Shown here: positions 1 to 64,000 of the stretch, piece after piece
How positions within the stretch are numbered: position 1 is the first letter of the stretch
How the letters are laid out: each line of letters begins with the position of its first letter
NCBI GenBank assembly: GCA_964526695.1
Contig: CAZGJA010000091.1
Coordinates: forward strand, 82,036-146,035
DNA: 64,000 nucleotides
Origin: an uncultured Phycisphaeraceae bacterium
GTDB taxonomy: Bacteria > Planctomycetota > Phycisphaerae > UBA1845
Direction: 5' to 3'
Made by a program: the position numbers and the translations under genes
Notes under the pieces: generated by a model
The model's input: the letters and a program-made list of their open reading frames with translations, nothing else
Databases searched by the model: none
What the model was told of the DNA's origin: nothing

Positions 1-1145
1 TGGTCCTTGCCGATGAGCCGATAGCTGGTGACTGTCTTGAAGTCCGAGACGTTGCGGACGGCGCAGATGTTCCGCCAGGTGCGTTCGACGGAGAAGAAGC
101 CTTCGAGCAGGAACTTGTTCGACACGTTCGACAGGATCCCACCGATGTCGATGGTCGAGAACGCCGCCTGGATGTCGTGACCGAATGCCGCGCGGAGCAC
201 GCCGCGGCTATCGCGGAAGTTGCGCCCGGTGTAGCCGTTGGCCCATGCGGCCTCCAGCAGCAATTCCTGCAATCCAATTCCGCCACGGAACCGGCGGGAC
301 GCCGCATCGAGCGTCTTCTCCTCAAACAACTCTTCCGGCCTGGTCACCTTGCCGGTAAGCAAGCACGCGGCTTCGAGAACCTGGCCGCCGACGGCATTGT
401 CAATGACGTGGATCGCCGGCGCCTTGGGGCGCGACGCGCGGAGGACCTCCAGCTCGCATTTGTCCGTCGTCCAGCCTTCGGTGATGGCCTTCTCTTCAAG
501 GTCCGCGTGGCGCCCGGCGCAGATCCGGCGGATCGCGCCAATGCGCTGGGTCTCGGTCACCGCCTGAGCGCGCAATTCCGTGACCGGATTGACGGTCGGG
601 CCGGCATCCTTGCCGTTCCCGACCGTCGGCTCCGCATGCGTCGGCTCTGCCGTCTCCAGCGTCTGCGTGCCCTGAGCGTCATTCGTCTCGTCCATAACTT
701 CACTCTCCTCCGCTTGCTGCGCCGCGATAGCTATGGTGGTGTTGCCGTCGGCGCCGAGGTCCACGAAGCTGATCTCGCCCAGCACCGCCCGGCGCGCGAC
801 ATAGAGCGGGCCTTTGAAGGTCCTGCCGTTGACGGTGACAGACTTTCCGGCGCGGATGAACTCGGCCTGCGCGACCTGCGCGCCGATCGACGCCTGCCAC
901 GGGAAGCCGCGCTTGCCGCTGGCCACGACCTCGCGGGCCACGCCCGTGTCGCGCGATACGATGCCCTCGGCGATGAGTCTTCCGGCTTCCACGACGATGC
1001 GCTCGGTGTGCCCGACGCCGGCGTACATGCTGTGACCGAAGCGCACGGGCCGGCGCTGCGAGGGGATGGACAATCCTTCGAGATCGACCACGACGGGGAA
1101 GCGCCAGCCGTCCACGCGCATGGGCTCCCCCGTGTAAGCAATCAT
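1..1145 (-). CDS. Phage prohead protease fused to HK97-family major capsid protein. The gene is partial and runs off the window start.
   Basis: An unlisted minus-strand frame is open from ATG at 1145..1143 down to position 1. Its translation begins MIAYTGEPMRVDGWRFPVVVDLEGL...RFGHSMYAGVGH (HK97/S78 prohead-protease-like). It continues into ...GGILSNVSNKFLLEGFF...VRNVSDFKTVTSYRLIGKD, which is HK97 major-capsid-like. It lies directly downstream of the portal gene. Confidence 0.55.
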   Translation of the reverse strand, partial: MIAYTGEPMRVDGWRFPVVVDLEGLSIPSQRRPVRFGHSMYAGVGHTERIVVEAGRLIAEGIVSRDTGVAREVVASGKRGFPWQASIGAQVAQAEFIRAGKSVTVNGRTFKGPLYVARRAVLGEISFVDLGADGNTTIAIAAQQAEESEVMDETNDAQGTQTLETAEPTHAEPTVGNGKDAGPTVNPVTELRAQAVTETQRIGAIRRICAGRHADLEEKAITEGWTTDKCELEVLRASRPKAPAIHVIDNAVGGQVLEAACLLTGKVTRPEELFEEKTLDAASRRFRGGIGLQELLLEAAWANGYTGRNFRDSRGVLRAAFGHDIQAAFSTIDIGGILSNVSNKFLLEGFFSVERTWRNICAVRNVSDFKTVTSYRLIGKD

Positions 1146-1254
1146 GGAGAAGCGCGGGACCGCCTCGACACCGCCCTCGCCTGCGAGCGCCTCCAGCGTG
1201 ATGCTGTCGGCGCGGCAGCGCAGCTCCAGTCGATCAGGAATCGGTTCGCTGACT

Positions 1255-2805
1255 TCACGCGGCTTGTCGCGCGTCGGCGTCTTCCGTGACATCGCCTTCG
1301 TCCTCCGTGTCGTGGTTTGTCTCATCTTCCGTCGCTGGGCCCGTTGCCTGTTGCCTACTGCCTGTTGCCTGATCCAGTCCCAACTCGCGCATCAGCGCGA
1401 CCTCGCGCGCCCGCTGGCGCAGCTCGCTCTCCCAATCGAGTCCCGACTTGGCGAATTCTGCGGCCAGCGTCGTGGTGTTGCTGGCCAGCCGCGTGGCCTG
1501 CGCGTTGGCTTCCTTCTGCGGATCGACGTGCTCCAGCCCGTCCCAGAACCACTGGTGCGGGAACTCGAAGTCGAGCGTGCGGACGGATTGCGGCAGGTAA
1601 CCCTCGATCAAAACCGCCTCGTCGATCCACGCTTTGAGCACGCGGTCGAGAACGGCGTCACCGAGGTGCGCCTGATCGATGCGGATGGCCTTGAAGAACG
1701 CCTGGTGATCCAGGCGCCCGGAGGCGTAGTTGTAGCCCGAGGAATTGCCCGCGGCGATGTTGAACGGCATGTTCAGGCAGCGGGCGATCTCGTTGATCAC
1801 CTCGTGCTTGAAGTCGCCGTACATCGTGGTGGGCTGCTCGGCCTTGACCTGGCCGATCTTCCAGCCGTACGGCATGGTCATCCACGTGCCGCGGTCCATC
1901 TCCACCTGGTCCATCGGCTCGACGTTGGAAATCTCGGCATCCGCGGGCGCGTCGGTGTAGATCACGCCGCTGGGCAGCGCCGCCTGCTCGGCCGATCCGA
2001 GCACGGCCAGCGTGTATCTCCGCAGCATGGCGAACAGCGACAGCGAGCTGGTGATCTCGGGAATGCCGCGGGATTGGCCCGGGCGTTCCGCGCGGAACAG
2101 GTGGATCAATGCCGCGGCGGGCAGTATTTCGTACTCAAAGCTCCCGAATCGAGTCATGTGAACCTCGCCGGGATGCTTCTTGAGCACGTAGTACACGAGC
2201 GGATTGCCGAATTCGTCATACACGATGCCGTCCACGGCATGGGCGTGATTGCGTGCCGGGGACCAAGGCGTCGTGACCTGATCCGCTTCGATGAGTTTTA
2301 GATCAAGTTGAACCGGGGCTTCCAGACGTGGATTGGTGGACAACAGAATGAAGCACTCACCCGTCTCGCACTGTGCGACGCGCATCGTATGGAGCTTGCT
2401 TGCAAGACCCACGGCCTTCGCCCATCGCGAAAACTCTTTCTCGATGACGCGGTTGGCCTCGGGGTCATCCGTAAGCATCTGGAGCCGCGGTCCGGTACCG
2501 ACGACGTAATTGGCCAGCGTCAGCACGATGCCCTTGGCGTAGGAATTGTTCGCGACCTCGTAGCGCGCGCGGCTCCGCAGGATACGACGCACTTCCGGAT
2601 TCGCCGCGGCATCGGCCGAAAGGTTGTCGGCGTTCGCCCAGTGTCGCCGATTCTCCGGAGTCGTTTGCGCCGCGTCGTACTTCCCGCGGACGACGAGCGG
2701 TCGATACCGCGGACCGGGAGCGCTCGCGGTCAATCGCCTGCCGAGTTGTCGCAGCCACTTGAACATCGAAATGCGTCGCACAGGGTTCTGCTTGTCTCTG
2801 GCCAA
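1255..2805 (-). CDS. Phage portal protein, lambda gpB family
   Basis: 516-aa ORF. The motifs ANADNLSADAAANPEVRRILRSRARYEVANNSYAKGIV and the GTGPRLQ region are characteristic of lambda-family portals. It sits between the gpW-like gene and the protease-capsid gene. Confidence 0.8.
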   Translation of the reverse strand: MARDKQNPVRRISMFKWLRQLGRRLTASAPGPRYRPLVVRGKYDAAQTTPENRRHWANADNLSADAAANPEVRRILRSRARYEVANNSYAKGIVLTLANYVVGTGPRLQMLTDDPEANRVIEKEFSRWAKAVGLASKLHTMRVAQCETGECFILLSTNPRLEAPVQLDLKLIEADQVTTPWSPARNHAHAVDGIVYDEFGNPLVYYVLKKHPGEVHMTRFGSFEYEILPAAALIHLFRAERPGQSRGIPEITSSLSLFAMLRRYTLAVLGSAEQAALPSGVIYTDAPADAEISNVEPMDQVEMDRGTWMTMPYGWKIGQVKAEQPTTMYGDFKHEVINEIARCLNMPFNIAAGNSSGYNYASGRLDHQAFFKAIRIDQAHLGDAVLDRVLKAWIDEAVLIEGYLPQSVRTLDFEFPHQWFWDGLEHVDPQKEANAQATRLASNTTTLAAEFAKSGLDWESELRQRAREVALMRELGLDQATGSRQQATGPATEDETNHDTEDEGDVTEDADARQAA

Positions 2806-2837
2806 CCGTTAACAGCGAGCAGCCAGCAGCTCCTTTC

Positions 2838-3035
2838 CTACACCGCTCCCGGTGGAACGACCCTTGTCATCCGCACCCCCAGCCCCTTCTTCGCCGCCTC
2901 TTTCGAGGACAGGTACCGATCCGCCTCGATCTGCTCCGTCAGCGAATGCTGCTCCACGCTGCCCGAATCGCCCGAGGCCCGCTTCGGTCCCTGGGCATTT
3001 TCCTGAATGCTTTGCTGAAGATCGGTGTCCGACAT
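2838..3035 (-). CDS. gpW-like head-tail joining protein (65 aa)
   Basis: Small ORF immediately upstream of the portal on the same strand. Size and position match lambda W. The protein has clean composition, unlike the overlapping Arg-rich shadow ORFs. Confidence 0.4.
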   Translation of the reverse strand: MSDTDLQQSIQENAQGPKRASGDSGSVEQHSLTEQIEADRYLSSKEAAKKGLGVRMTRVVPPGAV

Positions 3036-3221
3036 GGCGTTGATTCCCGGCGGCGGCTACCGCCGCCCCGTTCGACCCCCGAGCAGCACCGTCATCGCAT
3101 CGAGCAGCGTCTTCATCGTCGCGATGAGTTGGCGAACGGCCCGCCGGGTGGCGCGCCAACCCGGCGGGACCAGCTCCTGCGTCCGAATCGTGATCTTGCT
3201 GACCGTCGAGTACGCCATGAT

Positions 3222-3602
3222 TCATGCGCCCTGCACGTCGCTGCAGGCCGCGGCGATCGACCACAAGCCGAACCCCGCAAACGGCAGCTCCACCGACCGC
3301 TCGGTGCCCGCGTCGTTTTCGGTCAGCGGCACGTGCTCGGCGATCACGCCCGGCAGCGCCAGGATTTCCTCCATCGTGGACAGCCCCTCGAACGGATCGA
3401 CGCCGTCGACAAAGGGCGCTGCGGCCAGGCTCAGCTTGGTGAGCCCCGTCAGCGGCGAGCCGTCGGCATCCTGCGTCGGCAGCTTTGTGCCCACGCGCAG
3501 TCGCGAGTTGGAGAGCTGCTCGATGCTCACGATCGACGGAGCGTCAGGCCCCGTCAGGTCCAATGCACTCAAGAATCCGCGTGCGATGCGTCCGTAGCCC
3601 AT
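3222..3602 (-). CDS. Hypothetical acidic phage protein (126 aa from internal ATG)
   Basis: ORF 3222..3641, with start more likely at M14 (cat at 3600..3602). Composition is protein-like. It lies upstream of the gpW-like gene. Confidence 0.3.
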   Translation of the reverse strand: MGYGRIARGFLSALDLTGPDAPSIVSIEQLSNSRLRVGTKLPTQDADGSPLTGLTKLSLAAAPFVDGVDPFEGLSTMEEILALPGVIAEHVPLTENDAGTERSVELPFAGFGLWSIAAACSDVQGA

Positions 3603-4195
3603 GGGTCCTTCCTTCCGTGAAAAAACCGTGAATTCCGCCACGCCAAGGCTTCCTGCCCGGCTGTCGAGAGCGGTTATAGACGTGGATTTCTCTGGACCAA
3701 GCCGAAACCCCGGATTTCAGAAAGATTCTTTGGATTGGGATTGCCGACGGCACCGTCGACGATTACGCGAAGGCGACGCCAAACAAAAAGGCCGCACGGG
3801 TTCATGGCCCCATGCGGCCTTGTTCGCTCGTTCGAGAGCCGGCAGGGATCAGCCGCCGACCGCTCGCCTCCGGGAAGTCACGGCGTGGTTGTCCTACCCG
3901 TTACTTACGCGAAGCAGGCACGATTTCAACGAAGATTCCACGGTTCGCGGTGATTTGTTCCACGGGTAGATACCGGGCTCCTCCTTTCGTAGGTACTTTC
4001 CCAGCTAGAATTGGGTCAGGCCCCCCGTTGAAAGCCCTACGGAACTTTCTCTTATTGCTCTTGAACGCCTGGGGAGGAGCTGTTACACTGTTGCTACGGG
4101 AGGGCGATCTTCCGGACCTCCGGCGGGCACCCGCAGCCTGAGACTCCGTGTCGAGGAGCTGTTGGGCATCCGAGGCTAATTCGAGGAGCCAACTC

Positions 4196-7100
4196 ATGTG
4201 CGCTTCTGGTCGACTCGCGATGTTCGTTCCGGCCGTCATCATCCTTGCCTCTTTCTCCAGCCGATCATCCGCCCAAGATTGCAATCTTAACGGCATTGAC
4301 GATGCCTGCGACATCTCCTGCGGGGACCAAGGCGGCCCGTGCGACGTGCCCGGCTGCGGCCTAAGCCAAGATTGCAACTCAAATGGAATTCCCGATGAGT
4401 GCGACCTCCTTGATGGAACGAGCGAAGACTGCAATCTTAACCTAGTTCCGGACGAATGCGATGTGACGGCCGATTTCCAAGGGATGTCCGATCCTGCTTC
4501 CGTTCCTCTAGGCACAACGCCGTTTTGGATCGACTCGGCCGATGTCGACGACGATCTTCGACCCGACCTAATTGCCGTACGTTCTGGAAGTCCTGGTAAG
4601 CTCATCGTTCTCAGAAACCTCGCCGATGGCTCGTTTTCTCGTTACGACTGGGATACTACAGACAATCTTGTTCGCGTTGCTGCTGGCGATATGAACGGTG
4701 ACGCTCACATCGACGTATTGACTCTCGGGACACAGCTTGCCATCCACCTCAACTATCAGAATGGAATGTTCGGCTCTCGATCCTACTACAGCGTTGGCGA
4801 CTCAGGATGGGGTGCGGTCTTGGCCGATCTTGATCGAGACCAAGACTTGGACATCGTTGTAACGGAAGCCCGCGCCGACAATCTCTACATCTTCCGAAAC
4901 GATGGTACCGGCGCATTCCCCAACCGCACCACCTACCGAGCTGGAAGGGCGGCTGACGTTTCAACGGCTGACATCGACCGAGACGGCGACATCGACATTG
5001 TCACAAGTGCAGTGGAAGTCCTGCTCAATCGGGGTGACGGTACATTCCAGGATCCACTTGCGCAAGGGACTCGCGGCAATGACCTCTTGCTGTCCGATCT
5101 GGATGGTGATGAGTATCCTGATTTAGTGATTCTTGACGGCGAAACAGATAGCTTCAAAGTACGTAGGAACAACCACGATGGAACATTCGCCGCTCCAGAA
5201 GACTATTCTGTAGGCGATTACCCTCGCCAGGTGCTTGGTACTGACATAGATAGCGATCATGATATTGATCTCTTTGTAATCGTCGGCGGATCAGAATCTT
5301 TCTCCGTGCTGCGCAATAGAGGTGACGGCGTTTTTGACTCCATCCTCACGCTCTACGCCTCCGGCGCGAGATGCGCAGTCTTGACGGACCTCGACATGGA
5401 TGCCGACTACGACTTGGCAGTCTCTGACGGGAGACGGGGCGCTGTTGCAATCTACACGAACCAAACTACACCACCGGCAAGCTTGGACTGCAATGTTAAC
5501 CGCATTCCCGACGAGTGCGACATCGACTCTGGCACCAGCGCCGATTGTAATACTAATCTCATTCCCGACGAGTGCGACATTGCGGGTGGACCAAGCCCAG
5601 ATTGCAATAGCAACGACGTTCCGGATGAATGTGATATTCAAGACGGCACTAGCAGGGACTGCAATCTCAATGGCATCCCAGACGACTGCATCAGCCTTGA
5701 GACCGACTGTAATGGCAACGGCACTCCAGATGAATGCGACGTCCTTGATGGAACAAGTGAAGACTGCAACATGAACTTGGTTCCAGATGAATGTGATGTG
5801 GCCGATGGCTTCAGTAACGATTGCAATAATAACAGAATCCCAGATGAATGTGATGTCAGTTGCGGTGCCAGTTGCGACTGCAACAGCAATCTGGTTCCCG
5901 ACGAATGTGACATTGTTGATGGGACCAGTCAGGATTGCAATGGCAATTTGCATCCCGACGAATGTGATATTGTAGATGGCACCAGTACGGATTGCGACGA
6001 CAATACAATTCCGGATGAATGCCAAGGCGTGGTTGACTGCAATGGGAATGGTATCCTGGATGCTTGCGATATCGAAACTGGGTCTAGTTCGGATTGCAAC
6101 CTGAACGGAATTCCTGACGAATGCATCGCTGAAGAGGGCGACTGCAATGGAAACAATGTGCCCGATGAATGTGATGTCCGCCCACCCCTTCCCTTCGCTG
6201 TGGGCCTATCGTTCTGGTTCCGCGCAGATTCGATCCAGGATCTTCATGATGGAGACTCTGTATCCCTGTGGAGCGATGACTCCAGGAATCACCTTGACAT
6301 AGGACAACAAGCACCTTCGCAGCGGCCGCGGTATATGCACGGTTCATTGGGAGGTTTGCCTAGCGTCCGATTCGACGGTGACGACCTGCTGTTCCGAGAG
6401 AATGTCCTTGGAAGCCTGATCACCTCTCAAAACGAGGCCACCGTCTTTTTCGTTGCGCGCCAGACAAGTAGCGACCCGCTGAATACACTTTTTGGTTGGG
6501 TTAGTTCCACAGACCGCTTCCTAGTGCATGCTACCGTGGACGATCAGATCAGCTTTCAACACGGCGACCCAAACAACGGCGGCAAGGCAGATTGGTCGCA
6601 ACCTCAAAACTGGGACGATACCATGCACATCGTCCAGCTGTGGCGCTCAGGTACCAGCGCAGAAGCGATCGTGGATGGCGTGCTCCTTGGGCCTCGCAGT
6701 ATGACTGATACTCCTCTCTTAGGGGAAGCGACTACGCTCTATCTTGGAAGTGATATCTTCTCGAACACGTTTACAGGAGACATAGGCGAGCTCATCGTTT
6801 ACAGTAGGGCTCTAACGAACGACGAGCGCTCGGACATTGCGGAATACCTTGAGGAGCGATTCTTGTCCGGACCGAACATGCAGGATTGCAACAATAATGG
6901 AATTCCTGATACATGCACATCGGAGAACGATTGCAATACGAACGGTCTCCCAGACGAGTGCGATATTTATGGCGGTACAAGCGAGGATTGCGATTCCAAT
7001 TATATTCCGGATGAATGCGAGCAGGACTGCAACGGAAACGGAATAGTGGACGAGTGCGATATCCGTGTACCGGAAATGGAGTTTGGCCATGAAGTCATGT

Positions 7101-9826
7101 TCGACATGCTCGTAAACGAGGAGTGGGCGGCGATCGATCATGCCGATTTGAACGGCGACATGCTAGACGATTTCATCGCCACGGAAGAGGGGAGCTCTGG
7201 ATCAAGCCTGTACGTCCTCTTGAATGACGGGACCGGGGGCACCTCTGCGCCGATGGGGTTTCCATTTGGGGGTACGGGTGGAGGTCGGCTCATCATCGCT
7301 ACGGGTGATTTGAATGGGGATTTCAGGACCGACATTGTTATACCGCATGGCACGAATAACGGCAGTTGCCAATTGTTTATCAACAGAGGCGTGGACGATG
7401 CAGGCATATGGCTGGGACTCGACTCTACGCAGATCAGCTCCGGGCGTCGGGAATACTTTACCTGGGTCGACATTGCTGATTTCAATGCGGATTCCAGAAT
7501 GGATCTGGCGCTGATTGATGAGAACGGCGGACATGCATGGGTCTTTCTGAACGATTTGAACGGGCTGTTCTCGGAACAGCGGGATTTTGCGGTCGGAAGC
7601 GGTGTGCCGCGCTGCCTAGCCGTGGGCGATTTTGATCATGATCAGCGCCCTGACCTAGCGGTCTCCTGGCACGAGAGCAGCAGCGGAGTCTCCGTTTTGA
7701 TTAACTTGGGAAACGACTCTTCTCAGCGCTGGTTGGGCTTCGCAGACAGGGTGAAGTACAACGTCGACCTCGCCCCCGGAATGATAATTGCCCAGGATCT
7801 GCACGGCGATGGGTGGCTCGATTTGATTACGCTTCACGGTGACCATGTTTATGTTCTGAAGAATCTCGGACTTGGTGACGGACGATTTGGTTCCCCACGC
7901 ACTTTTGGAACAGGGGGTCGGCGGTGCCTCTGGATCGGTTCCGAGGACCTAGACAGAGACGGGGACCATGATTTGGTATTTGCGGATCCGGGAGAGATAG
8001 ATCAATTCCCGTACGGGGCGCGGATTCTGTTGAACGACGGGTTGGCTTCTTTTGGCCCGAGTGAGCTCCTATCGACGAGCTATCGACCCTCCTGGGCAAC
8101 GCTTTCTGACTTCAATCACGATGGTATCCCTGATATCGCCGCGATAACGAATTACGGATCTCCAATTATCAGCTTGTTTCAGAATGAAACTGCTCCTCCC
8201 CCAACGAGCGACGACTGCAATGGCAATCACGTCCCCGACGAATGCGATATTTCGGGAGGGCCTTCGGAAGATTGCAACAGCAACGGCATACCTGACGAAT
8301 GCGACATCGCTGAAGGAACCAGTACTGACAGGAATGCCAATGGGATTCCGGACGAGTGCGAGGCCGACATCCGCGTTATCCCTATTGCCGTGACCAGTGA
8401 TCCTGCCGCAGGGTCTGAAACCCGGAGTTCAGAACCTATCGGCGCCAATAGCATCACGCGTGGGCAGCGGTACTGGATCGAGGTCTGGGCCACTGACAAG
8501 GGCGGCGACAACACCGGGCTGACCAGTGTGTATGTCGATGCCGCTTTTTGTTCGCAGACGCACGCGCTGGCCCTCTTCCACGGAACGATCTTCGATACCT
8601 TCCCCAGCGGCACCATTGTTCAGGGAGGCCTAGATGAATTTGGCGGTTCGGCATTGCCCAGCGGGGGCGGCATTGAACCCGAATGGGTCAGGGTGGGGTG
8701 GATCGAGATGCGACCGGACAATGAAACGGCTTCGTGCATGATTGAATTGCTGCCGAGTCAAACGGGGATAGGCGCGTTTGGGCGTGGGCTCATACCGTGG
8801 GAGTTTGTCGAGCTGGGTTCCTTGGACCTTGAGATCCTCGAACCGAGCATCACGTATGATCTTGATAACGACGGTACCGTGGGCGTCGGCGATCTAGGGG
8901 TCTTTGCTACTTCCTGGATGCAAACCGTACCCCCTGCCAACGCCGCGCACGACTTCGACTGCGATGGGTTCGTTGGTCCTGGTGACCTAAGCTGGTTCGC
9001 CACGGCTTGGCTCAAAGACGTTGATGATCCCACGATCCAGTATCCCCCGCCGTGCGGAGGCCCTATGCCCGATCCCCACCGGGGTGGGCCTGACGTGGCT
9101 GTTAGCTTGATTGCCCTCACCAATCCTTCAGCGAATGATTTGGTCAACACTCTGCCGGACTCGATCGGACACGTCAACATCGGGGATACCTACTTCGTCG
9201 AGCTGTGGGTCAGCGATGTGGGCGACATTAATACGGGGGTGACGTCTGCGTATCTTGATTTGCTGTACCCGAGCAGCTCGTCTACGGTGATTCAGCTCGT
9301 CCACAGCGATCTTTACAACCTCTTCGCCAGCGGCACGGTCATGGGCGACCTCTTGGACGAACTCGGAGGTTCCAGCCTTCCCGGGAACATTGGGATTGAG
9401 CCGCAATGGGCGCGGGTCGCTGTCATCGAAGTCCTCGCCACGAGCGAGAATCAGTCGGCAGAGTTCCTCACGGCCCCGAGCGACGCCGGGGTGGCCTGCT
9501 ACGGGCGCGGGCTTATTCCGTGGAGCAACATCACTCTAGGAAGTGTAAGTGTACAGCAGGGGGGAGTGGGCGTCGATTGTGGTTCTGTGGATACTTTGAA
9601 ACTGAAGTGCAAACAGAGCACGTTCAAGCTAAAGGCCGTGCTCCTCACGATTCTGCCTGAGGGTACCGTGGTTCATCTGACCCGAGACGATGTTGACACT
9701 AGAGAAGTCGTGATTGGTCGTCGTGGCAAGGGATCGACGAAGTGGAGCAACGTAGCACAGGGCGCACATACCGTCTGCATGGATGAATGCCCCAGCATCT
9801 GTGAAAGCCGTAGCTGTAATCCGTAG
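4196..9826 (+). CDS. Giant secreted multidomain surface protein (1876 aa). It has a signal peptide, two FG-GAP/VCBS beta-propeller regions, more than 30 Cys-containing EF-hand-like DCNxNGIPDECD repeats, a LamG/ConA-like jellyroll and dockerin-like repeats.
   Basis: GAGGAG RBS 8 nt before ATG at 4196. The N-terminus MCASGRLAMFVPAVIILASFSSRSSAQD is a Sec signal. FG-GAP motifs such as DLDRDQDLDIVV...IFRNDGTGAF are present. Tandem 12-mers DCNSNGIPDECD occur throughout. A LamG-like block (IVQLWRSG...GELIVYSRALTNDERSDIAEYL) is present. Dockerin-like pairs are DLDNDGTVGVGDLGVFATSW and DFDCDGFVGPGDLSWFATAW. Confidence 0.85.
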   Translation: MCASGRLAMFVPAVIILASFSSRSSAQDCNLNGIDDACDISCGDQGGPCDVPGCGLSQDCNSNGIPDECDLLDGTSEDCNLNLVPDECDVTADFQGMSDPASVPLGTTPFWIDSADVDDDLRPDLIAVRSGSPGKLIVLRNLADGSFSRYDWDTTDNLVRVAAGDMNGDAHIDVLTLGTQLAIHLNYQNGMFGSRSYYSVGDSGWGAVLADLDRDQDLDIVVTEARADNLYIFRNDGTGAFPNRTTYRAGRAADVSTADIDRDGDIDIVTSAVEVLLNRGDGTFQDPLAQGTRGNDLLLSDLDGDEYPDLVILDGETDSFKVRRNNHDGTFAAPEDYSVGDYPRQVLGTDIDSDHDIDLFVIVGGSESFSVLRNRGDGVFDSILTLYASGARCAVLTDLDMDADYDLAVSDGRRGAVAIYTNQTTPPASLDCNVNRIPDECDIDSGTSADCNTNLIPDECDIAGGPSPDCNSNDVPDECDIQDGTSRDCNLNGIPDDCISLETDCNGNGTPDECDVLDGTSEDCNMNLVPDECDVADGFSNDCNNNRIPDECDVSCGASCDCNSNLVPDECDIVDGTSQDCNGNLHPDECDIVDGTSTDCDDNTIPDECQGVVDCNGNGILDACDIETGSSSDCNLNGIPDECIAEEGDCNGNNVPDECDVRPPLPFAVGLSFWFRADSIQDLHDGDSVSLWSDDSRNHLDIGQQAPSQRPRYMHGSLGGLPSVRFDGDDLLFRENVLGSLITSQNEATVFFVARQTSSDPLNTLFGWVSSTDRFLVHATVDDQISFQHGDPNNGGKADWSQPQNWDDTMHIVQLWRSGTSAEAIVDGVLLGPRSMTDTPLLGEATTLYLGSDIFSNTFTGDIGELIVYSRALTNDERSDIAEYLEERFLSGPNMQDCNNNGIPDTCTSENDCNTNGLPDECDIYGGTSEDCDSNYIPDECEQDCNGNGIVDECDIRVPEMEFGHEVMFDMLVNEEWAAIDHADLNGDMLDDFIATEEGSSGSSLYVLLNDGTGGTSAPMGFPFGGTGGGRLIIATGDLNGDFRTDIVIPHGTNNGSCQLFINRGVDDAGIWLGLDSTQISSGRREYFTWVDIADFNADSRMDLALIDENGGHAWVFLNDLNGLFSEQRDFAVGSGVPRCLAVGDFDHDQRPDLAVSWHESSSGVSVLINLGNDSSQRWLGFADRVKYNVDLAPGMIIAQDLHGDGWLDLITLHGDHVYVLKNLGLGDGRFGSPRTFGTGGRRCLWIGSEDLDRDGDHDLVFADPGEIDQFPYGARILLNDGLASFGPSELLSTSYRPSWATLSDFNHDGIPDIAAITNYGSPIISLFQNETAPPPTSDDCNGNHVPDECDISGGPSEDCNSNGIPDECDIAEGTSTDRNANGIPDECEADIRVIPIAVTSDPAAGSETRSSEPIGANSITRGQRYWIEVWATDKGGDNTGLTSVYVDAAFCSQTHALALFHGTIFDTFPSGTIVQGGLDEFGGSALPSGGGIEPEWVRVGWIEMRPDNETASCMIELLPSQTGIGAFGRGLIPWEFVELGSLDLEILEPSITYDLDNDGTVGVGDLGVFATSWMQTVPPANAAHDFDCDGFVGPGDLSWFATAWLKDVDDPTIQYPPPCGGPMPDPHRGGPDVAVSLIALTNPSANDLVNTLPDSIGHVNIGDTYFVELWVSDVGDINTGVTSAYLDLLYPSSSSTVIQLVHSDLYNLFASGTVMGDLLDELGGSSLPGNIGIEPQWARVAVIEVLATSENQSAEFLTAPSDAGVACYGRGLIPWSNITLGSVSVQQGGVGVDCGSVDTLKLKCKQSTFKLKAVLLTILPEGTVVHLTRDDVDTREVVIGRRGKGSTKWSNVAQGAHTVCMDECPSICESRSCNP

Positions 9827-9907
9827 GTTCAGGGTGGGAGGCGTGCTTCAGGCCATTCCTGAGAATCGCCAAGGGAGTTGGCAATTGCTGGAGGCGAGCG
9901 TCTGCGT

Positions 9908-10093
9908 TCATCCTATGACGCGCTCAATCGTCGTGACTCGGCGCCCGCAGTTCCGACATTCCCTGCGCCGCACAATCCGCCCTCCCACTCCCGAACGCGT
10001 GTAGGTCACATGGAAGTGTCCGCATCCACACTTCGGGCAACGCGGCCCGCGCTCGTTCGCCTGATTCGTAACTCCTCGCAGGCCCTCTTTCAT
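9908..10093 (-). CDS. Ogr/Delta-like C4 zinc-finger protein (61 aa)
   Basis: MKEGLRGVTNQANERGPRCPKCGCGHFHVTYTRSGVGGRIVRRRECRNCGRRVTTIERV. This is a CxxC-x22-CxxC zinc ribbon resembling P2 Ogr. The ATG at 10093..10091 overlaps the terminase TGA at 10092..10090 (ATGA coupling). Confidence 0.5.
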   Translation of the reverse strand: MKEGLRGVTNQANERGPRCPKCGCGHFHVTYTRSGVGGRIVRRRECRNCGRRVTTIERVIG

Positions 10094-12429
10094 CGCTTGG
10101 CCGCCTGAAGCTCGGACAGCCTGATCCTCACCCGCGGCGCAGGCCGCGCATCCATCCCGAACAGCATCGCCCCCTCCATCGACGCCGCCACGGCGCAACC
10201 GACCAGACAATCCAGCCAGTGGTTGTCCGCGCCGTCGAGGCGCAGCTTCCATTCATCCACCGTGCGGCCGCGGCCCTCCGTTTTCACGCGGTACTCGCTG
10301 GTCAGATGCTCGGCGACCAGGCGGTGGTCATCGGGATTGCGGCCGAAGAGCGACAGGCACCCCGGGTCGCCCATCGGCACAGCCAGCCGGGCGTGGACGA
10401 AGCTCTTCCAGAAGTTCGTATCGAAGAGCGCATGCCGGACGGACCGCCGGGCAGCAACGAGCGGGATGCGCCAGTTCAGCCCCACGCGGTCGCCGCGCTT
10501 GCGCTTGTAATCGGCAAAGGGAATCGACGACGCGCCGACGTAGCGGCCGTGGCTCGGCATGATGATGCCCGCGTGCTTGCTCTGCCGGCAGAACTGATAG
10601 ACCACGTCCGACGACTGGCCCCAGTTGGCGTCGATCAAACACCGATCGATCCGTACCATCGCCCCGTCGTCGCGCCGCCATTCACGACCGACCGTTCGGT
10701 CGCACAGCCGCTCCAGTCCCGCGTAGATCGCGCCTTCCATACCCGCACGCGGCACTGCGGACGCCAGCGTGTGACGCATGTCTCGCAGCGTAAAGTAGGC
10801 CGTCTGCTGATCGGGTTCGGTGCCGTAGTCGATGACGTGCCCGGTAAAGTCGTTCTCCCACGCGGCGATAAGCCAGAACAGCGCCTTGCCCTGCACGTCG
10901 ATGAACATCGTCACGTGCGTCGCGCCGATGGGGATCTCGCCGCGGCGCAGGCCGTTGACCTTCGCGGCGATCTGATCGGCGGTGAGCAGGTCCTCGTCGG
11001 CGTGCTCCTCGGGGAGCGGTTCGTTCTGATATTCCGCCCAGAACGCCACGTCGCCGCGATCCAGGCGCAGGTTCATCGCGTGCTGAATGGCGGACAGCTC
11101 GTCGGGATGGTGCCGCTGCGGCCAGGCGATGACCGCGCCGTCGTCCATCGCCGCGCGGTTCTCCGCGTAGAACTGCGTGGCCTCACCCATGCCACGATCG
11201 GCGCGCATCCCGTCGCGCCACAGCTCCGAATACCGCGCCCACAGCGCCTCGTTGGTGGGGAACGTGTACACCATCTTCGTCCGCTCGCCCTGCCACTGCG
11301 GGTGCTTGTCTCGGTCCAGGATGCGGTCGGCCAGGTCGGAAGGGCGAACCACCGTCAATGCCATCAACCCGGCGATTTTCCGCCCCGGACCAGCCAGGCC
11401 CAGGATCGCGCCGGCCAGAATGCGCTCGCGCGCCGCGCACTGCGACGGCGACCGCGCGGATTCATCCGTCTGCGGGTCGTCAATGAGCACCAGCGACGGG
11501 CGGACGGAGGACCCGTCCACCCGTTTGTGCTTCATCCCGCGGATGCGGCCAGTGATCCCCGACACGCAAATGATCGCGCCGGACGCGCGGCTCCCGGGCA
11601 TGGTGGGCAGCACGATCTCCTTGGCCGTCCAGCCGATGTGCGTCTGCTTGCCCTGGAAGAGCTGCCCTGCGGCGCGCTGGTGGATGCCCTCCAACGCCTG
11701 GATCGGGAAGCGGACCTCGGGAAAGTCGTCCAGCAGCAGGTCATTGGACTCCAGCTCGACCTTGATCGAGTCGAGCATGTTCTCCGCGTGGTCCTCGTCG
11801 CTGCCGATGAGCGCGATGAACTCGCGGTGCCCGTAGATCAGCGACCACAGGCAGGCCGTCTCACACAGGCTCGTCTTACCGCTGCCGCGCGGCATGGCCA
11901 TTGCGAACAGCCCGCCCTCCAGCACGGCCTTTTCGATCTTGCCGATCACCTTCAGGTGATCCGGCGACCACGGCAGGTGGAACGTGAGCGGGAAGTACCG
12001 CTCGCAGAAGAAGCGGAAGTCGCGTTCGGCCCGCGCCTTCCACTGCGGGTTGGCGATCGCCGGCAGCTCGCCGATGTCGCGCCCTGACAGTGACATCTGC
12101 TCGGCGCGCGCCCGGGCGCGCTCTTTCACCGCGTCGTAGCCGACCAACCCTTCGGGCTCGGGTCGCGGCCGATGCCGCTCGAGGACCAGCCACGCGACGT
12201 AGCGCAGCAGGTCCACAATCCTCCCGTCGCCGATGCGGAATCCCGCGCGTGAACGATGGCGGTGGAGCTGGCGCTCCGAGATGACCTCACCCAGCGGCGT
12301 GGAATTGAGCAGCCGCACGAGTTCGGTCGGTTTCAACTTGCGCGGGTCAATCGGCAGAATAATGCCCTCCACGAGCCCATTCGCGATACGATACGAGCCG
12401 AGTGAAGTCTGTTGTCGAGGGCGAAACAT
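10090..12429 (-). CDS. Phage terminase large subunit, GpA family
   Basis: 779 aa. The Walker A motif is AMPRGSGKTS. There is GpA-type ATPase/nuclease architecture (LIDDPQTDE; nuclease region IDVQGKALFWLIAAWENDF). Confidence 0.9.
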   Translation of the reverse strand: MFRPRQQTSLGSYRIANGLVEGIILPIDPRKLKPTELVRLLNSTPLGEVISERQLHRHRSRAGFRIGDGRIVDLLRYVAWLVLERHRPRPEPEGLVGYDAVKERARARAEQMSLSGRDIGELPAIANPQWKARAERDFRFFCERYFPLTFHLPWSPDHLKVIGKIEKAVLEGGLFAMAMPRGSGKTSLCETACLWSLIYGHREFIALIGSDEDHAENMLDSIKVELESNDLLLDDFPEVRFPIQALEGIHQRAAGQLFQGKQTHIGWTAKEIVLPTMPGSRASGAIICVSGITGRIRGMKHKRVDGSSVRPSLVLIDDPQTDESARSPSQCAARERILAGAILGLAGPGRKIAGLMALTVVRPSDLADRILDRDKHPQWQGERTKMVYTFPTNEALWARYSELWRDGMRADRGMGEATQFYAENRAAMDDGAVIAWPQRHHPDELSAIQHAMNLRLDRGDVAFWAEYQNEPLPEEHADEDLLTADQIAAKVNGLRRGEIPIGATHVTMFIDVQGKALFWLIAAWENDFTGHVIDYGTEPDQQTAYFTLRDMRHTLASAVPRAGMEGAIYAGLERLCDRTVGREWRRDDGAMVRIDRCLIDANWGQSSDVVYQFCRQSKHAGIIMPSHGRYVGASSIPFADYKRKRGDRVGLNWRIPLVAARRSVRHALFDTNFWKSFVHARLAVPMGDPGCLSLFGRNPDDHRLVAEHLTSEYRVKTEGRGRTVDEWKLRLDGADNHWLDCLVGCAVAASMEGAMLFGMDARPAPRVRIRLSELQAAKR

Positions 12430-12829
12430 GGCTGATCAGCACATATCGAGCACTTTCGGTTGCCCGCAGTGCTTCGGTCCGGACCCCGAGGCCGCGTGGC
12501 AACACAAGCTGAAGCCTCGCAGCGAGCTGATTGATGAGTCGCACTTCGGCGTGACGCTCGGTTGCTGTCCAGCCTGCAATCAAACGTTTGTCTCGATCTT
12601 CACGGAGTTCGTCGATTGGATCGATGGCGATGATCCGCAGTATTGGGATCGCCTCCCGCTGACCGCGGCGGAAGCCGATGCGCTGGCCCTCCAAAGTGCC
12701 GCCGTGAACCTCAAGCAGATCGAGGAATTCGGTCGCGACCGCCGCCGGCTCAAGGTGGATTACCCCAAGGGCGCGCCGCGCCGGATCGCCTGGGTTACGG
12801 GCGGACTTGCGATCGTGCCCGGCCACTGA
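12428..12829 (+). CDS. Hypothetical Cys-rich small protein (133 aa)
   Basis: The ATG at 12428 overlaps the divergent terminase start (cat at 12427..12429). The sequence MADQHISSTFGCPQCFGPDPEAAWQHK...GCCPACNQTF has protein-like composition. The overlapping minus ORF 12347..12865 is Arg-rich shadow. Confidence 0.4.
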   Translation: MADQHISSTFGCPQCFGPDPEAAWQHKLKPRSELIDESHFGVTLGCCPACNQTFVSIFTEFVDWIDGDDPQYWDRLPLTAAEADALALQSAAVNLKQIEEFGRDRRRLKVDYPKGAPRRIAWVTGGLAIVPGH

Positions 12830-12854
12830 ATGCTCGTTGACGTGTTGTCGCAAC

Positions 12855-13082
12855 TTACCCGGCACGATTGACCATCTCCTTGATCAGCCACGCCGCATAG
12901 TGGACCAGGTTCATCGACCCGTCCGCATTCGTGGGCGCTCCGACGACGACGTCGGCTTCGATCATCTCGACGTCCACGCGCTCCCCGCCGACGGCCGACA
13001 GCAGCCGCGCGGCGTCGGCCAGAGGCAGCGCCGTGGGATTCAGGCCGGGCCGGAAAGTTTCAGGCGGCGAGCCGTTGGCCAT
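12855..13082 (-). CDS. Nu1-like terminase small subunit, N-terminal wHTH-like, 75 aa
   Basis: From the internal ATG (13080..13082) with GGAGGA SD: MANGSPPETFRPGLNPTALPLADAARLLSAVGGERVDVEMIEADVVVGAPTNADGSMNLVHYAAWLIKE. The pattern resembles lambda Nu1 N-terminus (LADIFG...YDSAAVIKWY). Confidence 0.35.
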   Translation of the reverse strand: MANGSPPETFRPGLNPTALPLADAARLLSAVGGERVDVEMIEADVVVGAPTNADGSMNLVHYAAWLIKEMVNRAG

Positions 13083-13238
13083 TGCAGGTCCTCCACTGAA
13101 GGGGGCGAGGTCCGCCACGGGTACGCCCACGACGCGCTGCGGGCCCACGTGGGCCGCCCTGCGCGACGCGCGGCGGCCACGGGGCCAACCCGGCGTTGCC
13201 CATCGCGCCAGGGCCGCCCGGCGCGGTGTCACGCCTTT

Positions 13239-13270
13239 GACAGTTCAACCCAAACTTTATGCGAAAATAT
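13239..13270 (+). promoter_or_regulatory. Candidate early promoter (TTGACA -35) for the plus-strand small-gene block
   Basis: ttgacagttcaacccaaactttatgcgaaaatatc lies in a locally AT-richer divergent intergenic region between the Nu1-like gene and 13369. Confidence 0.3.
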
Positions 13271-13368
13271 CTTCCGAAAAAGCGGGGAAACGCTTCCCAT
13301 CTGCGAAAACCAAGCGTAAGGACATGCATGACGCGATCGCGATGGGGCGGCGCGAATGGAGACCAAAG

Positions 13369-13560
13369 ATGACAACGCAAACGATCGAACGACTGACGCG
13401 AGGCACGCGGGTGATCAACATCACCGACGGCGAACCGGGGACGATTGAAGGCGTCTGCACCTACCGCCGAGGCGGACGGGTGTGGTCCTACGCGGTGGTG
13501 ACCACCTACGGCCGCGAGGTCTGGGACGCGAGCGAGACGCTGGTGATCGAGCAGGAGTAA
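13369..13560 (+). CDS. Small hypothetical phage protein (63 aa)
   Basis: GGAGA SD 9 nt before the ATG. The sequence MTTQTIERLTRGTRVINITDGEPG... is the first gene of the plus-strand small-gene block. Confidence 0.4.
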   Translation: MTTQTIERLTRGTRVINITDGEPGTIEGVCTYRRGGRVWSYAVVTTYGREVWDASETLVIEQE

Positions 13561-13572
13561 AGGAGAACGAAC

Positions 13573-13938
13573 ATGAAGACGACGACCGACCCGAACACGA
13601 AGACGCCGGCGAGCAACCCAGACATGAAGAATTGGGAACTGCCGCTGCTGGCCAAGGCCCGCAGGTTCTACCAGGTCACCGTGACCGAGAACGCCGGCAA
13701 CGAGCCCGCCTTCCTGCGGGCCAAGCTCGTCCAGCACGGAGCGGAGGCCGCCGACGACGCCGCGCGACGCATCCACGGGCTGATCCGAACGCTCAACGAA
13801 GCCTACGAGCGGCTGATGAACGCGGGCACGATCGATGACGCCAAGAACGCGGTGTCCTGGCTGCGGACCGATGCCTGGGACACCGTGCAGCGCGACATCG
13901 CCACGCTGGACGCGATCAGCCAGGCGCTGCGGGCTTGA
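13573..13938 (+). CDS. Hypothetical phage protein (121 aa)
   Basis: AGGAGA SD before the ATG. Helical composition. Confidence 0.55.
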   Translation: MKTTTDPNTKTPASNPDMKNWELPLLAKARRFYQVTVTENAGNEPAFLRAKLVQHGAEAADDAARRIHGLIRTLNEAYERLMNAGTIDDAKNAVSWLRTDAWDTVQRDIATLDAISQALRA

Positions 13939-13971
13939 TGAATGACACGCCGAACCCAAGGAGATCGAAAG

Positions 13972-14169
13972 ATGACCACGACCCACGCAACGACCACGAC
14001 CCGGCTCAGCCGGATGGACACGATCCGACTTCAGAAGGTGCTCAAGAGCCTCGTAGCGGCGATGGACGTGCTGCAGCGCTGCGACGACCCCGCGCTGCGC
14101 GAGGCGGCGGATGACGAACTCATGGATGTCGCGGGGCGCTTCGAGATGCTCCTCGACGAGAACCGGTAA
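13972..14169 (+). CDS. Hypothetical small phage protein (65 aa)
   Basis: AAGGAG SD before the internal ATG at 13972 (ORF track start 13942). Confidence 0.45.
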   Translation: MTTTHATTTTRLSRMDTIRLQKVLKSLVAAMDVLQRCDDPALREAADDELMDVAGRFEMLLDENR

Positions 14170-14214
14170 CACGCGCTTCCGGGCCACGCACCCGGCAAGC
14201 CAGGAGATCGAACG

Positions 14215-14442
14215 ATGAAGGCTGCCGTTGCGATTCACTATGACGCGGGTTTGGAGCGCGAAGCGCTGGCCAAGGACATGGCCGACTGGATGGCCGCGGA
14301 GTTCATTCCGTTCAAGCGCGCCCAGCGCATCGAACGCCGCATCCGCACACAGGCCCGCATGACCGGCCTCAGCGTCGAGACCATTCGTGAAGACATCCGT
14401 AGCGACGCGCGCGCCATGCTGGCCGAGGAAGGCATCGAGTAA
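14215..14442 (+). CDS. Hypothetical small phage protein (75 aa)
   Basis: CAGGAGA SD. Tightly spaced tandem small genes. Confidence 0.5.
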   Translation: MKAAVAIHYDAGLEREALAKDMADWMAAEFIPFKRAQRIERRIRTQARMTGLSVETIREDIRSDARAMLAEEGIE

Positions 14443-14469
14443 CCCCGCAACCTTGAAGGAGACCGAAAG

Positions 14470-14712
14470 ATGACCACGAACGATACCCAAAAGACCGCGA
14501 TCGAAACCTACACCGCCCGCCGCGCGGACATCGTCCGGCTGATCGACGTGCTGGAGATGGAGCTCGGCAAGTACGACGAGCGCGCCCAGGCCGAGCCGCA
14601 GCGCTGGGATTTTCCCGGCACGCTCGACTACGTCCGCACCACGCTCATCGACCTGGTCGAAGGCCTGTCGGGCATCGAGCGCGGCGAGATCGAACAATTC
14701 CTCAGCGAATGA
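14470..14712 (+). CDS. Hypothetical small phage protein (80 aa)
   Basis: GAAGGAGA SD. Confidence 0.5.
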   Translation: MTTNDTQKTAIETYTARRADIVRLIDVLEMELGKYDERAQAEPQRWDFPGTLDYVRTTLIDLVEGLSGIERGEIEQFLSE

Positions 14713-14724
14713 AAGGAGCGACCT

Positions 14725-14955
14725 ATGAAGACGATGACGTTTGAAGCGATCGAGTTCGATTCGGCCCATGAGGCCATCCAGCACTACTACGCCAGCGGCC
14801 ACGGCGACCGGGTGATCCAACTCGGCGGCAAGGCCTACCTGACCACGGAGGCGGAGGCCGAGCGCCTCGCCGCGGCGGGCGTCGAGTTCGCCTACGTCTT
14901 CGACCACGACCTGCCCGACGGGCGCAACGTGATCATGACCGTGCCGGTGAACTGA
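14725..14955 (+). CDS. Hypothetical small phage protein (76 aa)
   Basis: AAAGGAG SD. Confidence 0.5.
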   Translation: MKTMTFEAIEFDSAHEAIQHYYASGHGDRVIQLGGKAYLTTEAEAERLAAAGVEFAYVFDHDLPDGRNVIMTVPVN

Positions 14956-15036
14956 CCGCGACCCGAACGCGAGCGCCCTACGGGGCGTCAGCGCCCGGGC
15001 CGCATGGGGCGGCTCGAGGTTGAAAGGAGGAACGCG

Positions 15037-16038
15037 ATGAAGAAGAACGCGGTTCACCTGAACGGGACGTACACCGCGAAGGTGAGTGGCAAGATCGTGC
15101 GTGTCCGCATCGATGCGGAAAGCCCGTACGGGGGCTGGGACGCCACCAACCTCGGCACGCGGAAGAAGATCCGTGTGAAGAGCGCCCAGCGCCTGCGGGC
15201 CGAGGTGGGCGGCACGACGCCGCCGGCGGGCCAAGGGAACGCCCCCGTGGCGAACGTGGCGAGGGACGAGGCCAAGCCGCCCAAGGCCTACGACCCGAAC
15301 CGCTGCGCCACGAGTCGGTGCAAGGGCGAGCCGGCGCTGACGTACCTCGGCAAGCCGCTGTGCCAGAGATGCTGGGACCGACACTGCGCGGAGGAACCGG
15401 CGAGCGCGATGGTCACCGAAGGCGCGGTGCCGCTCGCGGAGGGATTGAACACGTCGCCCGTTGCGGCGGCGAATGAGGCGTCCTGGGAGCGTGCGCTGCC
15501 GGGACCGGAAGATGGGGTGAACGAGGACGACGAACACGAGGACGACAAGGATGAGGACGCCGGCAACGCGCCGGCCAACACCGGCGATGCCGGAGAACTG
15601 GACACCGAAGACATGGCCACGAAGACGAAAAACAAGAAGAGCAAGGTCCGCAAGGGCGTGACGAAGACGACTGCGGCGCGCAAGCCCAAGGTCACGGCGG
15701 ACGCCAGGACGTCGCCCGCCAAGGGCGCGAGGCCCACGAAGTCCAAGGCCCAGCGGACGACGAAGGCCGCGCCGGCCAACGGCGACGGCAAGGCCAAGCG
15801 CGTCAGCGCCATCGACGCCGCGGCGGTGATCCTCAAGGACGCGGGCACGCCGATGCGCTCGCGCGAGATCATCGAAGCCGCCGCCTCCAAAGGTCTGTGG
15901 ACCAGCCCCGCGGGCAAGACGCCGCACGCAACGCTCGACGCGGCCATGCGCCGCGAGATCAACACCAAGGGCAAGGATGCGCGGTTCACGGTCGAAGGCC
16001 GAGGCCTGTTCGGCTTCAACGCCAAGGCGGGGGCGTAG
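15037..16038 (+). CDS. DNA-binding protein with N-terminal CxxC zinc ribbon, Lys-rich histone-H1-like linker and C-terminal HARE-HTH domain
   Basis: AAAGGAGG SD before ATG 15037. The C-terminus AIDAAAVILKDAGTPMRSREIIEAAASKGLWTSPAGKTPHATLDAAMRREI...FTVEGRGLFGF matches the HARE-HTH pattern. The linker is KTKNKKSKVRKGVTKTTAARKPKV. Confidence 0.55.
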   Translation: MKKNAVHLNGTYTAKVSGKIVRVRIDAESPYGGWDATNLGTRKKIRVKSAQRLRAEVGGTTPPAGQGNAPVANVARDEAKPPKAYDPNRCATSRCKGEPALTYLGKPLCQRCWDRHCAEEPASAMVTEGAVPLAEGLNTSPVAAANEASWERALPGPEDGVNEDDEHEDDKDEDAGNAPANTGDAGELDTEDMATKTKNKKSKVRKGVTKTTAARKPKVTADARTSPAKGARPTKSKAQRTTKAAPANGDGKAKRVSAIDAAAVILKDAGTPMRSREIIEAAASKGLWTSPAGKTPHATLDAAMRREINTKGKDARFTVEGRGLFGFNAKAGA

Positions 16039-16041
16039 GTC

Positions 16042-16440
16042 ATGACGACCGCACCGATCGACAACGCGCCGCCTCGGCAACGCGTGGATGTTTTCGAGGT
16101 CCTCGACGGATGTCTGGTGCGCCGGGTCGTCCCCCGCCGCGGCGAACCGTACGAGCATCGCTGTCCGCTGGAGACCTACCGCGAACTGACGTGGGCGGCG
16201 ATCGACCTGGCCGCCGACGGCTTCACCGTCGAGACGCTGGCGGATCAGGTCCGCAGCCGACCGATCGAGGAGCACGACGACCGCGAGCCGTGGGCGTCGT
16301 ACACCAACGCCGCCGTGGCCATCGCGTTCTGGAAGGAGCGCGGGATCGTCGAAACCCGCCGCCGCCGTAACTATGTGGACGACGGGTACTTCTTCGAGGA
16401 TTCGATGATCATGTACCACGCGCTGGCCGAAGGCGCCTGA
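16042..16440 (+). CDS. Hypothetical phage protein (132 aa)
   Basis: Starts 3 nt after the previous stop. Protein-like composition. Confidence 0.5.
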   Translation: MTTAPIDNAPPRQRVDVFEVLDGCLVRRVVPRRGEPYEHRCPLETYRELTWAAIDLAADGFTVETLADQVRSRPIEEHDDREPWASYTNAAVAIAFWKERGIVETRRRRNYVDDGYFFEDSMIMYHALAEGA

Positions 16441-16561
16441 CCTCACGTACCCGCCTCCGACACCTCGGCCGACACCGGGGTGTTTCTCCGGCAACAGAGC
16501 AAAAACCAGCGAGCGCGATATACTTGAGGCGGAGCGCCTGCACCTTCGGGGGAAAAGTCGA

Positions 16562-17056
16562 ATGCGCCGGACGACGATGCACCGAATCCTGAAGTGGACT
16601 GGGACAGCGTCTTGCGCGCTTATTCTGTTGGCAACAGTCGCTTGCCTAAGATGGTATGCCGTCGGCGTTGGATTTGGCCCACCGTTCGGCATCACTTTGA
16701 GCGGTGGGGCGGTCAACGTGTATGTCGAGCATGCACACCAGCCAGGGCCTCCACCGTGGACATCCCCGGAAGGTGTGATCTTCATCCATCGAGACAGTTT
16801 CCCCGCCCGTACTGCATGGTGGCAACTTGGAGTTGTTCCGAGCTTCATGGACAATTCGCATCTGTACGTGCTCCACGTCCCACTATGGATTCTGTTTCTG
16901 TTAGCCTGCATGCCGACAATCCGCCTCTGGCGCTCCGATCGCTACCGCTCCGGGCATTGCACTCAATGCGGCTACAATCTCTTTGGCAACGTCTCTGGAT
17001 GCTGCCCCGAATGCGGCACGCCCATTACGCCACACGCTTCATCCTCCGTTGCGTGA
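16562..17056 (+). CDS. Membrane protein with C-terminal CxxCGYNL-x8-CPECG zinc ribbon
   Basis: Two hydrophobic segments followed by HCTQCGYNLFGNVSGCCPECGTPIT. This is the same motif as the chromosomal ORF 49826..50728. Confidence 0.45.
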   Translation: MRRTTMHRILKWTGTASCALILLATVACLRWYAVGVGFGPPFGITLSGGAVNVYVEHAHQPGPPPWTSPEGVIFIHRDSFPARTAWWQLGVVPSFMDNSHLYVLHVPLWILFLLACMPTIRLWRSDRYRSGHCTQCGYNLFGNVSGCCPECGTPITPHASSSVA

Positions 17057-17201
17057 ACTGCACCCCACATCCGCACCGCACTCGCACGACGACGCGACCG
17101 TGGCCACCGTGGGCCGCGATCGGCCGCGGGGTGGGCCACTGAGCCGTCCGTCGTGGACGAGGTCGTGAAGATGTCAGCGACGCGCAGGCATCCCGTAGGG
17201 T

Positions 17202-19430
17202 TCATCGCATGTTCTCCTCGCGGGGTTTCATGGAGATCGGCGAGGCGCCGGTGCGTTCCAGGACGGCGGGCTTGCCGGTGAAGCGCTGAAAGCGATCACA
17301 GATCACATCGCAGTAGAGCGGGTCGAGCTCCATCAAGAACGCCCGCCGTCCCGTCTGCTCGGCGGCGATCAGCGTGCTCCCCGAACCGCCGAAAAGGTCG
17401 AGCACGTTCTCGCCAGGCCGCGATGAATACTGCATCGCCCGCACCGAAAGTTCGGCAGGTTTCGCCGTCAAGTGTTCCATCTGCTGGGGGTTGATCTTCT
17501 TGACGTGCCAGAGGTCGGTCGCATTGTTCGGGCCGAGGTAGACGTGCGCCGCGCCCTCGCGCCAGCCGTAGAAACAATTGTGGGTTACGATGCCGTCCGC
17601 GACATAGTGCTCACCGATCGGCACGCCGAGGGAATAGACGTCTCCCGCGTGGTGTTGAACCTCGACGCTCTCGATCGGGCACCATTCGCTCCGCAACCGT
17701 GGCCTCTTGACCGGAACCAGCATCAGCCCGGGGATGAGGTTGCAGGCGCGCACCTGCATTCCCACCCGCCGCCCGAACTTGTCGCGCGTGTCGCCGATGC
17801 GGAGGATCGGATAGTGCGGGTGGCGTTGGAAGGCCGCGAGAGCCGCCAGTGCGCCCTCCTCCATGCGCCGCAGATCCAACTTCTCGTACAGGGCCGCGAT
17901 CTGGTCCGGCTGCCGCTGCTCCTTACGGGCCGGCCCGTAGCCAGGCTCCCAGTAGGTCGTCGGGATGCCGAACCGTACGGATACAGCCTGCTCTTGGACC
18001 ATCGCGTCCACATTGGACGCGTGGACGCTCAGGATCCATGCCTCCTCGGCCTTCTCCTTGGCCAGGCGCTGCTTCGGACCGAGCCCCCAGGTGGTGAGCA
18101 TCTTGGACTTGCCGACGCGCCACCAGTCCCCGCGGCGCATCAAGTAGACACACCACCAGTCCGCAAGGGCTTGGGAGAATCGTACGGTCCAGTGGTGGCC
18201 GGCCGTGCACCACGTGGCCTTCCCAGCGGCGCAGACGTTGTAGAGCAGGCCGTTGTAGACCCGGCTCGTCGCCATCACGGGTACGCCGCGTTTGGCCTGA
18301 AGGAAGTAACTGCGCGAGGCGTCAAACCCGACAACCCGGTCATGGGTCCTCATGGCCTCGATCGAGGAGTAGCCGTCAGCAGTCAAGACCTGCGTGCCGG
18401 CCGGCTGACACCACTCGTGGGCACCCATGAAATCCTTGCGCGTCAGGACCGGATGCTGCTTGTCCCAGATGATCGCCTGCGAAAAGTACAGCCCCACAGC
18501 CTTCAGCACCGGCGGGTAGTTGCCGCAGTTGGCGTAGCCGCCCCAGATGTAGAACCCGCGCCCGGGCAACAACACGCGCGCCATGTTGCCGAACCAGGCG
18601 AGGAGCATTTCGTCGAAGGCCTCGTCTGAAACGAAGTCGTTGAGCAGCGGCCGGTCCTTAGGGCGAAGCTGCGCGTGCGTGGCCTGCTTCGGTCCCTGAC
18701 GCGCCACATCGAAAGCCTGGTGATGATGCAGGCCCTTGTCGCCGCGCGCGGCATCGACGGCCTGGGTCAGATGCTGGTTCTTCATCAGAGAAAATGAACT
18801 GTTCCCTGCGGCAATCGCGTTGTTGCTGCGCGGCTCGACCTTCACGTTGTAGGGGGGGTCTGTATTTACCAAGTGGATCGGCGCGCCGTCGAGCAGCCGG
18901 TCCACGTCGGCCACGGACCCGCTATCACCACACATCAGTCTGTGCTCGCCGAGAATCCAGACGTCGCCGGGCTGGGTGACCGCTTCATCGGGCGGAGCCG
19001 GCACGTCGTCCGGATCAGTCAGACCCGCCTTGATCTCTCCGCCCATGAGCTTGGCCAGCTCGTCCTGATCGAACCCCAGCAGCGACCAGTCGATGCCGGC
19101 GCCCTGAAGGTCGGCCAGCTCAATCGGCAACAGCTCCAGATCCCACGTCGCCAGCTCGTTCGTTTTGTTGTCGGCGATGCGGTACGCGCGAATCTGCTCC
19201 GGCGTCAGATCCCGCGCGACATGCACCGGCACCTCGGTCAGCCCGAGCTTCTGCGCGGCCTTCCAGCGCGTGTGCCCGCAGATGATGACGCCTTCGCCAT
19301 CGATGACGATGGGCTGGCGGAACCCGAAGCGACGGATCGACTCTGCGACCGCGTCCACGGCGGCATCGTTGTCACGCGGGTTCTTGTCGTACGGTCTGAT
19401 CGATGAGAGCGGGCGCAGTTCTACCTGCAT
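17202..19430 (-). CDS. ParB-like nuclease domain fused to N4/N6 DNA methyltransferase, interrupted by an intein
   Basis: The start is the internal ATG at 19428..19430 (GGGAGG SD), giving MQVELRPLSSIRPYDKNPRDNDAAVDAVAESIRRFGFRQPIVI (ParB N-domain). Methyltransferase motifs are NTDPPYN, SQAIIWDK, HEW/CFYGW and LDLFGGSGST. The Hint domain lies between HEW and CFYGW. Confidence 0.85.
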   Translation of the reverse strand: MQVELRPLSSIRPYDKNPRDNDAAVDAVAESIRRFGFRQPIVIDGEGVIICGHTRWKAAQKLGLTEVPVHVARDLTPEQIRAYRIADNKTNELATWDLELLPIELADLQGAGIDWSLLGFDQDELAKLMGGEIKAGLTDPDDVPAPPDEAVTQPGDVWILGEHRLMCGDSGSVADVDRLLDGAPIHLVNTDPPYNVKVEPRSNNAIAAGNSSFSLMKNQHLTQAVDAARGDKGLHHHQAFDVARQGPKQATHAQLRPKDRPLLNDFVSDEAFDEMLLAWFGNMARVLLPGRGFYIWGGYANCGNYPPVLKAVGLYFSQAIIWDKQHPVLTRKDFMGAHEWCQPAGTQVLTADGYSSIEAMRTHDRVVGFDASRSYFLQAKRGVPVMATSRVYNGLLYNVCAAGKATWCTAGHHWTVRFSQALADWWCVYLMRRGDWWRVGKSKMLTTWGLGPKQRLAKEKAEEAWILSVHASNVDAMVQEQAVSVRFGIPTTYWEPGYGPARKEQRQPDQIAALYEKLDLRRMEEGALAALAAFQRHPHYPILRIGDTRDKFGRRVGMQVRACNLIPGLMLVPVKRPRLRSEWCPIESVEVQHHAGDVYSLGVPIGEHYVADGIVTHNCFYGWREGAAHVYLGPNNATDLWHVKKINPQQMEHLTAKPAELSVRAMQYSSRPGENVLDLFGGSGSTLIAAEQTGRRAFLMELDPLYCDVICDRFQRFTGKPAVLERTGASPISMKPREENMR
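17577..18410 (-). other. Intein (278 aa) within the methyltransferase gene
   Basis: Begins with Cys (tgt at 18408..18410) as CQPAGTQVLTADGYS. Block B is TAGHHW. Block F/G is DVYSLGVPIGEHYVADGIVTHN, followed by +1 Cys. Extein junctions reconstitute the conserved methyltransferase HEW-CFYGW region. Confidence 0.75.
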
Positions 19431-20018
19431 GTTGGACCTCCCTGTCCGGAGCGCATCATGTTCCCAACGGCCACGGTATCGCGGCCATCTGCGATTCAAC
19501 CCCAACCGGGGGAATTCCGGTTTTCCCGGAACGGCCACGGCTGGCCTCTGGGGCGTCCGTGCCGAGCCGCGTACGCACGGCCAACCCGCGGCCCGCGTCG
19601 CCCCAGGGCGGCCCGGATCGCGTCGTGGGGCCTCCTGGGCCGGCGAAGCACCCAACCAAAAGCGGACAGGGGGTTGTCCGGTCGTAACTCTTTATTCCCT
19701 CGCGTCTTATGGAAAAACCGGACAGCCGAAAGAAAGTCATTCGATAAGCAGCGCTGTTCCCGCTGGCATTTTCGCAGTATTACTTCACGAAGGAACCATT
19801 GCTTACTCGCGCACAACTCGTGCGAGAGGTTCAAGGGGAGTCGGCGACCAACTTTAGAATCGGTTCCATGCTAACGCTTGCGAGCACGTGTCTCCCGACG
19901 TGAGCCAATGACTGATGGCCCGCCAGCCCTTGGGCCGTGAGCTCCCGTTCGTGTAGAATTCCCCCTAGGCGTGGGCCCGCCGGAGGCGCCTTCGGACCGG
20001 AAGGAGGAGAGCTAACAG

Positions 20019-22346
20019 ATGGCTCGTCAACGTTGTGATCGACCAGGATTGTGGGCTTGGCTTTGGTTTGTCACTCTTGCCTTCGCGATTGACGGTTCTA
20101 GTCGCGCTTCACCATCGGATTGCTTCACCTGGGTCGAGGCCACTCCGGGTCCTCGTCCCAGACGGGAACACGCGACCGCGTTCGATACGAATCGAGAGGT
20201 TTTGGTCCTCTTCGGCGGGTGGGATGGTGACGTTAGTGGCGAGACCTGGGAGTACGACGGAACCTCCTGGGCGCTACGATCGACCACCGGGCCTTCCCCA
20301 CGGCGCTTTCACGGGATGGCCTTCGATTCCAACCGCGGCGTCACAGTACTCTTCGGTGGATCGAATGCCGCCGGCGGACGTAATAGCGAGACCTGGGAAT
20401 GGAACGGAGAGTCTTGGAGCCTCGCCTCTTCCACTGGACCTTCACCGCGCGACAAGCATGCGATGGCTTACGATTCACAACGTAGCGTAACCGTGCTAAC
20501 CGGTGGACACGACGGGGAGACGAATCGGGAAACATGGGAGTGGGACGGAGAATCGTGGATCCTCCGTGCGACCGATGGAATTGACCCCGTCCGGGAGCAT
20601 GCGATGGCTTACGATAGTCGGCGAGCTGTCGTCGTACTCTATGGAGGACGAAGCAGCGGCTATTACCAGCACACGCTTGAATGGGACGGCAGTCGATGGC
20701 ACCTCCGCACATTCGATGGGCCGAACAGTCGCGCCAATCACACGATGACTTTTGACCAGGAACGAGGAGTTACTGTCCTCTTTGGTGGAGAGGTGCAAAG
20801 CAGGCGACTAGGTGATACTTGGGAATGGGACGGCGAGACCTGGCGACGAGTGGCCGAAGAAGGTCCAACACCTCGGCGATCGGCTTCAATGTCTTACGAC
20901 TCCGCGCGCCGACAATGCCTGTTATTTGGTGGTTTTGACGGAAACGACTCCGGAGAAACTTGGGCGTGGCGCGGTGAGCAATGGTCCCTCGATCATTCCT
21001 CGGGTCCACCGTCCCGTTATGGCGCTGCAATTGCCTATGACGAGTCTGCTGAGGTATCCGTTTTGATGGGTGGCGGTACGGCCACCCGGGTGCTTTCCGA
21101 CACTTGGGTCTGGAACGGCGTGGTCTGGAGACAAGCAGTCCAGAACGGACCCTTCGAACGCATATACCCCGAGATGGCGTATGACTCTTGGCGCTCCCGT
21201 GTTGTCCTATTCGGCGGGCGTGATGGGTCCTCACAGGACAAAGCTGAAACGTGGGAATGGGACAATTCGGAGTGGACATTTCGGACAACGTCCGGACCGT
21301 CGGCGCGCTACGATCACGCGATGGCGTTCGACAATCGTCGAAGAGTGACGGTGTTGTTCGGCGGCAACGTTGGCGGTCGTGAAACATGGGAGTGGGATGG
21401 GAATGATTGGTTGCGTGTGGCTACAACAGGTCCATCAGCGCGCCGTGGTCATGCCATGGCCTTTGATGAGCGTCGAGCTGTGACTGTCCTGTATGGAGGG
21501 AACTTCAGCTCACGAGAAACGTGGGAATGGAATGGCAGTCAATGGCATCTGGCCTCCAGCAGCGGACCGACCCCGCGTATCGATCACACGATGGCCTATG
21601 ATCGTGACCGCGAGGTCGTGATGCTCTTCGGCGGAAATGACGGGGGATTCGACAACGAGACGTGGGAATGGGATGGAGAAGTCTGGCGGCGACGAACAGG
21701 GCCCAGTCCGGACGGCAGACGCAGTCCGATCATGGCCTACGACTCCGGCCGTCGTCATCTCGTCCTCTACGGCGGGCTCAAAGAGTCCGGGGACACGGCA
21801 GGTGATACCTGGGAATCGAGTAGCCTTGCCGGGCCCGAGTTTCAGGAACATCCCGTTGATGTGCAGAGCGATCCCGGAGATGATGTCGTGCTGAAGGGAT
21901 CGGCTTTCGGCGCTGAAGATTATCGGTGGACAAAAAATGGAGTCGACGTCGTTGATGGCGATCGCATCATCGGATCCAGAACGCCGATTCTGACGCTTCT
22001 CAATGTCGAGCCAGGTGACGGAGGTCGCTACGCTCTTCGCGCGTCAAATGAATGCGATACGTCGACCAGCCACGACGCTCTCGTATGGGTCGGCGACGTA
22101 GCCTGCGAAGACATCCATCGCCTTTCGGCCAGATGTCATCGCGAGAAAGTTGTCGTCACGGTTTTTCTAAATTCTCTCGCCTTTGACGGCCAGTCGGTCG
22201 TTGTCGCAGCGGGTGAGTTCAAACGCACGCTGCAGATCATAGGCAACAGGGCGCGCGGAAAGTTAAAGAATCCAGAAACGTTCGACTCCATTTCAATCTA
22301 CACCCCTGCCGACTGTGGGATTGAAACAACAGTCGATTGTGAGTGA
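20019..22346 (+). CDS. Secreted Kelch-repeat beta-propeller protein with C-terminal Ig-like domain (775 aa)
   Basis: GGAAGGAGGAG SD. The signal peptide is MARQRCDRPGLWAWLWFVTLAFAIDGSSRA. There are at least 12 repeats of the form FGG...ETWEWDG..W. The Ig-like segment is VLKGSAFGAEDYRWTKNG...GRYALRASNECDTS. Confidence 0.8.
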   Translation: MARQRCDRPGLWAWLWFVTLAFAIDGSSRASPSDCFTWVEATPGPRPRREHATAFDTNREVLVLFGGWDGDVSGETWEYDGTSWALRSTTGPSPRRFHGMAFDSNRGVTVLFGGSNAAGGRNSETWEWNGESWSLASSTGPSPRDKHAMAYDSQRSVTVLTGGHDGETNRETWEWDGESWILRATDGIDPVREHAMAYDSRRAVVVLYGGRSSGYYQHTLEWDGSRWHLRTFDGPNSRANHTMTFDQERGVTVLFGGEVQSRRLGDTWEWDGETWRRVAEEGPTPRRSASMSYDSARRQCLLFGGFDGNDSGETWAWRGEQWSLDHSSGPPSRYGAAIAYDESAEVSVLMGGGTATRVLSDTWVWNGVVWRQAVQNGPFERIYPEMAYDSWRSRVVLFGGRDGSSQDKAETWEWDNSEWTFRTTSGPSARYDHAMAFDNRRRVTVLFGGNVGGRETWEWDGNDWLRVATTGPSARRGHAMAFDERRAVTVLYGGNFSSRETWEWNGSQWHLASSSGPTPRIDHTMAYDRDREVVMLFGGNDGGFDNETWEWDGEVWRRRTGPSPDGRRSPIMAYDSGRRHLVLYGGLKESGDTAGDTWESSSLAGPEFQEHPVDVQSDPGDDVVLKGSAFGAEDYRWTKNGVDVVDGDRIIGSRTPILTLLNVEPGDGGRYALRASNECDTSTSHDALVWVGDVACEDIHRLSARCHREKVVVTVFLNSLAFDGQSVVVAAGEFKRTLQIIGNRARGKLKNPETFDSISIYTPADCGIETTVDCE

Positions 22347-22794
22347 AACCCGAGCATCAATAAGGACTATTTACCCAAGCTCCCTTCTCGCCTGCTGGTT
22401 TGTCTCCCTAATGCCGGCTTGCACAGCGGGAATTCCCAGCGGAGGGCGATCGGCTCAAGCGGCGCCCAGGAGCGCGCGGCGGCTTCAATGGCCGCGCCGG
22501 GTTCTTCGTTCTCGTCGCAGCCCATCGGCAGGAAGCGGTAGAACGCATCCAGCACGACCAGGGCGAACGGGCCCGGCTCGATGGACTCGAAGCAGGCGCG
22601 CAGCGAGACGGCGCGTCCCCACCCCCCAGCGCCAGCACCCGACCGTCGCGGTCAACCCGTTTTGCCACCGCGCATCGTGACCACTCAAGCCGATTCCCCC
22701 GCCAGGCCAACCGACTTCTTTCCCTTCCTTCCCGCCTTCACCCCACCCCATTGTGTGCGCGCGTGAGCAGACGCATAGGCGCGTGCGAGGGGTG

Positions 22795-22880
22795 GGAGAA
22801 AGAGAGAAAGAAGAAGAGAAGTAGTAGTATTTATATATATTTTCATGCATTCTTCTTTCACTGTTCCTTCACCTTCCTTC
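22795..22880. promoter_or_regulatory. AT-rich purine/pyrimidine mirror-palindrome island in the convergent intergenic space next to the primase 3' end
   Basis: gagaaagagagaaagaagaagagaag-tagtagtatttatatatattttcatgcatt-cttctttcactgttccttcaccttccttcc. The GA-rich arm is complementary to the TC-rich arm around an AT-rich core. The surrounding DNA is about 68% GC. Confidence 0.5.
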
Positions 22881-25292
22881 CACGCCTTCGCTCTCCAGCC
22901 GGTACAGCGTGCGGGGCCGCCCCTCGGTCGCCAGGGCGTCGATCGCCACGTCGCCGCGCTGGACGAGCGTCTCGATCAGCTCGCGGAAGCTCTTGGCGTC
23001 AATCTTCATGCGTTTGAGCAGTACGTGGTGCGGGAGGGTCCGGTCCGGGGCATCCCGCAGCTTCTTGAGCAGCCGCAGGCAATGGGCATGGAACGGGTTG
23101 TCGGCCACGTGGCCGGCGGCCTGGTACAGCATCCGCCGGACCTGATGGGTGACCAGCCGTGAGGCCCAGCGGGCGGCCTGCGCGCCGATGCGCGGCTCGC
23201 GGTGGTTCTCACTGACGGCGTAGACCAGGGCGAGCTTGCGGGCCTGCTCGCTGACGCGACCCCAAACCGTGGTGCTAACGGCGTCCTGGGCGGACTGGGC
23301 CCTGTTGTACTCGGCGTCAGCTTCCTCACGGGTTTCGGCAAGCAACCGTCGCGCGTCCTCCGAATGCTCGACGACGGCCGGCGATGGATGAGATTCCGCC
23401 AGATTCCCGGCGCCGGCCCGGAACTCCGCCCACCATTTCGCGGTATCGAGGATGCGCGAGGGCAGCTCGCGGATCGACGATTCCTGACCGCGGCGCTGCT
23501 GACCGGCCTCCAGGATGAGCATGCGGGCGAAGAAGCCGTTGGTCAGCATCCGCTCGGAGAGGGCCTCGTAATAGTGGTTGGGGATGGCCGTACCGAAGAG
23601 GACCAGGCACGGCTGGTCGATGACGCCGGGGTAGTCCTTGCCGGCCTTGCGGCGCATGGGGTAGACGCTGTTCGATGAGGAATACAGCGTCAGCAGCGTG
23701 CTCATCATGGTCTCGTAGCGGGCGTCGCGGGCCTTGTTGATCGACTGCAGGATGCCGTCGATCTCGTCGGTCTGCACGAGCATGGCCGGATCGGCGAACA
23801 GCGCGTCCTGGACGGCCTCGCCCGAGGCCATGCGCTCGCCGAGGCATCGTGTACAGCCCACGGCGTTGAGGATCTGTGTGTTGACTTTCCGCGGCGCATC
23901 CTTGCCGGCCGAGGAATGGGCCAGGGCCAGGACGTAGATGTTGGTCCGATTGTCGCCGGGGTCGCGCACCTTGCGCCCGGCCAGGAACGCCTGCAGCGCC
24001 AGCGCGCCGCCGAACGCCAGGGCTTGATTCGGGTACGGGGCGCTCTCTAGGCAGTAGTCCATCACCTCGCCGATGAAGCCGGGAATCCGCAGAAGCTCGT
24101 TGGGAATCGGCCCGGGATCGGGAGGCTGGATGTCTCCGGGGCCGGCCGGCGCATCGCGCGGTCGGACGCTGAAGCTGGACAGATCTACGTCACCGGAGTC
24201 GACGGGCGGCGGCTCCCAGCCCGGGTCCAGCGCTTTCCGAAGATCATGCCACGTGTACGCCTGCCCGCGGCTGTGCTTGTTGCAGTAGGCCAGCTTGCCG
24301 TTGTTGCCAATAAGAACGGCGATGTCGGAGCCGCCCGTGGAGACGATCTCGGGATCGATCGGGCAGCGTTCGAGTAGAAGCAGCGTCTTGTTTCCGTTGC
24401 GGCGCTCGCCCTTGACAGCCACGCCGCGTCCTTCGAGCCAGGCCCGCACGCCTGCGGGAGTGCAATCGAAACGAGCAGCGTCACTGGCGGGCACGACCGA
24501 GGCCCGTGGTGCGTCGGCGTGGACCCTTGCGGTTTCGGCTACGGTTCGTAGCAGATCTTCAGGCACGACAGCGAGCGTGCCGGGAATGTCGATGAATTCG
24601 GATCGCCGATGCGGACGGTCCTCAAGGCCGGCGACACCGCGCAGCTCATCCCCCTTGCGCGCCGTGGTTCCGACGATCTTGACGATCCGCGCCGCGTTAT
24701 GAACGGAACGATCGACTGCCACATGGCCGTCGCTGAAGCGATCGGCGAGCGCCGCCAGGATGGCCTTCACCAGGCCGCCGTCATCGGCAGGAAGGTTGAT
24801 GCGATAAAGAAGGTGAAAGCCGTTCCCCGACATCACCTGGAGGGGATCGGGCCAACCGATCGATCGCAGGTGGTCTGAGACGCAGCGGGCGCGCTCGTGC
24901 GCCTGCGCCAACTCAGCTTCCGTGGAGCTGATGCCGGCGGGCCGGACCGGGTCCACGTCGATGAGCAGCCAGCGCCGCAGGACGACGTCCTTGTCCGAGG
25001 TGGTCTCGCGGACCCTGGACTTTATACGGTTCGCGGCGCGAGCCAACAGCGCCGGGGCGACGGGGCTCATCGTCACGTACATACCCGGCGCGATCCTCGA
25101 CTGATCCAATTCGGCAATCGCGGCGACGGCTGCATCCAGGGTTTCGTGAGTGAAATACCCACTGCACGTAACGGCGTAGCGCGCATCCTTGCGTTCGCGG
25201 CATTCCGGCGCGCGAACCTCGAACACGTCCCCCGGCTGAAACAGCAGGGAGAGGAAGGCGCGGATCGCAGAGGTATCCCCGGAGTGCTTCAT
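22869..25292 (-). CDS. Phage replication primase-polymerase (Prim-Pol N-domain) with DUF3987-like helicase-associated C-domain
   Basis: LLIDVD and VMSGNGFHLLYRIN motifs are present. The large C-terminal region contains a P-loop-like segment. ATGA overlap with the upstream helicase. Confidence 0.75.
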   Translation of the reverse strand: MKHSGDTSAIRAFLSLLFQPGDVFEVRAPECRERKDARYAVTCSGYFTHETLDAAVAAIAELDQSRIAPGMYVTMSPVAPALLARAANRIKSRVRETTSDKDVVLRRWLLIDVDPVRPAGISSTEAELAQAHERARCVSDHLRSIGWPDPLQVMSGNGFHLLYRINLPADDGGLVKAILAALADRFSDGHVAVDRSVHNAARIVKIVGTTARKGDELRGVAGLEDRPHRRSEFIDIPGTLAVVPEDLLRTVAETARVHADAPRASVVPASDAARFDCTPAGVRAWLEGRGVAVKGERRNGNKTLLLLERCPIDPEIVSTGGSDIAVLIGNNGKLAYCNKHSRGQAYTWHDLRKALDPGWEPPPVDSGDVDLSSFSVRPRDAPAGPGDIQPPDPGPIPNELLRIPGFIGEVMDYCLESAPYPNQALAFGGALALQAFLAGRKVRDPGDNRTNIYVLALAHSSAGKDAPRKVNTQILNAVGCTRCLGERMASGEAVQDALFADPAMLVQTDEIDGILQSINKARDARYETMMSTLLTLYSSSNSVYPMRRKAGKDYPGVIDQPCLVLFGTAIPNHYYEALSERMLTNGFFARMLILEAGQQRRGQESSIRELPSRILDTAKWWAEFRAGAGNLAESHPSPAVVEHSEDARRLLAETREEADAEYNRAQSAQDAVSTTVWGRVSEQARKLALVYAVSENHREPRIGAQAARWASRLVTHQVRRMLYQAAGHVADNPFHAHCLRLLKKLRDAPDRTLPHHVLLKRMKIDAKSFRELIETLVQRGDVAIDALATEGRPRTLYRLESEGVEGR

Positions 25293-26968
25293 CAGAATGG
25301 ACAGTCGTCCGGACGGACGGACGCCGGTGCTGGAACTTGTTCCTCCTCCGAATCCGGGCGAGGGGGTTTCTCGCCCAACCGATAGGCCACAACGTGGTCG
25401 AACTTCTCGCCGGGCTTATGCTCGACGGTCACGCTGAGCGTGAGCGCCACGGCACCGGCATGCGAGAAATCGACGGCGTCCTGGGCGGTTGCGGGTATCG
25501 GGTCGGGCGACCGAGCGCGCCACCAATGCTCGGCCTTCTGGCGCGCGAAGCCTTCGTGCTCGAAACACACCCATTCGCTGACGTACTCATTGAACCCGAC
25601 GCGGTAGTCCACGCGCATCGTCCGCGGCGCATCCGTCGGCGCGCCGCGCTTTGTGTGGACGCTGTAGAACACATCAGTGACTTCGTGCTCGGTGCGCGTA
25701 ATCTGGTCGGAGAGGATGCCTTCGGAAGACGCGGTGGATGCGTGCTTCTCGCGCTCGCGCGGTGGGAACGCGTGCCCGCACGCCGGACAGGTTGTGTAGC
25801 CCGCGGCGATCAGCTCGAGACATTGGGGGCATTCCTTGGCTGGGGCATCGCCGTTGCCGCTGTAATTAGATTCGGTGACGCGCATCGCATCGACGGGCCC
25901 GTGACGCAGGACGTTTCCGCCGAAGTCAAGGACCAGGGCATCGGTTTTGCCCGGGTGCAACCGGAACCCACGCCCAACCATCTGGTAGAAGAGACCCGGC
26001 GACATCGTCGGACGCACCAGCGCCACGCAGTCGATGTTTGGCGCGTCGAACCCCGTCGTCAGCACGTTGACGTTGCACAAGTACTTCAGCTCGCCGCCGC
26101 GGAATCGCTTCAGCGTCACATCACGTTCGAACGGTAACGTCTCGCCGCAAACAAACCCGCACTCCAGGCCGTGACGCTCACCCAATACGCGGCAGATATG
26201 CTCGCCGTGGCGCACGCCGCTGGCGAAAATCAGCACGGACCTGCGGTCCTGCGTGTGCTCGATGATCTCGCGGCAGGCGCCCAGGACGAGGTTGTCGTCG
26301 TCCATGAGCTGCTCGACCTCATTGGCCATGAACTCGCCGGCGCGGACGTGGAGCCGGTCGGTGTCGGGCTTGAGGCTGCCGGCCTTGGTGCGCAGCGGGC
26401 ACAGGTAGCCCTGTACGATGAGCTCGCGGACGCTGATCTCGTAACAGATGTGGTTAAGGACGTTGTCCGGCGCGCAGATGGTGCCGGACTTCATGCGGAA
26501 CGGTGTCGCCGTCAGGCCGACCACACGCACGTTGGGGTTGATGACCTTCAGATCCGCCAGCAGCGTGCGATACATTCCTTCGCCATCGGGCGCAATGAGA
26601 TGGGCCTCGTCGACGAGGATCAGGTCGACAGGCCCGACGTCGCAGGACTTCTCGTACACGGACTGAATGCCAGCGATGGTGACCGCGTAGCCTAGATCCC
26701 GGCGCTTCAGCCCCGCAGAATAGATGCCCAAGGGCAGATCGGGCGCGGTGGCGCGCAGCTTCTCCTCGGCCTGCTCCAGCAGCTCCTTCACGTGCGCCAG
26801 GATAAGCACCCGCCCGTTCCAGACCTGCACCGCGTCGCGGCAGATCGTAGCCATCACCGGCGTCTTGCCGCCGGCGGTGGGGATGACGACGCAGGGGTTG
26901 TCGTCGCGCTCGCGCAGGTGCGCGTACACCGCATCGACAGCCTCACGTTGATAGGGTCGGAGGATCAA
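25292..26968 (-). CDS. DEAH-box SF2 helicase with C-terminal zinc ribbon
   Basis: Helicase motifs YQREAV, PTAGGKT, DEAH, TATP and QMVGRGFR. Zinc ribbon CPQCLELIAAGYTTCPACGH. Confidence 0.85.
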   Translation of the reverse strand: MILRPYQREAVDAVYAHLRERDDNPCVVIPTAGGKTPVMATICRDAVQVWNGRVLILAHVKELLEQAEEKLRATAPDLPLGIYSAGLKRRDLGYAVTIAGIQSVYEKSCDVGPVDLILVDEAHLIAPDGEGMYRTLLADLKVINPNVRVVGLTATPFRMKSGTICAPDNVLNHICYEISVRELIVQGYLCPLRTKAGSLKPDTDRLHVRAGEFMANEVEQLMDDDNLVLGACREIIEHTQDRRSVLIFASGVRHGEHICRVLGERHGLECGFVCGETLPFERDVTLKRFRGGELKYLCNVNVLTTGFDAPNIDCVALVRPTMSPGLFYQMVGRGFRLHPGKTDALVLDFGGNVLRHGPVDAMRVTESNYSGNGDAPAKECPQCLELIAAGYTTCPACGHAFPPREREKHASTASSEGILSDQITRTEHEVTDVFYSVHTKRGAPTDAPRTMRVDYRVGFNEYVSEWVCFEHEGFARQKAEHWWRARSPDPIPATAQDAVDFSHAGAVALTLSVTVEHKPGEKFDHVVAYRLGEKPPRPDSEEEQVPAPASVRPDDCPF

Positions 26969-26973
26969 GTACG

Positions 26974-27684
26974 ATGCTCCGGCGGTGTCCTGCGATGAGT
27001 CAGTTGCCCGATGACATTTCGTATGAGCGATGGGTCGAGCACGTGTTCAATCACCCGGTTCTTGACCCGGCGTGGTACTTCCACCTCGATAGTGAACACG
27101 AAGAAGAGTGGGATTCGAAGGCCGATCCGGCCCGAACCCTGGCCCACCTGACGTGTCTGTTCCGGCAGCCGGCGTTTCTGATCAGACGGTTTTCGTGCGC
27201 GCAGATCGACCAGGGGCTCGGGTATCTGGTCTCCCCATCCTGCTCGAGCCACATGTTCTCGCTGTTGGAGACCTCGATCCCGTGGGAAGAACGTCGCGAA
27301 TGCATCGAGGCTATGCACACGCTCTATTCGGAGCTGATGGCCCCCACGTACGGCGATGTCCTGGGGCACCTGGAAAACTCGACGACGCCAGAGTTGCCTC
27401 ACAACGCCTGCTACATGTGGTGGGATGTTATTCCGTTGTATGGGGGCATGAAGCACGCCGATCGGGACCAGATCAAGGATGCGGTCCTGCACGTGTTCTC
27501 CAAAACACTCAAGCTCACTTCGGAGGCCTGTTTGGAAAGCGTTCTTCACGGCTTGAGTCACTGGCGTATGTATGCACCCGATCTAACCGAACCGATTGTG
27601 CGGACGTTTCTCAAGTCGCGGCCAGCGATCTCCGCGGCTTTGCGTCGCTATGCGAAGCATGCTGCGATGGGACTTGTTCAATAG
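26974..27684 (+). CDS. Hypothetical W/Y/H-rich protein (236 aa), divergent from the replication operon
   Basis: GGAGGA SD 10 nt before ATG 26974. Non-shadow composition (YMWWDVIPLYGGMKHADRDQ). No recognisable family. Confidence 0.4.
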   Translation: MLRRCPAMSQLPDDISYERWVEHVFNHPVLDPAWYFHLDSEHEEEWDSKADPARTLAHLTCLFRQPAFLIRRFSCAQIDQGLGYLVSPSCSSHMFSLLETSIPWEERRECIEAMHTLYSELMAPTYGDVLGHLENSTTPELPHNACYMWWDVIPLYGGMKHADRDQIKDAVLHVFSKTLKLTSEACLESVLHGLSHWRMYAPDLTEPIVRTFLKSRPAISAALRRYAKHAAMGLVQ

Positions 27685-28003
27685 CGCCGGAATCCGCAGT
27701 AAAAAGAGGGTTCGCTGGTAAACCAGCCGGTACTGGCTGATCCTCGTTCGCGTGCTTCCGCAGCCGCTCCGGCACCAGCAGGCTCAGGAGCTCCTCGCGC
27801 GTGCCCATGTGCCGCAGCAACCGCTTGCCCGCGTTGCGCAGCGCGACCTCCACGTCATTGAAGACATCCATCGCCTGCTGATCGTGTACCCGCTCGCTGC
27901 GCGTGGCCGGCCGCTTCTCGAACCAGTCAGCGACGACCACGTAGCGCAGCGCCGCGCCGATCAGCTCATTCGCAAGCACGTTGGGATCGACAGGCTGGTG
28001 CAT
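27611..28003 (-). CDS. Hypothetical phage protein (130 aa)
   Basis: Taken from the internal ATG (28001..28003) of ORF 27611..28384. Upstream of that ATG the frame is Arg-rich and overlaps rusA. Confidence 0.3.
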   Translation of the reverse strand: MHQPVDPNVLANELIGAALRYVVVADWFEKRPATRSERVHDQQAMDVFNDVEVALRNAGKRLLRHMGTREELLSLLVPERLRKHANEDQPVPAGLPANPLFTADSGAIEQVPSQHASHSDAKPRRSLAAT

Positions 28004-28347
28004 GGCATGACTTCGAGACTTACATCCACTCGCCCGCCCGACGCCACCTCGCCGCGTTCGACGAGCAGCCGATCGATCTGCTCGTCCGTGACGAACACCC
28101 CGGCGTGCTGCAGGGCGTCCAGCACCGCCTTCAAACGGTTGTCGATGTCGAACTTGCGCCCATCTGGCGGATGAAGAACAAGCCGAACATCGAGCCGGCC
28201 GCCAAGCGGCGGGGCGCGGTAGCCGACGAGGGCACGGGTAACCGCCTCGCGGTACGCGCGACCCTCGCGGCTCAGCAGCATCCGACCGCGCCACGTCCGC
28301 CAATAGTGGTTCACGCTCGGCGGCCAGGGCAGCGCCAGTTCGATCAT
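27961..28347 (-). CDS. rusA: RusA-family Holliday junction resolvase
   Basis: LPWPPSVNHYWR...DIDNRLKAVLDALQHAGVFVTDEQI is the RusA signature. Confidence 0.75.
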   Translation of the reverse strand: MIELALPWPPSVNHYWRTWRGRMLLSREGRAYREAVTRALVGYRAPPLGGRLDVRLVLHPPDGRKFDIDNRLKAVLDALQHAGVFVTDEQIDRLLVERGEVASGGRVDVSLEVMPCTSLSIPTCLRMS

Positions 28348-28410
28348 CCGTAATCTCCATTGAGCATCCGTGCTCGCAGTCCACTTGCGCTGCCCCGGCG
28401 CACCGATCGA

Positions 28411-28866
28411 CTACCGCTGCCAGGGCGCTTTCCCGTTGGTGGAAGCGAACACCGGCTTGGGCGCGGCCGCGTCCTTGCGTTCGTAGCCGGTGATGACGTT
28501 GGCCATCTCGCCGGTGTCCTTGCGCTTCTTGAGCCCGAGCGCGATGACCAGCGGGATGTTGTGCAGCTCGATGCTGTCCTTGGGCGCCAGGATCCCCACG
28601 GCGCGGCAGATCGCCGACAACTCGCTGCGCGCGATCCTCACCGTGGTGGCGTTGGCGTTGTCCAGGTTAAGCCGCGTCCACACCACGCGGCCCTTGTTGT
28701 CGCCTTCCAGTATCTGGAGCGTGAGCTGGAGGTACTGCGCGCCCCCGGTCTTGGTGGGCTTCATCTGGCTCTCGGTGATCACCGCCAGGTACTTGCCCGC
28801 GGGAATCGGCGGGAATGAGAAGTTCGGGTCGACTTCTTGAGCGTTGAATCCATTCAGGTTCGGCAT
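28411..28866 (-). CDS. DUF669-like phage ssDNA-binding protein
   Basis: MPNLNGFNAQEVDPNFSFPPIPAGKYLAVITESQMKPTKTGGAQYLQLTLQILEGDNKGRVVWTRLNL is the DUF669 pattern. DUF669 is typically adjacent to Sak4. Confidence 0.55.
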   Translation of the reverse strand: MPNLNGFNAQEVDPNFSFPPIPAGKYLAVITESQMKPTKTGGAQYLQLTLQILEGDNKGRVVWTRLNLDNANATTVRIARSELSAICRAVGILAPKDSIELHNIPLVIALGLKKRKDTGEMANVITGYERKDAAAPKPVFASTNGKAPWQR

Positions 28867-28869
28867 GGG

Positions 28870-29652
28870 TTACTCTCCTTGCGTTTGCGGGTCTTCAGTC
28901 GTTGTGGCCGGCACTTCACCGCGCACATACGCGGCGAAGATGCGGTAATCCAATGGAATCTCGTCGGGCAGGCCGAGGCGGTTCTTCGCCACGTGCGCCG
29001 GGCGCTCCGTCGTGCGGAGGATGCGCTCGCCCTGGCCGATGCCCTGGACGCGCAGGCGATCGAACGCTTCCTTCGTGGTCTTGGTGTGGACCTTGTACGT
29101 GGCGAAGAGCACCTCGTCGCACCACTGCTGGACCAGCGCTGAGGCCAGCTTCTGGAGACGCGGGCTATAGCGGTCGTAGGTGTCGGTCTCGGGATTGGCG
29201 AACTTCTCGATCTGGGCATGCGCCAGCAGGACGATCGTCATCCCCCGCTCGTTGCGCAGGGCGTCGAAGCCCTGAAGGATCTCGCGCCACTGGGTGAGCG
29301 CGAACACGTAGCTCTTCCCGTAGGGGATCTCCTCCATGCTCTTGACGCCGTGGGCCTCGCAGACGTCGACCCAGATGAGCCGCTCGAGCCAGTCGAGGCT
29401 GTCGACGACGAGCGTGCGAAAGGTGTGCTCTCGCGTGAACAGTTCACCGAGCGCCGCCAGGACGTCGCGGTAACGCAGCGCGAGAGGGAAGCGCTGACAA
29501 TCGATGTGCGCCAGGCCATCTTCGGTCTGGATGAAGATCGGGGCTTCGGCCATCGAGCCGAAGGTCGATTTTCCAATGCCTTGTGTTCCATACAGCAGCA
29601 CGCGCCGCGGCGCCACCACCTTTCCGCTTTGAACCTGATCCATCAAACTCAT
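28870..29652 (-). CDS. Sak4-like RecA-fold ATPase (AAA_24)
   Basis: Walker A LLYGTQGIGKSTF. Walker B VVDSLDWL. Phage recombination-module context. Confidence 0.7.
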   Translation of the reverse strand: MSLMDQVQSGKVVAPRRVLLYGTQGIGKSTFGSMAEAPIFIQTEDGLAHIDCQRFPLALRYRDVLAALGELFTREHTFRTLVVDSLDWLERLIWVDVCEAHGVKSMEEIPYGKSYVFALTQWREILQGFDALRNERGMTIVLLAHAQIEKFANPETDTYDRYSPRLQKLASALVQQWCDEVLFATYKVHTKTTKEAFDRLRVQGIGQGERILRTTERPAHVAKNRLGLPDEIPLDYRIFAAYVRGEVPATTTEDPQTQGE

Positions 29653-29758
29653 GCTCTTGCCTCCTTCTGATTACCCTGTGAATCCGGGCCCGAAGCCGAC
29701 GGGGTCCCGTCCCGTCCATGGGACACCGACGCTTAAGCCGCCCGCTTCGGGCCCGGAG

Positions 29759-30592
29759 TCACAGGCGCTCGATCAACCTCAGCCCCTCGAACCGCGTGAA
29801 CCAGTTGCCTGTCTCGCGGCAGACCTTCAGATCGCGCAGGGCGTGTTCGTTTTCGAGCTGCGCCTCATCCAGCGCGCGCGGCGCGAGTTGCCAGACGCCG
29901 CCGCGGAAGGGCTCGCGCTTCTCGATGGCCACGATGTGCGCCGGGAGGATGCGCCCGCTGACCCGCGCAACGAGCACGCGGTAGAACGCGACCTGGTGGA
30001 CGTAGCCGAAGGCGCGGATCGCCGCCTCAAACGTGTCGATCTCGTCGCAGGTCTTGAGGTCCACGATCCCCCGGCCGGGAACGGGATTGACCCAGTCGAT
30101 CCGCGCCTGGCAGCGATGCCCGGCGTATTCGCAGCGCACCACGCCCTCCGCGACACCCTCGGAAAACAGTTCCCTGGCGAAGAGATGCTCGCGCACCGCC
30201 GCGGCCATCTGCTCGACCAGCGCCGCCTGCGCATCGCTGAGCACGGGCTTGCTCTGCTTCCCGGCCCATGCGGCAAACGCATTGCTGTTCGATCGGAAGG
30301 GCTTGCCCGTCTTGGCGTTGACGGGTCCGCCGAAGGCGAACTCGCGCTCGTAGCGCTGCCGGCCTTCGAGAATGAGCGTGTGTCCCGCGCGCCCCACGAG
30401 GTAGAACGAGGCGTCGCGTTTGCCGACCAAGCCCAGCTCCATGCGGTGGTAGAGCCGCGGGCAGAGACGAAAGTCCCGCAGCGCATGGGACGTCACGTGG
30501 TCCTTCGCCCTGGCGTGGTAGACCTCCGCCGGCTCGCGAAGGAGGAAGCGCAGGTCGAGTCGGCTCGCGTCCCCTTGAAGCGTGGTGCTCAT
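29759..30592 (-). CDS. PD-(D/E)XK family nuclease (phage exonuclease/Cas4-like)
   Basis: Taken from the internal ATG 30590..30592 (GGAGG SD). RIDWVNPVPGRGIVDLKTCDEID is D...DLK-type. The upstream part of the track ORF is Arg-rich shadow. Confidence 0.55.
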   Translation of the reverse strand: MSTTLQGDASRLDLRFLLREPAEVYHARAKDHVTSHALRDFRLCPRLYHRMELGLVGKRDASFYLVGRAGHTLILEGRQRYEREFAFGGPVNAKTGKPFRSNSNAFAAWAGKQSKPVLSDAQAALVEQMAAAVREHLFARELFSEGVAEGVVRCEYAGHRCQARIDWVNPVPGRGIVDLKTCDEIDTFEAAIRAFGYVHQVAFYRVLVARVSGRILPAHIVAIEKREPFRGGVWQLAPRALDEAQLENEHALRDLKVCRETGNWFTRFEGLRLIERL

Positions 30593-30951
30593 AGACCGGC
30601 CTCCGTAAGCTCCCGCTCGGCGACGTCGTGCGGAGCGAGGCGCTGGCGCAGCGCGTGGGTGTCGATCCGCAGGGGTGGCGCCTCCCGGCGTCGGTTCTGC
30701 TCGACGACAAACTCCGCAATCCACGGGCGACTGGTGTAGAAGCGCCGCCCGATCGACACGTAGCGCAGCTTCACCGTGCCGTGAGCCACGCCCTTGCTGC
30801 ACCAGCGCCAGATCACCGGTCGCGAGGGGCGCTTCCCGCGATGGTTCTTGGGAAAGAGCTTGGCAGCGCTGTCGAGGTCGATAAGGTCTTCCACGGGGGG
30901 GTCGATGGAAAGCCCCGTGTCCAGACCCGGTTCTCGTTGATGAACACTCAT
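30589..30951 (-). CDS. HTH_17/excisionase-like DNA-binding protein
   Basis: LIDLDSAAKLFPKNHRGKRPSRPVIWRWCSKGVAHGTVKLRYVSIGRRFYTSRPWIAEFV is a MerR/Xis-like wHTH. ATGA overlap with the nuclease gene. Confidence 0.5.
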   Translation of the reverse strand: MSVHQREPGLDTGLSIDPPVEDLIDLDSAAKLFPKNHRGKRPSRPVIWRWCSKGVAHGTVKLRYVSIGRRFYTSRPWIAEFVVEQNRRREAPPLRIDTHALRQRLAPHDVAERELTEAGL

Positions 30952-31169
30952 GTTCTCGCACCTGCCTTTTTTCCACGCCTGCGGGCCTCATCGTCCGAGG
31001 TCCGCGAACCCCGGTCCCTCTACCCAAGGGCGTGGTGGTGCATGGGTGGTGCACTCGGTGGTGCAGGCGACGCTCAAACCACGGGCTTTTCTCCGGGGAA
31101 AACCACAATGGAGTGGTGCACGAGTGGTGCATTCGGTGGTGCATGCACCACTTTTGCACCACCTTGGGG
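30952..31169. promoter_or_regulatory. Iteron/operator-like array: 6 direct plus 2 inverted copies of GTGGTGCA
   Basis: ggtggtgcatg, ggtggtgcac, ggtggtgcag (31033..31064). gagtggtgcac, gagtggtgcat, ggtggtgcatg (31112..31143). Inverted tgcaccac copies at 31144..31162. The array lies between the HTH regulator gene end and the xis-like/nuclease operon start. Confidence 0.6.
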
Positions 31170-31742
31170 TCAGGCACCGGTGTCGTCCGGTTCCTCGAGA
31201 GAAGGGTAAGGGCGGGATCGACTCGCAGGCCGCTCCCGAACAGCCATTCGTCGGGCCCGCTGGATTTCCGCCCAGCGACCGACGGTGGTGTGGTGCACGC
31301 CCAAGGCCTCGGCGATCTGCCGGTTGGACCATTCGGGATGATCGCGCACGAGGATGATCGCCCGGCTGACCAACACGGCCTTCGGTTCACGCTTGCAGGG
31401 CGAATGGCGCTGCGCACGCGGCGGAGGGGCCTGGTCAGGATCCAGGCAGATCGTGGACGGGATCTCGGTGACGCCCTGAGCCCGGTGTTGGCGGTATTCC
31501 GCCTCGGGGATCAGCCGGGGACGGCCCTCCTGGTCGACGACGGGGACGAAAGGCAACTCGCCGCTCAACACCGCACGAAGGGTATTCGCGGCTGCCGAAT
31601 CAGGGCTGGAAACGACGATGGAAGCGTCGGCCGATGGCCGCGGGTCCGGCGTAGGCTGCGTCGATCCGCGCGCATAGTCGCTGGGGTTCATGATCGTGCT
31701 TGACCGTTGGCCGCAGCGCGCCTCCCTGCGTCGCGATTCCAT
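31170..31742 (-). CDS. HTH-containing phage regulatory protein
   Basis: AIILVRDHPEWSNRQIAEALGVHHTTVGRWAEIQR is a helix-turn-helix. The start is uncertain (ATG 31742 or 31691). Confidence 0.45.
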   Translation of the reverse strand: MESRRREARCGQRSSTIMNPSDYARGSTQPTPDPRPSADASIVVSSPDSAAANTLRAVLSGELPFVPVVDQEGRPRLIPEAEYRQHRAQGVTEIPSTICLDPDQAPPPRAQRHSPCKREPKAVLVSRAIILVRDHPEWSNRQIAEALGVHHTTVGRWAEIQRARRMAVRERPASRSRPYPSLEEPDDTGA

Positions 31743-31854
31743 GCCCCACTGCGGCGGATCAAGACTCCGGCGGGGAACGAGCGATTGCCCATTCGTCTTA
31801 TGTTAGGTTAGCGTTCGGGCGGATCGGAATCAAGCGCTTTTCAAAGTCATTTCA

Positions 31855-33087
31855 TCATCCGATAACTGTGGCGATCTGCTGGGCCTTTTCCATGTCGCGC
31901 TCAGCGTAGACCGCCTCGGTGACCAGGGCGCTGCTGTGGCCCAGGAGAATCTGCGCGGCCTCCAGGCCGTACTTTTTCCGAATGTCAGTGGCGTAGTTGT
32001 GCCTCAGCTGGTGGGGGTGCCAATGAGGCACACCAGCCTTGGTGCATCCGTAGTCGATGGCGCGGCGGTAGTTCGCTGTGTCGTAGCCGGCCCCCGGAGA
32101 CCGTCTCGGCTCAGTCTTGCAATTCGTGCCAGGGCGATTACCGCAGGAAAGTGGAGTCTTACGGGCTGCGTGGCGGCTCGTTCGGTGCCAGTCCACAGCC
32201 TCGCAAGGACTGAATATGAAAGAGTCGGTTGCCTTTCCGGCGAGGAATCGTTTGATAATCCCCTGCGCCTTGGGACCCAGATAGATCGTGCGTTGCTTGC
32301 CGTGGTAGGAAGTTTTGTGCTCGCGCGGCTCATACAACCACACCTTGCCTGACATGTTGATATCGCAAGGACGGATCCTGCAAACTTCTCCGGACCGCAT
32401 CCCGGTCAACAGCTGAAGGTTTATCATGGCAGCCACTGGAGGCGCCACGACTTTGCGCACCGCAACGACGTGATTCAGGTCGGCAGGGAGGACTCTTCGT
32501 CCCTCGCGGACATCGGTGGAACCGCGCCGCAAAGGCTCAAGAGTTCTCAGCGATTGATAGACGGTGACCGGCAGGAACTCGCGCGAAGCCGCCCACTTGA
32601 AGATCATCCGGATCCGCCCAACCATGTGATTCGTGGTGCTTCGAGACCACGCGATTCGAGGACGCTTTCCTCCTTGATCCGCGATCAGCATGCTCTGGCG
32701 CACAAGGCGCAGGGCGTTGGGTCCGAACGAGGCTGCCGGCGTTTCGCCGAACATCCTGCGTAAGAGCCGTATAGCCATCTCGAAGGCACGTTGCTCACCT
32801 GATACGTATCGCGGAACCACCTCCTCTCGAAACGCATGACACACTTGTGACACCGTCGGTCCGTGGGCCGACGAGCGATCGATCTGCGCACGAGAGAGCC
32901 GACGCCCGCGTGATTCCCACTCAGCGAGAATCCGTGCAAACTTCTCGCGGCTCTCGGCGCTGCCGAACTCGCCGAGCCAATAATCCCTGATCTTTCTTGT
33001 GTCTTGATCGAAGAGCCGCACATACGCGATGTCGCGTCCGCGGATGGAGCGGTGCCGGTACGCCGGCGGTCGTTGAAGCCTGGCCAT
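31855..33087 (-). CDS. int: Tyrosine recombinase (phage integrase)
   Basis: C-terminal catalytic signature HQLRHNYATDI...LLGHSSALVTEAVY (R..HxxR..Y). Adjacent to the tRNA-Lys 3' end. The start is taken at ATG 33085..33087. Confidence 0.85.
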   Translation of the reverse strand: MARLQRPPAYRHRSIRGRDIAYVRLFDQDTRKIRDYWLGEFGSAESREKFARILAEWESRGRRLSRAQIDRSSAHGPTVSQVCHAFREEVVPRYVSGEQRAFEMAIRLLRRMFGETPAASFGPNALRLVRQSMLIADQGGKRPRIAWSRSTTNHMVGRIRMIFKWAASREFLPVTVYQSLRTLEPLRRGSTDVREGRRVLPADLNHVVAVRKVVAPPVAAMINLQLLTGMRSGEVCRIRPCDINMSGKVWLYEPREHKTSYHGKQRTIYLGPKAQGIIKRFLAGKATDSFIFSPCEAVDWHRTSRHAARKTPLSCGNRPGTNCKTEPRRSPGAGYDTANYRRAIDYGCTKAGVPHWHPHQLRHNYATDIRKKYGLEAAQILLGHSSALVTEAVYAERDMEKAQQIATVIG

Positions 33088-33198
33088 GAGTCGAATCTCC
33101 GAAAAGGGGAGCGCGCTCCCCCAATTTTCGAGCGATTCGCCACATCGGCCTTGAAGGCAGGTTGACGCAACGTGCGTCACTGGCGTGAGTTACAACAC

Positions 33199-33271
<73 letters not shown>

Positions 33272-33366
33272 AAGGATAAGAGCGGGGCAGTTTAGCAGGG
33301 CGGGCGGCGGTTTCAAGCGCCGGCGATGGAGAAAGCAACCGTCGGATCCGTGGCACTTTTGGCGGC

Positions 33367-34859
33367 TTGACTTGTGGCAGGATGGAAGCCGTGGGGCCGG
33401 CTTGGGATGGCGGGCCCGGATGGATGCAGGTGGCTTCAGGGAGGAAGCACGTCATGCCGTCACGGACGACACGTCAGGAAGCTCGGGCGCGGATTCTCGC
33501 GACGTTTCGCGCGCCGTTGGATCGGATGATTCCGGAAGACGAGCACGTCCCGCTCAAAGGGGCGACCTTTGCCGATTTCGAGGATCAGGCGGAGGCGTTG
33601 GCGCAGGCGGCGTTGCCGGTGGTTCTGGAGGAACGTGCGGCGCTGGAGCCCAGCGCCGAGGTGCGGGCCGGGGGTTCTGTCCGCACGGCGGTTCGCCGCG
33701 GACGTACTTGAGGAAGCAAGCGACGCAACCGGAGAGGCGCTCGCTTCACGGTCCGGTGGTGCTGCCCCATCAGCAGGCCCGGTGCCGCGCGTGCGGCGGC
33801 TCTTTTTCCCCCTCAGGTTCGTGACTGGGGATTGCCGGCGGAAGTTCTCCTGACGCCTCGCGCGGCGCGGCGGGTGGCCCGGGAAGGTTCGCTGCACACG
33901 TTCGATCAGGCGGCGTTGGCGCTCAAAGAGGATTGGGGGACGCACCTGGACGGCAAGCAGATTCAGCGTGGGTCGGAAGCGATGGGCCGCAGGGTGTTGC
34001 GGCAGCGCGAGCAGGAAGGGCGTGCGTACGAGCAGGGCTGCCGACCGGCCTCACCGCCGAACGCGCTGGCGCTGCGGGTGATCGGGATGGACGGCGGTCG
34101 CGTGCAAACCCGTGAAAAACAAGGTGAAAACGGCAGTCGCGGGCGCGAGGACAAGGTGTGCGCCGTCACGTCGTATCTGCCTGGGGACGGAACGCCGGAG
34201 CATCCGCCGGCGCCGCTGGTGACCCCGTACGTCGCCACGATGGAGAAGACGGAGGCCTTCGGCCGGATGGTGCACGTCGAAGCGGAACGACGGGGGATGC
34301 GGCAAACCGGCACGGTGCGGGTGATGGGCGATGGCGGCAACTGGATCGATCCGCTCAGCGATCGGGAGCGTCTGCACGATCGACGCCTCGTGGACTATGA
34401 CCATGCCGTGGAACATCTCCATGAAGCGGCGCGGGCGGCGCTGGGCAAGAACACGCCGCAGGCGTCGACGTGGGCGGAGCACCAGGAAGACGCGCTGCGG
34501 AACGGGCGGCTGGACTCCGTGATCACGAGCTTGAAGGCGCACGCGGAACGACTCGGCCCGCCGCAATCCGGCGACTCCCCGAGCACCCGCGCCGCGTGCT
34601 GGCGGGCAACGTCGGTTACTTCCAAACCCATCGGCACCCCATGGATTACCCGACGTTCCAGAACGAGGGTTGGCCGATCGGGTCAGGCGTCACCGAATCG
34701 GCGGTCAAACTGCTCACCAAACGCGTGAAGCGGACCGAGCAGTACTGGAATGTGCCGGGCGCGGAGGCCACCCTCGCCCTTCGCGCCCTCTGGCTCTCGA
34801 TGGACGGTCGTTGGGAAAGGTACTGGAATACCCGACCCGCATACCCCAAGGCCGCCTGA
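33367..34859 (+). pseudogene. ISKra4-family transposase remnant (an in-frame stop plus a frameshift)
   Basis: Three consecutive ORF pieces (33367..33711 and 33832..34728 in the same frame, 34470..34859 shifted by one). The last carries YFQTHRHPMDYPTFQNEGWPIGSGVTESAVKLLTKRVKRTEQYWN...LALRALWLS, which is ISKra4-like C-terminal. Confidence 0.5.
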
Positions 34860-35288
34860 ACTGTCACGGACCCCGAATAGCTGGGCTATTCTCGGCTGCC
34901 CCTCCGGGGCACAGAACCTCCCGACGATTGCCCTGCACCCTCGTAATATCATGCCATTCCAAAACCCGGCAACCGGAGACTCGGTTCAACGCTTTGGCAA
35001 GGCGGATTGGACCGCGTCTGCGCGAGGGGGGACGGTTGCCATGCCCGACTTTCGTTTCCACCACGGCCTGCTTGGGCGCGGGTCTGCATCCGCGGACTGG
35101 TCGCCCGCGCAGGGGATCGCACGCCTCAGAGGTGAATCGCGGTCCGACGTGCTCGCCACGGCCTGTTCCCGCCTGCGCGGGAACGACAAAGTACGCCAGA
35201 CCGTGCCATACTGATAAGAGGCCAGAAAGAGGCTGCCCTGCGGATACCCCGGCGCCATGCGAAACCCCGTTGGCGGAAGGGCGCGCCT

Positions 35289-35300
35289 TTTGCTATAATG
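35289..35300 (+). promoter_or_regulatory. Extended -10 promoter (TGcTATAAT) upstream of the carboxypeptidase
   Basis: tgctataat at 35291..35299, about 120 nt upstream of ATG 35418. Confidence 0.35.
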
Positions 35301-35417
35301 CGGTGGTTTCTCGCCAAAGGCATCGACCCGGTCGCCGGCCAGGGGGACATGCGTCGCGACGAGCGGCGCGGTATCGGCGTCCGGTTTCGGCATACCTGCC
35401 AGAAGGGAGTGGTCGTG

Positions 35418-37760
35418 ATGTTCCGTGGACAGCGAATCATGATGGGGCTCGTGTCGGCGCTGCTGCTGGGGGCGGCGCTAAGTCCGGCGTTAGCGGACCG
35501 GCTGACGTATGAAGGGCACAAGTGGGTGCGGGTGGATTTGAGCGATCCGGCCGAGTGGGGGCGCTTTGCCTCCCTGACCGGCGGGACGTGGACGACGATG
35601 GAATGCCACCCGCCGTCCTCGGCCGCTCCGCTCGATGTCGAAGTCTCGCCCGCCGAGCTTGCACAGCTCGACCAGTGGGGCTTCCGCTACGACGTGGTGG
35701 TCGGCGATCTGGGCCCGCTCGTGGCGGAGAACTACGAGCAACACGCCGCGTCGGCGTTCTTCGACGATTATCGCCCGTTGGATCAGGTCATCGCCCAGAT
35801 GAACACGCTGGCGGCGACGTACCCCGGCTTCGTGTCGGTGGTGGACGTGGGCAACACCATCGAGAATCGCGACATCTTCGCCATGAGAATCACCAGCCCC
35901 GGCGGACCGCCGAACAAGCCCATCATTTTCTACCACGGCGGACAGCACGCGCGCGAGTGGATCAACATCCCCGTGCCCATGTACGTCGCCGACTGGCTGC
36001 TGCGCAACTACGGGATCGACAGCCAGGCCACGCGCCTGCTGGACAACGTCGAGTGGCTCATCGTGCCGTGCATGAACCCCGACGGATATGCGTACACGTG
36101 GTCGAGCGACCGCATGTGGCGCAAGAACCGGCGCAACAACGGCGGGGGGTCGTTCGGCGTGGACCTCAACCGCAACTGGGGGCACGGGTGGGGCGGCGAG
36201 GGCAGCAGCAGCGACCCGAGCAGCGAAATCTATCGCGGCCCCAGCGCGTTCTCCGAGCCGGAAACGCAGGCCATGCGCGATGTCGTGCTGAATAACTCTC
36301 GCGTTCGCGCCTACTTGGACTACCACAGTTACTCGCAGCTCGTCATGTACCCGTGGGGCTACACCAGCGCGCGGTGCCCGGACGACGCCGAGTTCAACGA
36401 CCTGACCGGGCAGATGTCGTCGCTGATCCGCGGCGTGCACGGCATGAACTATGTGTTCGGTCCCATCTATTCGACGATCTACCCGGCGTCGGGCGTGTCG
36501 GTGGATTGGGTGTACGGGGCGAACCTCGCACAACGTAAGATCATGGCGCTTACCATCGAGCTGCGCGACACGGGCAACTATGGGTTTCTCCTGCCCAAGG
36601 AGCAGATCATTCCGACGTGCGAGGAGAACCTGCCCGCCGCGCTGCTTCATGCCGATTGGATCAGCCGCGCGCTGCGCGTCGCCATCCTGAACGTCCCCGA
36701 CAACGTTCCACCGGGCCAGGGCGTGAACATCGATGCGTCGGTGGAGGAACTGGGCGACACGTTCTCCGGGGACATTTCGCTGTACTACCGTTTTGGCGGG
36801 AGCGGCAACTTCACCCGGACCGGCATGGCGCCGTCCGGCGGGAATTACCGCGGCACTATCCCCGGCGGTTCGTGCGGGCAGTCGGTTCAGCTTTACGTGA
36901 CCGCCACGTCCGACGGCGGCATCGAGGTCAGCGATCCGCTTGATGCGCCGGGCTCGACGTATTCGTACAGCGTGGTTAACGAGACCATCGCGTTCGAAGA
37001 CAATTTCCAGACCGACAAGCTCTGGACGGTGCAGAATGAAAACCTCTCCGACGGCGCCTGGCAGCGCGGCGTTCCCGCCGGCGACGGCTCGCGCGGCGAC
37101 CCGACCAGCGACGGCGACGGCTCAGGCATGTGCTATCTGACCGCCAATCGCTCGGGCAACTCCGACGTGGACGGCGGCCCGACTCATCTGATATCGCCGA
37201 CGCTCGACCTCTCGGACGGGCGGGACTACTCGATCGGCTACGATCGCTGGTTCACCAACGACGACCGCGACGTTGACCGGCTTACGGTGGCCGTCTCCAA
37301 CAACAACGGCACGTCGTGGACCACCGTCGAAAGTCTCGGGCACTTCGGCGGATGGGTGTCGCACAGCTTCCGCGTGGCCGACTTCGTTGCGCCGACGGCG
37401 ACGGTGAAGGTGCGGTTCAGCGCCGTGGACAACCCGAACGACTCGGTCACGGAATCGGGCATCGATGGGTTCAAGGTGAACGCGACGGACTGCGGCGGCG
37501 GGGGGGGCATCCCCTGCACCGACATCGTCAAGCTGACCGGCAAGTGCCGTGACAACGGCGCGATCATCTCCAAGGTGGTGCTCGTCAATGAAAGCCACAG
37601 CGGGGAGACCGTGGTCATCAGCATCGACGGCGTGCCCAACGACGTGACCATCTCCGGTCGCCGGGCCAAGCTGTCGCGCTGCTGCTACAGCGGGACGCAC
37701 ACCGTGTCGCTCGACGACCCGGCCGGCTGCGTCAACCCGAGGCAGGTGGGCTGCCCGTGA
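35418..37760 (+). CDS. Secreted M14 zinc carboxypeptidase with C-terminal jellyroll/extra domains
   Basis: AGGGAG SD. The signal peptide is MFRGQRIMMGLVSALLLGAALSPALA. M14 motifs: HAREWI, NPDGY, YLDYHSYSQ, ELRD. Confidence 0.8.
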   Translation: MFRGQRIMMGLVSALLLGAALSPALADRLTYEGHKWVRVDLSDPAEWGRFASLTGGTWTTMECHPPSSAAPLDVEVSPAELAQLDQWGFRYDVVVGDLGPLVAENYEQHAASAFFDDYRPLDQVIAQMNTLAATYPGFVSVVDVGNTIENRDIFAMRITSPGGPPNKPIIFYHGGQHAREWINIPVPMYVADWLLRNYGIDSQATRLLDNVEWLIVPCMNPDGYAYTWSSDRMWRKNRRNNGGGSFGVDLNRNWGHGWGGEGSSSDPSSEIYRGPSAFSEPETQAMRDVVLNNSRVRAYLDYHSYSQLVMYPWGYTSARCPDDAEFNDLTGQMSSLIRGVHGMNYVFGPIYSTIYPASGVSVDWVYGANLAQRKIMALTIELRDTGNYGFLLPKEQIIPTCEENLPAALLHADWISRALRVAILNVPDNVPPGQGVNIDASVEELGDTFSGDISLYYRFGGSGNFTRTGMAPSGGNYRGTIPGGSCGQSVQLYVTATSDGGIEVSDPLDAPGSTYSYSVVNETIAFEDNFQTDKLWTVQNENLSDGAWQRGVPAGDGSRGDPTSDGDGSGMCYLTANRSGNSDVDGGPTHLISPTLDLSDGRDYSIGYDRWFTNDDRDVDRLTVAVSNNNGTSWTTVESLGHFGGWVSHSFRVADFVAPTATVKVRFSAVDNPNDSVTESGIDGFKVNATDCGGGGGIPCTDIVKLTGKCRDNGAIISKVVLVNESHSGETVVISIDGVPNDVTISGRRAKLSRCCYSGTHTVSLDDPAGCVNPRQVGCP

Positions 37761-37978
37761 CGAAGGCGCTCGGGCATGGCGATCTCGCTGAAGTGAAGGC
37801 CGCCCGCTGAGGCTCGAGATGCCGCGGTCGCAAGCCGGAGGCTCAAGGCCGCCGGTTGCAGGCCGGGCGTCACAGATCCGGCGTTACAGGCCGAGGAAAA
37901 ACACAACGACCCCGCGCGGCGGAAACACCCGGTGCGCGGGGTCGTGCCTTATCGGGATGGAGCGCGGCGTTGCCGCGC

Positions 37979-38335
37979 GGAGATACCCGGCGTCGCCGCA
38001 CGGACATATGCAGCGTCGCCGCACGCACATATGCTGCGTCGCCGCCCGGCCAAATCCTGCGTCGCCGCCCGGCCATGCGAGGCGGACGCTCCACCTTCGG
38101 AAACCAGCCCGAAACAAAGTGCGCACCCTTTCGCCCTCGCTTGCGCTTCGGGTTCTGAACCCGTAGCGCCAGCGAGGGATCCACCTCGGAACCCGTAGCG
38201 CCAGCGAGGGAGCCAATTCCGTACCCGATGTCGCAGCCTGATCCAGATCGCTCGCGTCGCTGGCCATGACGCCGAGACCGGACCGCGTCGGTCATGCCGG
38301 ACCGCGTCGGTCATGCCGGACCGCGGTGGCCCTGC
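37979..38335. repeat. Repeat-rich intergenic region (three different short tandem/inverted repeat sets)
   Basis: gcgtcgccgcac(g/a)(g/c)acatatgc(a/t) appears twice, then gcgtcgccgcccggcca twice. There is a 22-bp imperfect palindrome ccctcgcttgcgcttcgggttc/gaacccgtagcgccagcgaggg plus a second direct copy. There are also 19-nt tandem units ccggaccgcg(t/g)(c/t)ggtc(a/c)(t/c)g repeated 4 to 5 times. Confidence 0.7.
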
Positions 38336-38426
38336 CGGGCCGTGGCGGTCCTGCCGGGTCGCTTCGACAATGCGGACGTGGGTGTTGTACAATCCGAAGG
38401 GGGGCAACGGCTGAAGGGAACCTGAC

Positions 38427-38891
38427 ATGATCCGATTCCAAAACATCCTGCTGCCGACGGATTTCTCTCCGCTTTCGCGTCATGCCGTGCCCTTCGCACG
38501 ATCCGTCGCCGAGATGTACGGCGCCTCGCTGCACCTGATTCACGTGATGACGCCGGAGGTTCAGCCCTTTCCCGCGCCGGACATCGGCATGGGCGTGCTG
38601 GCATTGCCGCCGGACGAGGGGCTGGCGCGAAAAGCCCTGGATGATTTCGCGGCGGAGACGCTGGCGGGGTGCACCCTGAAGATCGTCAAGGAAGCTTGTG
38701 TCGGCTCGCCCGTCTCCGAGATCACGCGATATGCGTGCCGGCAGCACATCGACCTGATCGTCATCGGCACTCACGCGCGCGGCGTCGTCACGCGCATCTT
38801 CCTCGGCTCCGTCAGCAAGGCCGTCATGGAACACGCGCCGTGCGCCGTGCTGATGGTTCCGATGAGGGCCTCGGAAGACAGCGCGGGCTGA
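38427..38891 (+). CDS. Universal stress protein UspA family
   Basis: ILLPTDFS...HLIHV...DLIVIGTHARG...GSVS..V...APCAVLMV is typical of Usp. Confidence 0.8.
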   Translation: MIRFQNILLPTDFSPLSRHAVPFARSVAEMYGASLHLIHVMTPEVQPFPAPDIGMGVLALPPDEGLARKALDDFAAETLAGCTLKIVKEACVGSPVSEITRYACRQHIDLIVIGTHARGVVTRIFLGSVSKAVMEHAPCAVLMVPMRASEDSAG

Positions 38892-38994
38892 GCAGGCGCG
38901 GCCCGAAGCAGCACGGGTCTTGCCCGGAAGTCACGGGTTGGCAGCAGTGGACCCTTGGATTGCGCGGATGCGCTGTCGTTGTGCTTGGCGCCAC

Positions 38995-39025
38995 GGCCTG
39001 GCGAGTACGCCAGACCGTGCCACCC
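38995..39025. repeat. REP-like dispersed palindromic element copy
   Basis: ggcctggcgagtacgccagaccgtgccaccc is the reverse complement of 57921..57955. Related copies are at 35190..35209 and in the 39661..39905 array. Confidence 0.7.
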
Positions 39026-39055
39026 AGGCGCCGCCGGGCTCCGCCCCTTCTCTGC

Positions 39056-39556
39056 TCAGCCCTTCGCCGTCTTCAGCCCCATGACGCGCGCGCTGGGCGA
39101 TGCGATTCGCACCTGCTTCTGCGGTCCGACGATCTTGGCCACTTCTTCCGGCGACTTGCCGGCGTCCTCGGCGACGTGGCGCGCCTGCGGCTCGGAGACT
39201 TCCTCGACGACGAGCGTGCCGCGCACGCTGGCTTGAAGCCCGACGGCCTCCATCGGAATGAGCCGCCCCTCAATCGGGCAGGTGAACCGCACGAACAGCG
39301 TCTGACCGTCCTTCTCGCCGGCCAGCGCCATCCAGCATCCGCGCATCTTGCACACCTCGGCCACCTTTCCGGTGACTTGGATGGTCTTGTCCTTGTAGGC
39401 GTCCGGATGCGCGAGCACGGTGGCGACGCTCAGCTCATCGCCCGCCGCGGACTGAAACGGCTCCCCGAAATCCACATGGTTCGCCGACCCGGCGCACCCG
39501 GCGAACAGCATGGCCGACATTCCCACGACGCTGGCAATCAACGCTCGACAAATCAC
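39056..39556 (-). CDS. DUF4920-like lipoprotein
   Basis: GTG start at 39554..39556 with AAGGAG SD. The lipoprotein signal is MICRALIASVVGMSAMLFAGC. The sequence contains VTGKVAEVCKMRGCWMALAG. Confidence 0.55.
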   Translation of the reverse strand: MICRALIASVVGMSAMLFAGCAGSANHVDFGEPFQSAAGDELSVATVLAHPDAYKDKTIQVTGKVAEVCKMRGCWMALAGEKDGQTLFVRFTCPIEGRLIPMEAVGLQASVRGTLVVEEVSEPQARHVAEDAGKSPEEVAKIVGPQKQVRIASPSARVMGLKTAKG

Positions 39557-39660
39557 GGAGTTGCTCCTTTCGAAAACCTGCGGCCCTATTCTCCATAAGA
39601 GCATAGCGGAAAGCGCAGTTTCGCCAAGTTGTCCGAGATGGCCCATGCAGAAAGCGGTTG

Positions 39661-39905
39661 GCGCGGATGGGTGGCGCGGTTGGGTGGCGCGAATGGGTGG
39701 CATGGCCTGGCGTACTCGCCTGGCGATGACGGATGACGCGCGAGCCTTCCTCCCCGCACAGGACGGTCGGGTGGCATGGCCTGGCGTACTCGCCTGGCCA
39801 TGACGGATGACGCGCGAGCCCTCCTCCCCGTATAGGACGGTCGGGTGGCATGGCCTGGCGTACTCGCCTGGCCATGTCGGAAGACGTGCAAGCCCGGTTT
39901 CCCGG
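39661..39905. repeat. Tandem array (about 2.8 x 74 nt) of REP-like units preceded by 3 x 13-nt mini-repeats
   Basis: Units at 39695..39768, 39769..39842 and 39843..about 39900 each contain gggtggcatggcctggcgtactcgcctggc. The track shadow ORFs translate it as WPGEYARPCHP. Confidence 0.8.
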
Positions 39906-39987
39906 AAAGGACGGATCCGCCGGCGCCGGCCCGCAGCGTCCTCCCCACGGACGCGTGCCGCCCGCGCCGCGCAACGGCAAGCAACGC

Positions 39988-40182
39988 TCACGGTCCGGCG
40001 GCTTCAAGAAGTTGAAACTGCACCACCGTGGCCACGGTGGCCGCGAGGTCTTCCGCGAAGGCTCGCGCCAACACGTCCGAACTGATGCACCCCGAAGCAG
40101 GCAGCAGAAGGGCGCCGACGACGAGGCGACTCAGGAGCGAACGCCGCGCGTGGAGTTTGAGCAGCCCGGTGCCTGACCTCAT
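39988..40182 (-). CDS. Small putative lipoprotein (64 aa)
   Basis: Internal ATG 40180..40182 with GGAGA SD. MRSGTGLLKLHARRSLLSRLVVGALLLPASGC has a lipobox. Confidence 0.3.
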   Translation of the reverse strand: MRSGTGLLKLHARRSLLSRLVVGALLLPASGCISSDVLARAFAEDLAATVATVVQFQLLEAAGP

Positions 40183-40425
40183 GTCGTTTTCTCCGTGGGG
40201 ATCGAGGTCGCCGCCGCCGTGATAAGCCTTCAGCCCTGCCGCCACAGGCCCCACTCCACGTAGGCAGGTGCACGCCTGCGTGCTCAAACACGAAAAAAGG
40301 CCAAGCCCGCGCGAGGCGCGAGCCGGGCCTTGAATTCAACGTATTGCAGAGACAAAGCCGTCCCCGCCGCGCCATCGGCGCGCGGACGCGCGGCATCCCG
40401 GCGTCGGGCTGGACTGCGGCGCGAC

Positions 40426-40653
40426 CTACGTCGTGGTCAGCCCGTCAGTCGTCCCACCGCTCGCTTCGTCATCAAGGCTGATGAAGAAGGCCGAGATCAA
40501 TGTGTCCGCCAGCGAACTCGTGGTGGTCTGCAGCCCGGCCAGGAGCGTGTCACGCACGGCCGGGTCGCAGCCGCTGACTTGGAACACACCGCCGCCCGCC
40601 GCGACACACGCCACCCACTTCGCCAACCGCATGCTCAAGCCGCGCCTTGCCAT
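40426..40653 (-). CDS. Small putative lipoprotein (75 aa)
   Basis: MARRGLSMRLAKWVACVAAGGGVFQVSGC has a lipobox. Weak evidence only. Confidence 0.2.
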   Translation of the reverse strand: MARRGLSMRLAKWVACVAAGGGVFQVSGCDPAVRDTLLAGLQTTTSSLADTLISAFFISLDDEASGGTTDGLTTT

Positions 40654-41099
40654 ACTCCGCTCCTTACTGTTGATCCCCAACCGCGCTCACGAGGGTCGCG
40701 CGGCGATGAACGCTCTCAAGGTTATCGAACGAATCAGCAAAAATCGAACAAGTCGAGCTTCGCTGCTTCCATCAAGGCTTCATCCGAGTTCCCGAAACCC
40801 ATGAACTTCATACCCATCGGTTTTGCGGACGTTGCAATTTAGTTCCGCACCACCTTTCCGGCAAGTCGCGGAAAACCCGCGGGCAGGTCAGGTCGCCGGC
40901 GACGGCTGGCCTTGGTCATGGGGCAGACGGATGACGCGGATCTCGGCGAGCCGGAATGCAGGATCGGCCTTGAGGCTGATTGAGCAATCGGCCTGCCCCG
41001 ACCCGCGAGCCGCAATGCCCAGGGTCACGGGCTCGCAGTTGGCAGCGATCCAGGGCCGCAATGCCCATTCAGGGTGCGGCCGGATATGATCCGGATCTT

Positions 41100-42251
41100 A
41101 TGGCCCAGCTTACGTGTCATACCGCCGGAGAGTCGCATGGTCGTGCGCTGATCGCCTTGATCGAGGGGATGCCGGCAGGGCTGCGCATCGACATCGACGG
41201 CGTGAACGCCGAACTCGCCCGGCGGCAAGGGGGTTATGGCCGCGGCGGGCGGATGAAGATCGAGCAGGACCAGGCGGAGGTTCTTTCCGGGCTGCGCGGC
41301 GGGGTCACGCTCGGCTCGCCGATCGCCGTCCAGATCGTCAACCGTGATTGTCGCATCGACACGGCGCCGCCCGTGCATCACCCCCGCCCCGGTCATGCGG
41401 ACCTGGCGGGGAGCCTGAAGTGGCTGACGACCGACTGCCGCAACGTGCTGGAGCGCGCGTCGGCGCGGGAGACTGCGGCGCGGGTGGCCGCCGGCGCCGT
41501 CGCGCGACACGTGCTGCGGGAGTTCGAAATCGACGTCGTCGGCTTTGTGGTCGCCATCGGCGACGTGCGGGCGCAAGTTGCCGAGACCCTGAGCGCAGCG
41601 GAGTTGCGAGCCTCGCGCGACGCCAACGAAGCGTACTGCCCCGACGCCGCCGCTGCTGCGGCGATGATCGAAGCGATCCACCAGGTGAAGGTCGATCAGG
41701 ACACACTCGGCGGCGTGGTGGAGGCGCGTGTGTTCAACGCCCCGCCGGGGCTGGGCAGTTGCATGAGGTGGCAGGACAAGCTCGACGGGCGGCTGATGCA
41801 GGCGGTCGGCTCGATTCAGGCGATCAAGGGCGTGGAGATCGGGGCGGGCTTTGCGGCGGCGGCGCTTCCCGGCAGTCGCGTTCATGACGAGATCGACTTC
41901 GACGCCGCGCTTCGCGGCTCGCCGTGCCTGGGCTTTGCGCGCCGATCCAATCGCGCCGGCGGCATCGAAGGCGGCATGAGCAACGGGCAACCGATCCTCG
42001 TCCGTGCGGCCATGAAGCCCATCAGCACGCTGCTCAAAGGGCTGGACAGCGTCAACCTGATCACCAAGGAGGCGCAGCGGTCGGACTACGAGCGCAGCGA
42101 CGTGTGTGCGGTCCCGGCCGCCAGCGTCGTGGTGGAAAACGTGGTCGCCTTCGAGATCGCCCGGGCATTTCTTGAGAAGTTCGGCGGGGACACGCTGACG
42201 GAGGTGCGGGCGGCTTACGACGGATTTCTCCGCGCCGCGCGCGCGATGTAA
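41100..42251 (+). CDS. aroC: Chorismate synthase
   Basis: TAGESHGRALIALIEGMPAGL and GGRSSARETAARV are AroC signatures. The start is taken at internal ATG 41100. Confidence 0.9.
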   Translation: MAQLTCHTAGESHGRALIALIEGMPAGLRIDIDGVNAELARRQGGYGRGGRMKIEQDQAEVLSGLRGGVTLGSPIAVQIVNRDCRIDTAPPVHHPRPGHADLAGSLKWLTTDCRNVLERASARETAARVAAGAVARHVLREFEIDVVGFVVAIGDVRAQVAETLSAAELRASRDANEAYCPDAAAAAAMIEAIHQVKVDQDTLGGVVEARVFNAPPGLGSCMRWQDKLDGRLMQAVGSIQAIKGVEIGAGFAAAALPGSRVHDEIDFDAALRGSPCLGFARRSNRAGGIEGGMSNGQPILVRAAMKPISTLLKGLDSVNLITKEAQRSDYERSDVCAVPAASVVVENVVAFEIARAFLEKFGGDTLTEVRAAYDGFLRAARAM

Positions 42252-42284
42252 GGACGAGTCGATCCCGCCTCCTCGCGAATCAAC

Positions 42285-43334
42285 ATGCTGGCCATCGGTC
42301 GCGTTCAACTCGCTCATCCCTTCGTTCAGGCCGCCCTCAGCGGCTACAGCGACCTGCCGATGCGTCGGATCGCCCGGCGCTGCGGGGCGTCGTACGCGCT
42401 GAACGAAGTCGTGCTCGACAAGCTGGTGCTTCAGCGCGGAAAGAAGCAGCGCGTGGTGATGGACGTGCCGGCGGACGATCACCCCGTCGGCGGGCAGCTC
42501 ATGGGCAGCGACCCGGACGTGTTCGCGCCGGCCGCGGCGGCGATGGCGCAGGCGGGATACGACGTCATCGACATCAACTTCGGCTGCCCGGTGAGCAAGG
42601 TGCTGGGGCGATGCCGGGGCGGATACATGCTTTCGCAGCCGGCGCAGGCGATCGAGATCGTGCGGCGGGTGATCGACGCGGTCGGGCGGACGCACCCCGT
42701 GACGGTCAAGATGCGCCGCGGCATGGACGACTCGCCCGAGAGCGAGCGCCACTTCTTCGCGATTCTCGACGCGGCGTTCGAACTGGGCGCATCCGCGATC
42801 ACGGTCCACGGACGCACGGTGCGGCAGAAGTACGTCGGGGCGAGCAACTGGGAGTTTCTCGCCCGCGTGAAGCGCCACGTGGGCGGGCGCACGATCCTGG
42901 GCAGCGGCGATCTGTTCGACGCCCCGGCCTGCGTTCGCATGATGCGCGAGACGGGCGTGGACGGCGTGACGATCGCGCGCGGGGGCATCGGCAATCCGTG
43001 GATTTTCGGCGAGTGCGTCGCGCTGGCGCGCGGCGAGCCGCTGCCCCCTCCGCCCTCCGTGCCCGAGCAGGGGCGCATCATCGCCGAGCACTTCCGCGAG
43101 ACCGTGGATCACGTCGGCGAGCACAAGGCCGGCCAGGTGATGCGCAAGTTCGGCATCAAGTATTCCGAGCTGCATCCCGGCGGACGGGCCGTGCGCGACG
43201 CGTTCATCCGCGCCACGACGACCGCGGAGTTCCAACGCGTGCTGGATGAGTGGTACGCGCCGGACAGGGCGTGGCCCGAGACGCGCCGGCGCGAGGGCTT
43301 CGGCGACCTGATCGCAGCGGGCGCATGCGAATAA
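42285..43334 (+). CDS. dus: tRNA-dihydrouridine synthase
   Basis: LAPMAGYSDLP-type N-terminus, INFGCPVSKV and FMN-binding TIM-barrel motifs. Confidence 0.85.
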   Translation: MLAIGRVQLAHPFVQAALSGYSDLPMRRIARRCGASYALNEVVLDKLVLQRGKKQRVVMDVPADDHPVGGQLMGSDPDVFAPAAAAMAQAGYDVIDINFGCPVSKVLGRCRGGYMLSQPAQAIEIVRRVIDAVGRTHPVTVKMRRGMDDSPESERHFFAILDAAFELGASAITVHGRTVRQKYVGASNWEFLARVKRHVGGRTILGSGDLFDAPACVRMMRETGVDGVTIARGGIGNPWIFGECVALARGEPLPPPPSVPEQGRIIAEHFRETVDHVGEHKAGQVMRKFGIKYSELHPGGRAVRDAFIRATTTAEFQRVLDEWYAPDRAWPETRRREGFGDLIAAGACE

Positions 43335-43704
43335 CCCGTGCGAGTGTGCTGCTTCCTTGAGACAGCAACGTATCCGAAACGGAGATGGCGGGCGAGGACG
43401 CCCGCCCCCCGCAAGTCAGCCCCCCAAGATTCAACGTTGTGAGCTTTGAGAGGCGGTACCCGAGCGAAGCCACCACTTCTCAAGCCCGCATCACGGACCA
43501 ACAACTCCACATCACCGACCAACAACTCCGCATCACGGACCGACGAAGCGCCGCGTTCCGCCGACCCCTCGCAAACGCAAACGACCCCTGCGGAAGCAAA
43601 TCCGCAAGGGTCGTCAGCTAATCCGTGCTGCGAACGGCACATCTCCGGGCGCTCATCGTGTCTGATGCCCCATTCGCCATTCACCATTCGGCATTCGCCA
43701 TTTC

Positions 43705-45399
<1,695 letters not shown>

Positions 45400-45423
45400 T
45401 CCGAATCGGTTTCAATGCCTGGG

Positions 45424-45639
45424 CTATCGTTTTCTTTTCGATTTCGAAAGTGCGAACTCTGCGAGTTCGTTCCAACTCAAGGGATGCCCGTACGTGTGGT
45501 CTGCCGGTACCCACTCAATCCCACCTTTGCTCGCTTTGAGCGTGCCGAATTTGTTCGACCCTTTCTTGACGGGGAAGACCACGTCCGCCTTTCCGAGCGG
45601 GCGCCCTGGAACAGTGAACTTGACTTCATGCGATGCCAC
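45424..45639 (-). CDS. Hypothetical small protein (71 aa) between groEL and groES
   Basis: Protein-like composition ([35 protein letters not shown]). Confidence 0.3.
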
Positions 45640-45735
45640 TGCGAAATTTCCTTCACTTCAGGCTTCGAGCAGGAGGGCGCTGAGTTAGCCCCGTTCACGA
45701 CCCAACCACGCCCGGCACGCCCGGCTCGTCCAAGC

Positions 45736-46008
45736 TCATCCGTCTTCCGTCAAATCCACGTCCCACTCCTCAGGTGTATAGGTGAGCAGCATGCTGATCA
45801 GCTCAACTTCCTGAGGGGCTATCTGCGCTTTACGCACGGCCTCGTCGAGGGCGTCACGCATGAGCCGCCGGCGATCGGGATAATCCAAATCGAGGAACTT
45901 GGGTGAAATCACGTGACCGCAAATCCGTCCATTGGGCAGCGTATCAAGGCGTGCCTCACCCCCAAGCGTACCGACGAGGATGGATTTCACTTTTTCCTGG
46001 AGGTGCAT
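45736..46008 (-). CDS. Hypothetical small protein (90 aa) between groEL and groES
   Basis: Protein-like composition. Overlaps the next ORF by 22 nt. Confidence 0.35.
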   Translation of the reverse strand: MHLQEKVKSILVGTLGGEARLDTLPNGRICGHVISPKFLDLDYPDRRRLMRDALDEAVRKAQIAPQEVELISMLLTYTPEEWDVDLTEDG

Positions 46009-46448
46009 ACTCTCTCGCCTCTGCTCACGACAATCTCCGCCGCGTTAAGGACCGAACGCGCATTCGCTTTCTCAGGGTCGCCGACAACGCGCCTGCCTCG
46101 AATTCTGCGCATCCGACCCGTTCGCTGGAGTTGTTTCGAGAACCTGGCGGAACCCGTAAACCGCAGATCATTTCTCCAGATCACCGCCAATTCGTTCACC
46201 GCATCCGCGACGGCGTCATCCTCGCTTCTATGGAACATTCCCAGATCCCGCGCCTGCTTCAGGTGCTCACGAAGATCATGACCCAGCTCCAGTTCACGAT
46301 GCCTGACGATCAAGCAGCGCAGCATGCTTTGGGCGGCGCGACCCGCAAGATAGATGGCGCCACGCCACCGTCCTGATTCGTAAAGCTCATTGGCTTCGTC
46401 AAGACGGCAAAGTGCGCCTTCTCGATAGTCCTGCGGGCCAAGGGACAT
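45987..46448 (-). CDS. Hypothetical protein, possibly HEPN-like (153 aa)
   Basis: Helical. AIYLAGRAAQSMLRCLIVRHRELELGHDLREHL resembles HEPN helices with an R-x5-H motif. Starts 2 nt after the groES stop. Confidence 0.35.
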   Translation of the reverse strand: MSLGPQDYREGALCRLDEANELYESGRWRGAIYLAGRAAQSMLRCLIVRHRELELGHDLREHLKQARDLGMFHRSEDDAVADAVNELAVIWRNDLRFTGSARFSKQLQRTGRMRRIRGRRVVGDPEKANARSVLNAAEIVVSRGERVCTSRKK

Positions 46449-46450
46449 CG

Positions 46451-46749
46451 CTACTTCTCAATCACCCCCAGCACGTCCGACTCGTCCATGATCAGGTACT
46501 CGTTGCCCGACATCTTGATGTCGCTGCCCGCGTAGCTGGTGAACACGACCTCGTCGTTGACCCGCAGTTGCATCGGGCTGCGCGTCCCGTCATCCAGCAG
46601 CTTGCCCGTGCCCACCGCCAGAACGATGCCGCGCTTCGGCTTCTCCTTGGCTGTGTCGGGAAGGACGATGCCCCCCGCCGTCTTCTCCTCCGCCTCCAGC
46701 CGCTTGACGATGATCTTGTCGTTGAGGGGCTTGATGTTCAGCTTGGCCA
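46451..46749 (-). CDS. groES: Co-chaperonin GroES
   Basis: GTG start 46747..46749 with AGGAGG SD. (V)AKLNIKPLNDKIIVKRLEAEEKTAGGIVLPDTAKEKP. Confidence 0.85.
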
Positions 46750-46998
46750 CGTGGTCAGTCCTCCTGCACGAAAAACCGGGGTGTCGCAAAAGTCAAAACG
46801 CACCTCTCCCATCCCTCCGCGATGCAACCCATGTGCCGCCGCCAGCGCCGTCCACGGGATGCCGATCGGAGAGCATAACTTATTTGCCAGAAACAGGATA
46901 GGGCGGGGCGTCGCGGTCGGGGCAGCGTCTATCGCCGCAGCGCCCGCTGCAATCTTGGCACAGGCGGTAGCCGTCGCGGTGCGACCTCTGACAGATTG

Positions 46999-49791
46999 TC
47001 AGCCGCCTTCAGGCCGATCTGGAAGCGGCTTCGGTGGGCCGGTCAGCTTCGCTCGAACCTCCTCCCGCAGCCACTCGATCGCCCCGCGTTCGTCGTCGCT
47101 GAATCGCCGGATGACCTCCCAGACGGGACGGGCGGCGTCCAGGTCGAGTGATCGGCTCAGGCTCGCTTCCGCGTCTTTCAGGGTTCCCGGCTCGCTCGAA
47201 GCGTCGCCGGCCTGCAGTTGGCACTCGCCCAGCAGCCGCCACGCGGAGGGGTCCGACGGGTAAAGCTGAACCACGCGCTGGGCGGCCTCCACTGCGCGGC
47301 GCAGGTGTTCCGCACGCTGCGTCCCGGTTGGCTCGGATTCAGACGTCAACCGTGAGGCCGCGGCCTGTTCGATGCGCGCGACGCGTCGTGAAATCTCCGC
47401 GCGAGAAGGATCGCGCCGCTTCGCCTCGTCCAATGCGACGCGGACTTCGCCGAACCACTCCGGCGAAACGGGCAGAGCACCGCCCACGCACAGCGACGCC
47501 AGCCATTCGCCCTGCTCCACGCACGGCGTCGGATCCCATGAGTCCAGCCGGGCCGCGTCGTCGAATCGCCCCAGCACGCGCCGCACGGCCGCCTCCACGA
47601 CATCGCGCCGCGCCGCGTCGTTGGCGAACTGCCGCGGAGGCACGCTTCGCCTCGCCAGCTCTCGCGCCTCGGCGAGAGCGCGGTTCGACTGCCCCACGAC
47701 CCATGTCTGCCACGCCGTGAAGCCGAGCAGGATCAGGATCGCCGACGTCACCAGCGAGCAAGCCACGCGGGGGAAGGGTGTTCTGTGTGCGGCTTCGTCT
47801 TGTCTCTCGGTTCGCGAACTCGGCGCCGCAGTTTCCATGGGCGTGTGCCGCATCGAAGCGGCCAGCGCATACAGCGCCAGCGCCGTCGTGGCCGACGCGG
47901 GAACGAACAGCGCGAAGTTAACGGTGTCCTGAATGACAAACGCCGCAAGCCCCGCGCAGGCGCCCGCGAACATCAGAGGTTCGGTCGCGGCGAAAGGGAC
48001 CATCGACGCACAATCCCCGGCCTTTCGTTGTGCCGATGAACTGCGTTCCACGGAAGCGCCGGGCAGAGCAACCAGCAGGAACGCGGCGATCCAAACCGGC
48101 AGCGCGACGTAGGTCTGCAGCAGCATGAACGCCCCGCTGTCGGCTCCGAGCAGCGGCAGGCGGATGCCGAAGATGACCAACGCCAGCACGAGCGATTGAA
48201 TGACGACGGTCCGTCGCGAAGGCGGATCCCGATGGGCTTCGAGCGGGAGAGCTACGCGAGTTGCTTCGGTCCCGGGGATCGAAACCCCGTCGCCCGCGCG
48301 CTCGCCACCCGCGCGCCCGCCGCCCGGACCGCCGACTCCCGCCAGCCACGCGCTTCCGCCGATCAGCAGCGTCATCAGGCCCGCCAAGCCGAGCACGCCG
48401 AAATCCGCCGCCGCCTGCACGACGAAGTTGTGCGGGCTGGCCACTTCCTCCGGGCTTTCGATCGACTTGTATTGAACGTAGTGGCGGCCGAAGTTTTCGC
48501 GCCCCACGCCGGTCCAGAGGTGATCGCGAATCATGCCCGCCGACGCCGTCCAGTATTGCCAGCGGAAGTTCAGCGACGCGCCCGGCAGCGACTTGTGATA
48601 AAGCCCGTGTCCGATCGCCGCCGCCGCGCTCATTGCCACGCCCAGCCACGCGGCCACAAACACCGCGCGCCGCCGTCGCTCCACAAAAACGCGCCATGCG
48701 GCCCATCGCCGAAGCACCGCCGCGCCGACCCATACCACCCCGACCAGAGCAAGGCTCGCCAGTGCCCCCGTGCTGCCGGTAAGGAACATCGCGAGCACGA
48801 GCATCGCAATCAGCAGGATGCTCAGCGCGCCGACCCATCCGGCCCCTTGCGAGTCGTCAGCGCTGGAGAGGACGCCCTCAGAACCCCCCACGCCAGTGGG
48901 GGGCCGACCTTCGGCAGTGTTCCGCGGCGCATTCGCGATCATGCGCTGCGGCGCATGATCCGAGCCGCGACCGTAAGGGAGCGCGCCCTGCGGCGCATGA
49001 TCCGTGCCGCGACCGTCAGGGAGCGGTTCCGACGGGTTCCGAGACACCGCTTCCTTACGGGCGCGGCTCTGATCGGGCACCGCTTCCTTGCAGGCGCGGC
49101 TCTGTTGCCGCGATCGCGCTGCGGCGCCAGCGGCTACCGCGCCCGTCAGCGCCAGTGCGACCATCGCCAGGTATCCGCCGGCCACGTTGCCGTGATAGAA
49201 GAACCCGTCCGGCTCCCCGGCGCGCAGCCGCGCCTCGTACATGCGCACGATGGCCGAGTCGAGCGGCACGCCGCGCTCCCGCCAGAACTCCGTGCGATGC
49301 TCCTCGTAAAACCGCCGCGTTTCCGGCAGCGAGAAGTAGGCCTCGTCGAGGCACTCCACCGCGTTCGCCGACGCCGAGGCGACGATCACGCCGAGCAGCA
49401 CGCGCCGCCGCCATCGCGTGGTCACTTCCTGCACCAGCGCCATCGCCAGCACCGGCAGGCACAGCCAGTCGATCGCGGCATTGACCGCCACGCGCTTCTG
49501 CTGCGCGAACGCGCACGACACGCCCGCCGCGACGACCAGCAGCAGGAATCCCCACTCCAGCCCCGTCCGCCGATACGTCCGCGTCCACGCCCGACGCGCG
49601 ATCAGCCCGGTGGCGGCCGCGAGAATCGCCAGATCCACCCCCAGCGTCCGCACCGGCATCGCCGGCAGAAGCTGCGAAACGCCGGACGAAATCACGTCCT
49701 GCGCGGAATCAAACGTCTCCCCGATCAGAGGCCGCAGACCCACCACGACGAGCAGGATCAGGAGCGGAATGCGACGGAGGATGAGGTTCAC
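46999..49791 (-). CDS. O-antigen ligase/Wzy_C-like polytopic membrane protein with C-terminal TPR region. The start is uncertain.
   Basis: Many TM helices. PHNFVVQAAADFGVLGL is an O-antigen-ligase-like loop. C-terminal TPR-like helices are present. There is an internal tandem duplication at 48950..49100. Upstream of GTG 49789..49791 the track ORF overlaps the next gene. Confidence 0.65.
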   Translation of the reverse strand: MNLILRRIPLLILLVVVGLRPLIGETFDSAQDVISSGVSQLLPAMPVRTLGVDLAILAAATGLIARRAWTRTYRRTGLEWGFLLLVVAAGVSCAFAQQKRVAVNAAIDWLCLPVLAMALVQEVTTRWRRRVLLGVIVASASANAVECLDEAYFSLPETRRFYEEHRTEFWRERGVPLDSAIVRMYEARLRAGEPDGFFYHGNVAGGYLAMVALALTGAVAAGAAARSRQQSRACKEAVPDQSRARKEAVSRNPSEPLPDGRGTDHAPQGALPYGRGSDHAPQRMIANAPRNTAEGRPPTGVGGSEGVLSSADDSQGAGWVGALSILLIAMLVLAMFLTGSTGALASLALVGVVWVGAAVLRRWAAWRVFVERRRRAVFVAAWLGVAMSAAAAIGHGLYHKSLPGASLNFRWQYWTASAGMIRDHLWTGVGRENFGRHYVQYKSIESPEEVASPHNFVVQAAADFGVLGLAGLMTLLIGGSAWLAGVGGPGGGRAGGERAGDGVSIPGTEATRVALPLEAHRDPPSRRTVVIQSLVLALVIFGIRLPLLGADSGAFMLLQTYVALPVWIAAFLLVALPGASVERSSSAQRKAGDCASMVPFAATEPLMFAGACAGLAAFVIQDTVNFALFVPASATTALALYALAASMRHTPMETAAPSSRTERQDEAAHRTPFPRVACSLVTSAILILLGFTAWQTWVVGQSNRALAEARELARRSVPPRQFANDAARRDVVEAAVRRVLGRFDDAARLDSWDPTPCVEQGEWLASLCVGGALPVSPEWFGEVRVALDEAKRRDPSRAEISRRVARIEQAAASRLTSESEPTGTQRAEHLRRAVEAAQRVVQLYPSDPSAWRLLGECQLQAGDASSEPGTLKDAEASLSRSLDLDAARPVWEVIRRFSDDERGAIEWLREEVRAKLTGPPKPLPDRPEGG

Positions 49792-49825
49792 GGGATGTGC
49801 CGGGCGCGCGGATGCGACGCGGTGC

Positions 49826-50728
49826 TTACCACCAGATGGACTTCCATGCCCAGTAGCATACCACCCACGCGACGGTCCACGCCACACGCGCCGCCCAGAA
49901 CTCCGGCGTGATCCGTCGCGAACCCCGAACCGTGGTGGCAGGCGTGATGGCGCTGCCGCATTCCGGGCAGCGCGGCGTCGTCAGACCGGTGAGGTTGTAG
50001 CCGCAGGGTCGGCAGTGCGGTGTCGTGCCTTGGCGCGGCCACTGGCGAACCATCGGCACGGCGACGGACACGATCGCGCCAAGGATGGACGCCATGCCGG
50101 CTAGCGCGTGCATCGCTGTGAGGCCCGAAACCAAAGTCGCCGTCACCCACCCCATGTCGCTTAGCACGTCGTCATAGGACTTGTCGCGGACGTCAACAAC
50201 GCGATATGAGATTCCGTCCGCCTCGTACGCCTTGGTGAGGCGCCTGACGAAATCCTCCGTGCGATATCCAAGCCCGGCCTCGATGGTTACCGGCTGGGTG
50301 CGGAGAAAGCCCGCTTCACACGTCACACGCCAGGTGAACGCGACCCGATCCGGCTCCTCGCCGTTGTATTGTTCAGAAGCGGTGTTGGCCATCCTGTAAT
50401 AGTCCGGATCACGCAGACTCGTGGAGCTGGGCCCACGTAATCCGCTCAGTCGATTGGGCTTGGCCAGGCAAGCGGGATCCTGCATCACCGACTTGATCCA
50501 GTCCCGGTATTCCTGTTCGAATTCTGTGCAGATCTGATCGGTCGTCGCGGTCAACTTGACAAAGGAGTTCAGCCTCAGCAAGCCCGCACGGGCAAGCAAC
50601 TTCGTGGTGACGAGAGCCGTCAATGCGATGGCGATGAGAACCCAGTAGCGCACCGGAGACATCTGCCTGACGCCCTCAGGGCGTTCCTCCACACGTAACT
50701 CAGGGAGCACAGGTCGATCGCCCGCCAT
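49826..50728 (-). CDS. Membrane protein with periplasmic domain and C-terminal CxxCGYNL-x8-CPECG zinc ribbon
   Basis: Start taken at internal ATG 50726..50728. TM helices are present. HCRPCGYNLTGLTTPRCPECGSAIT is a paralogous motif to 16562..17056. Confidence 0.45.
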   Translation of the reverse strand: MAGDRPVLPELRVEERPEGVRQMSPVRYWVLIAIALTALVTTKLLARAGLLRLNSFVKLTATTDQICTEFEQEYRDWIKSVMQDPACLAKPNRLSGLRGPSSTSLRDPDYYRMANTASEQYNGEEPDRVAFTWRVTCEAGFLRTQPVTIEAGLGYRTEDFVRRLTKAYEADGISYRVVDVRDKSYDDVLSDMGWVTATLVSGLTAMHALAGMASILGAIVSVAVPMVRQWPRQGTTPHCRPCGYNLTGLTTPRCPECGSAITPATTVRGSRRITPEFWAARVAWTVAWVVCYWAWKSIWW

Positions 50729-50891
50729 CTGACTGGTCTCACCCTTCAAAACGGCGTCCCGCATTCTGGGCAGCGACGCTCCGGCAGCCCTCGGAAATTG
50801 TACCCGCAACGCATGTGGTCGCATTCTAGCCGACGGCTTACGTATTCGAGGCTGCTTCTGAACCGATAATCGAACCTGCACGCCTCCAGGG

Positions 50892-52652
50892 TTGACCTCC
50901 GGCCGCGGCACGCCTAATAATCAGCAACGACAACCCCCTTTTGCATCGAGCGCGCCGGCCAGGGAAGGACGAGTGTCCGTGGGTTGGACAACGAGACTGC
51001 GCGCCGGGTGCGCGTTGCTGCTTTGCTTGACCGCGTGGGGGCTTACCAGGGCCGCCTCGCGTCAGGAGGGGTCCGCGCCACCCTCGCCGCTGGGACCGTC
51101 AGAATCCGCCGCCTGCCAGCCTGAATGGAACGCCGAGCAAGCTCAGTCGAACGCTCATCTGCCTGCACTGAACGTCGATCAGACTCCACCGAACGCCGAT
51201 CAGCCTCCATCGAATGCCCAGCAGCCCCCCTCGAGCGCCAAGGAGCCTGGGCTCAGCGACAAGAAAGCCGGCCCGGCCTCGGCGCGGCTGAACCTGCTGG
51301 TCGTCACGATCGACACGCTGCGGGCCGACCACCTCGGCTGCTACGGCTACTTCCGCGACACTTCGCCGACGATCGACGCCCTCGCGCGCGATTCCACCCT
51401 GTTTACGCGCTGCCTCGTGCCCGTGGCGCAGACGCTGCCCAGCCATCTCTCGCTGATGACCGGCGTCTATCCCCTCGAGCACGGCGTCATTTCCAACCTC
51501 GAAAAACCCGGCGGGCAGAACTACAGCTCCACGCCGCAGCTTCGCACGCTGGCCGAGTTCCTGCACGAGCAAGGCTACCGCACCGCCGGCTTCGTCAGCG
51601 CCACGCCGCTGAAGCGCGAGTCGGGCATCGCTTCAGGCTTCGATCACTTCAGTCAGCCGGACCACGCGCGACGGCTCGGCGCGGAGACGACCGAGGCCGC
51701 GCTCGAGTGGCTCGGCGAGAAACCGGCCGAACCGTTCTTCGCATGGGTTCATTACTTCGATCCGCACGCGCCGTATGACGCGCCCTCGCCGTACGATCGC
51801 CAGTTCACAACGGACGAAAAGCTTGAGGCGCACCTGACGCAGCGGCAGGTTCCGGCCCGTGTTCAGAAGCAGCGCAGCGACAAGCGCGTTGTGCCGGAGG
51901 AGGACGCGTGGGACACGCGCAAGGCCGTCAACGGTTACGACGGCGAGATCCGCTACACGGACGAGCAGGTCAGGACGCTGCTGGCGCGGCTGCGCGAGGC
52001 GGGATTGAACGAGCGGACGCTGATCGTGCTGACGGGGGACCACGGCGAGGGGCTCGGGCAGCACGGAATCGTGATGCACGACGCGATCTGGGATGAGCAG
52101 CTTCACGTGCCGCTGATCATCCACGTTCCGGGCCGCTCCGCGCAGCGCGTGACGGCGGCGATGCGTTCCATCGACATCCTGCCGACCGTGCTGGCGCTGA
52201 TGCCCGGCTTGCCCGCGGCGCCGTTCATCCAGCAGTGTCGCGGGTCCAACGCGCTGAACCGTACGGAGCCGGTCGATCTGTTCGCCCAGGAGCCGCAGGG
52301 TCGCCGCGACGCTCGCACGCTTGTTTCAGGCGAGTGGAAACTCGTCGTCGAGGACAAGGTCGCGCGGTTGTTTCACCTGCCGACGGATCCGTTCGAGCTG
52401 AAGGACGTGGCGAAAGAAAAACCGGAAGTGGCGGCGCAGCTCAAGCAGCGTCTGACGGAGCTGGTCGAGGGTCAGATAACCGCGGCGAAACGATATCTTG
52501 CGGCTCGCCCCGCGGCGCCGGGGGCGTCGGACGGAGCCAAGGATGCCAAGCGGCGCGAGGAATTGCACGGGCTGGGTTACCTCGAATCGGATGATGAAGA
52601 AGAGGCGGAGAGTGATTCGAAGAAGAAGAAACCATCTCGCGGCTCGCCTTGA
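50892..52652 (+). CDS. Sulfatase-fold (alkaline-phosphatase superfamily) enzyme lacking the FGly motif (TLPSH instead of C/SxPxR). Secreted. Lys-rich acidic tail.
   Basis: LLVVTIDTLRADHLGCYGY and QTLPSHLSLMTG. The signal peptide begins near GTG 50973 (GGAAGGA SD). The C-terminus is DDEEEAESDSKKKKPSRGSP. Confidence 0.8.
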   Translation: MTSGRGTPNNQQRQPPFASSAPAREGRVSVGWTTRLRAGCALLLCLTAWGLTRAASRQEGSAPPSPLGPSESAACQPEWNAEQAQSNAHLPALNVDQTPPNADQPPSNAQQPPSSAKEPGLSDKKAGPASARLNLLVVTIDTLRADHLGCYGYFRDTSPTIDALARDSTLFTRCLVPVAQTLPSHLSLMTGVYPLEHGVISNLEKPGGQNYSSTPQLRTLAEFLHEQGYRTAGFVSATPLKRESGIASGFDHFSQPDHARRLGAETTEAALEWLGEKPAEPFFAWVHYFDPHAPYDAPSPYDRQFTTDEKLEAHLTQRQVPARVQKQRSDKRVVPEEDAWDTRKAVNGYDGEIRYTDEQVRTLLARLREAGLNERTLIVLTGDHGEGLGQHGIVMHDAIWDEQLHVPLIIHVPGRSAQRVTAAMRSIDILPTVLALMPGLPAAPFIQQCRGSNALNRTEPVDLFAQEPQGRRDARTLVSGEWKLVVEDKVARLFHLPTDPFELKDVAKEKPEVAAQLKQRLTELVEGQITAAKRYLAARPAAPGASDGAKDAKRREELHGLGYLESDDEEEAESDSKKKKPSRGSP

Positions 52653-52675
52653 CGGGCGCTTGGTAACCCTAGGGC

Positions 52676-52694
52676 ACCGGTTTCCAACCGGTGG
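52676..52694. repeat. Conserved GC hairpin element caccggtt-tcc-aaccggtg (family of 3)
   Basis: Perfect 8-bp stem with 3-nt loop. Copies at 54215..54232 and 59400..59419. A degenerate second hairpin is at 52700..52720. Confidence 0.6.
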
Positions 52695-52695
52695 A

Positions 52696-54141
52696 GTGGG
52701 GCACGGGTTTCCATCCCGTGCATGGCAGACCCTGCGCAGCCGCACAGGCATCCTCTGCCTGGTGCTGGCTCTCCTGCCCGCCCTCTGCCAGGCACAGACG
52801 ACACCCAGCGAAAAACCGCCGCTGAACTTCCTGCTGGTGTCCATCGACACGCTCCGGGCGGATCACGTCGGCGCCTACGGCTACTTCCGCGCCACGACGC
52901 CGGCGCTCGACGCGCTGGCGAAAGAAGGCATCCTCTTCGAGCGCTGCATCAGCCCGCTGGCGCGCACCACGCCGTCCCACGCCTCGCTGCTGACCGGGCT
53001 GTACCCCATCGAACATGGGCTGATCGACAACATCACGCACGAACGCAACCTGCTCGTCCTGTCCGACGACGTGGAGACCTACGCCGAGGCCGCGCGATCC
53101 GCGGGCTACCAGACGGCCGCGTTCATCAGCGCCGCGCCGGTCAAGCGTGAGACGGGTCTGTCCGCCGGCTTCGACGTGTGGGACGAGCCGGAGGCGAGCC
53201 AGCGCCGCGCCGACGAAACCAACGAGAAACTTCTGCCCTGGCTCGCCAAGGCGAAAGACGCGCCGTTCTTCGCCTGGGTCCACTACTTCGATCCGCACAC
53301 GCCGTATCGCCCGCCCGCGCCGTTCGACGGGATGTTCAAGAGCGACGACGCGCTGCGCGCTTACATGACGGAGCGGAAGTTCGCGGACAAGGCCGAGAAG
53401 CAACACGCAGAAGGCGACATCAAGGACGCGAAGGCGTGGGACAGCGAGGAGGCCATCAACCGCTACGACGGCGAAGTCCGCTACGTGGACGATCAATTCG
53501 CCCGCGTCGTGGCCGCGCTCAAGGAGGCCGGCGTGTGGGATCGCACGGTCGTCGTACTGAAGTCGGATCACGGCGAGGGTCTGGGGCAGCACGACTGGCC
53601 CAACCACGGCGGATTCTGGCGGGAGCAGTTGCACGTGCCGCTGATCATGCGCCTTCCCGGCGTCAGCGCTCGGCGCGAGCCTGCGCCGATTTCCACCGTG
53701 GACATCCTGCCCAAACTGCTCGCCATCTGCGATCGGCTCCCGAGGGCGAAGTTCTCCGCGCAAGCGTCGAGTCTGCCGTCGGACACCGCGGGCGTCATCT
53801 ACAGTCAGACGCCCGGAAACAGCGGCTCGACGATTCGCACGCTCACGAGCGAGCGCTGGCGACTGGTCCGTCGCCCCGGCAAGGGCGAGCTGCTGTTCGA
53901 TCTGTCCGCGGACCCCTTCGAGCTGAAGGACGTGGCGTCGTTGCACAAGGAAGAAGGGGCACGCCTGCGCAAGCAGCTCGATGCGATCGTCGCGGCGCAG
54001 TCGGAGAACGCGCGGCGATTCAAGCCCGCCCGAGCGGAACCCGCCCGCCGCCAGCGCGTCGATCAGCTCAAGGAGCTGGGGTACATCGAAACGGAAGGCG
54101 AATCGCAAGAAGAGGAGGAAGCGGGAAAGAAGAAGCCTTGA
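52696..54141 (+). CDS. Second sulfatase-fold enzyme (tandem paralog, TTPSH at the nucleophile position). The start is uncertain.
   Basis: FLLVSIDTLRADHVGAYGY and RTTPSHASLLTG. Signal-like ILCLVLALLPALCQAQ. Candidate starts are GTG 52696 or ATG 52591, which overlaps the upstream gene. Acidic-Lys tail EEEEAGKKKP. Confidence 0.7.
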   Translation: MGHGFPSRAWQTLRSRTGILCLVLALLPALCQAQTTPSEKPPLNFLLVSIDTLRADHVGAYGYFRATTPALDALAKEGILFERCISPLARTTPSHASLLTGLYPIEHGLIDNITHERNLLVLSDDVETYAEAARSAGYQTAAFISAAPVKRETGLSAGFDVWDEPEASQRRADETNEKLLPWLAKAKDAPFFAWVHYFDPHTPYRPPAPFDGMFKSDDALRAYMTERKFADKAEKQHAEGDIKDAKAWDSEEAINRYDGEVRYVDDQFARVVAALKEAGVWDRTVVVLKSDHGEGLGQHDWPNHGGFWREQLHVPLIMRLPGVSARREPAPISTVDILPKLLAICDRLPRAKFSAQASSLPSDTAGVIYSQTPGNSGSTIRTLTSERWRLVRRPGKGELLFDLSADPFELKDVASLHKEEGARLRKQLDAIVAAQSENARRFKPARAEPARRQRVDQLKELGYIETEGESQEEEEAGKKKP

Positions 54142-54368
54142 GAAGTTTCTGCAACGCCGTGCGGCGCCGGCTCCCAACGGATCGCTGCAGCACAGGTTCT
54201 GAAGCGGGTGTGGCGCCGGTTTTCAACCGGTGACTGGCCCACGAGTTCTTCCACCTGTGCAAGGCAGAATCCTGGCGTTCGCTGATGCATGGAGCAGGCG
54301 GCTCACGGCGCCGTCCGATCGAATACGAATCGGAGATTCTCGCAGCTGGCGGCTTCCGGCAACACGAC

Positions 54369-57317
54369 ATGGCCACGTCCGACGACAACTCGAGCATCGA
54401 CGCCAACGCCGTCGGGGCGGACGACGCTTCTGCTCGCACCGCATTCGTCGTCTCGCGCGCAGCGGTGGGTTGCGCCTGCGCATCCGCGGTTGCGGCGGTC
54501 GTTTTCGTGGTCTCGCTCCTCGTGCTCCTGGAATGGCCCACCACGCAAAACATGCGCACCGCGGACGACCGGTTCGCGGCCATCAGCCTCCTCAGGGGCG
54601 AGCCCCTCATCACCGCCAAGGGGGAGAAGTACGGCAAGACGCCGCCCATCTACCCGGTTGCGCTGGCAGGGTTGCGCCTGCTCGGCTTTGAGTGGTGGAC
54701 GTGCGTGGGTCTGATCAATGCGCTGGCGTTCGCCGCGGGCGTGCTCGCCGTTCACGGGCTGGCGAGGCTCCTGGGCCTGCGCACCAGTCGCTGGCTTGTC
54801 CTGGCGTACCTTTGCTTCGGCCCCATCTATTACATGTTCCGTGAGGCGAGACCCGACATCATCTTCGCCGTCTGCGGGATCGGCGGCGTGGCGCTGGCGA
54901 CGGCGTATGCGCATCGACGCACCCTGCCGCTGCTGCTGGCGCTGGCGGTCATTTGCAGCCTCGCGGCGTTGAGCCGGTACATGGCGATCCTCACGCTGCT
55001 TCCGCTCGCGGGGGTGGTGATCCTGCTGGCGCGCCACGGCTCCTGGTCGCGCAAGGCCGCGCACGTGGCGCTCTTCTGCCTCATCGCGGGCGGTCCGATC
55101 GTCGGCTGGCTCATCCGCACAGAGAGAGTAACACAGCATTACACAGGCATGGACCGCTGGCGCGACCGCAAGCCGGCCGACGAAACGCTGACCACATTCG
55201 ACAACAACGTACGGTTCATGGCGCGGGCGTTCTACATCGACTTCCTGGCATGGGAGGACTTCGCGCAGCTCAACGTATTGAAGGGGACTCACGAGATCGA
55301 GCACGAAGGTGTGGTAGTTCTCATAACGTGCGCCCTGGTCTTGATCCTGGCGGGCATCGCGGTCGCTCGCCGCCGTGCCGTCCGCAACAAGCTCCGAGCG
55401 TGGCTCCTGCGATCAGGACGACCGCGAACGGCGCTGCTCATCACCGCGGCCTACATCCTGCTCTACCAGGCCATGATGCTCGTCTTGTGGACCGTCGGCA
55501 ACAACGACCCGATCGACTGCCGGTTCCTGGCGCCTTCGTACTTCCTGCTCGTCGTTCTCGGCGCAACGCTGCTGACGGTCCTCTGGCGTGCCGGGCCGGG
55601 GCTGCTGTCGCGCGGAGCGGTCGTCGCGGCCGCAGCCGGTTTCCTGACGCTCCAGACGTGGAAGACCGCCGCCACGTGGGAAATCGTCAGCGACAACTCC
55701 GCCAGCCCCTGGGTAGAGGATCCGGATCAGTTCCTGGAGGCCATGGGCAAGAAGGGAATTGAGGCTCGCATCGAAGATCGTCTCGCCGAGCGCGGACGGA
55801 CGAAAGGCATCCCGGCCAGAATGCAAAAGCGCCTTGAGAACAGGGGCAAGGTTCTCGATCCCACAGAGCAGAAGACGGATCGGGTGCAGGAACTCGCCGA
55901 GCGGATAAGGAACGACCCGACGCGAAAACAGAAGCCGCCCGAACAGGTCAAAGCCGACACGGGCAAGAATCGCGAGGCGCTCATGGCGGAGCGCCGCCGA
56001 CGGCGCGAGGCTGAAGCCGAAAAAAAACAGCGCGATAGCGCCGCTGGCGACGGGGAGCCCGATGCGATTCAGGCTGATGCCGAGGGGCAACCTGCGGAGC
56101 CGCCCACGTCGCTTCCGCCGCTGGAGTACGTCCGCCTCTCGCCGCCATCCCATTGGACGCCCTACGTCCCGGCGACACCCCTCCCAACGCTCCTCGCCGC
56201 CTTCCATCTCGGCGAAGCGCAGCGGGGCAAGGACCGGGGCTTTGTTCAAGTGTTTCAGATGGAGTCCCGTTCCAACGCCGATCCCGATCCGTTCAAGCCG
56301 TGGCTTGCGGGATTCGTGGGTGAGGAGGAGGGCGAGCGGTTTACGCCGACCAGCACGGCGCTGAGAATCCACGGCATCCCGGTGCGCATGGTGGAGCTGA
56401 CGGGCAAGTTCCGCTCGGATGATCCTGAGAATCCACAAGGCACTTGCTCGTTGATCGCGGCGGAATTCCGCCATCCCCGCGCGACGGTGGTCGTGGTGGC
56501 GCTCGGCCCTCGCAAGATCGTTGCCGACGAGCAGGACGTGATCGTGGCCTACCTGATGAGCGCCGAGAGCTTGGAACCGATCGCGCCGCCGCCGCCGCCG
56601 CCGACGGACGAAGCGTCTGCTGATGACCAGCCGGAAGATCCCTCGCCCGCTGAAACGCCGGACGGCGCTCCTTCCGTCGTGGCGCCGGTCGATGAACCCG
56701 CGGTCGAGGCGCCGCCGCCCGCCGCCGCCGCCGGGCCGGAACCGCCGGGCGCTTCGACAGATGATCCACCCGCCGATGACGGGCCCCTGAGCCGGTCGGT
56801 CACCTTTGCATTCGAGCCTCCCTGGGAAGTGTATGCCCCGAAGAACGCCGGCGACGGCTTTCGTCAGGGTTTCTTCCTTGACCCTCAGGACCGGACGCGT
56901 GCTTCGGCCAAGCTCGTGGTGACCCATATCCCCACGCATTCGCCCGATCACGCGGCGCAGATCGCCCGGTGGTTGAAGGACTTCACCGTGCTGGAAAAGC
57001 ACGTGGTGCATGATGCGCCGACGCCCGCGCGGGGGCGCATCGGCCTCCCGGTGGCGATTGTCGAAGCAGCCGGCACGTATGCGCCGCCGACGTGGGCGAC
57101 GCCCGTGCCCGACTACTTCTTGATCGGCGCCGTGATCGTCCTGCGGGATGGGATGTACACGGTCAAAGCCACGGGACCGCGGACTCAGATCGAGGCGCAG
57201 CGCGCGAAGATTCTGGCATTCATTGGGAGCGGACGCGGCGACGCCGGCGAAGGCGCCCTCATCCCGGAAGCAGTGAAACCCGCGCAGGAACCGCCGCACG
57301 ACGCGCCTCAGAAGTGA
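54369..57317 (+). CDS. GT39/GT83 (ArnT/PMT-like) membrane glycosyltransferase with about 550-aa C-terminal extension
   Basis: GEKYGKTPPIYPVALAGL with multiple TM helices is ArnT-like. The extension has a KR/E charged helix, a PPPPPP segment and an acidic Pro/Ala low-complexity region, then a globular C-domain. The start is ATG 54369 or 54285. Confidence 0.65.
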   Translation: MATSDDNSSIDANAVGADDASARTAFVVSRAAVGCACASAVAAVVFVVSLLVLLEWPTTQNMRTADDRFAAISLLRGEPLITAKGEKYGKTPPIYPVALAGLRLLGFEWWTCVGLINALAFAAGVLAVHGLARLLGLRTSRWLVLAYLCFGPIYYMFREARPDIIFAVCGIGGVALATAYAHRRTLPLLLALAVICSLAALSRYMAILTLLPLAGVVILLARHGSWSRKAAHVALFCLIAGGPIVGWLIRTERVTQHYTGMDRWRDRKPADETLTTFDNNVRFMARAFYIDFLAWEDFAQLNVLKGTHEIEHEGVVVLITCALVLILAGIAVARRRAVRNKLRAWLLRSGRPRTALLITAAYILLYQAMMLVLWTVGNNDPIDCRFLAPSYFLLVVLGATLLTVLWRAGPGLLSRGAVVAAAAGFLTLQTWKTAATWEIVSDNSASPWVEDPDQFLEAMGKKGIEARIEDRLAERGRTKGIPARMQKRLENRGKVLDPTEQKTDRVQELAERIRNDPTRKQKPPEQVKADTGKNREALMAERRRRREAEAEKKQRDSAAGDGEPDAIQADAEGQPAEPPTSLPPLEYVRLSPPSHWTPYVPATPLPTLLAAFHLGEAQRGKDRGFVQVFQMESRSNADPDPFKPWLAGFVGEEEGERFTPTSTALRIHGIPVRMVELTGKFRSDDPENPQGTCSLIAAEFRHPRATVVVVALGPRKIVADEQDVIVAYLMSAESLEPIAPPPPPPTDEASADDQPEDPSPAETPDGAPSVVAPVDEPAVEAPPPAAAAGPEPPGASTDDPPADDGPLSRSVTFAFEPPWEVYAPKNAGDGFRQGFFLDPQDRTRASAKLVVTHIPTHSPDHAAQIARWLKDFTVLEKHVVHDAPTPARGRIGLPVAIVEAAGTYAPPTWATPVPDYFLIGAVIVLRDGMYTVKATGPRTQIEAQRAKILAFIGSGRGDAGEGALIPEAVKPAQEPPHDAPQK

Positions 57318-57403
57318 ACTCCCGGCGAAGACGCAAGCCTGTCCCGCCGGGACGACCCAAAGTCGTCGGTGGACCGCGTCTCCACGCCGGTTCCCTGGCT
57401 GGA

Positions 57404-57859
57404 ATGTACCGTGTTCACCTGGTCGTCGCCCGGACTGCGTCTGTCCCCGCCGAACCCGACCCGGATTTCCGACTCGACTCCATCCTCGCCGCCGACCGTG
57501 ACGACCGCATCGGCGTTGAGATCGCACTCTGCCGCCCGGAGGGGCTGTGCGGGACGTGGGATGAGAGCGTCCAGAAGTGGCTCAAGTCGTTTTCGCCTTC
57601 GCGCGGCGAAACGTCCGTGCTCATCGCGCAGGAGGATCTGCTCATGGACGACCTGCCCGTGCTGCTGGTGGAAGTCGTCGGCGATTACCGGGCCGGCAAC
57701 GCCGATGAGCCGGAACGGGACACGGCGATGATCCTCGCGCAGATCGTCCACCCCCAGGCGACGTATCATCTTCGCGCCATGGGTCCCGCGAAGTTCGTGC
57801 TGAGCGAGCGGGAGAACATCCTGGAGTTCCTCCGCAGCCTGCGACAAACGGACCCGTGA
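57404..57859 (+). CDS. Hypothetical protein (151 aa)
   Basis: Internal ATG 57404 of ORF 57092..57859. The upstream part of the ORF is Arg-rich and overlaps the GT gene. Confidence 0.35.
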   Translation: MYRVHLVVARTASVPAEPDPDFRLDSILAADRDDRIGVEIALCRPEGLCGTWDESVQKWLKSFSPSRGETSVLIAQEDLLMDDLPVLLVEVVGDYRAGNADEPERDTAMILAQIVHPQATYHLRAMGPAKFVLSERENILEFLRSLRQTDP

Positions 57860-57920
57860 GGGTCCGTACACGCATGGCGCACGGCTCCGATTCCTCGTGG
57901 AGGTTTCCTCGCTCGCCAGC

Positions 57921-57955
57921 GGGTGGCACGGTCTGGCGTACTCGCCAGGCCGTGG
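57921..57955. repeat. REP-like dispersed palindromic element copy
   Basis: gggtggcacggtctggcgtactcgccaggccgtgg. Core hairpin ctggcg-tact-cgccag. Confidence 0.7.
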
Positions 57956-58120
57956 GGAACGAGTAGCCAACGCCGGTTCGCGCCCTACATGGGTACGCTG
58001 CTGCGGACCCGTGCCGCGCGCCGGTTCGGCCACCCTCGGAATGCGACGGCCTTGACCTCTGACGGTCCGCAGGTGCGCATCGCTTGACGCCGCCCACGCG
58101 CGCCCGGACTATGATCCCCC

Positions 58121-59191
58121 ATGCGTTACGCCCTCATCATGGCCGGTGGAGCGGGGTCGCGGCTGTGGCCTTTGAGCCGGCGGCAGCGACCCAAGCAGTG
58201 GCTGCGCCTGTTCGGCGGCAAGAGCCTGCTGCGCCAGTCCTTCGAGCGCGCCGCCGCCATCCTGCCCGTCGAGGCGATCCACGTCATCACCAGCGACGCG
58301 CTCATCGATCTCACCGCCGAGGAGCTGCCCGAGCTGCCGCGGGAAAACCTCATCGGCGAGCCGATGGGGCGCGACACCGTCAACGCCATCGGGCTGGGGG
58401 CGGCCGTTCTGGTCGAGCGCGACCCGGACGCCACCATGGCCGTGTTCACTGGCGACCACGTCATCACGCCGATCGACCGCTTCGCGCACGCGGTGCGCAG
58501 CGCCTTCGACAGCATCGGCGAGCACCCGGAGGCGCTGGTCACCTTCGGCATCCGCCCGACCAGCCCGCACACCGGCTACGGCTACATCGCCCGAGGCGAG
58601 CGTCTGCGCGAGCGCGTCTTCCGCGTTCACGAGTTCGCGGAGAAACCCAACATCGCCGTCGCCACCAAGTACGTCTCCAGCGGGCTGTACTACTGGAACA
58701 GCGGGATGTTCGCCTGGCGCGCGGACGCGATCCTCGCGCAGCTCAAGAAGCACCTGCCGCACTCGCACGACGCGCTGCGCGAGCTGGGGCGTTGCTGGAA
58801 CACGCCGCAGCGCGCGGAGAAGCTTCGCCTTCTCTACCCGACGCTGATGAAGATCTCCGTGGACTTCGCCATCATGGAGCGCGCCGACGACGTCCTCGTC
58901 GTCGAGATGGACTGCAATTGGGTGGACGTGGGCGCGTGGACGGCGCTGGAATCGCTGATGGACAGCGATCCGCTGGGCAACGTCGCGGCCTGCAAGCACG
59001 CGATCACGCTCGGCTCGCGCGGCAACATCCTCGTGTCCGAGGACGACCACCTGATCGCCACCATCGGCGTGGACGACCTCGTGATCGTACACTCGCCGGA
59101 CGCCACGCTCATCTGCACCAAGCGCGACGCGCAGGGCATCAAGGAACTCGTCGACAAGCTCCGCAAGGACTTCGAGGGCCGGTTCCTCTGA
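58121..59191 (+). CDS. manC: Mannose-1-phosphate guanylyltransferase (GDP-mannose pyrophosphorylase)
   Basis: MRYALIMAGGAGSRLWPLS...KQW is the NTP-transferase signature, followed by a left-handed beta-helix C-domain. Confidence 0.85.
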   Translation: MRYALIMAGGAGSRLWPLSRRQRPKQWLRLFGGKSLLRQSFERAAAILPVEAIHVITSDALIDLTAEELPELPRENLIGEPMGRDTVNAIGLGAAVLVERDPDATMAVFTGDHVITPIDRFAHAVRSAFDSIGEHPEALVTFGIRPTSPHTGYGYIARGERLRERVFRVHEFAEKPNIAVATKYVSSGLYYWNSGMFAWRADAILAQLKKHLPHSHDALRELGRCWNTPQRAEKLRLLYPTLMKISVDFAIMERADDVLVVEMDCNWVDVGAWTALESLMDSDPLGNVAACKHAITLGSRGNILVSEDDHLIATIGVDDLVIVHSPDATLICTKRDAQGIKELVDKLRKDFEGRFL

Positions 59192-59200
59192 TCAGGCGAA

Positions 59201-59270
59201 CGAAACGTCGAAACGTCGAAACGCCGAAACGTCGAAACGTCGAAACGCCAAAACGCCAAAACGCCAAAAG
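59201..59270. repeat. Octanucleotide tandem repeat (cgaaacgt/cgaaacgc/caaaacgc), about 8.5 units
   Basis: cgaaacgt cgaaacgt cgaaacgc cgaaacgt cgaaacgt cgaaacgc caaaacgc caaaacgc caaaag, beginning 10 nt after the manC stop. Confidence 0.8.
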
Positions 59271-59581
59271 CGGCGGCGAGGCCGCAACCCCGCACGGAGC
59301 CGCGCCCATCAGGTCAAAGACTCGCCGTGGCGAGAGGCGTGGTGCACAGGGTGGCGCCGCTCCCCTACCAACCCCTCGCAAGGAAAACATCAACTGGGGG
59401 ACCGGCTTTCCAGCCGGTCAATGGTCGGAACCGACTGACGCCCGGCTCCTCATCTTTGTAGCCGCGCGGTCGCAGACGCACAAGGTCACTGCAAACCTCA
59501 TGCCAAAGCGCAAACCCCGCGGCACGCGGCAGTTGTTCCAATTCGTCGAATTGTTTGTAATCAGTGGCCGCCCGCCTGGTC

Positions 59582-59593
59582 TTGTGGTATAAT
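59582..59593 (+). promoter_or_regulatory. Extended -10 promoter (TGgTATAAT)
   Basis: cttgtggtataat at 59581..59593. The next plus-strand gene start is 470 nt downstream at 60064. Confidence 0.35.
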
Positions 59594-60063
59594 GTTCTCA
59601 TAGTTACTGCTGTGTGCCGAATGCCGGGGGCGACATGCCGCTCGGCAGCGGGGGAACCAGCGCGGCGCGGAGGGGCGACCTTTCGCATCGCAGGGGCGAA
59701 TCCCGGTGGACCGGGACGCTGAATCAGCGCAGCGAGCCCGTCAGCTTACCTCGCAGGCGAACGCTGGAGAATCTTCATGTTTATTGCCATTCCGCGCGGG
59801 CATGGCGCCCCGCAGGCCGCTCTCACTTTTCGCCACGATCAGGCCGTGCCCGGAGGATGATCCTTCGGGCCTGAGGGTTTCGCCGCGTGCCTTGTGCCGC
59901 GCCCGGTCCGTCGTTTCTCGCGATGGAAACGTCGTCCGCGCGGAATGATGTATGCGCGCGAGCTCTTCTGCCCTGACCGTCGCTTCGCATCCTCATGCGC
60001 GTAGAATGAAGTTCACCGCGGGCATCGGCGCCGCGGATTCACCATCGCATTGGAGACCCTTCC

Positions 60064-62151
60064 ATGTTTCTTGCCAGTGTCAACAGTACGTTGATCACCG
60101 TCGGCGCGCTGCTGTTTGTTCTGACGATTCTCCTTATCACGGGCCTGGGCGGCATCCGCTTTATCCCCAACAAGCGGATCGGCATCGTCGAAAAGCTCTG
60201 GAGCGGCGCAGGGTCCGTTCAGAGCGGTCTGATCGCGCTGGAGGGCGAGGCCGGTTTTCAACCCGGCATTCTGCGCGGCGGTCTGCACTTTCTGACGCCG
60301 TTCCAGTACCGGGTGCACTCGATGCCGCTGGTGACGATCGCGCAGGGGCAGATCGGCTACGTGTTCGCGCGCGACGGAAAACCGCTGCCGCCGACGCAGA
60401 CCCTGGCGTCCAACTTCGACGTGATGGGCTTCGAGGATGTGCGCGCCTTCCTCACCGGCGGCGGGCAGCGCGGTCCGCAGCGCAACGTCCTGCGCGAAGG
60501 CACGTACGCCATCAACATCGCGCAGTTCGCCGTCGTCACGCGCGATCAGCTTTATTACCTGCCGCTGGAGCGCGACGACCACGCCGTCTTCAAAAACATG
60601 CAGTCGGAGATCTCCGCGCGGGACGGCTTCGAGCCGGTCATCATCCGCGGCAGCGACGACATGATCGGCATCGTCACGGTGCACGACGGGCCGTCGCTGC
60701 CCGCCGGCGAGCTGATCGCGCCCGTCGTCGGCGATGATCCCGCGGAAGCGGAGACGTTCCACAACAACTTCCAGGACGCGGAGAAGTTTCTGCAAGGCGG
60801 CGGCTGTCGCGGTCGGCAACTCCAGGTCATCGTGGACGGCACGTACTACCTCAACCGCCTGTTCGCCACCGTGGAAATGCTGCCGAAAACGGTGATCGAA
60901 GTCGGCAATGTCGGCGTGGTCGTTTCGTACACGGGCGAGCGCGGCGCGGACCTGTCGGGCACCGAGTACAAGCACGGCGAGCTGGTGCGCCCCGGTCAGC
61001 GCGGCGTCTGGTCCGACCCGCTCATGCCCGGCAAGTACGCGTTCAACAGTTACGCGGGCAAGGTCGTCGCCATCCCGACCACCAACTTCATCTTGAAGTG
61101 GATTCGCAACGAAGCGGGCCAGCATCGCTTCGATGAGAACCTCAGGGAAGTGTCGCTGATCACCAAGGATGCGTTTGAGCCGTCGCTGCCGCTGTCGGTC
61201 GTGGTGCACATCGACTATCGCAAGGCGCCGCTGGTGATCCAGCGTTTTGGCGACGTCAGGAAGCTCGTCGAGCAGACGCTGGACCCGATGGTCTCCGCGT
61301 ACTTCAAGAACATCGGGCAGACGCGCACGCTGATTCAGCTTCTTCAGGATCGCGCCATGATCCAGAAGCTCGCGGGCGAGGAGATGCAGGAGAAGTTCGG
61401 GCATTACAACCTCGAGCTGGAGGAAGTGCTGATCGGCACGCCGACGTCCTCCGCCGGCGACGACAAGATCGAGAACATCCTCACCCAGCTTCGCCAGCGA
61501 CAGATCGCCGAGGAGCAGGTCGAAACCTACGCCCGGCAGGAAAAGGCCGCCGTCAAGGAGCGCGAGCTGCGCGAGGCCGAAGCCAAGGCGCGGCAGCAGC
61601 AGCACCTGACGGAGAGCGAGCTGGCCATCCGCGTGCAGGAAAACCAGGGCAAGGCCGAGTACCAGCGCGCTCTGCAGCAGGCCGCGCAGATGCGGGCCAT
61701 CGCTGAAGCCGAGGGCGCTCGAATCCGCACCCTGGCGGAAGCGGACGCGGCGAAGACCCGCGTCACCGGCGAGGCCGAGGCGGACAAGACCGCGCGCATC
61801 GGCGTCGCGCAGGCGGTGGCCATCGAGGAGCAGGTCCGGGCGTACGGCGGTCCGCAGTACCAGATCACGCGGCAGGTGATGGAGCGCTTCGCCGAAGCGA
61901 TCCAGCACTCCGGCGTGGACCTTGTGCCGCGCGTGGTGATCGGCGGCTCGGGCAACGGCGACGGGAAATCCGGCGGCGTCATGGGCGGCAACGTCATGGA
62001 AGGCCTGCTCGCCATGCTGCTGTCGGAGAAGCTCGGCCTGCCATCAGCGGGCGCGACATGCGAGTCGAACCCGCTGGCGGCCAAGCTGAGGCAGGAGGTC
62101 CGCGATTCGCTAAAGAGCGACGGCGCGCCAAAGGCAACAACGAGGATCTAG
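60064..62151 (+). CDS. Flotillin-family SPFH/band-7 protein
   Basis: N-terminal TM helix, SPFH domain and a long Ala/Glu/Gln coiled coil (AEAEADKTARIGVAQAVAIEEQ). Confidence 0.85.
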   Translation: MFLASVNSTLITVGALLFVLTILLITGLGGIRFIPNKRIGIVEKLWSGAGSVQSGLIALEGEAGFQPGILRGGLHFLTPFQYRVHSMPLVTIAQGQIGYVFARDGKPLPPTQTLASNFDVMGFEDVRAFLTGGGQRGPQRNVLREGTYAINIAQFAVVTRDQLYYLPLERDDHAVFKNMQSEISARDGFEPVIIRGSDDMIGIVTVHDGPSLPAGELIAPVVGDDPAEAETFHNNFQDAEKFLQGGGCRGRQLQVIVDGTYYLNRLFATVEMLPKTVIEVGNVGVVVSYTGERGADLSGTEYKHGELVRPGQRGVWSDPLMPGKYAFNSYAGKVVAIPTTNFILKWIRNEAGQHRFDENLREVSLITKDAFEPSLPLSVVVHIDYRKAPLVIQRFGDVRKLVEQTLDPMVSAYFKNIGQTRTLIQLLQDRAMIQKLAGEEMQEKFGHYNLELEEVLIGTPTSSAGDDKIENILTQLRQRQIAEEQVETYARQEKAAVKERELREAEAKARQQQHLTESELAIRVQENQGKAEYQRALQQAAQMRAIAEAEGARIRTLAEADAAKTRVTGEAEADKTARIGVAQAVAIEEQVRAYGGPQYQITRQVMERFAEAIQHSGVDLVPRVVIGGSGNGDGKSGGVMGGNVMEGLLAMLLSEKLGLPSAGATCESNPLAAKLRQEVRDSLKSDGAPKATTRI

Positions 62152-62295
62152 AAAACCCCGGTTCCCCGCGAAGGGGACGGATGTTGGAATTGGATTTCCA
62201 TCGGTCAGTGCATCAACCCGGGACGTCCGCCGCGCGACCCGTCGCGCGGGCGGGCGTCCCCCTCGGTCAGGACGTGCCGCGCCCCTCGGGCATGA

Positions 62296-62670
62296 GTGAG
62301 CCGAAACGCCATGAGCCGATCATGTGAACAGTGCGGAGCGGACAGCCCGGACATCGCCCGGTTCTGCCGGCAGTGCGGCAAGCCACTGAGCGGCCGCATG
62401 ATCCGCTCCGCGACGCGCGTCACCGCCGTGATGGAGCAGTGGCGCCGATTGTCCACGAGCATGACGCGCAAGGAATTGCGAAAACTCCTCGGCGAGCCGC
62501 TGCGCATTGAGGCGGCTGCATCGGCGGATCCGAACGCGACCGAGACCTGGCATTATGAGTATGCGGCCATCGACGCCCCCGAGGCACGCATGGATGGCAG
62601 CGTGACCTTCTCCACCGCCGAGGCAAGAGTGCTGAGCTGGACCGAACCGGACTGGCAAAAGGCAAGCTGA
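62296..62670 (+). CDS. Hypothetical protein with N-terminal zinc ribbon (CEQCG...CRQCG)
   Basis: Protein-like composition. No family recognised. Confidence 0.4.
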   Translation: MSRNAMSRSCEQCGADSPDIARFCRQCGKPLSGRMIRSATRVTAVMEQWRRLSTSMTRKELRKLLGEPLRIEAAASADPNATETWHYEYAAIDAPEARMDGSVTFSTAEARVLSWTEPDWQKAS

Positions 62671-62875
62671 ACGGCCATCGTGCGCGCTGCAGGCAGCGAG
62701 GTTCCATGCTGCATACACGCCGCGGCGTCGATCCTGATCGCCGCAATCATCACCCCCGCGCGGGCGGGGGTCCAGTCCACCCTGCCGTACCGCTGGATTC
62801 TTGCCGCCTCGCAAACCACAGGCTGGATTCCCGCCTCGCGCGGGAACGACGAACGCTGCCGTTCGCCACAGGCTG

Positions 62876-63580
62876 TTACGGCTTGCTGTCCTTGGCTTTC
62901 TCCGCGGACGACGGCCCTTGCGCGATCAGCCCGTCAAACGAGCATGACGCGTCCGCCTTGGTCCACAGACCGATGCCGCCCGCGTCCTTGAACGTGTCGT
63001 CAACGGCTTCCAGTAGCCTTTTCCCGTCGAGGAAGCACTCGATCTTATTGGCGAGCATGACCGCCCGGACCTCATACCACTCGCCGGACTTCGTCTCCAC
63101 GTCCGCGCTCTTCAGTTGGGTTCGCTTGCCGCCCTCGACCTTGTACACGCGAAAGTTGCCTTCCAGCGGATTGACGCGGCAGACATAATAGTGGTTCTCA
63201 TCCTTGCAGCGCCAGAGCAATCCGCCGCCCTGATCCGCTTTTCCGCTGTCGGCGCGGAGCATGACGCGCAGGTCCACGTCCTTGAACGACGGTTTCTCGG
63301 CGATCAGCAGGTTGAACGTCTGGTCATCCGCGCTCGTCTCCACCTTCAGCACGTTGGGCTTGCCCGGGGCCGAAGCCTCGGCGGCAACGAGCCACTTGGC
63401 GGGCTTGTCGCCGCCGCGCGTCTGTGCAATCCGCCATCCCGCGACGGGCTTGTCAACCTCGTCCTTGTCGAAGTTCCACTCGACCCGCGACGGCGCGGGG
63501 CTGGGCTTGTCCTGTGCAACGGCCGATGCGAGCAGCACGGCGCTCAATCCAATGATGGAGAGCTTGAGATACGAGTGCAT
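62876..63580 (-). CDS. Secreted jellyroll (DUF1080/LamG-like) protein
   Basis: Internal ATG 63578..63580. The signal is MHSYLKLSIIGLSAVLLASAVAQ. LLWRCKDENHYYVCRV...GNFRVYKV is a DUF1080-like pattern. Upstream of that ATG the ORF translates the heptamer repeat. Confidence 0.55.
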   Translation of the reverse strand: MHSYLKLSIIGLSAVLLASAVAQDKPSPAPSRVEWNFDKDEVDKPVAGWRIAQTRGGDKPAKWLVAAEASAPGKPNVLKVETSADDQTFNLLIAEKPSFKDVDLRVMLRADSGKADQGGGLLWRCKDENHYYVCRVNPLEGNFRVYKVEGGKRTQLKSADVETKSGEWYEVRAVMLANKIECFLDGKRLLEAVDDTFKDAGGIGLWTKADASCSFDGLIAQGPSSAEKAKDSKP

Positions 63581-63926
63581 GAATCGACTCCTTCCCTGTG
63601 AACGAACTGATGACCCGAAACTCTGGACTTCAGCAGCGGGATTATGGTCCGCCGATCCCGTCCGCACCAGGGGGCGCTCTTGAACTTCCCTGCATTTCCG
63701 CCCCGGACGATTGTCACCGGATTCGCGGGTCGATCGTGGCGATGCTCGCGTCAACAGGCCTTGGGACCGGCGCTTCGCGGCACGCCCTCTGAGCCGAAGC
63801 CCGGCGCAGGCGCGCCGCGAGGAGGTTTCCGGCCTCAAGCGTGACTGATTTCGGTTGGAAATCGCCTTGACTTGCCGACGAGTCTGTTGTATATTATAGG
63901 GCAGAGTGGGTATCAGTGTTCGGCAC

Positions 63927-64000
63927 CACCGACCACCGACCACCGACCACCGACCACCGACCACCGACCACCGACCACCGACCACCGACCACCGACCACC
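63927..64000. repeat. Heptanucleotide tandem repeat (caccgac)n, at least 10 units, continuing past the window end
   Basis: caccgaccaccgaccaccgacc... follows the promoter-like sequence ttgtatattatagg. Confidence 0.8.

Follow-up and report, generated by a model that had tools for sequence, protein, structure and literature searches.

A giant gene for a secreted-type protein at a cargo site between the terminase and portal genes of a Phycisphaerae prophage

The genome of an uncultured Phycisphaeraceae bacterium contains a prophage in which the terminase and portal genes are parted by a gene for a protein of 1,876 residues. The gene is read against its phage neighbors, and its product is built like an extracellular protein of the host. 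What is such a gene doing among the packaging and head genes: is it a component of the virion, a passenger carried for the lysogen, debris of a decaying element, or an error of assembly? The locus was analysed in a stretch of 64,000 nucleotides (the window), in which the prophage is visible only in part because its left portion falls outside.

The segment and its surroundings

The genes of the locus and the related features elsewhere in the window are as follows.

1255..2805, minus strand: portal protein, lambda family (Phage_portal_2, 1.2e-57, 196 bits; phrog_21)
2838..3035, minus strand: gpW-position gene, 65 aa, directly upstream of the portal gene, 53-88% conserved in related loci
3057..3218, minus strand (phage sense): candidate ORF, 53 aa, coding status uncertain, no homologues in related loci
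3222..3602, minus strand: phage-sense gene, 126 aa, GC3 0.86, function not assigned by family searches
3778..3887, minus strand (phage sense): structured non-coding element, 110 nt (blastn, alignment, RNAalifold, covariance model)
3888..4195, plus strand: non-coding region ahead of the giant gene; a Shine-Dalgarno GAGGAG (4183-4188) precedes the ATG at 4196
4196..9826, plus strand: giant cargo gene, 1,876 aa, open frame from 4148, GC3 0.60
9908..10093, minus strand: zinc-ribbon protein (ZnR), 61 aa (best Pfam match Zn_ribbon_NrdR, 4e-10)
10090..12429, minus strand: large terminase (TerL), lambda gpA type (GpA_nuclease, 4.7e-24, 85.5 bits; phrog_38, 1.2e-36)
20019..22346, plus strand: second cargo gene, antisense in the same prophage, with a Kelch propeller, an Ig domain and a C-terminal domain (CTD), GC3 0.58
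31855..33272, minus strand: tyrosine integrase (31855-33180; Phage_integrase, 1.3e-14) and tRNA-Lys (33198-33272), the prophage end
35298..37760, plus strand: native host M14 carboxypeptidase with the CTD (Peptidase_M14, 1.3e-95), GC3 0.88

The packaging genes, a gpA-type TerL and a gpB-type portal, are of the lambda type, with both profile matches above threshold. TerL is 760 residues long in the NCBI model, its start probably being near 12369, and is 74-90% identical to hundreds of homologues from Phycisphaerae and IMG/VR. The ATG of the ZnR gene overlaps the TerL stop codon (ATGA), and ZnR is translationally coupled to TerL by this overlap. The gap between the ZnR stop (9908) and the start of the gpW-position gene (3035) measures 6,872 bp (3036-9907), in agreement with the segment of about 6.9 kb that a preliminary description of this DNA had placed between the terminase-Ogr pair and the gpW-like and portal genes. 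The ORF calls also bear out the antisense orientation described there, with the giant ORF on the plus strand and TerL and portal on the minus strand. The giant gene is not alone in the segment, however: ORFs in phage sense lie at 3057-3218 and 3222-3602, and the 110-nt element is also present.

Two of the names first given to the flanking genes find no backing in profile searches. The gene at 9908-10093 had been called Ogr, but Ogr_Delta is not listed among its Pfam matches even at E-values up to 1. The label 'gpW-like' for 2838..3035 finds no match in Pfam, NCBIfam or PHROG; only the size and position of the gene fit. The 126-aa gene likewise has no family match in Pfam, PHROG and NCBIfam searches. 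In L161, the closest relative, this position is occupied by a 123-aa gene, to the product of which the N-terminal 55 residues of the 126-aa protein are 44% identical. Neither the giant protein nor the Kelch protein has an NCBIfam match. An ORF of 1,283 aa at 13060-16911 (minus strand) was set aside as spurious because its GC1 (0.81) exceeds its GC3 (0.64).

The composition of the segment is deviant. Its GC content is 0.51-0.58, compared to about 0.65 in the flanks, and the shift is sharp at both ends. At third codon positions the giant gene (0.60) and the Kelch gene (0.58) fall well below the phage core and host genes (0.80-0.88). The neighboring phage genes have values of 0.77-0.88, so the comparison of codon composition that had been proposed earlier sets 4196..9826 apart from them. 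The GC3 of 0.60 marks the giant gene as foreign in origin. The protein is identical to NCBI protein P0001, a singleton cluster, and exact-sequence contig look-ups with the giant protein and the portal gave no match. No promoter or terminator was found for the giant gene in a scan for the sigma-70 consensus only, and its autonomous expression is thus putative.

A transposon or site-specific cassette was considered and rejected, since there are no transposase, no IS ends and no meaningful flanking repeats. An inverted pair of 16 nt (3861-3876 and 9885-9900) is the sole flanking repeat. Chance alone would produce about six pairs of this kind in 6.5 kb, and 15 other loci lack the core motif near their ZnR end; the pair is therefore treated as fortuitous.

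Domain architecture of the giant protein

The modules of the giant protein, all encoded on the plus strand, are listed in order.

4196..4273: signal-peptide-like N-terminus (MCASGRLAMFVPAVIILASFSSRSSAQ, then D; inspection and hydropathy)
4277..4462: first block of DCNxNGxPDxCD repeats, 3 repeats (regex)
4520..5470: FG-GAP beta-propeller 1 (FG-GAP_3, 9.5e-33), seven Ca-loop motifs at aa 116-398, spaced by about 48 aa
5486-6175, 6884-7060 and 8213-8362: further DCNxNGxPDxCD blocks of 13, 4 and 3 repeats (regex)
6443..6826: LamG, concanavalin-A-like domain (Laminin_G_3, 1e-9)
7118..8200: FG-GAP beta-propeller 2 (FG-GAP_3, 1.8e-32; FG-GAP, 9.5e-17), six clear motifs and one further, aa 984-1305
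8369..9559: cohesin-like (8369-8839), dockerin-like (8855-9022) and cohesin-like (9095-9559) modules (AF2, Foldseek, homology)
9569..9823: four-Cys CTD, 85 aa (HMM), common to cargo and host proteins

The N-terminus has the appearance of a signal peptide, with Arg6 followed by the hydrophobic stretch LAMFVPAVIILASF and then SSA-Q before D. Hydropathy reaches 2.79 over LAMFVPAVIILA, and there is no second TM-like segment in the protein. The two FG-GAP regions of the preliminary description are sound: each has a separate profile match of about 1e-32, with seven Ca-loop motifs in the first and six (plus one) in the second, spaced by about 50 aa in both. Both propellers read as seven-bladed and have the attributes of the integrin-alpha type, as far as the motifs go. 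The LamG domain scores 39.1 bits, above the Pfam gathering score of 27.6.

The repeats between these domains are fewer than the more than 30 EF-hand-like 12-mers first reported. The regular expression finds 23, of which 20 are strict and three are variants. Their period is usually 19 aa, and the corresponding families of DNA repeats are spaced by 57 nt. The pattern D-x-N-x-N-G-x-x-D-x-x-D with its Cys pair is reminiscent of Thrombospondin type 3 and EF-hand loops, a likeness that is a resemblance only. The repeats match no Pfam family, TSP_3 (PF02412) included, and no PDB sequence. In the AF2 model each unit is a loop with a short helix, and two of five models have a pLDDT below 50. Foldseek gave no structural neighbor for this model, the sole match being COMP (3fby) with an E-value of 0.75 and a probability of 0.06.

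In the AF2 model of the cohesin/dockerin/cohesin module the mean pLDDT is 81.6, and most 10-residue blocks exceed 85. The two cohesin-like modules superimpose onto solved cohesins in the PDB (1g1k, 6kgd, 2jh2, 5nrm, 3ul4) with TMt values of 0.63-0.72 and rmsd of 3.2-5.3; there is no Pfam Cohesin match, and membership is thus assigned at the level of the fold only. The paired dockerin-like repeats that had been described correspond to a DxDxDG loop at aa 1555, a second at aa 1586 and two helices in the AF2 model, but Dockerin_1 (PF00404) scores 14.2 bits where Pfam requires 22.9 (E 0.052), and the assignment stays below threshold. About 40 proteins of Planctomycetota have C-terminal parts that are 45-62% identical to the module, and several of these homologues carry PF00404, for example P0246, P0248, P0253 and P0254. 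No PDB sequence matches the protein when it is searched as a whole. The homologues of each of its modules are multi-domain secreted proteins of Phycisphaerae.

The CTD links the giant protein to the host. It is also present on the Kelch cargo of the window, on the Kelch cargo of four related loci (L162-165) and on the native host M14 peptidase, the C-terminus of which matches the CTD profile at 2.9e-5. The giant and Kelch C-termini do not match each other in BLASTP; the link is visible only through the L162 intermediates and the HMM. Among 1.84 billion proteins the profile finds 224 representatives, in which the domain lies mostly at the extreme C-terminus. Its passengers in this wider family include M12B, S8 and M14 peptidases, among other domains, and a hydrophobic N-terminus is found in 66 of 91 full-length members. 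The CTD has no Pfam match, Por_Secre_tail included.

The cargo site and the origin of the segment

Relatives of TerL were confirmed in 455 stretches of species-representative genomes and in 508 of IMG/VR contigs. A total of 165 related loci were fetched, and the 150 of these that contain both TerL and the gpW-position gene have a measurable junction. The phage family, one of temperate, tRNA-integrating phages of Phycisphaerae (Planctomycetota), is widespread and uncultured. An idea suggested by the TerL identity of 74-90% across many MAGs, that the element is domesticated or GTA-like, was rejected because there are 2-4 copies per MAG, an integrase and tRNA end, about 500 IMG/VR contigs and highly variable cargo.

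The median distance from ZnR to the gpW-position gene is about 205 bp. It is below 500 bp in 98 of the 150 loci, where the two gene pairs are practically adjacent, 500-1300 bp in 22 and at least 1300 bp in 30. The longest measures 5,812 bp; the gap in the window, 6,872 bp, is larger than all of them. The preliminary description had called a surface-remodelling gene within a head module unusual. The word fits the size of the gene and the type of protein but not its position, because cargo is common at this site in the family (at least 500 bp in 35% of loci). What the other loci carry here is unrelated: DarT with NADAR, McrBC, an N6_N4 methylase, radical SAM, a P-type (metal) ATPase, AbiEi/AbiEii, DUF488, HTH-M78, Fic and pentapeptide proteins. 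Secreted products are also found, namely dockerin, PEP-CTERM and PMP-repeat proteins and NHL proteins with DCN repeats. In L161 (TerL 90% identical) the order is TerL, the 123-aa gene, gpW, portal and capsid. In L162-165 (TerL 89%) about 6.3 kb with three antisense Kelch genes bearing the CTD begins 41 bp past ZnR, and IMG/VR contigs of the family have up to 4.1 kb of cargo at the junction.

The site is delimited by two conserved features. ZnR, which follows TerL in most related loci, is the left-hand anchor. The right-hand anchor is the 110-nt element; in one subclade the hotspot lies upstream of it. The element ends in an intrinsic terminator (3821-3788), and of its 27 base pairs in the RNAalifold structure six have compensatory changes. 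A covariance model matches the window and 30 of the 165 loci, on the phage strand every time. Of the cargo-bearing loci 12 have the element, and in every one of these the cargo sits between it and the ZnR stop. Rfam has no match at gathering score, and a search by E-value gave only chance-level results (E 0.17 and 0.65). A candidate promoter upstream of the element (TTGCAT-16-TAAGTA) fails the -10 rule of the scan and is not claimed.

We conclude, with a probability of roughly 0.78, that a recombinational diversity hotspot has taken up the segment as accessory cargo and that the giant gene is of the lysogenic-conversion type and not part of the virion. The preliminary description had preferred a moron or secondary insertion to a role in the virion, and this preference is supported by presence/absence polymorphism, unrelated cargo at the junction and the foreign GC3. 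These properties, together with the conserved flanking genes, are those of a moron or hotspot cargo.

At the hotspot the prophage would have gained one gene, foreign in composition and read against the late genes. The product is built like an extracellular Phycisphaerae protein, with a putative signal peptide, Cys-paired Ca-loop-like spacer repeats, propellers, LamG, the cohesin/dockerin/cohesin module and the CTD. The lysogen would express the gene, and the protein would be exported by the host Sec system and by whichever system handles the CTD. Its place would be on the cell surface or within the exoproteome, where it could bind calcium and act as a ligand-binding scaffold or adaptor; its domains suggest an adhesin or lectin. 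It might also plug into cohesin-dockerin assemblies and affect the fitness of the lysogen. The outcome would be a lysogenic conversion of the surface, rather than a virion structure. A bolder and rather doubtful extension is that Phycisphaerae phages shuttle host cohesin-dockerin parts of the 'planctosome' type from cell to cell through the terminase-portal hotspot and a second site. The giant protein would then be a scaffoldin or adaptor, routed by the CTD as a hitherto undescribed sorting domain, that rewires the set of enzymes or ligands on display in the lysogen. If this were true, the architecture of the exoproteome in the phylum would be partly mobile and transmitted by phages.

It is unlikely that the prophage is defective and that the segment entered a decaying element by secondary insertion or rearrangement and became fixed there, so that the gene would effectively be a host gene in phage debris. 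The 6.9 kb of the segment tops all other cargo and could exceed the packaging slack, and the window shows only part of the prophage. Furthermore, the large antisense cargo of L162-164 precedes a sulfatase gene, and neither gpW nor portal is found within 9.8 kb after this cargo; some of the elements that bear large cargo here may thus be defective. Nevertheless, TerL, ZnR, the gpW-position gene and the portal of the window are full length and 79-90% identical to their relatives, and the integrase and tRNA-Lys end is intact. The sequence from 2682 to 1 aligns colinearly, at 80%, to the portal and capsid genes of L161. Traces of transposition are missing, and the IMG/VR contigs of the family also bear cargo at the site.

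The benefit could instead be to the phage, if the giant protein masked or remodelled the receptor layer and blocked superinfection by related phages. Of the cargo that could be identified here, most belongs to anti-phage or toxin-antitoxin systems (AbiE, DarTG, McrBC, radical SAM, Fic), and known hotspots are rich in genes for inter-viral competition (PMC9122126). No domain of the giant protein is tied to exclusion, however, and the hotspot also bears a metal ATPase and secreted dockerin proteins that have no defence signature. This proposal, which we consider improbable, is a functional sub-case of lysogenic conversion by hotspot cargo.

A structural or decoration protein of the virion, such as a fiber or a capsid-displayed adhesin, is very improbable. 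The gene lies between packaging and head genes, and phage particles are known to bear Ig-like, lectin and propeller domains. A structural protein had been expected to be carried at this place by all homologous prophages; an orthologue of the giant gene is found in none of the 165 related loci, and the 98 shortest junctions have no room for one. The gene is on the strand opposite to all structural genes and has a foreign GC3, and its product has a signal-peptide-like N-terminus and a CTD common to a host carboxypeptidase. A chimera in which host DNA was joined into the prophage during metagenome assembly is just as hard to credit: the source is a 146 kb contig of an uncultured genome with a sharp GC shift at both ends of the segment, but both junctions fall exactly at the cargo site of the family with colinear phage sequence on either side, a second gene of the same composition with the CTD is found elsewhere in the prophage, and related assemblies independently bear large cargo here.

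Relationship to known systems

To our knowledge, almost nothing is known of the biology of phages of Planctomycetota. The locus provides a precise cargo site, delimited by anchor genes, in a widespread uncultured phage family of this phylum. A search of this site for new defence systems could be rewarding, since AbiE, DarTG, McrBC and radical SAM are already found in it. Large secreted proteins of host type, with cohesin/dockerin modules and a rare CTD, are borne by prophages of the family and give a concrete handle on the assembly and exchange of Phycisphaerae surface complexes.

The closest parallel to the site is the old/tin locus of P2 between gpA and the portal gene gpQ, a prophage hotspot of diversity and defence (Rousset et al. 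2022, PMC9122126; Egorov et al. 2024 preprint, 10.1101/2024.10.15.618418). Like the P2-type hotspots, it is a short locus between conserved phage genes at which unrelated accessory genes, many with an anti-phage role, are frequently exchanged. These genes differ in presence among close relatives and deviate in composition. The phage family and the host phylum are different, however, and no isolate among GenBank phages has a TerL more than 30% identical. The site runs here from TerL and the zinc ribbon to gpW and the portal, whereas that of P2 is cos-proximal, between gpA and Q. P2 and P4 hotspots typically hold 1-5 kb, compared to the 5.6 kb of this single gene, and the giant cargo is an exoproteome component and not a defence system.

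The protein itself is best compared to the 'Planctosome', a hypothetical model of extracellular cohesin-dockerin complexes encoded by chromosomal genes of Phycisphaerae (Nemodlikiaceae), with M12B and M14 peptidases as proposed partner enzymes (Andrei et al. 2019, PMC6461901). The model has large signal-peptide proteins with thrombospondin-type-3-like repeats and cohesin and dockerin modules, which the giant protein resembles in its signal-peptide-like N-terminus, its repeats and its cohesin-like and dockerin-like modules. The CTD family described here also has M12B and M14 peptidases, and the host M14 enzyme bears the CTD. Where the model has LTD, P-domains and HYR, the giant protein has FG-GAP propellers and LamG; it also differs in a dockerin below the Pfam threshold, in repeats that do not match TSP_3 and in being carried by a prophage. 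The CTD is analogous to the C-terminal sorting domains of T9SS in its length of about 80-85 aa, its place at the extreme C-terminus and its occurrence on diverse secreted enzymes and adhesins with N-terminal signal peptides, but it has four conserved cysteines, belongs to a tiny family and is not linked to secretion machinery.

Prophage-encoded surface proteins that change adhesion or other surface properties are exemplified by Lom and Bor of lambda and by PblA and PblB of Streptococcus mitis SM1, the last two being virion proteins as well. The giant protein resembles them in being prophage-encoded and, putatively, in acting at the host surface. It has no sequence relationship to them, is far larger and has the modular construction of a host protein, and it is not conserved in its phage family. 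Taken as a single gene, it is a moron of unusual size but of an ordinary kind.

Prophage genes and the limits of the insert

The element that carries the giant gene is a prophage. GC content is about 65% across the window, compared to 51-58% at 3.6-10 kb. Besides the features listed here, an AAA_24 protein, a helicase and a ParB-methyltransferase are encoded on the phage-gene strand. The left end of the window is colinear with the sequence of a relative, into the relative's capsid gene.

Features of the prophage and its cargo
1255-2805, minus strand: lambda-family portal (Phage_portal_2, 1.2e-57)
2838-3035, minus strand: conserved 65-aa gene at the gpW position, upstream of the portal
3057-3218 and 3222-3602, phage sense: two ORFs between the 110-nt element and the gpW-position gene
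3778-3887, minus strand: 110-nt element, structured and non-coding
4196-9826, plus strand: giant gene, 1,876 aa
9908-10093, minus strand: 61-aa zinc-ribbon gene directly after TerL, its ATG overlapping the TerL stop (ATGA)
10090-12429, minus strand: gpA-type terminase large subunit, TerL (GpA_nuclease 4.7e-24, phrog_38)
20019-22346, plus strand: second cargo gene, with a Kelch beta-propeller, an Ig I-set domain, a signal-peptide-like N-terminus and the four-Cys C-terminal domain (CTD)
31855-33180, minus strand: tyrosine integrase, abutting tRNA-Lys
33198-33272: tRNA-Lys, beside the integrase

The anchor-to-anchor distance of 6,872 bp bears out the preliminary description, in which a long segment separated the terminase-side genes from the gpW/portal side. 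Two of its names find no support in profile searches. The best profile for the 61-aa gene, called Ogr, is an NrdR-type zinc ribbon, and the 65-aa gene, called gpW-like, has no profile match and fits gpW in size and position. ORF 3222-3602 has a phage-like GC3 of 0.86 and a homolog at the matching place in L161, the closest relative. The foreign insert proper therefore spans approximately 3888-9907. It comprises a single gene, preceded by 308 nt and followed by 81 nt. Neither a transposase nor meaningful flanking repeats were found around it.

The 110-nt element is 76-88% identical among relatives and contains an invariant core, TTCCCGGAGGCGAGCGG. Of its three predicted hairpins, the last is a 13-bp intrinsic terminator (3821-3788) with compensatory changes. 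Besides the window copy, a covariance model located it in 30 of 165 loci with TerL relatives, on the phage-gene strand every time; an Rfam search gave no significant match. Wherever its position was compared in genome loci, it lies upstream of the gpW-position gene. The 12 genome loci with both cargo and element all have the cargo after the zinc-ribbon stop and before the element. At the beginning of the head operon, the element may serve as a terminator or attenuator, or as a small RNA. Copies are found at 12587-12695 in L012 and L046, 18027-18135 in L003, 7845-7953 in L081, and in other loci.

Several other regions of the window deserve description. The ParB-N6/N4 DNA methyltransferase (17202-19655, minus strand) has a ~278-aa insertion at 17577-18410, missing from the 450-aa homologs in L161 and L162, that starts with Cys (CQPAGTQVLTADG) and terminates in ...VTHN|C. 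It is probably an intein; the Pfam Intein_splicing match is sub-threshold (E 0.0032). An 807-aa phage-sense ORF (22869-25292, minus strand) without a family match occupies the position held in L161 and L162 by a Prim-Pol/AAA_25 primase, to which it has no detectable similarity; the replication module has thus been swapped. A 1,283-aa ORF (13060-16911, minus strand) is probably spurious, as its GC1 (0.81) exceeds its GC3 (0.64). AT skew there is strongly positive (0.2-0.45), and by analogy with L161 the region probably holds a run of small plus-strand genes including a HARE-HTH homolog. The host part of the window contains a c-di-AMP riboswitch of the ydaO/yuaA type (59605-59774, plus strand; RF00379, 61.5 bits).

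Cargo between the zinc-ribbon and gpW-position genes

TerL relatives with 74-90% identity are very numerous, often 2-4 per MAG, and nearly all are from MAGs of Phycisphaerae or Planctomycetota. About 500 IMG/VR contigs also encode relatives. No isolated phage in GenBank has a TerL with more than 30% identity. The order TerL, zinc ribbon, gap, gpW-position gene, portal holds in all 150 fetched loci that have both anchors. The gap is below 500 bp in 98 loci, 500-1300 bp in 22 and 1.3-5.8 kb in 30, with a median of ~205 bp; the 6.9 kb of the window exceeds them all. Large gaps are filled by unrelated genes on either strand. Variable gaps with unrelated cargo between fixed anchors are characteristic of phage diversity hotspots, of the kind known from P2 and P4 (PMC9122126; 10.1101/2024.10.15.618418).

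The cargo includes DarT with a NADAR antitoxin, McrBC, AbiEi/AbiEii, radical-SAM proteins, one with a ~640-aa partner, Fic and a heavy-metal P-type ATPase (set L057 11977-14277, L054 12150-15315, L090 11342-12870, L048 12607-15546, L133 12359-13993 and L003 15182-17638), as well as an N6/N4 methylase, DUF488, HTH-M78 and pentapeptide proteins. Several cargo ORFs without a family match (e.g. 602 aa in L007, 494 aa in L023, 364 aa in L011) are candidate new defence genes. Secreted cargo comprises dockerin and PEP-CTERM proteins (L015), PMP-repeat plus dockerin (L022), signal-peptide proteins (L030) and a 1,389-aa protein with NHL and DCN repeats (L026).

L161 (TerL 90%) has the compact arrangement. 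In the next-closest loci, L162-165 (TerL 89%), three Kelch genes lie in tandem on the opposite strand, the first beginning 41 bp beyond the zinc-ribbon stop. In L162-L164 (12494-22268; three assemblies of one lineage) a sulfatase gene follows these, and neither gpW nor portal is present within 9.8 kb after the Kelch cargo; either this prophage is truncated or its cargo region is very large. Single MAGs can hold 2-4 copies of the prophage family with differing hotspot contents, often at contig ends (L002/L003/L004; L024/L026/L027/L031; L051/L071/L077).

The giant protein and its C-terminal domain

The long plus-strand ORF spans 4148-9826, and ATG 4196 is preceded by a GAGGAG Shine-Dalgarno sequence (4183-4188). 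The resulting 1,876-aa product is identical to an NCBI-derived protein on the 146-kb contig, a singleton cluster. From N- to C-terminus it consists of a signal-peptide-like N-terminus, 3 DCN repeats, a 7-bladed FG-GAP propeller, 13 DCN repeats, LamG, 4 DCN repeats, a second FG-GAP propeller, 3 DCN repeats, a cohesin-like/dockerin-like/cohesin-like module and the 85-aa CTD. Both propellers and LamG had been recognized in the preliminary description. The DCN-type 12-mers (DCNxNGxPDECD) are also present, but there are 23 in four blocks and not more than 30; their period is mostly 19 aa.

No Pfam family matches the DCN repeats, and a search of PDB sequences with the full protein found nothing. An AlphaFold2 model of the repeats has a loop and a short helix per unit (best pLDDT 80.5; two of five models poor), and its only structural neighbor is COMP (E 0.75). 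The reading as TSP type-3 or EF-hand repeats is therefore a resemblance only. The model of the C-terminal 492 residues (mean pLDDT 81.6) is good up to residue 407 and contains a β-sandwich, two helices and a second β-sandwich. Both sandwiches match solved cohesins with TM scores of 0.63-0.72, and Pfam Dockerin_1 is sub-threshold on the protein (E 0.052). Over its full length the module shares 45-62% identity with C-terminal parts of ~40 Planctomycetota proteins, several with PF00404.

The CTD contains four conserved Cys, is not matched by Pfam and is apparently an undescribed domain. It occurs in the giant protein (9569-9823), in the window's own Kelch cargo (22095-22343) and in an M14 carboxypeptidase (37503-37757) encoded by a native, high-GC3 host gene outside the prophage (35298-37760). 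The Kelch cargo found in L162-165 has it too, at 29-31% identity. A search of 1.84 billion proteins with a profile made from the three window copies found only 224 representatives. In ~80% of the 150 listed, the domain is at the extreme C-terminus, and in a sub-class it is followed by another 110-118 aa. Its N-terminal passengers include secreted peptidases (M12B, S8 and M14), GSDH, WD40 and β-helix domains; 66 of 91 full-length proteins have a hydrophobic N-terminus. Judged from position only, the CTD looks like a host-type sorting or anchoring module.

GC3 of the giant gene is 0.60, low over its full length (0.53-0.67), compared to 0.80-0.88 in phage core and host genes of the window. The second cargo gene has a GC3 of 0.58 and matching codon preferences, and its product shares 41-43% identity with the three Kelch genes at the L162-165 hotspot. 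Both genes were thus imported recently from a donor pool of lower GC.

Interpretation and known systems

The best-supported reading, with a probability of nearly 0.8, is that the giant gene is an accessory gene of the lysogenic-conversion type in a recurrent cargo hotspot. Its product would be an exported ligand-binding scaffold or adaptor using the host's export and assembly systems; that the gene is expressed, and that its product is exported, binds Ca and takes part in cohesin-dockerin binding, are inferences. A secondary insertion into an already defective prophage is improbable. A surface-masking role in superinfection exclusion, itself a sub-case of the accessory-gene reading, is slightly less probable still. 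A virion structural role is very improbable: the preliminary description tied it to homologous prophages all having the gene at this place and to detection in virions, and the gene has no ortholog in any of the 165 related loci. An assembly chimera is equally improbable.

Both phage morons and hotspots delimited by anchor genes are familiar. What is new lies in the phage family, the host phylum, the position between TerL-zinc ribbon and gpW-portal, the size of a single cargo gene (5.6 kb, the largest among 151 loci) and the type of cargo, with exoproteome modules of host style recurring there. There is a close parallel to the 'planctosome' of Phycisphaerae, itself hypothetical: the giant protein combines a signal-peptide-like N-terminus with repeats resembling TSP3 and with cohesin-like and dockerin-like modules, and M12B and M14 enzymes occur in its CTD family (PMC6461901).

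Follow-up and report, generated by a model that had tools for sequence, protein, structure and literature searches.

A predicted class 1 intein with a probable GIY-YIG-type nested domain in a prophage ParB_N-methyltransferase

The methyltransferase gene and its prophage setting

The window analysed here, a stretch of 64,000 nucleotides of DNA from an uncultured Phycisphaeraceae bacterium, carries on its minus strand a gene that had been predicted, from the letters alone, to encode a ParB-fused phage DNA methyltransferase interrupted by an intein. The parts of this gene that belong to the host protein are listed below.

17202..19430, minus strand: whole gene, encoding an intein-containing ParB_N plus beta-class N6/N4 DNA methyltransferase; translated as a 742-aa, 82.9-kDa precursor
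18411..19430, minus strand: N-extein, aa 1-340, ending ...FMGAHEW; collinear with intein-free orthologs
19170..19412, minus strand: ParB N-terminal domain, aa 7-87 (PF02195, E 4.4e-8; PHROG 620, ParB-like, 1.2e-51)
18849..18860, minus strand: methyltransferase motif IV, DPPY, aa 191-194, read from the sequence
17202..17576, minus strand: C-extein, aa 619-742 plus stop, from Cys+1 (CFYGWREGAAH...); collinear with intein-free orthologs, PF01555 stretch 636-710
17373..17393, minus strand: methyltransferase motif I, FGGSGST, aa 680-686, AdoMet-binding; read from the sequence and aligned to solved beta-class methyltransferases
17202..17204, minus strand: stop codon

The gene starts with ATG, and a GGAGG lies 6 nt upstream. 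In the 742-aa protein, Pfam detected PF01555 at 81.3 bits and PF02195 at 33.5 bits, scores that exceed the respective cut-offs, and the protein also matched PHROG 498, a DNA methyltransferase family (1.4e-121). The PDB matches of the ParB N-terminal domain were Spo0J, Noc and ParB, while those of the methyltransferase were RsrI, MboIIA and CcrM. Moreover, motif IV (DPPY) precedes motif I (FxGxG) in the protein, the arrangement found in the beta class. These data support the assignment of the host protein as a ParB_N-fused beta-class N6/N4 DNA methyltransferase. A phage origin of the gene, also part of the original prediction, is likewise supported by its context, as it lies in a prophage integrated at tRNA-Lys, with an integrase adjoining the tRNA-Lys gene and with terminase, primase and helicase genes, and the region is syntenic with a phage contig.

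Boundaries and relatives of the intein

The interrupting element was delimited as a 278-aa intein at residues 341-618, precisely the residues originally proposed. Its splicing features are as follows.

17577..18410, minus strand: intein, assigned to class 1, aa 341-618, 278 aa, 31.3 kDa; Cys1 ... His-Asn, then Cys+1
18177..18410, minus strand: N-terminal half of the Hint splicing domain, intein aa 1-78 (conserved T/H in the alignment; beta-strands in the AF2 model; Hint_2 matches)
18408..18410, minus strand: block A Cys1 (Cys341), codon TGT
18195..18206, minus strand: block B, T69-x-x-H72 (T409-A-G-H412 in the protein; TAGHHW)
17577..17762, minus strand: C-terminal half of the Hint splicing domain, intein aa 217-278, blocks F/G ...DVYSLGVPIGEHYVADGIVTHN (TIGR01443; PF14890)

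In nine orthologs without the intein, 78-88% identical to the window protein, the gap corresponds exactly to aa 341-618 and HEW[C/A/S]FYGW is contiguous. More than 100 orthologs without the element, 427-491 aa in length, were present among the matches listed; the 278 residues are not a fixed insertion of these homologs. The motif that the intein interrupts is conserved in every ortholog, and in-silico removal joins ...MGAHEW to CFYGWREGAAH, the junction that had been read from the sequence. At the DNA level, 68 of 90 flanking positions are identical to an intein-free allele. One intein-free allele, L001, reads ...GGTGCCCACGAATGG before the insertion site and GCATTCTATGGATGG... after it. The GC and GC3 of the intein are the same as those of the exteins and its closest relatives share at most 52% identity with it; nothing thus points to the intein having invaded very recently.

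The landmark residues were also found where they had been placed. The N-terminus, CQPAGTQVLTADG, begins at residue 341, and the Thr and His of block B are each at least 90% conserved in the homolog alignment. At the other end, the last residue of ...VADGIVTHN is number 618 (codon 17577..17579), and Cys619 (17574..17576) comes next. Position 4 of block F is Ser, versus the common Asp. The C-terminal splicing region was recognised by NCBIfam TIGR01443 at 30.8 bits against a cut-off of 15.6, and the AF2 model of the whole intein, which shows a Hint fold, had a pLDDT of 92.4. Hint_2 matched the N-terminal part of 14 of 37 family members, and Pfam Intein_splicing matched 35 of the 37 at E<=1 (best E 2.5e-7). 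A PDB sequence search with the intein gave no match. A class 3 intein was ruled out, as Cys1 is present and block F contains no Cys; the WCT in TWCTAGHH is a coincidence inside block B and not a class 3 signature. Taken together, sequence and model support the identification of residues 341-618 as a class 1 intein.

By sequence, the window intein is another member of an already annotated family, a single large phage-associated group that includes the gp34.33 intein of Bacillus phage SPO1. The latter and its CampHawk gp172 counterpart (FJ230960, KF669649) are annotated in a UvrD-like helicase, and so, as in the window, within a phage DNA-metabolism gene. They align to the window intein at 34% identity and 100% coverage (tblastn, E 6e-38), share its CQPAG... 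start and ...VTHN end (275 aa versus 278), and contain the same nested domain (VYLM / RVG / R / W / E). However, the insertion site differs, being helicase motif III, between GDDDQ and SMYSFRGA with Ser+1, and the phage is a low-GC lytic myovirus, unlike the window prophage. Neither the GenBank records nor the CampHawk announcement mentions an endonuclease, the element being annotated only as an intein.

Prophages of Streptococcus suis (phiD12, Javan558, phi-SsuSH0918 and others) also harbour a member of this intein family, which aligns with full coverage at 38.9% identity (E 2e-62); there too the host is a ParB_N plus PF01555 methyltransferase and the insertion lies at the homologous site, reading ...QWQHEP, then CQPAGT...VTHN, then CLYGWK. 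Here the host enzyme belongs to an HEP/CLYGW rather than an HEW/CFYGW subfamily and the bacterium is a Firmicute; the records name the protein 'adenine-specific methyltransferase' or 'ParB-like nuclease' and leave the intein unannotated. An actinobacteriophage methylase intein of the Dorothy_75 family (Gosselin et al. 2023, PMC9957025) is similar in that it lies in a conserved stretch of a PF01555-type orphan phage methylase and is patchy among close homologs, but it has 327 aa and a LAGLIDADG endonuclease, and we found no evidence that it shares a family or an insertion site with the window intein.

Hosts of the family, in the cases checked, were UvrD-like helicases, two methyltransferase subfamilies and a portal-like protein. 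The intein occupies an equivalent site in divergent methyltransferases and about 15 other sites, and where the exteins of different hosts share 68-96% identity, their inteins share 46-51%. The nested domain occurs in 54 IMG/VR viral contigs. A scan of GTDB yielded one distant Anaerolineae relative only.

The nested middle domain

Between the two halves of the Hint domain lies one further feature.

17763..18176, minus strand: nested middle domain, intein aa 79-216 (138 residues); probably a GIY-YIG-like homing endonuclease (predicted)

This domain sits between blocks B and F, the usual endonuclease position in inteins. The remark that it lacks LAGLIDADG and HNH motifs held, as neither motif nor profile match was detected with Pfam or NCBIfam. 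The domain has no family in Pfam, NCBIfam, PHROGs or PADLOC, and the searchable literature contains no characterisation of it. Antisense or alternative-frame endonuclease ORFs have been reported for some actinophage inteins; in the window intein we found no such endonuclease ORF and no Pfam match, and its long antisense ORFs are of the kind that high-GC DNA typically contains.

The original prediction had left the middle region as either a degenerate or a novel endonuclease or linker domain and had proposed folding it. The resulting model was confident (pLDDT 91.4) and consists of a beta-beta-alpha-beta-alpha core to which two helices are added, and at least 1,733 cluster representatives carry the domain at E<=1e-3. 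The domain was intein-nested in all 143 checkable representatives and in 23 viral loci; no free-standing copy was seen among the best 150 of the 1,733 representatives or the 23 weaker viral loci. Residues invariant in the family are Y429, M431, R438, G440, R455, W465, E480 and P541 (protein numbering). Specifically, none of 217 copies departs from the Y, R-x-G, R, W and E, all of which are intact in the window copy, while E459 is 91% conserved. Judged by its conservation and its model, the domain is thus neither degenerate nor a mere linker but strongly conserved and confidently folded, with a GIY-YIG-like fold and motif pattern.

The hallmarks of GIY-YIG nucleases (GIY, YIG, Arg and Glu) are defined in PMC1564403, and the invariant residues of the nested domain follow their order and secondary-structure placement. 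Nine of the 12 nearest PDB folds were GIY-YIG nucleases, and the model contains the three-stranded beta-sheet with flanking helices that this fold requires. The counterpart of GIY in beta1 is V-Y429-L, with the Tyr 100% conserved over the 217 copies. In beta2, R438-V-G440 takes the place of YIG, with an invariant Gly and an invariant Arg at the Tyr position, so that the YIG motif itself is not matched. R455 in the first helix and E480 in the second, both 100% conserved, were equated with the conserved Arg and Glu by order and secondary-structure element rather than by residue-level superposition. Besides the replacement of the second canonical Tyr, the domain departs from GIY-YIG nucleases in having an extra hairpin between beta2 and alpha1 and in carrying E459 at the Arg+4 position, where I-TevI and UPF0213 have His; no equivalent of the conserved Asn was identified. 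In every case checked it also lies inside an intein, whereas a 2006 survey reported that GIY-YIG enzymes had not been found there (PMC1564403); a nuclease of this type is not clearly documented inside inteins.

One alternative is that the element is a genuine splicing intein whose nested domain is not a nuclease but serves in DNA binding, as a structural module or in the regulation of splicing. Such an intein would pass on by vertical descent, or else another endonuclease acting in trans or ordinary phage recombination would mobilise it. The similarity searches lean in this direction, as no sequence-profile link to any nuclease family emerged. Foldseek with the nested-domain model against PDB returned nothing (best E 1.4), and HMM profiles built from 25 and 47 sequences gave chance matches or none against PDB, with no GIY-YIG protein. 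Alignment by hhalign to UPF0213/YhbQ was not significant (Prob 0.5-2.4%, P 0.02-0.13), although the best local alignment, itself not significant, lined the Tyr, Gly and Glu up as expected; the templates were 3-sequence and 121-sequence alignments of this one GIY-YIG branch, and the UPF0213 profile was shallow, its homologs being mostly enterobacterial YhbQ. None of the I-TevI catalytic domain, SLX1/URI, the UvrC N-domain, PD-T4-3, Eco29kI and T4 EndoII showed significant sequence or profile similarity. The missing canonical Tyr and Asn, the fully ameliorated composition of the intein and the absence of a close relative point the same way. Against these stand the nearest folds and the location exactly at the homing-endonuclease position. 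Moreover, the strict invariance of Y, R, G, R, W and E over the 217 copies holds at about 15 insertion sites and in several host proteins, which is typical of a catalytic site and not of a linker. The family has also repeatedly colonised new conserved sites and shows a presence/absence polymorphism among close orthologs. We therefore regard a non-nuclease module as an unlikely, if serious, alternative. From sequence and model, the nested domain is most likely a divergent GIY-YIG-type homing endonuclease; whether it represents an undescribed, intein-only clade of such enzymes, marked by Tyr / Arg-x-Gly / Arg / Glu, we consider evenly balanced.

A second alternative is that the 278 residues form a non-splicing insertion or a bacterial intein-like (BIL) domain, either retained in the mature methyltransferase or cleaving without ligation. 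The best Foldseek match of the intein model to PDB was indeed a BIL2 domain (6y75, E 2e-6), and PF14890 (Intein_splicing) matched the window protein below its gathering score (17.7 versus 35.8 bits, E 0.003). The latter match covers only the C-terminal part, profile positions 117-155, the nested domain splitting the model. However, the top 50 Foldseek matches were all inteins, Hint or BIL proteins, the great majority of those other than 6y75 being true inteins, and TIGR01443 exceeded its cut-off. The insertion interrupts a universally conserved motif whose flanks rejoin perfectly, and Cys+1 is present. Of 155 family copies, 154 have Cys at position 1, 154 have Ser or Cys at +1 and 125 end in HN; members are annotated as inteins in SPO1 and CampHawk. 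A non-splicing element is accordingly very improbable. Least probable of all is a decayed LAGLIDADG or HNH endonuclease on its way to a mini-intein, for although no endonuclease motif or Pfam match is recognisable, the confident fold, the 1,332 cluster representatives at E<=1e-10, the invariant polar residues and the lack of an alternative-frame or antisense endonuclease ORF leave this reading effectively refuted by the conservation data.

Proposed mechanism and significance

We consider it highly probable that the locus is a prophage ParB_N-methyltransferase interrupted by a splicing class 1 intein with a probable GIY-YIG-type homing endonuclease. The Hint domain (intein residues 1-78 and 217-278) would carry out standard four-step splicing on the 82.9-kDa precursor: an N-S acyl shift at Cys341, trans-thioesterification onto Cys619, cyclisation of Asn618 assisted by His617, and an S-N shift. 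The products would be the 31.3-kDa intein and a 464-aa (51.5-kDa) methyltransferase with ...HEW-CFYGW... restored. The nested endonuclease would cut intein-less target alleles, whose recombinational repair would copy the intein in, and in this way the family may have colonised many conserved sites across its host proteins. The enzyme may favour C-extein sequences that fit x-[FIL]-Y-G-[WF]-[RK]-x-G, and such a preference could account for moves between the methyltransferase HEx site and helicase motif III.

Considered simply as an intein of a phage DNA methyltransferase, the element is an unremarkable selfish one whose importance lies mainly in annotation: the predicted mature product is a 464-aa and not a 742-aa enzyme. 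Gene callers often split intein-containing genes. Beyond this, the window copy belongs to a very large phage-borne family with a database-orphan middle domain. If that domain is indeed a GIY-YIG-type nuclease, it would be a new nuclease class for inteins, and the SPO1-gp34.33 family (at least 1,700 protein clusters) would be the first documented inteins with an in-frame GIY-YIG nuclease. Because SPO1, a tractable phage of Bacillus subtilis, carries a member of the family, the hypothesis is open to direct testing. Such an enzyme would offer a compact, possibly modular site-specific nuclease scaffold and would help to account for the spread of inteins from a conserved motif in one DNA enzyme to a conserved motif in another.

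Intein boundaries and the interrupted methyltransferase

The methyltransferase gene occupies a stop-to-stop open reading frame on the minus strand (17202..19655 in the ORF listing). Since GGAGG stands 6 nt upstream of the ATG at 19430, and the resulting N-terminus (MQVELRPL...) agrees with orthologs, this ATG is, as read from the sequence, the true start; translation gives a precursor of 742 residues. The intein opens at residue 341, the first residue of CQPAGTQVLTADG (Cys codon TGT at 18408..18410), and closes with VADGIVTHN at residue 618 (17577..17579), followed by Cys619. It is exactly 278 residues long, with TAGHHW (T409-x-x-H412) as block B, and on re-reading the sequence every coordinate and motif in the original prediction proved right. 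Pfam analysis of the whole protein returned N6_N4_Mtase (81.3 bits, in two split stretches), ParB_N (33.5 bits) and a weak match to Intein_splicing. DPPY (motif IV, residues 191-194) precedes FGGSGST (motif I, residues 680-686), which is the beta-class order; relatives of solved structure include RsrI, MboIIA and CcrM.

Searched alone, the element matched Intein_splicing at an E-value of 0.003, under the gathering score; NCBIfam TIGR01443 (intein C-terminal splicing region) was matched at 30.8 bits, above its cut-off of 15.6. With the 278 residues as query, a homolog search yielded 65 relatives, the majority inside PF01555 methyltransferases (45-52% identity) and the remainder in, among others, UvrD/PcrA-like helicases. 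Their alignment shows conservation of Cys1, T-x-x-H, the block F/G region, H-N and a Cys/Ser at +1; Intein_splicing is matched by 35 of 37 family members and Hint_2 by 14. The AlphaFold2 model built from this alignment (pLDDT 92.4) has a Hint fold, all of its best 50 Foldseek matches in the PDB being inteins, Hedgehog Hint domains or BIL domains. Profile matches, whose absence the original prediction had said would count against an intein, were thus found together with the fold and motifs.

A search with the spliced extein retrieved first the window protein and after it over 100 intein-free proteins (427-491 aa, 74-85% identity over near full length) that combine ParB_N with N6_N4_Mtase and bear mostly Phycisphaerae or Planctomycetota names. 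When nine of these were aligned, the gap coincided exactly with residues 341-618 and ...HEW[C/A/S]FYGW... ran unbroken, as had been claimed for the spliced product; a conserved, non-splicing insertion domain is not what the orthologs display. The element is almost certainly a class 1 intein (Cys1 ... HN/Cys+1), class 3 being ruled out by the lack of a block F Cys. The 82.9-kDa precursor would splice by the class 1 route, through Cys341, Cys619 and Asn618/His617 into a predicted 51.5-kDa methyltransferase and a 31.3-kDa intein.

In the closest intein-free orthologs (alignment A2, with the window protein; 10001..11350 of L001, a syntenic intein-free phage contig), the +1 position is Ala (P0067, P0068) or Ser (P0069), not Cys. 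An Ala+1 allele, if invaded, could not support splicing. For the intein-containing homologs P0002, P0004, P0009 and P0019, gene callers often place the start at the Met of ...FMGAHEW↓C (↓, junction); the N-extein is therefore lost, and the resulting ~400-aa "hypothetical proteins" are an annotation artefact due to the intein.

Prophage neighbourhood

The methyltransferase lies in a prophage, one end of which is marked by a tRNA-Lys/integrase pair (31855..33272). From this end leftward the order is:

33198..33272, minus strand, tRNA-Lys(CTT), abutting the integrase
31855..33180, minus strand, tyrosine integrase
DUF3799 PD-(D/E)XK protein
AAA_24 protein
25292..26968, helicase
22869..25292, primase
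17202..19430, minus strand, ParB-methyltransferase with intein
HARE-HTH protein
10090..12429, large terminase, gpA-type

Genes to the right of 33.3 kb (M14 peptidase, Wzy_C protein, SPFH protein) look cellular. The intein-free ortholog P0068 (88% identical) is encoded on a contig whose genes follow the same order and which also has genes for portal and capsid, and this synteny and the prophage gene set justify the earlier label of phage methyltransferase. Intein and exteins have the same composition (GC 0.656 vs 0.64; GC3 0.85 vs 0.83).

Between primase and methyltransferase, on the opposite strand, a 775-aa Kelch-repeat and Ig-domain ORF (20019..22346, plus) looks like a moron-type insertion because the corresponding gap in L001 is only ~430 bp long. 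Immediately left of the terminase, a 1,892-aa FG-GAP/VCBS-repeat and Laminin_G_3 protein (4148..9826, plus) may be a fibre or adhesin of the phage, or else a cellular gene. Two long antisense ORFs over real genes (17472..18629, plus, 385 aa; 13060..16911, minus, 1,283 aa) were rejected as genes because neither matches a known family and both are as expected of high-GC DNA.

Relatives, hosts and insertion sites

Inteins in actinophage PF01555 methylases are documented, with LAGLIDADG endonucleases (PMC9957025; bioRxiv 10.1101/2025.01.02.630785). Among deposited phages (tblastn), Bacillus phages SPO1 (gp34.33) and CampHawk carry a family member annotated "intein" in a UvrD-like helicase, 34% identical to ours across all 278 residues. 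In 15 prophage records of Streptococcus suis, an unannotated member (38.9% identity) is inserted into ParB-methyltransferases at the homologous position (...QHEP↓CQPAGT...VTHN↓CLYGWK). In these records (L059 625..2736, from Streptococcus phage phi-SsuSH0918_comEC, and 14 others) the genes are labelled "adenine-specific methyltransferase" or "ParB-like nuclease". By sequence comparison, the window intein thus joins an existing family, in a host type already known for inteins.

The family occupies about 15 insertion sites, mostly in UvrD-like SF1 helicases (GDxxQ↓[S/C]IYGFRGA, VGTIH↓SVKGGEAD, SVKGGEAD↓CVY, HNPYR↓S) and also in two methyltransferase subfamilies and a portal-like protein. Many of the helicases (P0189-P0200, P0211 and others) contain two or three family inteins at separate motifs, two of them in direct tandem in P0211 (...ITHN↓CHPPGT...). 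For CQP-type inteins (among P0189-P0331), the methyltransferase site C-F-Y-G-W-K/R-x-G strikingly resembles helicase motif III, S/C-I-Y-G-F/W-R-G-A, on the C-extein side; CSP-type inteins sit at other helicase sites. It is possible that this likeness permitted host switching. Between hosts with exteins 68-96% identical, the inteins share just 46-51% identity, as would be expected either if inteins evolve faster or if they are exchanged between hosts.

The nested domain

Modelled alone, intein residues 79-216 form a beta-beta-alpha-beta-alpha core followed by two helices (pLDDT 91.4). A search of its profile against 1.84 billion representative proteins matched 1,733 representatives at E<=1e-3 (1,332 at E<=1e-10). 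In 143 listed representatives, an HMM of the whole intein identified 155 full-length copies, some proteins having two or three, and 125 of these have C ... HN↓S/C ends; all 23 weaker viral loci are full-length inteins within long ORFs. No free-standing copy of the domain was found among these representatives and loci. Across 217 copies, Y89, M91, R98, G100, R115, W125, E140 and P201 are invariant (intein numbering; Y429 ... P541 in the protein) and E119 is conserved at 91%. The window copy retains every conserved residue. Of the original prediction that the middle may be a degenerate or novel endonuclease or linker, degeneracy is contradicted by the model and these residues, while a homing endonuclease is modestly favoured.

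Nine of the 12 nearest PDB folds are GIY-YIG, including SLX1 (three structures: 5.0, 4.9, 4.7), the UvrC GIY-YIG domain (4.6), the I-TevI catalytic domain (4.6), Eco29kI (3.9), T4 EndoII (3.8) and UPF0213 EF2693 (3.6). The positions of the invariant residues (Tyr on beta1, x-x-Gly on beta2, Arg and Arg+4 on alpha1, Glu on alpha2) match, in order and in secondary-structure element, the hallmarks that define this superfamily (PMC1564403). Against these matches stand a Foldseek search of the domain model without a match, no matching library profile, and domain profiles that retrieved no GIY-YIG protein from the PDB. With UPF0213/YhbQ alignments, hhalign gave probabilities below 3%, although Tyr, Gly and Glu are in register in the best alignment; where canonical members have the YIG tyrosine, the nested domain has arginine. 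The main rival, a non-nuclease module, draws on these absences and this substitution. Weighing them against the folds and hallmark order, we lean modestly towards a GIY-YIG-like domain that is a probable homing endonuclease; the intein contains no antisense or out-of-frame endonuclease ORF.

Intein endonucleases listed in the actinophage preprint are LAGLIDADG, HNH, VSR-like/EDxHD and EndoVII-like, GIY-YIG appearing in its general list only (bioRxiv 10.1101/2025.01.02.630785), and a 2006 GIY-YIG survey found none in inteins at that date (PMC1564403). The literature searched, an incomplete collection, yielded no description of an intein with a nested GIY-YIG domain; as far as we found, it is the nature of this domain that appears undescribed. 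The putative nuclease would cut intein-less alleles and so promote homing. Ordinary as an intein, the element points to a nuclease candidate that is large, uncharacterised and tractable by experiment.

Follow-up and report, generated by a model that had tools for sequence, protein, structure and literature searches.

Morons such as bor and lom of lambda and those of HK97 and HK022 are extra genes that lie between genes adjacent in close relatives and have an atypical composition; their products are often surface or secreted proteins that alter the lysogen, and they are often read independently of the flanking operon. Iteron-type phage origins, exemplified by lambda ori with the O protein and by P4 ori/crr with alpha, carry short repeats at helical spacing beside an AT-rich segment and are located within the initiator gene or adjacent to it. 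In the satellite phage P4, the repeats are bound by the C-terminal winged helix of the alpha primase-helicase. Additionally, a group of Phycisphaerae/Planctomycetota proteins of ~740-800 aa combines a signal peptide, 12 Kelch blades and one I-set Ig domain with a GC-type dockerin (dockerin_GC).

The window analysed here is a stretch of 64,000 nucleotides that contains a prophage of a Phycisphaerae-type host, a temperate phage integrated at tRNA-Lys with its integrase and attachment end at 31855..33272. The interval between its primase and methyltransferase genes probably holds two separate neighbours: a cargo of ~2.9 kb with a Kelch/Ig gene, and a palindrome within a backbone element that is best read as a replication origin. 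Both the cargo and the origin-like element are ordinary features of already known kinds. The Kelch/Ig gene resembles morons in its position between genes adjacent in relatives, in its composition and in the predicted type of its product, and it may likewise be read independently of the flanking operon. It differs from classical morons in that their hallmark, an autonomous promoter and terminator, is not found for this gene by consensus scans, and a 775-aa double Kelch propeller, a Phycisphaerae-type planctomycete host and a dead gene fragment alongside set it apart from the small outer-membrane moron products. The origin-like element shares with lambda and P4 the short repeats at helical spacing beside an AT-rich segment and adjoins the gene of a predicted initiator, which, as in P4, is modelled as a fusion of primase and helicase that ends in a winged helix. 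Unlike in these systems, the element is placed after the gene rather than inside it, the initiator resembles neither lambda O nor P4 alpha in sequence, and the repeats form three groups (direct, inverted, direct), hence the palindromic look.

A predicted exported Kelch/Ig protein of a cellular family

The Kelch/Ig gene occupies 20019..22346 on the plus strand and encodes 775 aa, with the primase and methyltransferase genes on the minus strand on either side, as described in the first-pass annotation. Pfam, repeat motifs, hydropathy, AlphaFold and Foldseek were used to divide the product into a signal-like segment (residues 1-30), blades 1-12 (37-601), an I-set Ig domain (606-691) and a C-terminal domain (694-775). 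The Kelch families found by Pfam are PF24681 (7.8e-44, 150 bits against a cut-off of 50), Kelch_3 and Kelch_4 (PF13415, PF13418). The earlier estimate of at least 12 blades can be made exact: there are 12 [LVM]-x-G-G motifs at a spacing of ~47 aa, and the AlphaFold model contains 12 four-stranded blades over residues 37-601 (mean pLDDT 83; blades above 90). In the model, the blades form two six-bladed propellers, and Foldseek matches it to the six-bladed KLHDC2 with a TM-score of 0.72 on the target.

The I-set Ig domain (PF07679, residues 606-685) scores 28.1 bits against the Pfam cut-off of 23.7, Ig strands extend over residues 607-691 of the model with pLDDT 80-95, and the Ig domains of titin and DCC match this region in phmmer searches. 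The previously proposed Ig domain is therefore present, but it does not end the protein, since a further Cys-containing domain follows behind it. This domain of ~80 aa with four Cys is rare and is modelled with low confidence (pLDDT ~30); only 6 weak relatives are found among 1.8 billion representatives, and its other occurrences are limited to a few Cys-rich secreted proteins and one Kelch fragment. The C-terminal tail aligns with none of the 120 top homologues.

At the N-terminus, R3, R5 and R8 precede a hydrophobic stretch of 13 residues (L11-I23), whose hydropathy reaches 2.1 and which is followed by S-R-A/S-P; residues 11-24 form a detached helix in the AlphaFold model. Comparable N-termini are present in nearly all full-length homologues of alignment A1. 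Judged from its sequence, the product most likely leaves the cytoplasm via Sec.

The gene has a GC of 0.58 and a GC3 of 0.58, as against GC3 values of 0.82-0.87 in phage genes and 0.80-0.88 in host genes, and its composition is foreign to the phage. Its best homologues, 37-50% identical, come from Phycisphaerae/Planctomycetota MAGs, carry a signal peptide where the prophage protein has its signal-like segment, share the 12 blades and the Ig domain, and sit in ordinary chromosomal neighbourhoods; the homologue search returned no donor sequence closer than ~50% identity. Two of these homologues match the dockerin_GC model NF041540 above its cut-off of 29 bits (P0029 with 46, P0038 with 38), whereas the prophage protein has no NCBIfam match. 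These comparisons place the protein in a large Phycisphaerae/Planctomycetota surface-protein family that normally ends in a GC-type dockerin anchor. It shares 35-42% identity with the Kelch-Ig-dockerin_GC proteins along nearly all of the propeller and Ig part and differs from them in its prophage location and in that the rare four-Cys domain stands in place of dockerin_GC. A search of 50,697 GenBank phage records gave zero matches, and the sole PHROG match is marginal (E = 3.7e-4). The homology evidence indicates a gene of the cellular, secreted type.

The inserted segment

The gene lies within an insert at 19808..22690, whose limits, accurate to roughly +/-30 nt, were drawn from tblastx, blastn, alignments A2 and A3 and local alignments. 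Synteny with the related locus L001 leaps from window position 22836 to 19442 in tblastx and blastn, and L001 has only ~0.5 kb there. The backbone gene order in loci L001-L036 is sak4, helicase, primase, gap, ParB/MTase, terL, and no Kelch matches occur in these loci. Additionally, gene calling places no Kelch gene next to the primase of L041-L044 and L099-L102 (8 loci, seven of them with a 70-79% identical primase). Every relative that retains both flanking genes is free of the Kelch gene, among them eleven with a primase of 70-79% identity, which provides the presence/absence comparison across related prophages that had been proposed. The primase-to-MTase gap measures 441-2601 bp in the 13 loci with both gap ends mapped and 3.4 kb here.

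The absence of the gene from relatives, its foreign GC3 and its chromosomal homologues in Phycisphaerae together point to moron-type cargo that is optional for the phage. The suggestion of a second such cargo is borne out by the lack of the Kelch gene in relatives with both flanks and by the other candidate, an FG-GAP gene (4148..9826) located between the terminase and portal genes, which is missing from L018. The comparison also indicates that the cargo occupies a variable slot just beyond the origin-like element, where relatives carry other cargo: HigB in L005, PRAI (TrpF) in L025 and HNH in L024. The Kelch gene does run against the prevailing gene orientation, but not alone, because the FG-GAP gene and eight small genes at 13573..17056 are also on the plus strand.

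The region upstream of the Kelch gene, regarded earlier as a 590-bp divergent promoter region, measures 588 bp, with the left gene starting at 19430 and not 19431. Most of it (19431..~19807) is conserved backbone, and only ~210 bp belong to the cargo. This cargo-borne part, delimited on the plus strand at 19808..20018 from sequence and GC profile, has a lower GC of 0.48-0.69 per 100 nt and contains the GGAGG Shine-Dalgarno sequence of the Kelch gene at 20003-20007. A weak TTGGGC-18 nt-TAGAAT was spotted by eye only; a consensus promoter scan, which does not include planctomycete promoters, gives no site upstream of the gene, and a promoter is presumed to lie within 19808..20018. A consensus terminator scan finds none downstream of the gene.

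On the right, the supposed 524-bp convergent spacer is 522 bp long and does contain the palindrome, but it is a composite of cargo and backbone DNA. The cargo part includes an orphan reading-frame fragment on the minus strand at 22370..22651 ('...FALVVLDAFYRFLPMGCDENEEP...'), identified by translation and GC. It is GC-rich (0.66-0.71), is without a start codon and has no homologues by Pfam, in related loci or among 5.8 billion proteins; it is probably a remnant that came along with the cargo.

Flanking genes and conserved backbone elements

The left backbone neighbour (17202..19430, minus strand; Pfam and PHROG) encodes a ParB_N domain and an N6/N4 DNA methyltransferase. It contains an intein-like insertion at 17577..18407 with the motifs C...THN|C, which is absent from all relatives.

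The right neighbour (22869..25292, minus strand) encodes an 807-aa replication initiator of the primase-helicase type, assigned to PHROG 3022 'DNA primase'. Its N-terminus is Prim-Pol-like, its core resembles DUF3987/AAA+ helicases, and a winged helix forms its C-terminus. Its homologues carry PF13148, PF09250 and PF08708 and are annotated as DUF3987/YfjI family. The winged helix comprises residues 732-798 (window 22899..23099), for which AlphaFold gives the order H-b-H-H-b-b (H732-746, E751-753, H754-761, H765-778, E781-786, E793-798) with pLDDT 82-89. No PDB sequence match is found for the protein. Its Foldseek neighbours are MCM, ORC, NrS-1, Prim-PolC and the small winged-helix regulator 3r0a, the last matched over 66 columns with an rmsd of 2.1; the output does not give the query position of this match, which presumably falls in the modelled C-terminal domain. 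The protein resembles NrS-1, MCM and ORC in having an AAA+/helicase-like core followed by a winged helix, and Prim-PolC in its Prim-Pol-like N-terminus, a likeness of fold only (9-15% identity, TM-scores of 0.1-0.26 on the query).

Two conserved backbone elements, modules A and B, border the insert. Module B (19719..19807, minus strand), recognized from alignment A3, local alignments and the L041 and L044 sequences, reads 'ATGGTTCCTTC..(37 nt)..CGGGAACAGC....GACTTTCTTTCGGCTGTCCGG' and directly follows module A in relatives.

A candidate replication origin beside the primase gene

Module A, the conserved origin-like element, lies at 22711..22900 on the minus strand, immediately past the primase stop codon, and is defined by an inverted repeat, the clustering of iterons and 76% DNA identity with L001. 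Read along the minus strand, it begins with direct iterons at 22852-22882, GTGAARGAAG-like words 10-11 bp apart (starts 22852, 22863 and 22873), followed by an AT-rich core (~22823-22851), inverted iterons (22797-22822), a GC-rich spacer (~22750-22790) and further direct iterons (22715-22741). Seven matches to the iteron word fall within 168 bp, compared with ~1.2 per kb in the rest of the window. At least three short direct repeats about one helical turn apart are thus found beside an AT-rich segment, as in an iteron-type origin.

The palindrome (22797..22868) is the first inverted iteron pair across the AT core. Its arms (22797-22815 and 22850-22868; 19 nt each, 84% complementary) are purine/pyrimidine runs around an AT-rich centre of 34 nt, and the lowest GC over 24 nt, 0.12, is reached at 22828-22851 within flanking phage DNA of 64-67% GC. 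The proposal that the palindrome bounds the cassette is rejected, because it is present in cassette-free relatives and ~140 bp of further backbone separate it from the insert. Comparison with these relatives indicates that the palindrome is conserved backbone, separate from the cargo.

The layout of module A is shared by 13 regions (the window and 12 related loci) and by L041 and L044, with iteron words that differ by lineage: GAAGGAA, GAAAGAA, AATCCGTCA, GTAACAA, GTGAATT, GGGGAAA and GGGAAGT. In L003, L004 and L007, the primases are ~90-100% identical up to the last ~60 residues, where identity falls to 29-53% for protein and 38-56% for DNA; the low-identity stretch continues through the iterons, and identity returns at module B. 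In these loci, the winged-helix tail is therefore swapped along with the iterons, and the two are kept jointly in L006/L025, L004/L010 and window/L018. Such covariation of repeat sequence and DNA-binding domain between related phages, as it appears from these alignments, would be a likeness to iteron origins. However, L003 and L007 have a common core word, GTGAAT, despite different primase tails, which counts against an origin, and the joint replacement could stem from physical adjacency (linkage) alone. The GC-skew profile of the window is uninformative on this point.

Alternative explanations

The first-pass annotation had left the palindrome as either a bidirectional terminator or an origin, and the comparative evidence favours its being part of the phage replication origin. 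That it is mainly a terminator insulating the convergent Kelch and primase transcripts is unlikely. It does lie between convergent genes in the window and can fold into a long imperfect RNA hairpin of -36.9 kcal/mol, as does its minus-strand version, but this is only moderately beyond chance (z = -2.6; 6 of 200 shuffles fold equally well). No U/T tract follows either arm, the terminator scan raises no flag, the AT-rich 34-nt centre would be a poor terminator loop, and the element is kept in relatives in which all genes are co-oriented and nothing converges. Nor does a hairpin account for another three to six direct repeats set at helical intervals, or for the swap of the repeats together with the primase winged helix. 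The hairpin could nevertheless act on transcription in addition, and the palindrome may have a secondary part in transcription pausing. Repeat arrays flanking AT-rich or bent DNA are also features of cos and pac sites and of operators, and a packaging site or repressor-operator region would agree with the position of module A in co-oriented relatives, at the border of the replication genes and the ParB/MTase-to-terminase block, and with a TATATAA-like word in the spacer of distant relatives. This is less probable still than a terminator: the terminase is 2.4-5 kb away in relatives and ~10 kb away in the window with variable gene blocks between, so that module A does not adjoin the packaging genes; the repeats vary with the DNA-binding tail of the primase-helicase and not with a terminase or repressor gene; and the integrase and attachment end are elsewhere.

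With regard to the cargo, a virion component such as a tail fibre or receptor-binding protein, instead of a lysogenic-conversion function, is suggested by the 53 IMG/VR viral loci with Kelch-repeat proteins, by the frequent decoration of virions with Ig-like domains, and by one locus (IMG/VR 3300024520_000572, L048) whose Kelch gene lies after the baseplate hub and wedge genes and before the endolysin gene. These tail-module proteins share tandem Kelch blades and the 'TWEWDG' repeat signature with the prophage protein, and some have two propellers. They are found only in unrelated viral contigs and not in related phages; they are without an Ig domain, and all 13 inspected are without a signal peptide and have the GC of their own contig. 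The Kelch/Ig protein, on the contrary, has a signal-like N-terminus as in its cellular homologues, its gene has a GC3 foreign to the phage, sits within the replication module, is read from the opposite strand and is missing in every examined relative, and its PHROG match is marginal. Cellular proteins of the same architecture (37-50%) are also closer than viral ones (24-41%, most 30-37%, with neither Ig nor signal), and a virion role is very improbable. An assembly chimera, or host DNA between two prophage fragments, is the least credible explanation. The source is probably a metagenome-derived assembly, and the insert contains a GC-rich gene fragment without a homologue and has a composition unlike both flanks; against this, a contig of another assembly collection (Logan, SRR13076506) matches with 100% identity along 7,595 bp spanning both junctions, the backbone is back in register on either side, modules A and B are intact, and the neighbouring genes are full length.

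Discussion

The comparisons show that a segment of ~2.9 kb was inserted into the short non-coding interval that separates the primase gene from the methyltransferase gene in a temperate phage, bringing one intact cellular-type gene that is antisense to the backbone genes and has its own ribosome-binding site. If exported, the protein would offer a binding platform in the form of two six-bladed Kelch propellers, behind which come the Ig and the small Cys-containing C-terminal domain. The role of the Kelch/Ig cargo is most likely lysogenic conversion, in which the moron, expressed from the prophage, would change the surface or the extracellular binding of the lysogen. At the neighbouring element, the AT core of module A may serve as the unwinding element, and the iterons would be bound by the C-terminal winged helix of the adjacent primase-helicase to initiate replication.

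The post-origin non-coding slot may be where antisense cargo (Kelch, HigBA, TrpF, HNH) lands in phages of the entire Planctomycetota-Lentisphaerota group, and cargo may pass between phages at this slot via recombination at the flanking conserved boxes. A joint reading, in which a captured Kelch-Ig protein of a host family with a swapped anchor affects the host surface and the slot is a dedicated landing site, is unlikely as a whole. Under this reading, the prophage copy, its dockerin anchor exchanged, might compete with or re-target host surface proteins. It could, for example, be a decoy that is released, or a factor of superinfection exclusion hiding a receptor or ligand on which related phages rely.

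Prophage Setting of the Kelch/Ig Gene

The setting of the Kelch/Ig gene is a prophage, whose genes run from the portal (1255..2805) through an FG-GAP/VCBS and Laminin_G_3 protein gene (4148..9826, plus strand, 1892 aa) and the large terminase (10090..12429) to the two neighbors of the Kelch/Ig ORF (20019..22346, plus strand, 775 aa). The left neighbor encodes a ParB_N and N6/N4 DNA methyltransferase protein (17202..19430, minus strand; Pfam and PHROG), and the right neighbor encodes the primase (22869..25292, minus strand; PHROG 3022 ‘DNA primase’), beyond which lie a helicase (25292..26968), a Sak4-like ATPase (28870..29652), an exonuclease (29759..31417) and an integrase (31855..33180) that adjoins tRNA-Lys (33198..33272). 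Cellular genes, such as that of an M14 peptidase, are present from approximately 33.3 kb onward. The window contains no further copy of the tRNA-Lys 3′ end to serve as the other attachment site, and the far end of the prophage lies beyond position 1. The nearest relatives of the prophage are in Phycisphaerae and Phycisphaerales genomes. The product of the FG-GAP gene contains approximately 22 Cys-rich ‘DCNxNxIPDECD’ repeats.

A 1283-aa ORF at 13060..16911 (minus strand) was rejected as a spurious antisense frame, with a translation rich in Arg, Ala, Gly and Val and eight well-formed plus-strand genes opposite it. These genes, at 13573..17056, encode proteins of 121, 75, 75, 80, 76, 344, 132 and 164 aa; three of them have a repeated AAGGAGAYCGAAAGATG start region just upstream, and the C-terminus of the 344-aa protein appears HARE-HTH-like by eye. 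The equivalent antisense block occurs in the related loci L044, L101 and L102, and in the latter two it includes a Fic gene.

The methyltransferase contains an insertion of approximately 277 aa (residues 342-618; 17577..18407, minus strand) that is missing in every relative. The insertion starts with ‘CQPAGTQVLTADG’ and ends with ‘GIVTHN’ followed by Cys, ends that read as an intein hallmark, and the Pfam family Intein_splicing gives a weak, sub-threshold match to it (E = 0.003). A conserved non-coding region (19431..19807 in minus-strand sense; 6185..6530 in the closest viral contig, L001; 12700..12990 in L018; 8690..9010 in L041) lies upstream of the methyltransferase gene and contains the box ‘CGCGGGAACAGC...GACAGAGTTTGTTGCGCCTGTCCGG’, a T run in some members and then several GTTGGCC/GGCCAAC-type words; possible roles of this region are those of a late promoter or terminator, of a packaging site or of a target for the ParB-like domain. 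In two close relatives of the prophage, L041 (10393..12939) and L042 (Phycisphaerae chromosome CP054187.1 and BQMN01000012.1), the methyltransferase and terminase genes flank a diversity-generating retroelement, composed of a target protein with the FGE-sulfatase fold, bAvd and a reverse transcriptase.

Architecture and Relatives of the Kelch/Ig Protein

The first-pass annotation had placed a secreted-type protein with at least 12 Kelch blades and an Ig domain between the primase and methyltransferase genes, and Pfam, motif and AlphaFold analyses recover this ORF with slightly corrected coordinates. Pfam assigns Kelch families (PF24681, 7.8e-44; Kelch_3; Kelch_4) and one I-set Ig domain above the cut-off (residues 606-685), and the motif [LVM]-x-G-G occurs in 12 copies with a period of approximately 47 residues. 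In the AlphaFold model (input of 17 sequences, mean pLDDT 83), residues 37-601 form 12 four-stranded blades and residues 607-691 form an Ig sandwich, while the N-terminal helix (11-24) is detached and the tail (694-775) is poorly modelled. In a Foldseek comparison, each half matches Kelch propellers with six blades, KLHDC2 among them (TM-score 0.72 on the target), which indicates that the protein, as modelled, consists of two such propellers in tandem. The N-terminus contains three Arg, a 13-residue hydrophobic stretch and then S-R-A|S-P, and it looks like a Sec signal.

The large protein search yields thousands of matches, the best of which, at 37-50% identity, belong to Phycisphaerae and Planctomycetota MAGs. 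A signal peptide, 12 blades and an Ig domain are common to 16 homologues, mostly of similar length, and the two that were examined have ordinary chromosomal surroundings: one adjoins glycosyltransferase and ABC-exporter genes, and the other is near groES/groEL and dnaJ. The cellular homologues terminate in a GC-type dockerin domain (NF041540), which is not found in the window protein; the latter ends in a different domain of ~80 residues that includes four Cys. Only six weak relatives of this tail domain are found among 1.8 billion representative proteins; three of them are Cys-rich secreted proteins, and another is a Kelch fragment that has this tail as well. The dockerin anchor is exchanged for another C-terminal domain, and this exchange is the one unusual detail of the cargo. 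Literature searches yielded nothing specific on Phycisphaerae prophages, Kelch morons or GC-type dockerins.

No relatives of the protein are encoded by GenBank phages. In IMG/VR, 53 loci contain Kelch-repeat proteins; none of the 13 proteins that were examined has a signal peptide, and their GC is that of their own contig. The Kelch proteins on unrelated viral contigs (L048, also L046-L070) range from 250 to 3100 aa, are annotated by PHROG only with families of unknown function and look like tail proteins of unrelated phages. The Kelch gene of one of these contigs (L048, 7962..10526; IMG/VR 3300024520_000572) comes after baseplate hub and wedge genes and is followed by an endolysin gene, so Kelch propellers are probably tail or receptor-binding modules in some phages. 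The window protein is closer to the cellular family than to these viral proteins, and the possibility raised at first pass that its homologues are conserved tail proteins of related phages does not hold, as the tail-like proteins are found in unrelated ones. The Kelch product is most likely a Sec-exported binding protein that is expressed from the prophage and alters the lysogen surface or extracellular interactions, a function inferred here.

Insertion of the Cargo Segment

With the primase as query, 17 viral contigs and 19 genome loci were recovered, none of which contains a Kelch match, and the gene order sak4, helicase, primase, gap, ParB/methyltransferase, terminase is found in all sufficiently long loci. 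The primase-to-methyltransferase gap spans 441-2601 bp in the 13 loci with both gap ends mapped. A comparison with L001 (proteins 73-80% identical) reveals that synteny skips from window position 22836 to 19442, where the L001 stretch is only approximately 0.5 kb. Additionally, no Kelch gene adjoining the primase is called in any of eight further loci (L041-L044 and L099-L102; primase 70-79% identical in seven of the eight); two complete records of Phycisphaerae chromosomes or contigs are among these loci. This absence in relatives, together with a GC3 of 0.58 in the Kelch gene versus 0.82-0.87 in phage genes (0.80-0.88 in host genes), bears out the first-pass proposal of an optional moron-type cargo. 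A 7.6-kb contig in another assembly collection carries the same arrangement and is 100% identical.

The limits of the insert by alignment are ~22690 and ~19808 (2.9 kb). The insert comprises approximately 210 bp upstream of the Kelch gene with a GGAGG ribosome-binding site, the gene itself, approximately 75 bp of low-GC DNA beyond it and approximately 275 bp of GC-rich DNA, with a dead reading frame on the minus strand (22370..22651) that has no match in Pfam, in related loci or in the large protein search. Consensus scans, which are not tuned for planctomycetes, detect no promoter or terminator around the gene. At the insert ends, neither a target-site duplication nor a terminal inverted repeat can be cleanly defined. 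In relatives, the 25-45 nt that follow the origin-like element behind the primase (module A, 22711..22900, minus strand) align locally, in diverged form, to both sides of the insert, at 22681..22712 and 19771..19807. The copy next to module A resembles L001, and the copy next to the methyltransferase-side box (19719..19807, minus strand) is similar to L018 and L044, with a length of exactly 37 nt that L044 shares. This resemblance to different relatives hints that the cargo may have arrived by recombination with another related phage and not by transposition.

In relatives, the same slot holds other genes, mostly on the strand opposite to the backbone genes: a HigB toxin with a presumed antitoxin (HigA) in L005 and L025, a phosphoribosylanthranilate isomerase (PRAI, TrpF) in L024, an HNH endonuclease in L025 and small Cys-rich ORFs in L024 and L025 (cargo at 10408..11075 in L005, 4970..6560 in L025 and 11390..12555 in L024). 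The FG-GAP gene, with a GC3 of 0.60, fills the terminase-portal gap and is cargo too, because this gap is only 738 bp in L018; the description of the Kelch gene as a second moron is thus justified, and the prophage carries at least two cargo pieces of the same general kind.

A Probable Replication Origin beside the Primase Gene

The palindrome noticed beside the primase gene is real: its arms (22797-22815 and 22850-22868) are complementary at 16 of 19 positions and enclose a 34-nt AT-rich center. However, it does not bound the cassette as first supposed, since it belongs to the conserved backbone and recurs with module A in L001, L018, L019, L023, L041 and L044; identity to L001 is 76% over the 280 bp from 22990 to 22711. 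In primase-gene orientation, module A consists of three to six direct repeats at intervals of 10-11 bp (GTGAARGAAG-like in the window, 22852-22882), an AT-rich core (24-nt minimum GC of 0.12), two or three inverted copies of the repeat, a GC-rich spacer of 40-50 bp and two or three more direct copies (22715-22741 in the window). The palindrome is the first inverted pair, which spans the AT core. Within 168 bp, the repeat word is present in 7 copies, versus approximately 1.2 per kb elsewhere in the window. This layout is shared by 13 regions (the window and 12 related loci), including distant Lentisphaerae and Victivallales phages with primases only 35-40% identical, and the repeat words are lineage-specific (GAAGGAA, GAAAGAA, AATCCGTCA, GTAACAA, GTGAATT, GGGGAAA and GGGAAGT). 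An ORF through the palindrome (22485..22850, minus strand, 121 aa; 168 aa in L001) was judged non-coding, as its similarity is confined to the conserved DNA part. The cumulative GC skew in the window follows gene orientation.

The primase homologues contain DUF3987, Prim-Pol and PriCT domains. In the structural model (pLDDT 83), the C-terminus of the primase folds as a winged helix (H732-746, b, H754-761, H765-778, b781-786, b793-798), and the structural neighbors of the protein are MCM, ORC/Cdc6, the NrS-1 primase-helicase and Prim-PolC; no PDB entry matches the primase by sequence. The primases of three related loci (L003, L004 and L007) are 90-100% identical except in the last ~60 residues, where identity drops to 29-53%, and the DNA is 38-56% identical from this tail through the iterons and 82-96% identical again at the next conserved box. 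In the pairs that share iterons (L006/L025, L004/L010 and window/L018), the C-terminal tails are no less conserved than the remainder of the primase. Joint variation of initiator and repeats is known from lambdoid O/ori and P4 alpha/ori, and the same pattern here points to an origin with iterons that would be read by the winged helix of the initiator. The tail and iterons are adjacent, so linkage alone could yield their joint replacement, and the core word common to L003 and L007 despite their different tails is a caveat on tail-iteron matching. Two genomes, L020 (CP070827.1) and L022, have shortened primase homologues (residues 1-703 and 6-374), and in both the 10 kb that follow contain neither a methyltransferase nor a terminase; these loci are probably decayed prophage remnants.

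Of the two roles suggested for the palindrome at first pass, the joint change of tail and iterons in L003, L004 and L007 favors a replication origin, as judged from sequence comparison, over a bidirectional terminator. The RNA fold of the palindrome is moderately better than that of shuffled sequence (z = -2.6), and termination is possible as a secondary role; however, no U tract follows the palindrome, the terminator scan gives no flag, the palindrome is kept in relatives where no gene converges on it, and a hairpin leaves the extra direct repeats unexplained. In Rfam searches, 19000..23500 matches only microRNA precursor families, below threshold and as generic hairpins. A packaging site or operator, also possible as a secondary role, is less likely than an origin because variable gene blocks separate the element from the terminase (2.4-5 kb in relatives, approximately 10 kb in the window) and because the element co-varies with the primase tail.

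Significance

To our knowledge, there is almost no experimental knowledge of phages of Phycisphaerae and other planctomycetes. The cargo and the origin-like element are fresh members of well-known kinds of feature, and the general understanding of phage biology is unchanged by the origin element or the cargo hot spot. The locus is a clear case of probable lysogenic-conversion cargo in planctomycete phages, in which a host-type, presumably secreted double Kelch propeller has had its anchor domain exchanged. In a widespread phage lineage whose range extends to Lentisphaerae and Victivallales, the comparison defines a probable origin, with exchangeable iterons and a probably matching winged helix of the primase-helicase, and beside it a cargo hot spot. 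Both features aid prophage annotation in poorly studied phyla and the choice of constructs, such as an origin fragment with its initiator as a replicon.

Follow-up and report, generated by a model that had tools for sequence, protein, structure and literature searches.

A two-block array of short repeats between an HTH gene and the early operon of a planctomycete prophage, a candidate cooperative operator of the upstream protein

Introduction

Which protein reads eight copies of the same 8-bp word placed at the head of a prophage early operon, and what would its binding mean for the genes behind it? The question is raised by a stretch of 64,000 nucleotides from an uncultured Phycisphaeraceae bacterium (contig CAZGJA010000091.1; the whole stretch is called the window below), in which eight exact copies of GTGGTGCA lie within 128 bp, at 31035-31162. 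A first-pass annotation made from the letters alone had taken their geometry for that of repressor operators, cooperative looping sites or origin iterons, and had proposed the products of both neighboring genes as possible binders. The array as such is of a known kind, a phage operator or iteron array, and immunity operators built of asymmetric or direct repeats are familiar from the phi105 repressor sites, Mu O1-O2, P1 C1 and L5 gp71. To our knowledge hardly anything is known of how planctomycete phages and integrative elements regulate their genes, and the literature searched held nothing relevant on planctomycete prophage regulation or on DUF1580, the Pfam family matched by the product of the first gene after the array.

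Results

Position of the array in the prophage

The interval 30952-31169 is the entire intergenic region between two minus-strand genes. Every local gene is on the minus strand, from 33180 down to 22869, and the order is tRNA-Lys, integrase, HTH protein, array, DUF1580 protein, exonuclease, Sak4, SSB, RusA, helicase and primase (Table 1), which confirms the earlier placement of the repeats between an HTH gene and a nuclease/recombination operon. The DUF1580 gene overlaps the exonuclease start by ATGA. Further left there are a ParB-methylase fusion, a gpA-type large terminase and a lambda-type portal (1255-2805), and because of these we take the element to be a full prophage that continues leftwards beyond the window. 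A search of the window for a second copy of the tRNA end (att repeat) found no convincing one, the left prophage end lying outside. A dedicated replication initiator was not recognized in the prophage, nor was another classical repressor candidate among the prophage ORFs tested.

Table 1. Features of the locus in window coordinates, in the direction of transcription.
Feature	Position	Strand	Remarks
tRNA-Lys(CTT)	33198-33272	-	with the integrase marks the right prophage end
Tyrosine integrase	ORF 31855-33180	-	
HTH protein gene	31170-31742 as ORF; 31170-31691 from the Met start shared with homologues	-	190 aa as ORF; 173 aa from the shared start
Distal group	31113..31162	-	inverted copies 31162-31155 and 31151-44; direct TGCACCAC 31143-36, 31131-24, 31120-13
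Spacer	31066..31112	-	47 bp; imperfect palindrome GGTTTTCcccggaGAAAAGCC and two GTGGTTT motifs
Proximal group	31035..31065	-	direct TGCACCAC 31065-58, 31053-46, 31042-35
TTGGGTAGAGG box	31017..31027	-	invariant in window, L004, L006 and L009
Leader	30952..31016	-	purine-rich stretch GGAAAAAAGGCAGG before the DUF1580 ATG
DUF1580 protein gene	30589-30951	-	120 aa, small, basic; first gene downstream of the array
Early operon	22869..30592	-	co-directional; preceded by the array
DUF3799/exoVIII-like nuclease	29759-30592	-	
Sak4-like AAA_24 protein	28870-29652	-	
DUF669 SSB	28411-28866	-	
RusA	27961-28347	-	
Unknown ORF	26965-27561	-	
Helicase	25292-26968	-	
Primase	22869-25292	-	

Copies and layout of the array

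Locating all exact matches confirmed the count of six direct and two inverted copies in two groups. On the plus strand GTGGTGCA starts at 31035, 31046, 31058, 31113, 31124 and 31136, these sites reading as TGCACCAC in the direction of transcription, and the two inverted copies are GTGGTGCA on the minus strand (31144-31151 and 31155-31162). The distance between the groups, previously given as about 70 bp, had to be corrected to 47 bp, or 55 bp start-to-start from the last copy of one triplet to the first of the other. The concern that the word might simply be common at this GC content did not hold for the window: it contains 14 copies, while dinucleotide-preserving shuffles gave 2.12 +/- 1.62 with a largest count of 9, and 0 of 100 shuffles reached 14. 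By our own arithmetic approximately 0.004 copies are expected per 128 bp, against the eight observed. The six copies outside the array (18206, 31290, 40019, 57003, 59339 and 61201) are isolated, and the search for additional clusters proposed in the first-pass annotation found none in the 64-kb window, even with one mismatch allowed, including the region towards the tRNA (31750-33300). The copy at 31290 was considered as a ninth site and rejected, as it is intragenic, explained by Val-His-His codons and absent in relatives.

On the minus strand the stop codon of the HTH gene is followed by 7 nt, the two inverted copies, three direct copies, the spacer, another three direct copies, 7 nt, the TTGGGTAGAGG box, 65 nt and the start codon of the DUF1580 gene, so that there are 83 nt from the end of the last repeat to the next start codon. 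The second inverted and the first direct copy together form a perfect 16-bp palindrome, GTGGTGCATGCACCAC. Inside each group the copies are spaced 11 and 12 bp start-to-start, and the triplets repeat each other directly over 34 nt, with 88% identity and at a distance of 78 bp. Counted along transcription the six direct copies start at 0, 12, 23, 78, 90 and 101 bp, which by our own arithmetic are positions 0, 1, 2, 7, 8 and 9 of a single lattice with a period of 11.2 bp, to within 1 bp. The proximal copies begin 38, 26 and 15 nt upstream of the TTGGGTAGAGG box. GC content of the spacer is 57% (window 64%), at the 21st percentile of 47-bp windows. No significant RNA hairpin was predicted in it (z +0.8), no terminator was placed in the intergenic region of the window, and the sole Rfam match was sub-threshold and at chance level. 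Scanning 30500-31900 for sigma-70-like promoters placed none; planctomycete promoters are, as far as we know, poorly known.

Two repeat blocks on a continuous lattice are also found in plasmid centromeres. In R1 parC, bound by ParR, and in pBtoxis tubC, bound by TubR, iteron blocks phased 11-12 bp flank a core of approximately 40-50 bp on one helical lattice, and the core of R1 parC holds a promoter which is repressed by binding of ParR. The array resembles both in its two blocks phased 11-12 bp. It differs from them in being part of an integrated prophage and in having a candidate reader of HTH_23-like type (see below) and not a ribbon-helix-helix protein or TubR; moreover, no partition NTPase (ParM, TubZ, ParA) is present among the annotated neighbors, the only ParB_N domain being fused to a methylase 12 kb away. 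A related suggestion is that the words form a terminase pac/cos site, for which weak Terminase_5 matches of 5 out of 19 modules of the candidate reader's family could speak; against this, the terminase large subunit is encoded 19 kb away. Arm-type sites of the integrase would be the third reading of this sort, but in the integrated state the array is uninterrupted and lies 2 kb from the tRNA junction, and no shared sequence of 12 nt or longer was found between the tRNA region and the array. We consider all three very improbable.

Diverged versions of the window locus

Four short assemblies hold diverged versions of the locus (L004, L006/L008 and L009). Their intergenic regions align with that of the window column by column, and the repeated word in them is (A)TTC[A/G]CCA and not TGCACCAC. 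That all copies of the repeat have changed together and in place fits a protein and its sites evolving together. The last two repeats begin at exactly -26 and -15 from the TTGGGTAGAGG box in all four lineages, window included, and the third at -37/-38 in two of them, so the box keeps a fixed distance to the last two repeats although the word differs. It could be a promoter element or the site of a second protein. Between the groups the gap is 64-65 bp in L004, L006 and L009, and the L009 sites (0, 12, 24, 88, 99 and 110) fall, again by our own arithmetic, on positions 0, 1, 2, 8, 9 and 10 of an 11.0-bp lattice.

The proteins encoded around the array have diverged to different degrees. The HTH protein is the most diverged neighbor with 49% identity to the window, the nuclease (L004) is 68% identical, and the DUF1580 protein 76-77% in full-length alignment or 80-83% in local BLASTP. 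In the window the putative recognition helix of the HTH protein reads GVHHTTVGRW, in the close relatives GIHHSTLSKW. The product of 30589-30951 matches Pfam DUF1580 alone (26 bits), and its AF2 model (pLDDT 56) is too poor for a fold search; the label "Xis-like" given to it earlier is plausible. A word-indexed search for its relatives gave two variants, and GTDB genomes, JGI metagenomes and IMG/VR yielded nothing when scanned with its alignment. From the window to P0002 and P0003 the core of this protein (residues 19-95) has hardly changed, in contrast to the word (TGCACCAC vs TTCRCCA).

The upstream HTH protein and its family

The HTH protein consists of a disordered N-terminus, a conserved beta-hairpin/helix region and a C-terminal HTH_23-like module, which is its only recognizable part. 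Against Pfam HTH_23 the isolated module scores 27.6 bits, above the gathering threshold of 24.6, and the full-length protein 24.0, just below it; all 19 family modules tested match HTH_23. The structure model has a pLDDT of 65 overall and is confident only for residues 100-152. Foldseek against PDB gave weak fold matches (E >= 0.2), and sequence searches of PDB gave only marginal HipB-type HTH matches. We found no ATPase domain or known Rep fold in the protein, and no recognizable sensor or cleavage domain.

An exhaustive HMM search collected 382 proteins at E <= 1e-3, all but two of which match the C-terminal module only (approximately 50-70 residues, with the pattern HPEW[ST]D..IA..VG....TLSR.PE[YF]Q.A). 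N-terminal to the module there are 0-650 aa, and C-terminal to it often an acidic tail. Full-length relatives are rare: P0005 and P0006, to which the exhaustive search added P0007. NCBIfam has no family for these proteins, and neither the region nor the module had a BLAST match among phage and plasmid records. The HTH protein thus belongs to an unnamed family defined by its C-terminal homeodomain-like (HTH_23-class) module.

Arrays behind other module genes

Through homology to the HTH module alone we fetched the loci L010 (identical to L014), L011, L015, L016, L019-L027 and L029, reported here as 13 further distinct loci, two of the fetched loci coming from Phycisphaerae and Planctomycetaceae MAGs. 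The scanning was done with a 6-sequence subset of the modules because the 19-sequence alignment was too diverse; L012, L013, L017 and L018 were discarded as false or unrelated matches, and a scan of IMG/VR with the module found nothing. A two-part array abuts the stop codon of the HTH or module gene in 16 out of 16 distinct relatives, and in the module-fetched loci it starts between -29 and +23 nt of that codon. In the 12 loci with CGCAAC-type words, [CT]GCAA[CT][GA] is 29-fold denser in the 150-bp windows after the stop codon (61 occurrences in 1.8 kb vs 46 in the other 39.5 kb; per-locus P from 4e-3 to <1e-10). The words repeated across loci are TGCACCAC, TTCRCCA, CTGACAC, CGCAACGC and CGCAATG.

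What these words have in common is their spacing. It is 12, 55/56 and 11 bp in L010, L011, L015, L019-L023, L025 and L026, and 12, 55 and approximately 13 bp in L029 with GCGCAACC. In L027 all six CTGACA copies found in 6.4 kb stand at 12, 11, 55, 12 and 11 bp, which is the spacing of the window with an unrelated word. Counting the window, 14 distinct loci have a gap of 55-56 bp between the groups, against 64-65 bp in the three close relatives described above; the difference corresponds to one more helical turn, which indicates that the phase and not the sequence is conserved. In the window as in every relative the two groups point the same way, and the inverted copies are all extra ones at the distal edge.

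Downstream of the last repeat the relatives have approximately 10-55 nt to the next start codon. In 7 of 11 relatives a stable hairpin (z -2 to -5) starts 0-8 nt after the last repeat and includes the Shine-Dalgarno sequence in its pairing; the hairpin sequences differ from locus to locus. A hairpin resembling an intrinsic terminator is found inside the spacer of L026 and L027. As a general feature such a terminator was rejected, since it is real in these two loci and absent in the window and most others. No sigma-70-like promoter was placed in L026 and L027 either. The genes behind the array have replication functions throughout, helicase and primase in the window and AAA_25, DUF3987 or Zn_Ribbon_Prim in relatives. 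Directly after the array there is an ORF of approximately 60-70 aa followed by an HTH_17 gene in L010, L011 and L021-L024, a small ORF followed by four unrelated genes in L027 (with the nearest HTH_17 gene 2.3 kb away), and the DUF1580 gene in the window lineage. The module gene is the only neighbor common to all arrays.

An array that heads a replication operon in the window and in relatives could be a replication origin, whose words would be iterons bound by an initiator, with the 47-bp spacer melting and the helicase/primase encoded downstream being loaded onto it. Octamer iterons are known from the ori of P4. In the SaPI/PICI type, the SaPI origin has six to twelve short repeats of element-specific sequence, in two sets flanking a central region, half on each side, and they follow immediately on the ORF of the protein which binds them specifically, through a C-terminal domain (PMC9371898). 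The likeness to our array is considerable, as two repeat sets follow the ORF of a protein with a C-terminal DNA-binding domain here as well; in addition, spacers average 8 GC points below the locus mean (12 of 13 loci), and the prophage is one in which a dedicated initiator was not recognized. However, in SaPIs the iterons of one side point against those of the other, the centre between them is AT-rich, and a self-loading helicase reads them (PMC9371898), whereas the triplets of the array share one polarity in every locus, the centre (43-62% GC in relatives) is no clear unwinding element, and the candidate reader is a protein of 173 aa with neither an ATPase nor a known Rep fold. The terminator-like hairpins in two spacers also speak against an origin, and so do the proximal repeats, whose fixed distance to a conserved box and a structured translation leader ties the array to gene expression. 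We therefore regard an origin as rather improbable. Of the geometries listed in the first-pass annotation, a protein-binding array with cooperative spacing is what persisted through five words and 16 loci, while iterons of a SaPI-type origin fit poorly with the polarity and the reader, and the spacer would be a doubtful unwinding element. Taken at the level of sequence, a selected protein-binding array with cooperative geometry is strongly supported.

Words and recognition helices

The words appear to follow changes in the recognition helix of the HTH module. Helices of the form STLSRSPE[YF] go together with CGCAAC[GA]C, STLSKWPE (HHSTLSKW) with TTCRCCA, TTVGRWAE (HHTTVGRW, the window) with TGCACCAC, and PAVLSWPE with CTGACAC. 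The finest contrast is given by L016 and L019: the helix HPSTLSRSPEYK of L016 pairs with CGCAACGC, and the helix HPGTLSRSPEYK of L019 (GTLSRSPEYK, a one-residue change from L016) with CGCAATGN (word CGCAATG) at all four sites. This is a correlation with few independent contrasts. Because the words are themselves related (TGCACCAC, TTCACCAC, CGCAACAC), the changes in specificity are small.

The other candidate is the protein encoded after the array. The downstream Xis-like protein (DUF1580 in the window, HTH_17 in relatives) could read the repeats in the manner of P2 Cox or 186 Apl and regulate the early/lysogenic switch. Head-to-tail direct repeats approximately one turn apart, with implied cooperativity and spreading, are a hallmark of Xis/Cox/Apl-type proteins, and in 186 and P2 such arrays lie at the lysis-lysogeny control region ahead of the early operon (PMC7498355). 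The direct repeats of our array, 11-12 bp apart on a continuous lattice, correspond to this binding mode of recombination directionality factors (RDFs), and the first gene after it encodes a small basic protein, the HTH_17 gene of L010, L011 and L021-L024 standing one gene further. Against such a reader, the invariance of the DUF1580 core despite the change of word means that it does not co-vary with the word, unlike what is seen for the HTH helix. In L027 the HTH_17 gene is four genes off, with the spacing of its repeats identical to that of the window. Apl, Cox and Xis are small winged-helix RDFs which also bind att (PMC7498355), and in the window no second set of words was found close to the tRNA/att junction, the place at which an RDF should act. 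Finally, the loci were found through the HTH module and not through the Xis-like gene, and an array was present in every one. We judge a downstream reader to be clearly improbable. Where both neighbors had been proposed as binders, the comparison thus favors the upstream HTH protein, whose helix the word appears to track, and disfavors the DUF1580 protein.

Discussion

From these results we propose that the array is a cooperative operator of the upstream HTH protein, arranged on a lattice of approximately 11.2 bp, which would block transcription into the early operon. It is the best explanation we have, and we give it about an even chance of being right. Each 8-bp word would take one HTH module. 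As the six words fit a single lattice, head-to-tail protomers bound at the two triplets could contact each other across the 47-bp spacer, by spreading or through a short loop or wrap. The resulting complex would cover approximately 110 bp between the integrase/regulator module and the DUF1580-recombination-replication operon, and would most likely silence the latter in the lysogen: a promoter within the spacer or beside it would be covered, and polymerase reading through from the regulator gene would be stopped. The distance from the last repeat to the next start codon is short and the leaders of relatives begin 0-8 nt after the repeats, so RNA polymerase entering the operon would have to start in the array or cross it.

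The same protein could act in the opposite sense. Lambda CII, an activator, acts on TTGC-N6-TTGC repeats, and the HTH protein might similarly activate the early operon by binding to the proximal repeats, which would overlie a weak -35. This would account for the failure to find a sigma-70-like -35/-10 pair, and if TAGAGG in the conserved box were the -10, the proximal repeats would be at the position of the -35. There are also weak Pfam hints to Sigma70_r4_2 and Phage_CII and weak fold hints to sigma region 4. An activator would, however, itself have to be kept in check in the lysogen by another factor, for which the prophage ORFs tested gave no candidate. The leader of relatives, starting 0-8 nt after the last repeat, would place the -10 within the repeats, an arrangement usually seen with repressors. 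Nor would simple class II activation require the distal triplet, the inverted copies or a gap that keeps its phase. Activation is in our view quite improbable.

The proposed operator has features in common with phage immunity operators, namely multiple short asymmetric words beside a regulator gene at the head of an early operon, and, as between immunity types, word and regulator that change together between related phages. It differs from them in several respects: the array is 3' of the stop codon of its own regulator, which is upstream of it and co-directional, the 12-11-55-12-11 lattice of two triplets is rigid across distant relatives, and the family of the reader is unnamed and without a known sensor domain. 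A repressor gene divergent from the lytic operon, as in lambda, P2 and 186, is not what we find, and a regulator co-directional with the operon it represses is unusual for immunity repressors. The promoters of P2 and 186 are face-to-face, while all genes at the window locus point the same way.

We observed as well that a gene of the general Xis/Cox/Apl type follows the array in the window and in many relatives, which counts against an operator of the HTH protein.

The family of the HTH protein, the position of the array and its rigid two-block lattice were not described in the literature, family databases and record collections searched; the HTH module, like DUF1580, was absent from that literature, from NCBIfam and from phage and plasmid records. 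If the proposed operator is correct, the locus offers a candidate regulator-operator pair for the boundary between lysogeny and early genes of this prophage. The natural variants, with one geometry and at least five words, would be a route to the recognition code of the HTH module, and might potentially supply mutually orthogonal repressors and operators for a phylum in which genetic tools are scarce. The signature itself, a module gene followed by a spaced array, can be used for finding control regions of mobile elements in genomes of Planctomycetota.

A more far-reaching possibility is that the HTH module, the acidic tail and the rigid two-block array make up an undescribed portable control cassette, operator and origin in one, whose pairs of word and helix have diversified in nature. 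A filament nucleated on the two repeat blocks would then close the early promoter and also mark the place where replication by the helicase and primase starts. We consider this unlikely. As to their distribution, the module genes with arrays occur in mobile elements of Planctomycetota, in Planctomycetaceae and Phycisphaerae MAGs and in many metagenomes.

RNA hairpins around the repeat array

In seven of the relative loci fetched via the HTH module, the leader, i.e. the stretch from the last repeat to the next start codon, forms a stable hairpin in which the SD GAAAGGA is paired with an upstream anti-SD. The folding scores of these hairpins (z) lie between -2 and -5, and the stem has another sequence at every one of the seven loci, which suggests that translation of the gene next to the array is masked in a conserved way. 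The window's own leader shows no significant fold (z -1.45). In two relatives, L026 and L027, the spacer between both repeat blocks carries an intrinsic terminator-like hairpin followed by a T-run; such a spacer hairpin was found neither in the window nor in most other loci.

Coordinates of features in the window and in relative loci
Feature	Locus	Position	Strand	Remark
SD-pairing leader hairpin	L010	2517-2562
SD-pairing leader hairpin	L011	3335-3372
SD-pairing leader hairpin	L015	735-780
SD-pairing leader hairpin	L016	2000-2043
SD-pairing leader hairpin	L019	2577-2625
SD-pairing leader hairpin	L022	964-1010
SD-pairing leader hairpin	L024	2848-2886
Spacer terminator-like hairpin, T-run	L026	2810-2840
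Spacer terminator-like hairpin, T-run	L027	3414-3450
Small ORF after array	L010	2560-2772
Small ORF after array	L011	3365-3571
Small ORF after array	L022	1008-1220
Small ORF after array	L027	3510-3689
Box TTGGGTAGAGG	window	31017-31027	minus
FG-GAP/Laminin_G protein	window	4148-9826	plus	1892 aa; between portal and terminase genes
HARE-HTH protein	window	15004-16038	plus	member of seven-gene block
ParB N-terminal domain + N6/N4 DNA methylase fusion	window	17202-19655		817 aa; in prophage
Kelch-repeat/Ig protein	window	20019-22346	plus	775 aa

Sequence elements near the array

The TTGGGTAGAGG box is invariant across the window lineage (the window and its close relatives), as is its distance to the repeats, and it may be a candidate promoter element or the site of a second protein. 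GGGTAGAGG is also present in L028 (1606-1616), where it directly follows the stop codon for P0032, a further module protein, and in L020 (about 1176-1184), where it precedes the start codon. A ninth copy of the repeat word (31290-31297) is intragenic: it falls in the HTH coding sequence and specifies the Val-His-His with which the recognition helix begins; since relatives have the codons CAT CAC and no word copy at this position, it is probably there by chance and was rejected as a further site.

Neighboring genes and module proteins

In most relatives the array is followed first by a conserved small ORF of about 60-70 aa (pattern ..FSVLMHA....L..LG[VI].VRF), which is absent from the window lineage and has no family match. 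Many module proteins (L011, L015, L016, L020, L026) share an acidic C-terminal tail with the conserved pattern GH[IV]T.D.D.G..DIEAY..DPAE.DWD, and some (L019, L021, L023, L025) have an added C-terminal CxxC...CxxC zinc ribbon. The N-terminal regions of the family (0-650 aa) gave no Pfam or NCBIfam match.

A 1283-aa minus-strand ORF in the window's prophage (13060-16911), a region of strong AT skew, is spurious; by the coding signal (GC3/GC2), seven small genes on the plus strand form one block here (13573-16440), oriented opposite to the rest of the prophage. Two large plus-strand genes within the prophage, encoding the FG-GAP/Laminin_G and Kelch-repeat/Ig proteins, have lower GC (51-59% vs about 65%) and look like cargo (moron) genes.
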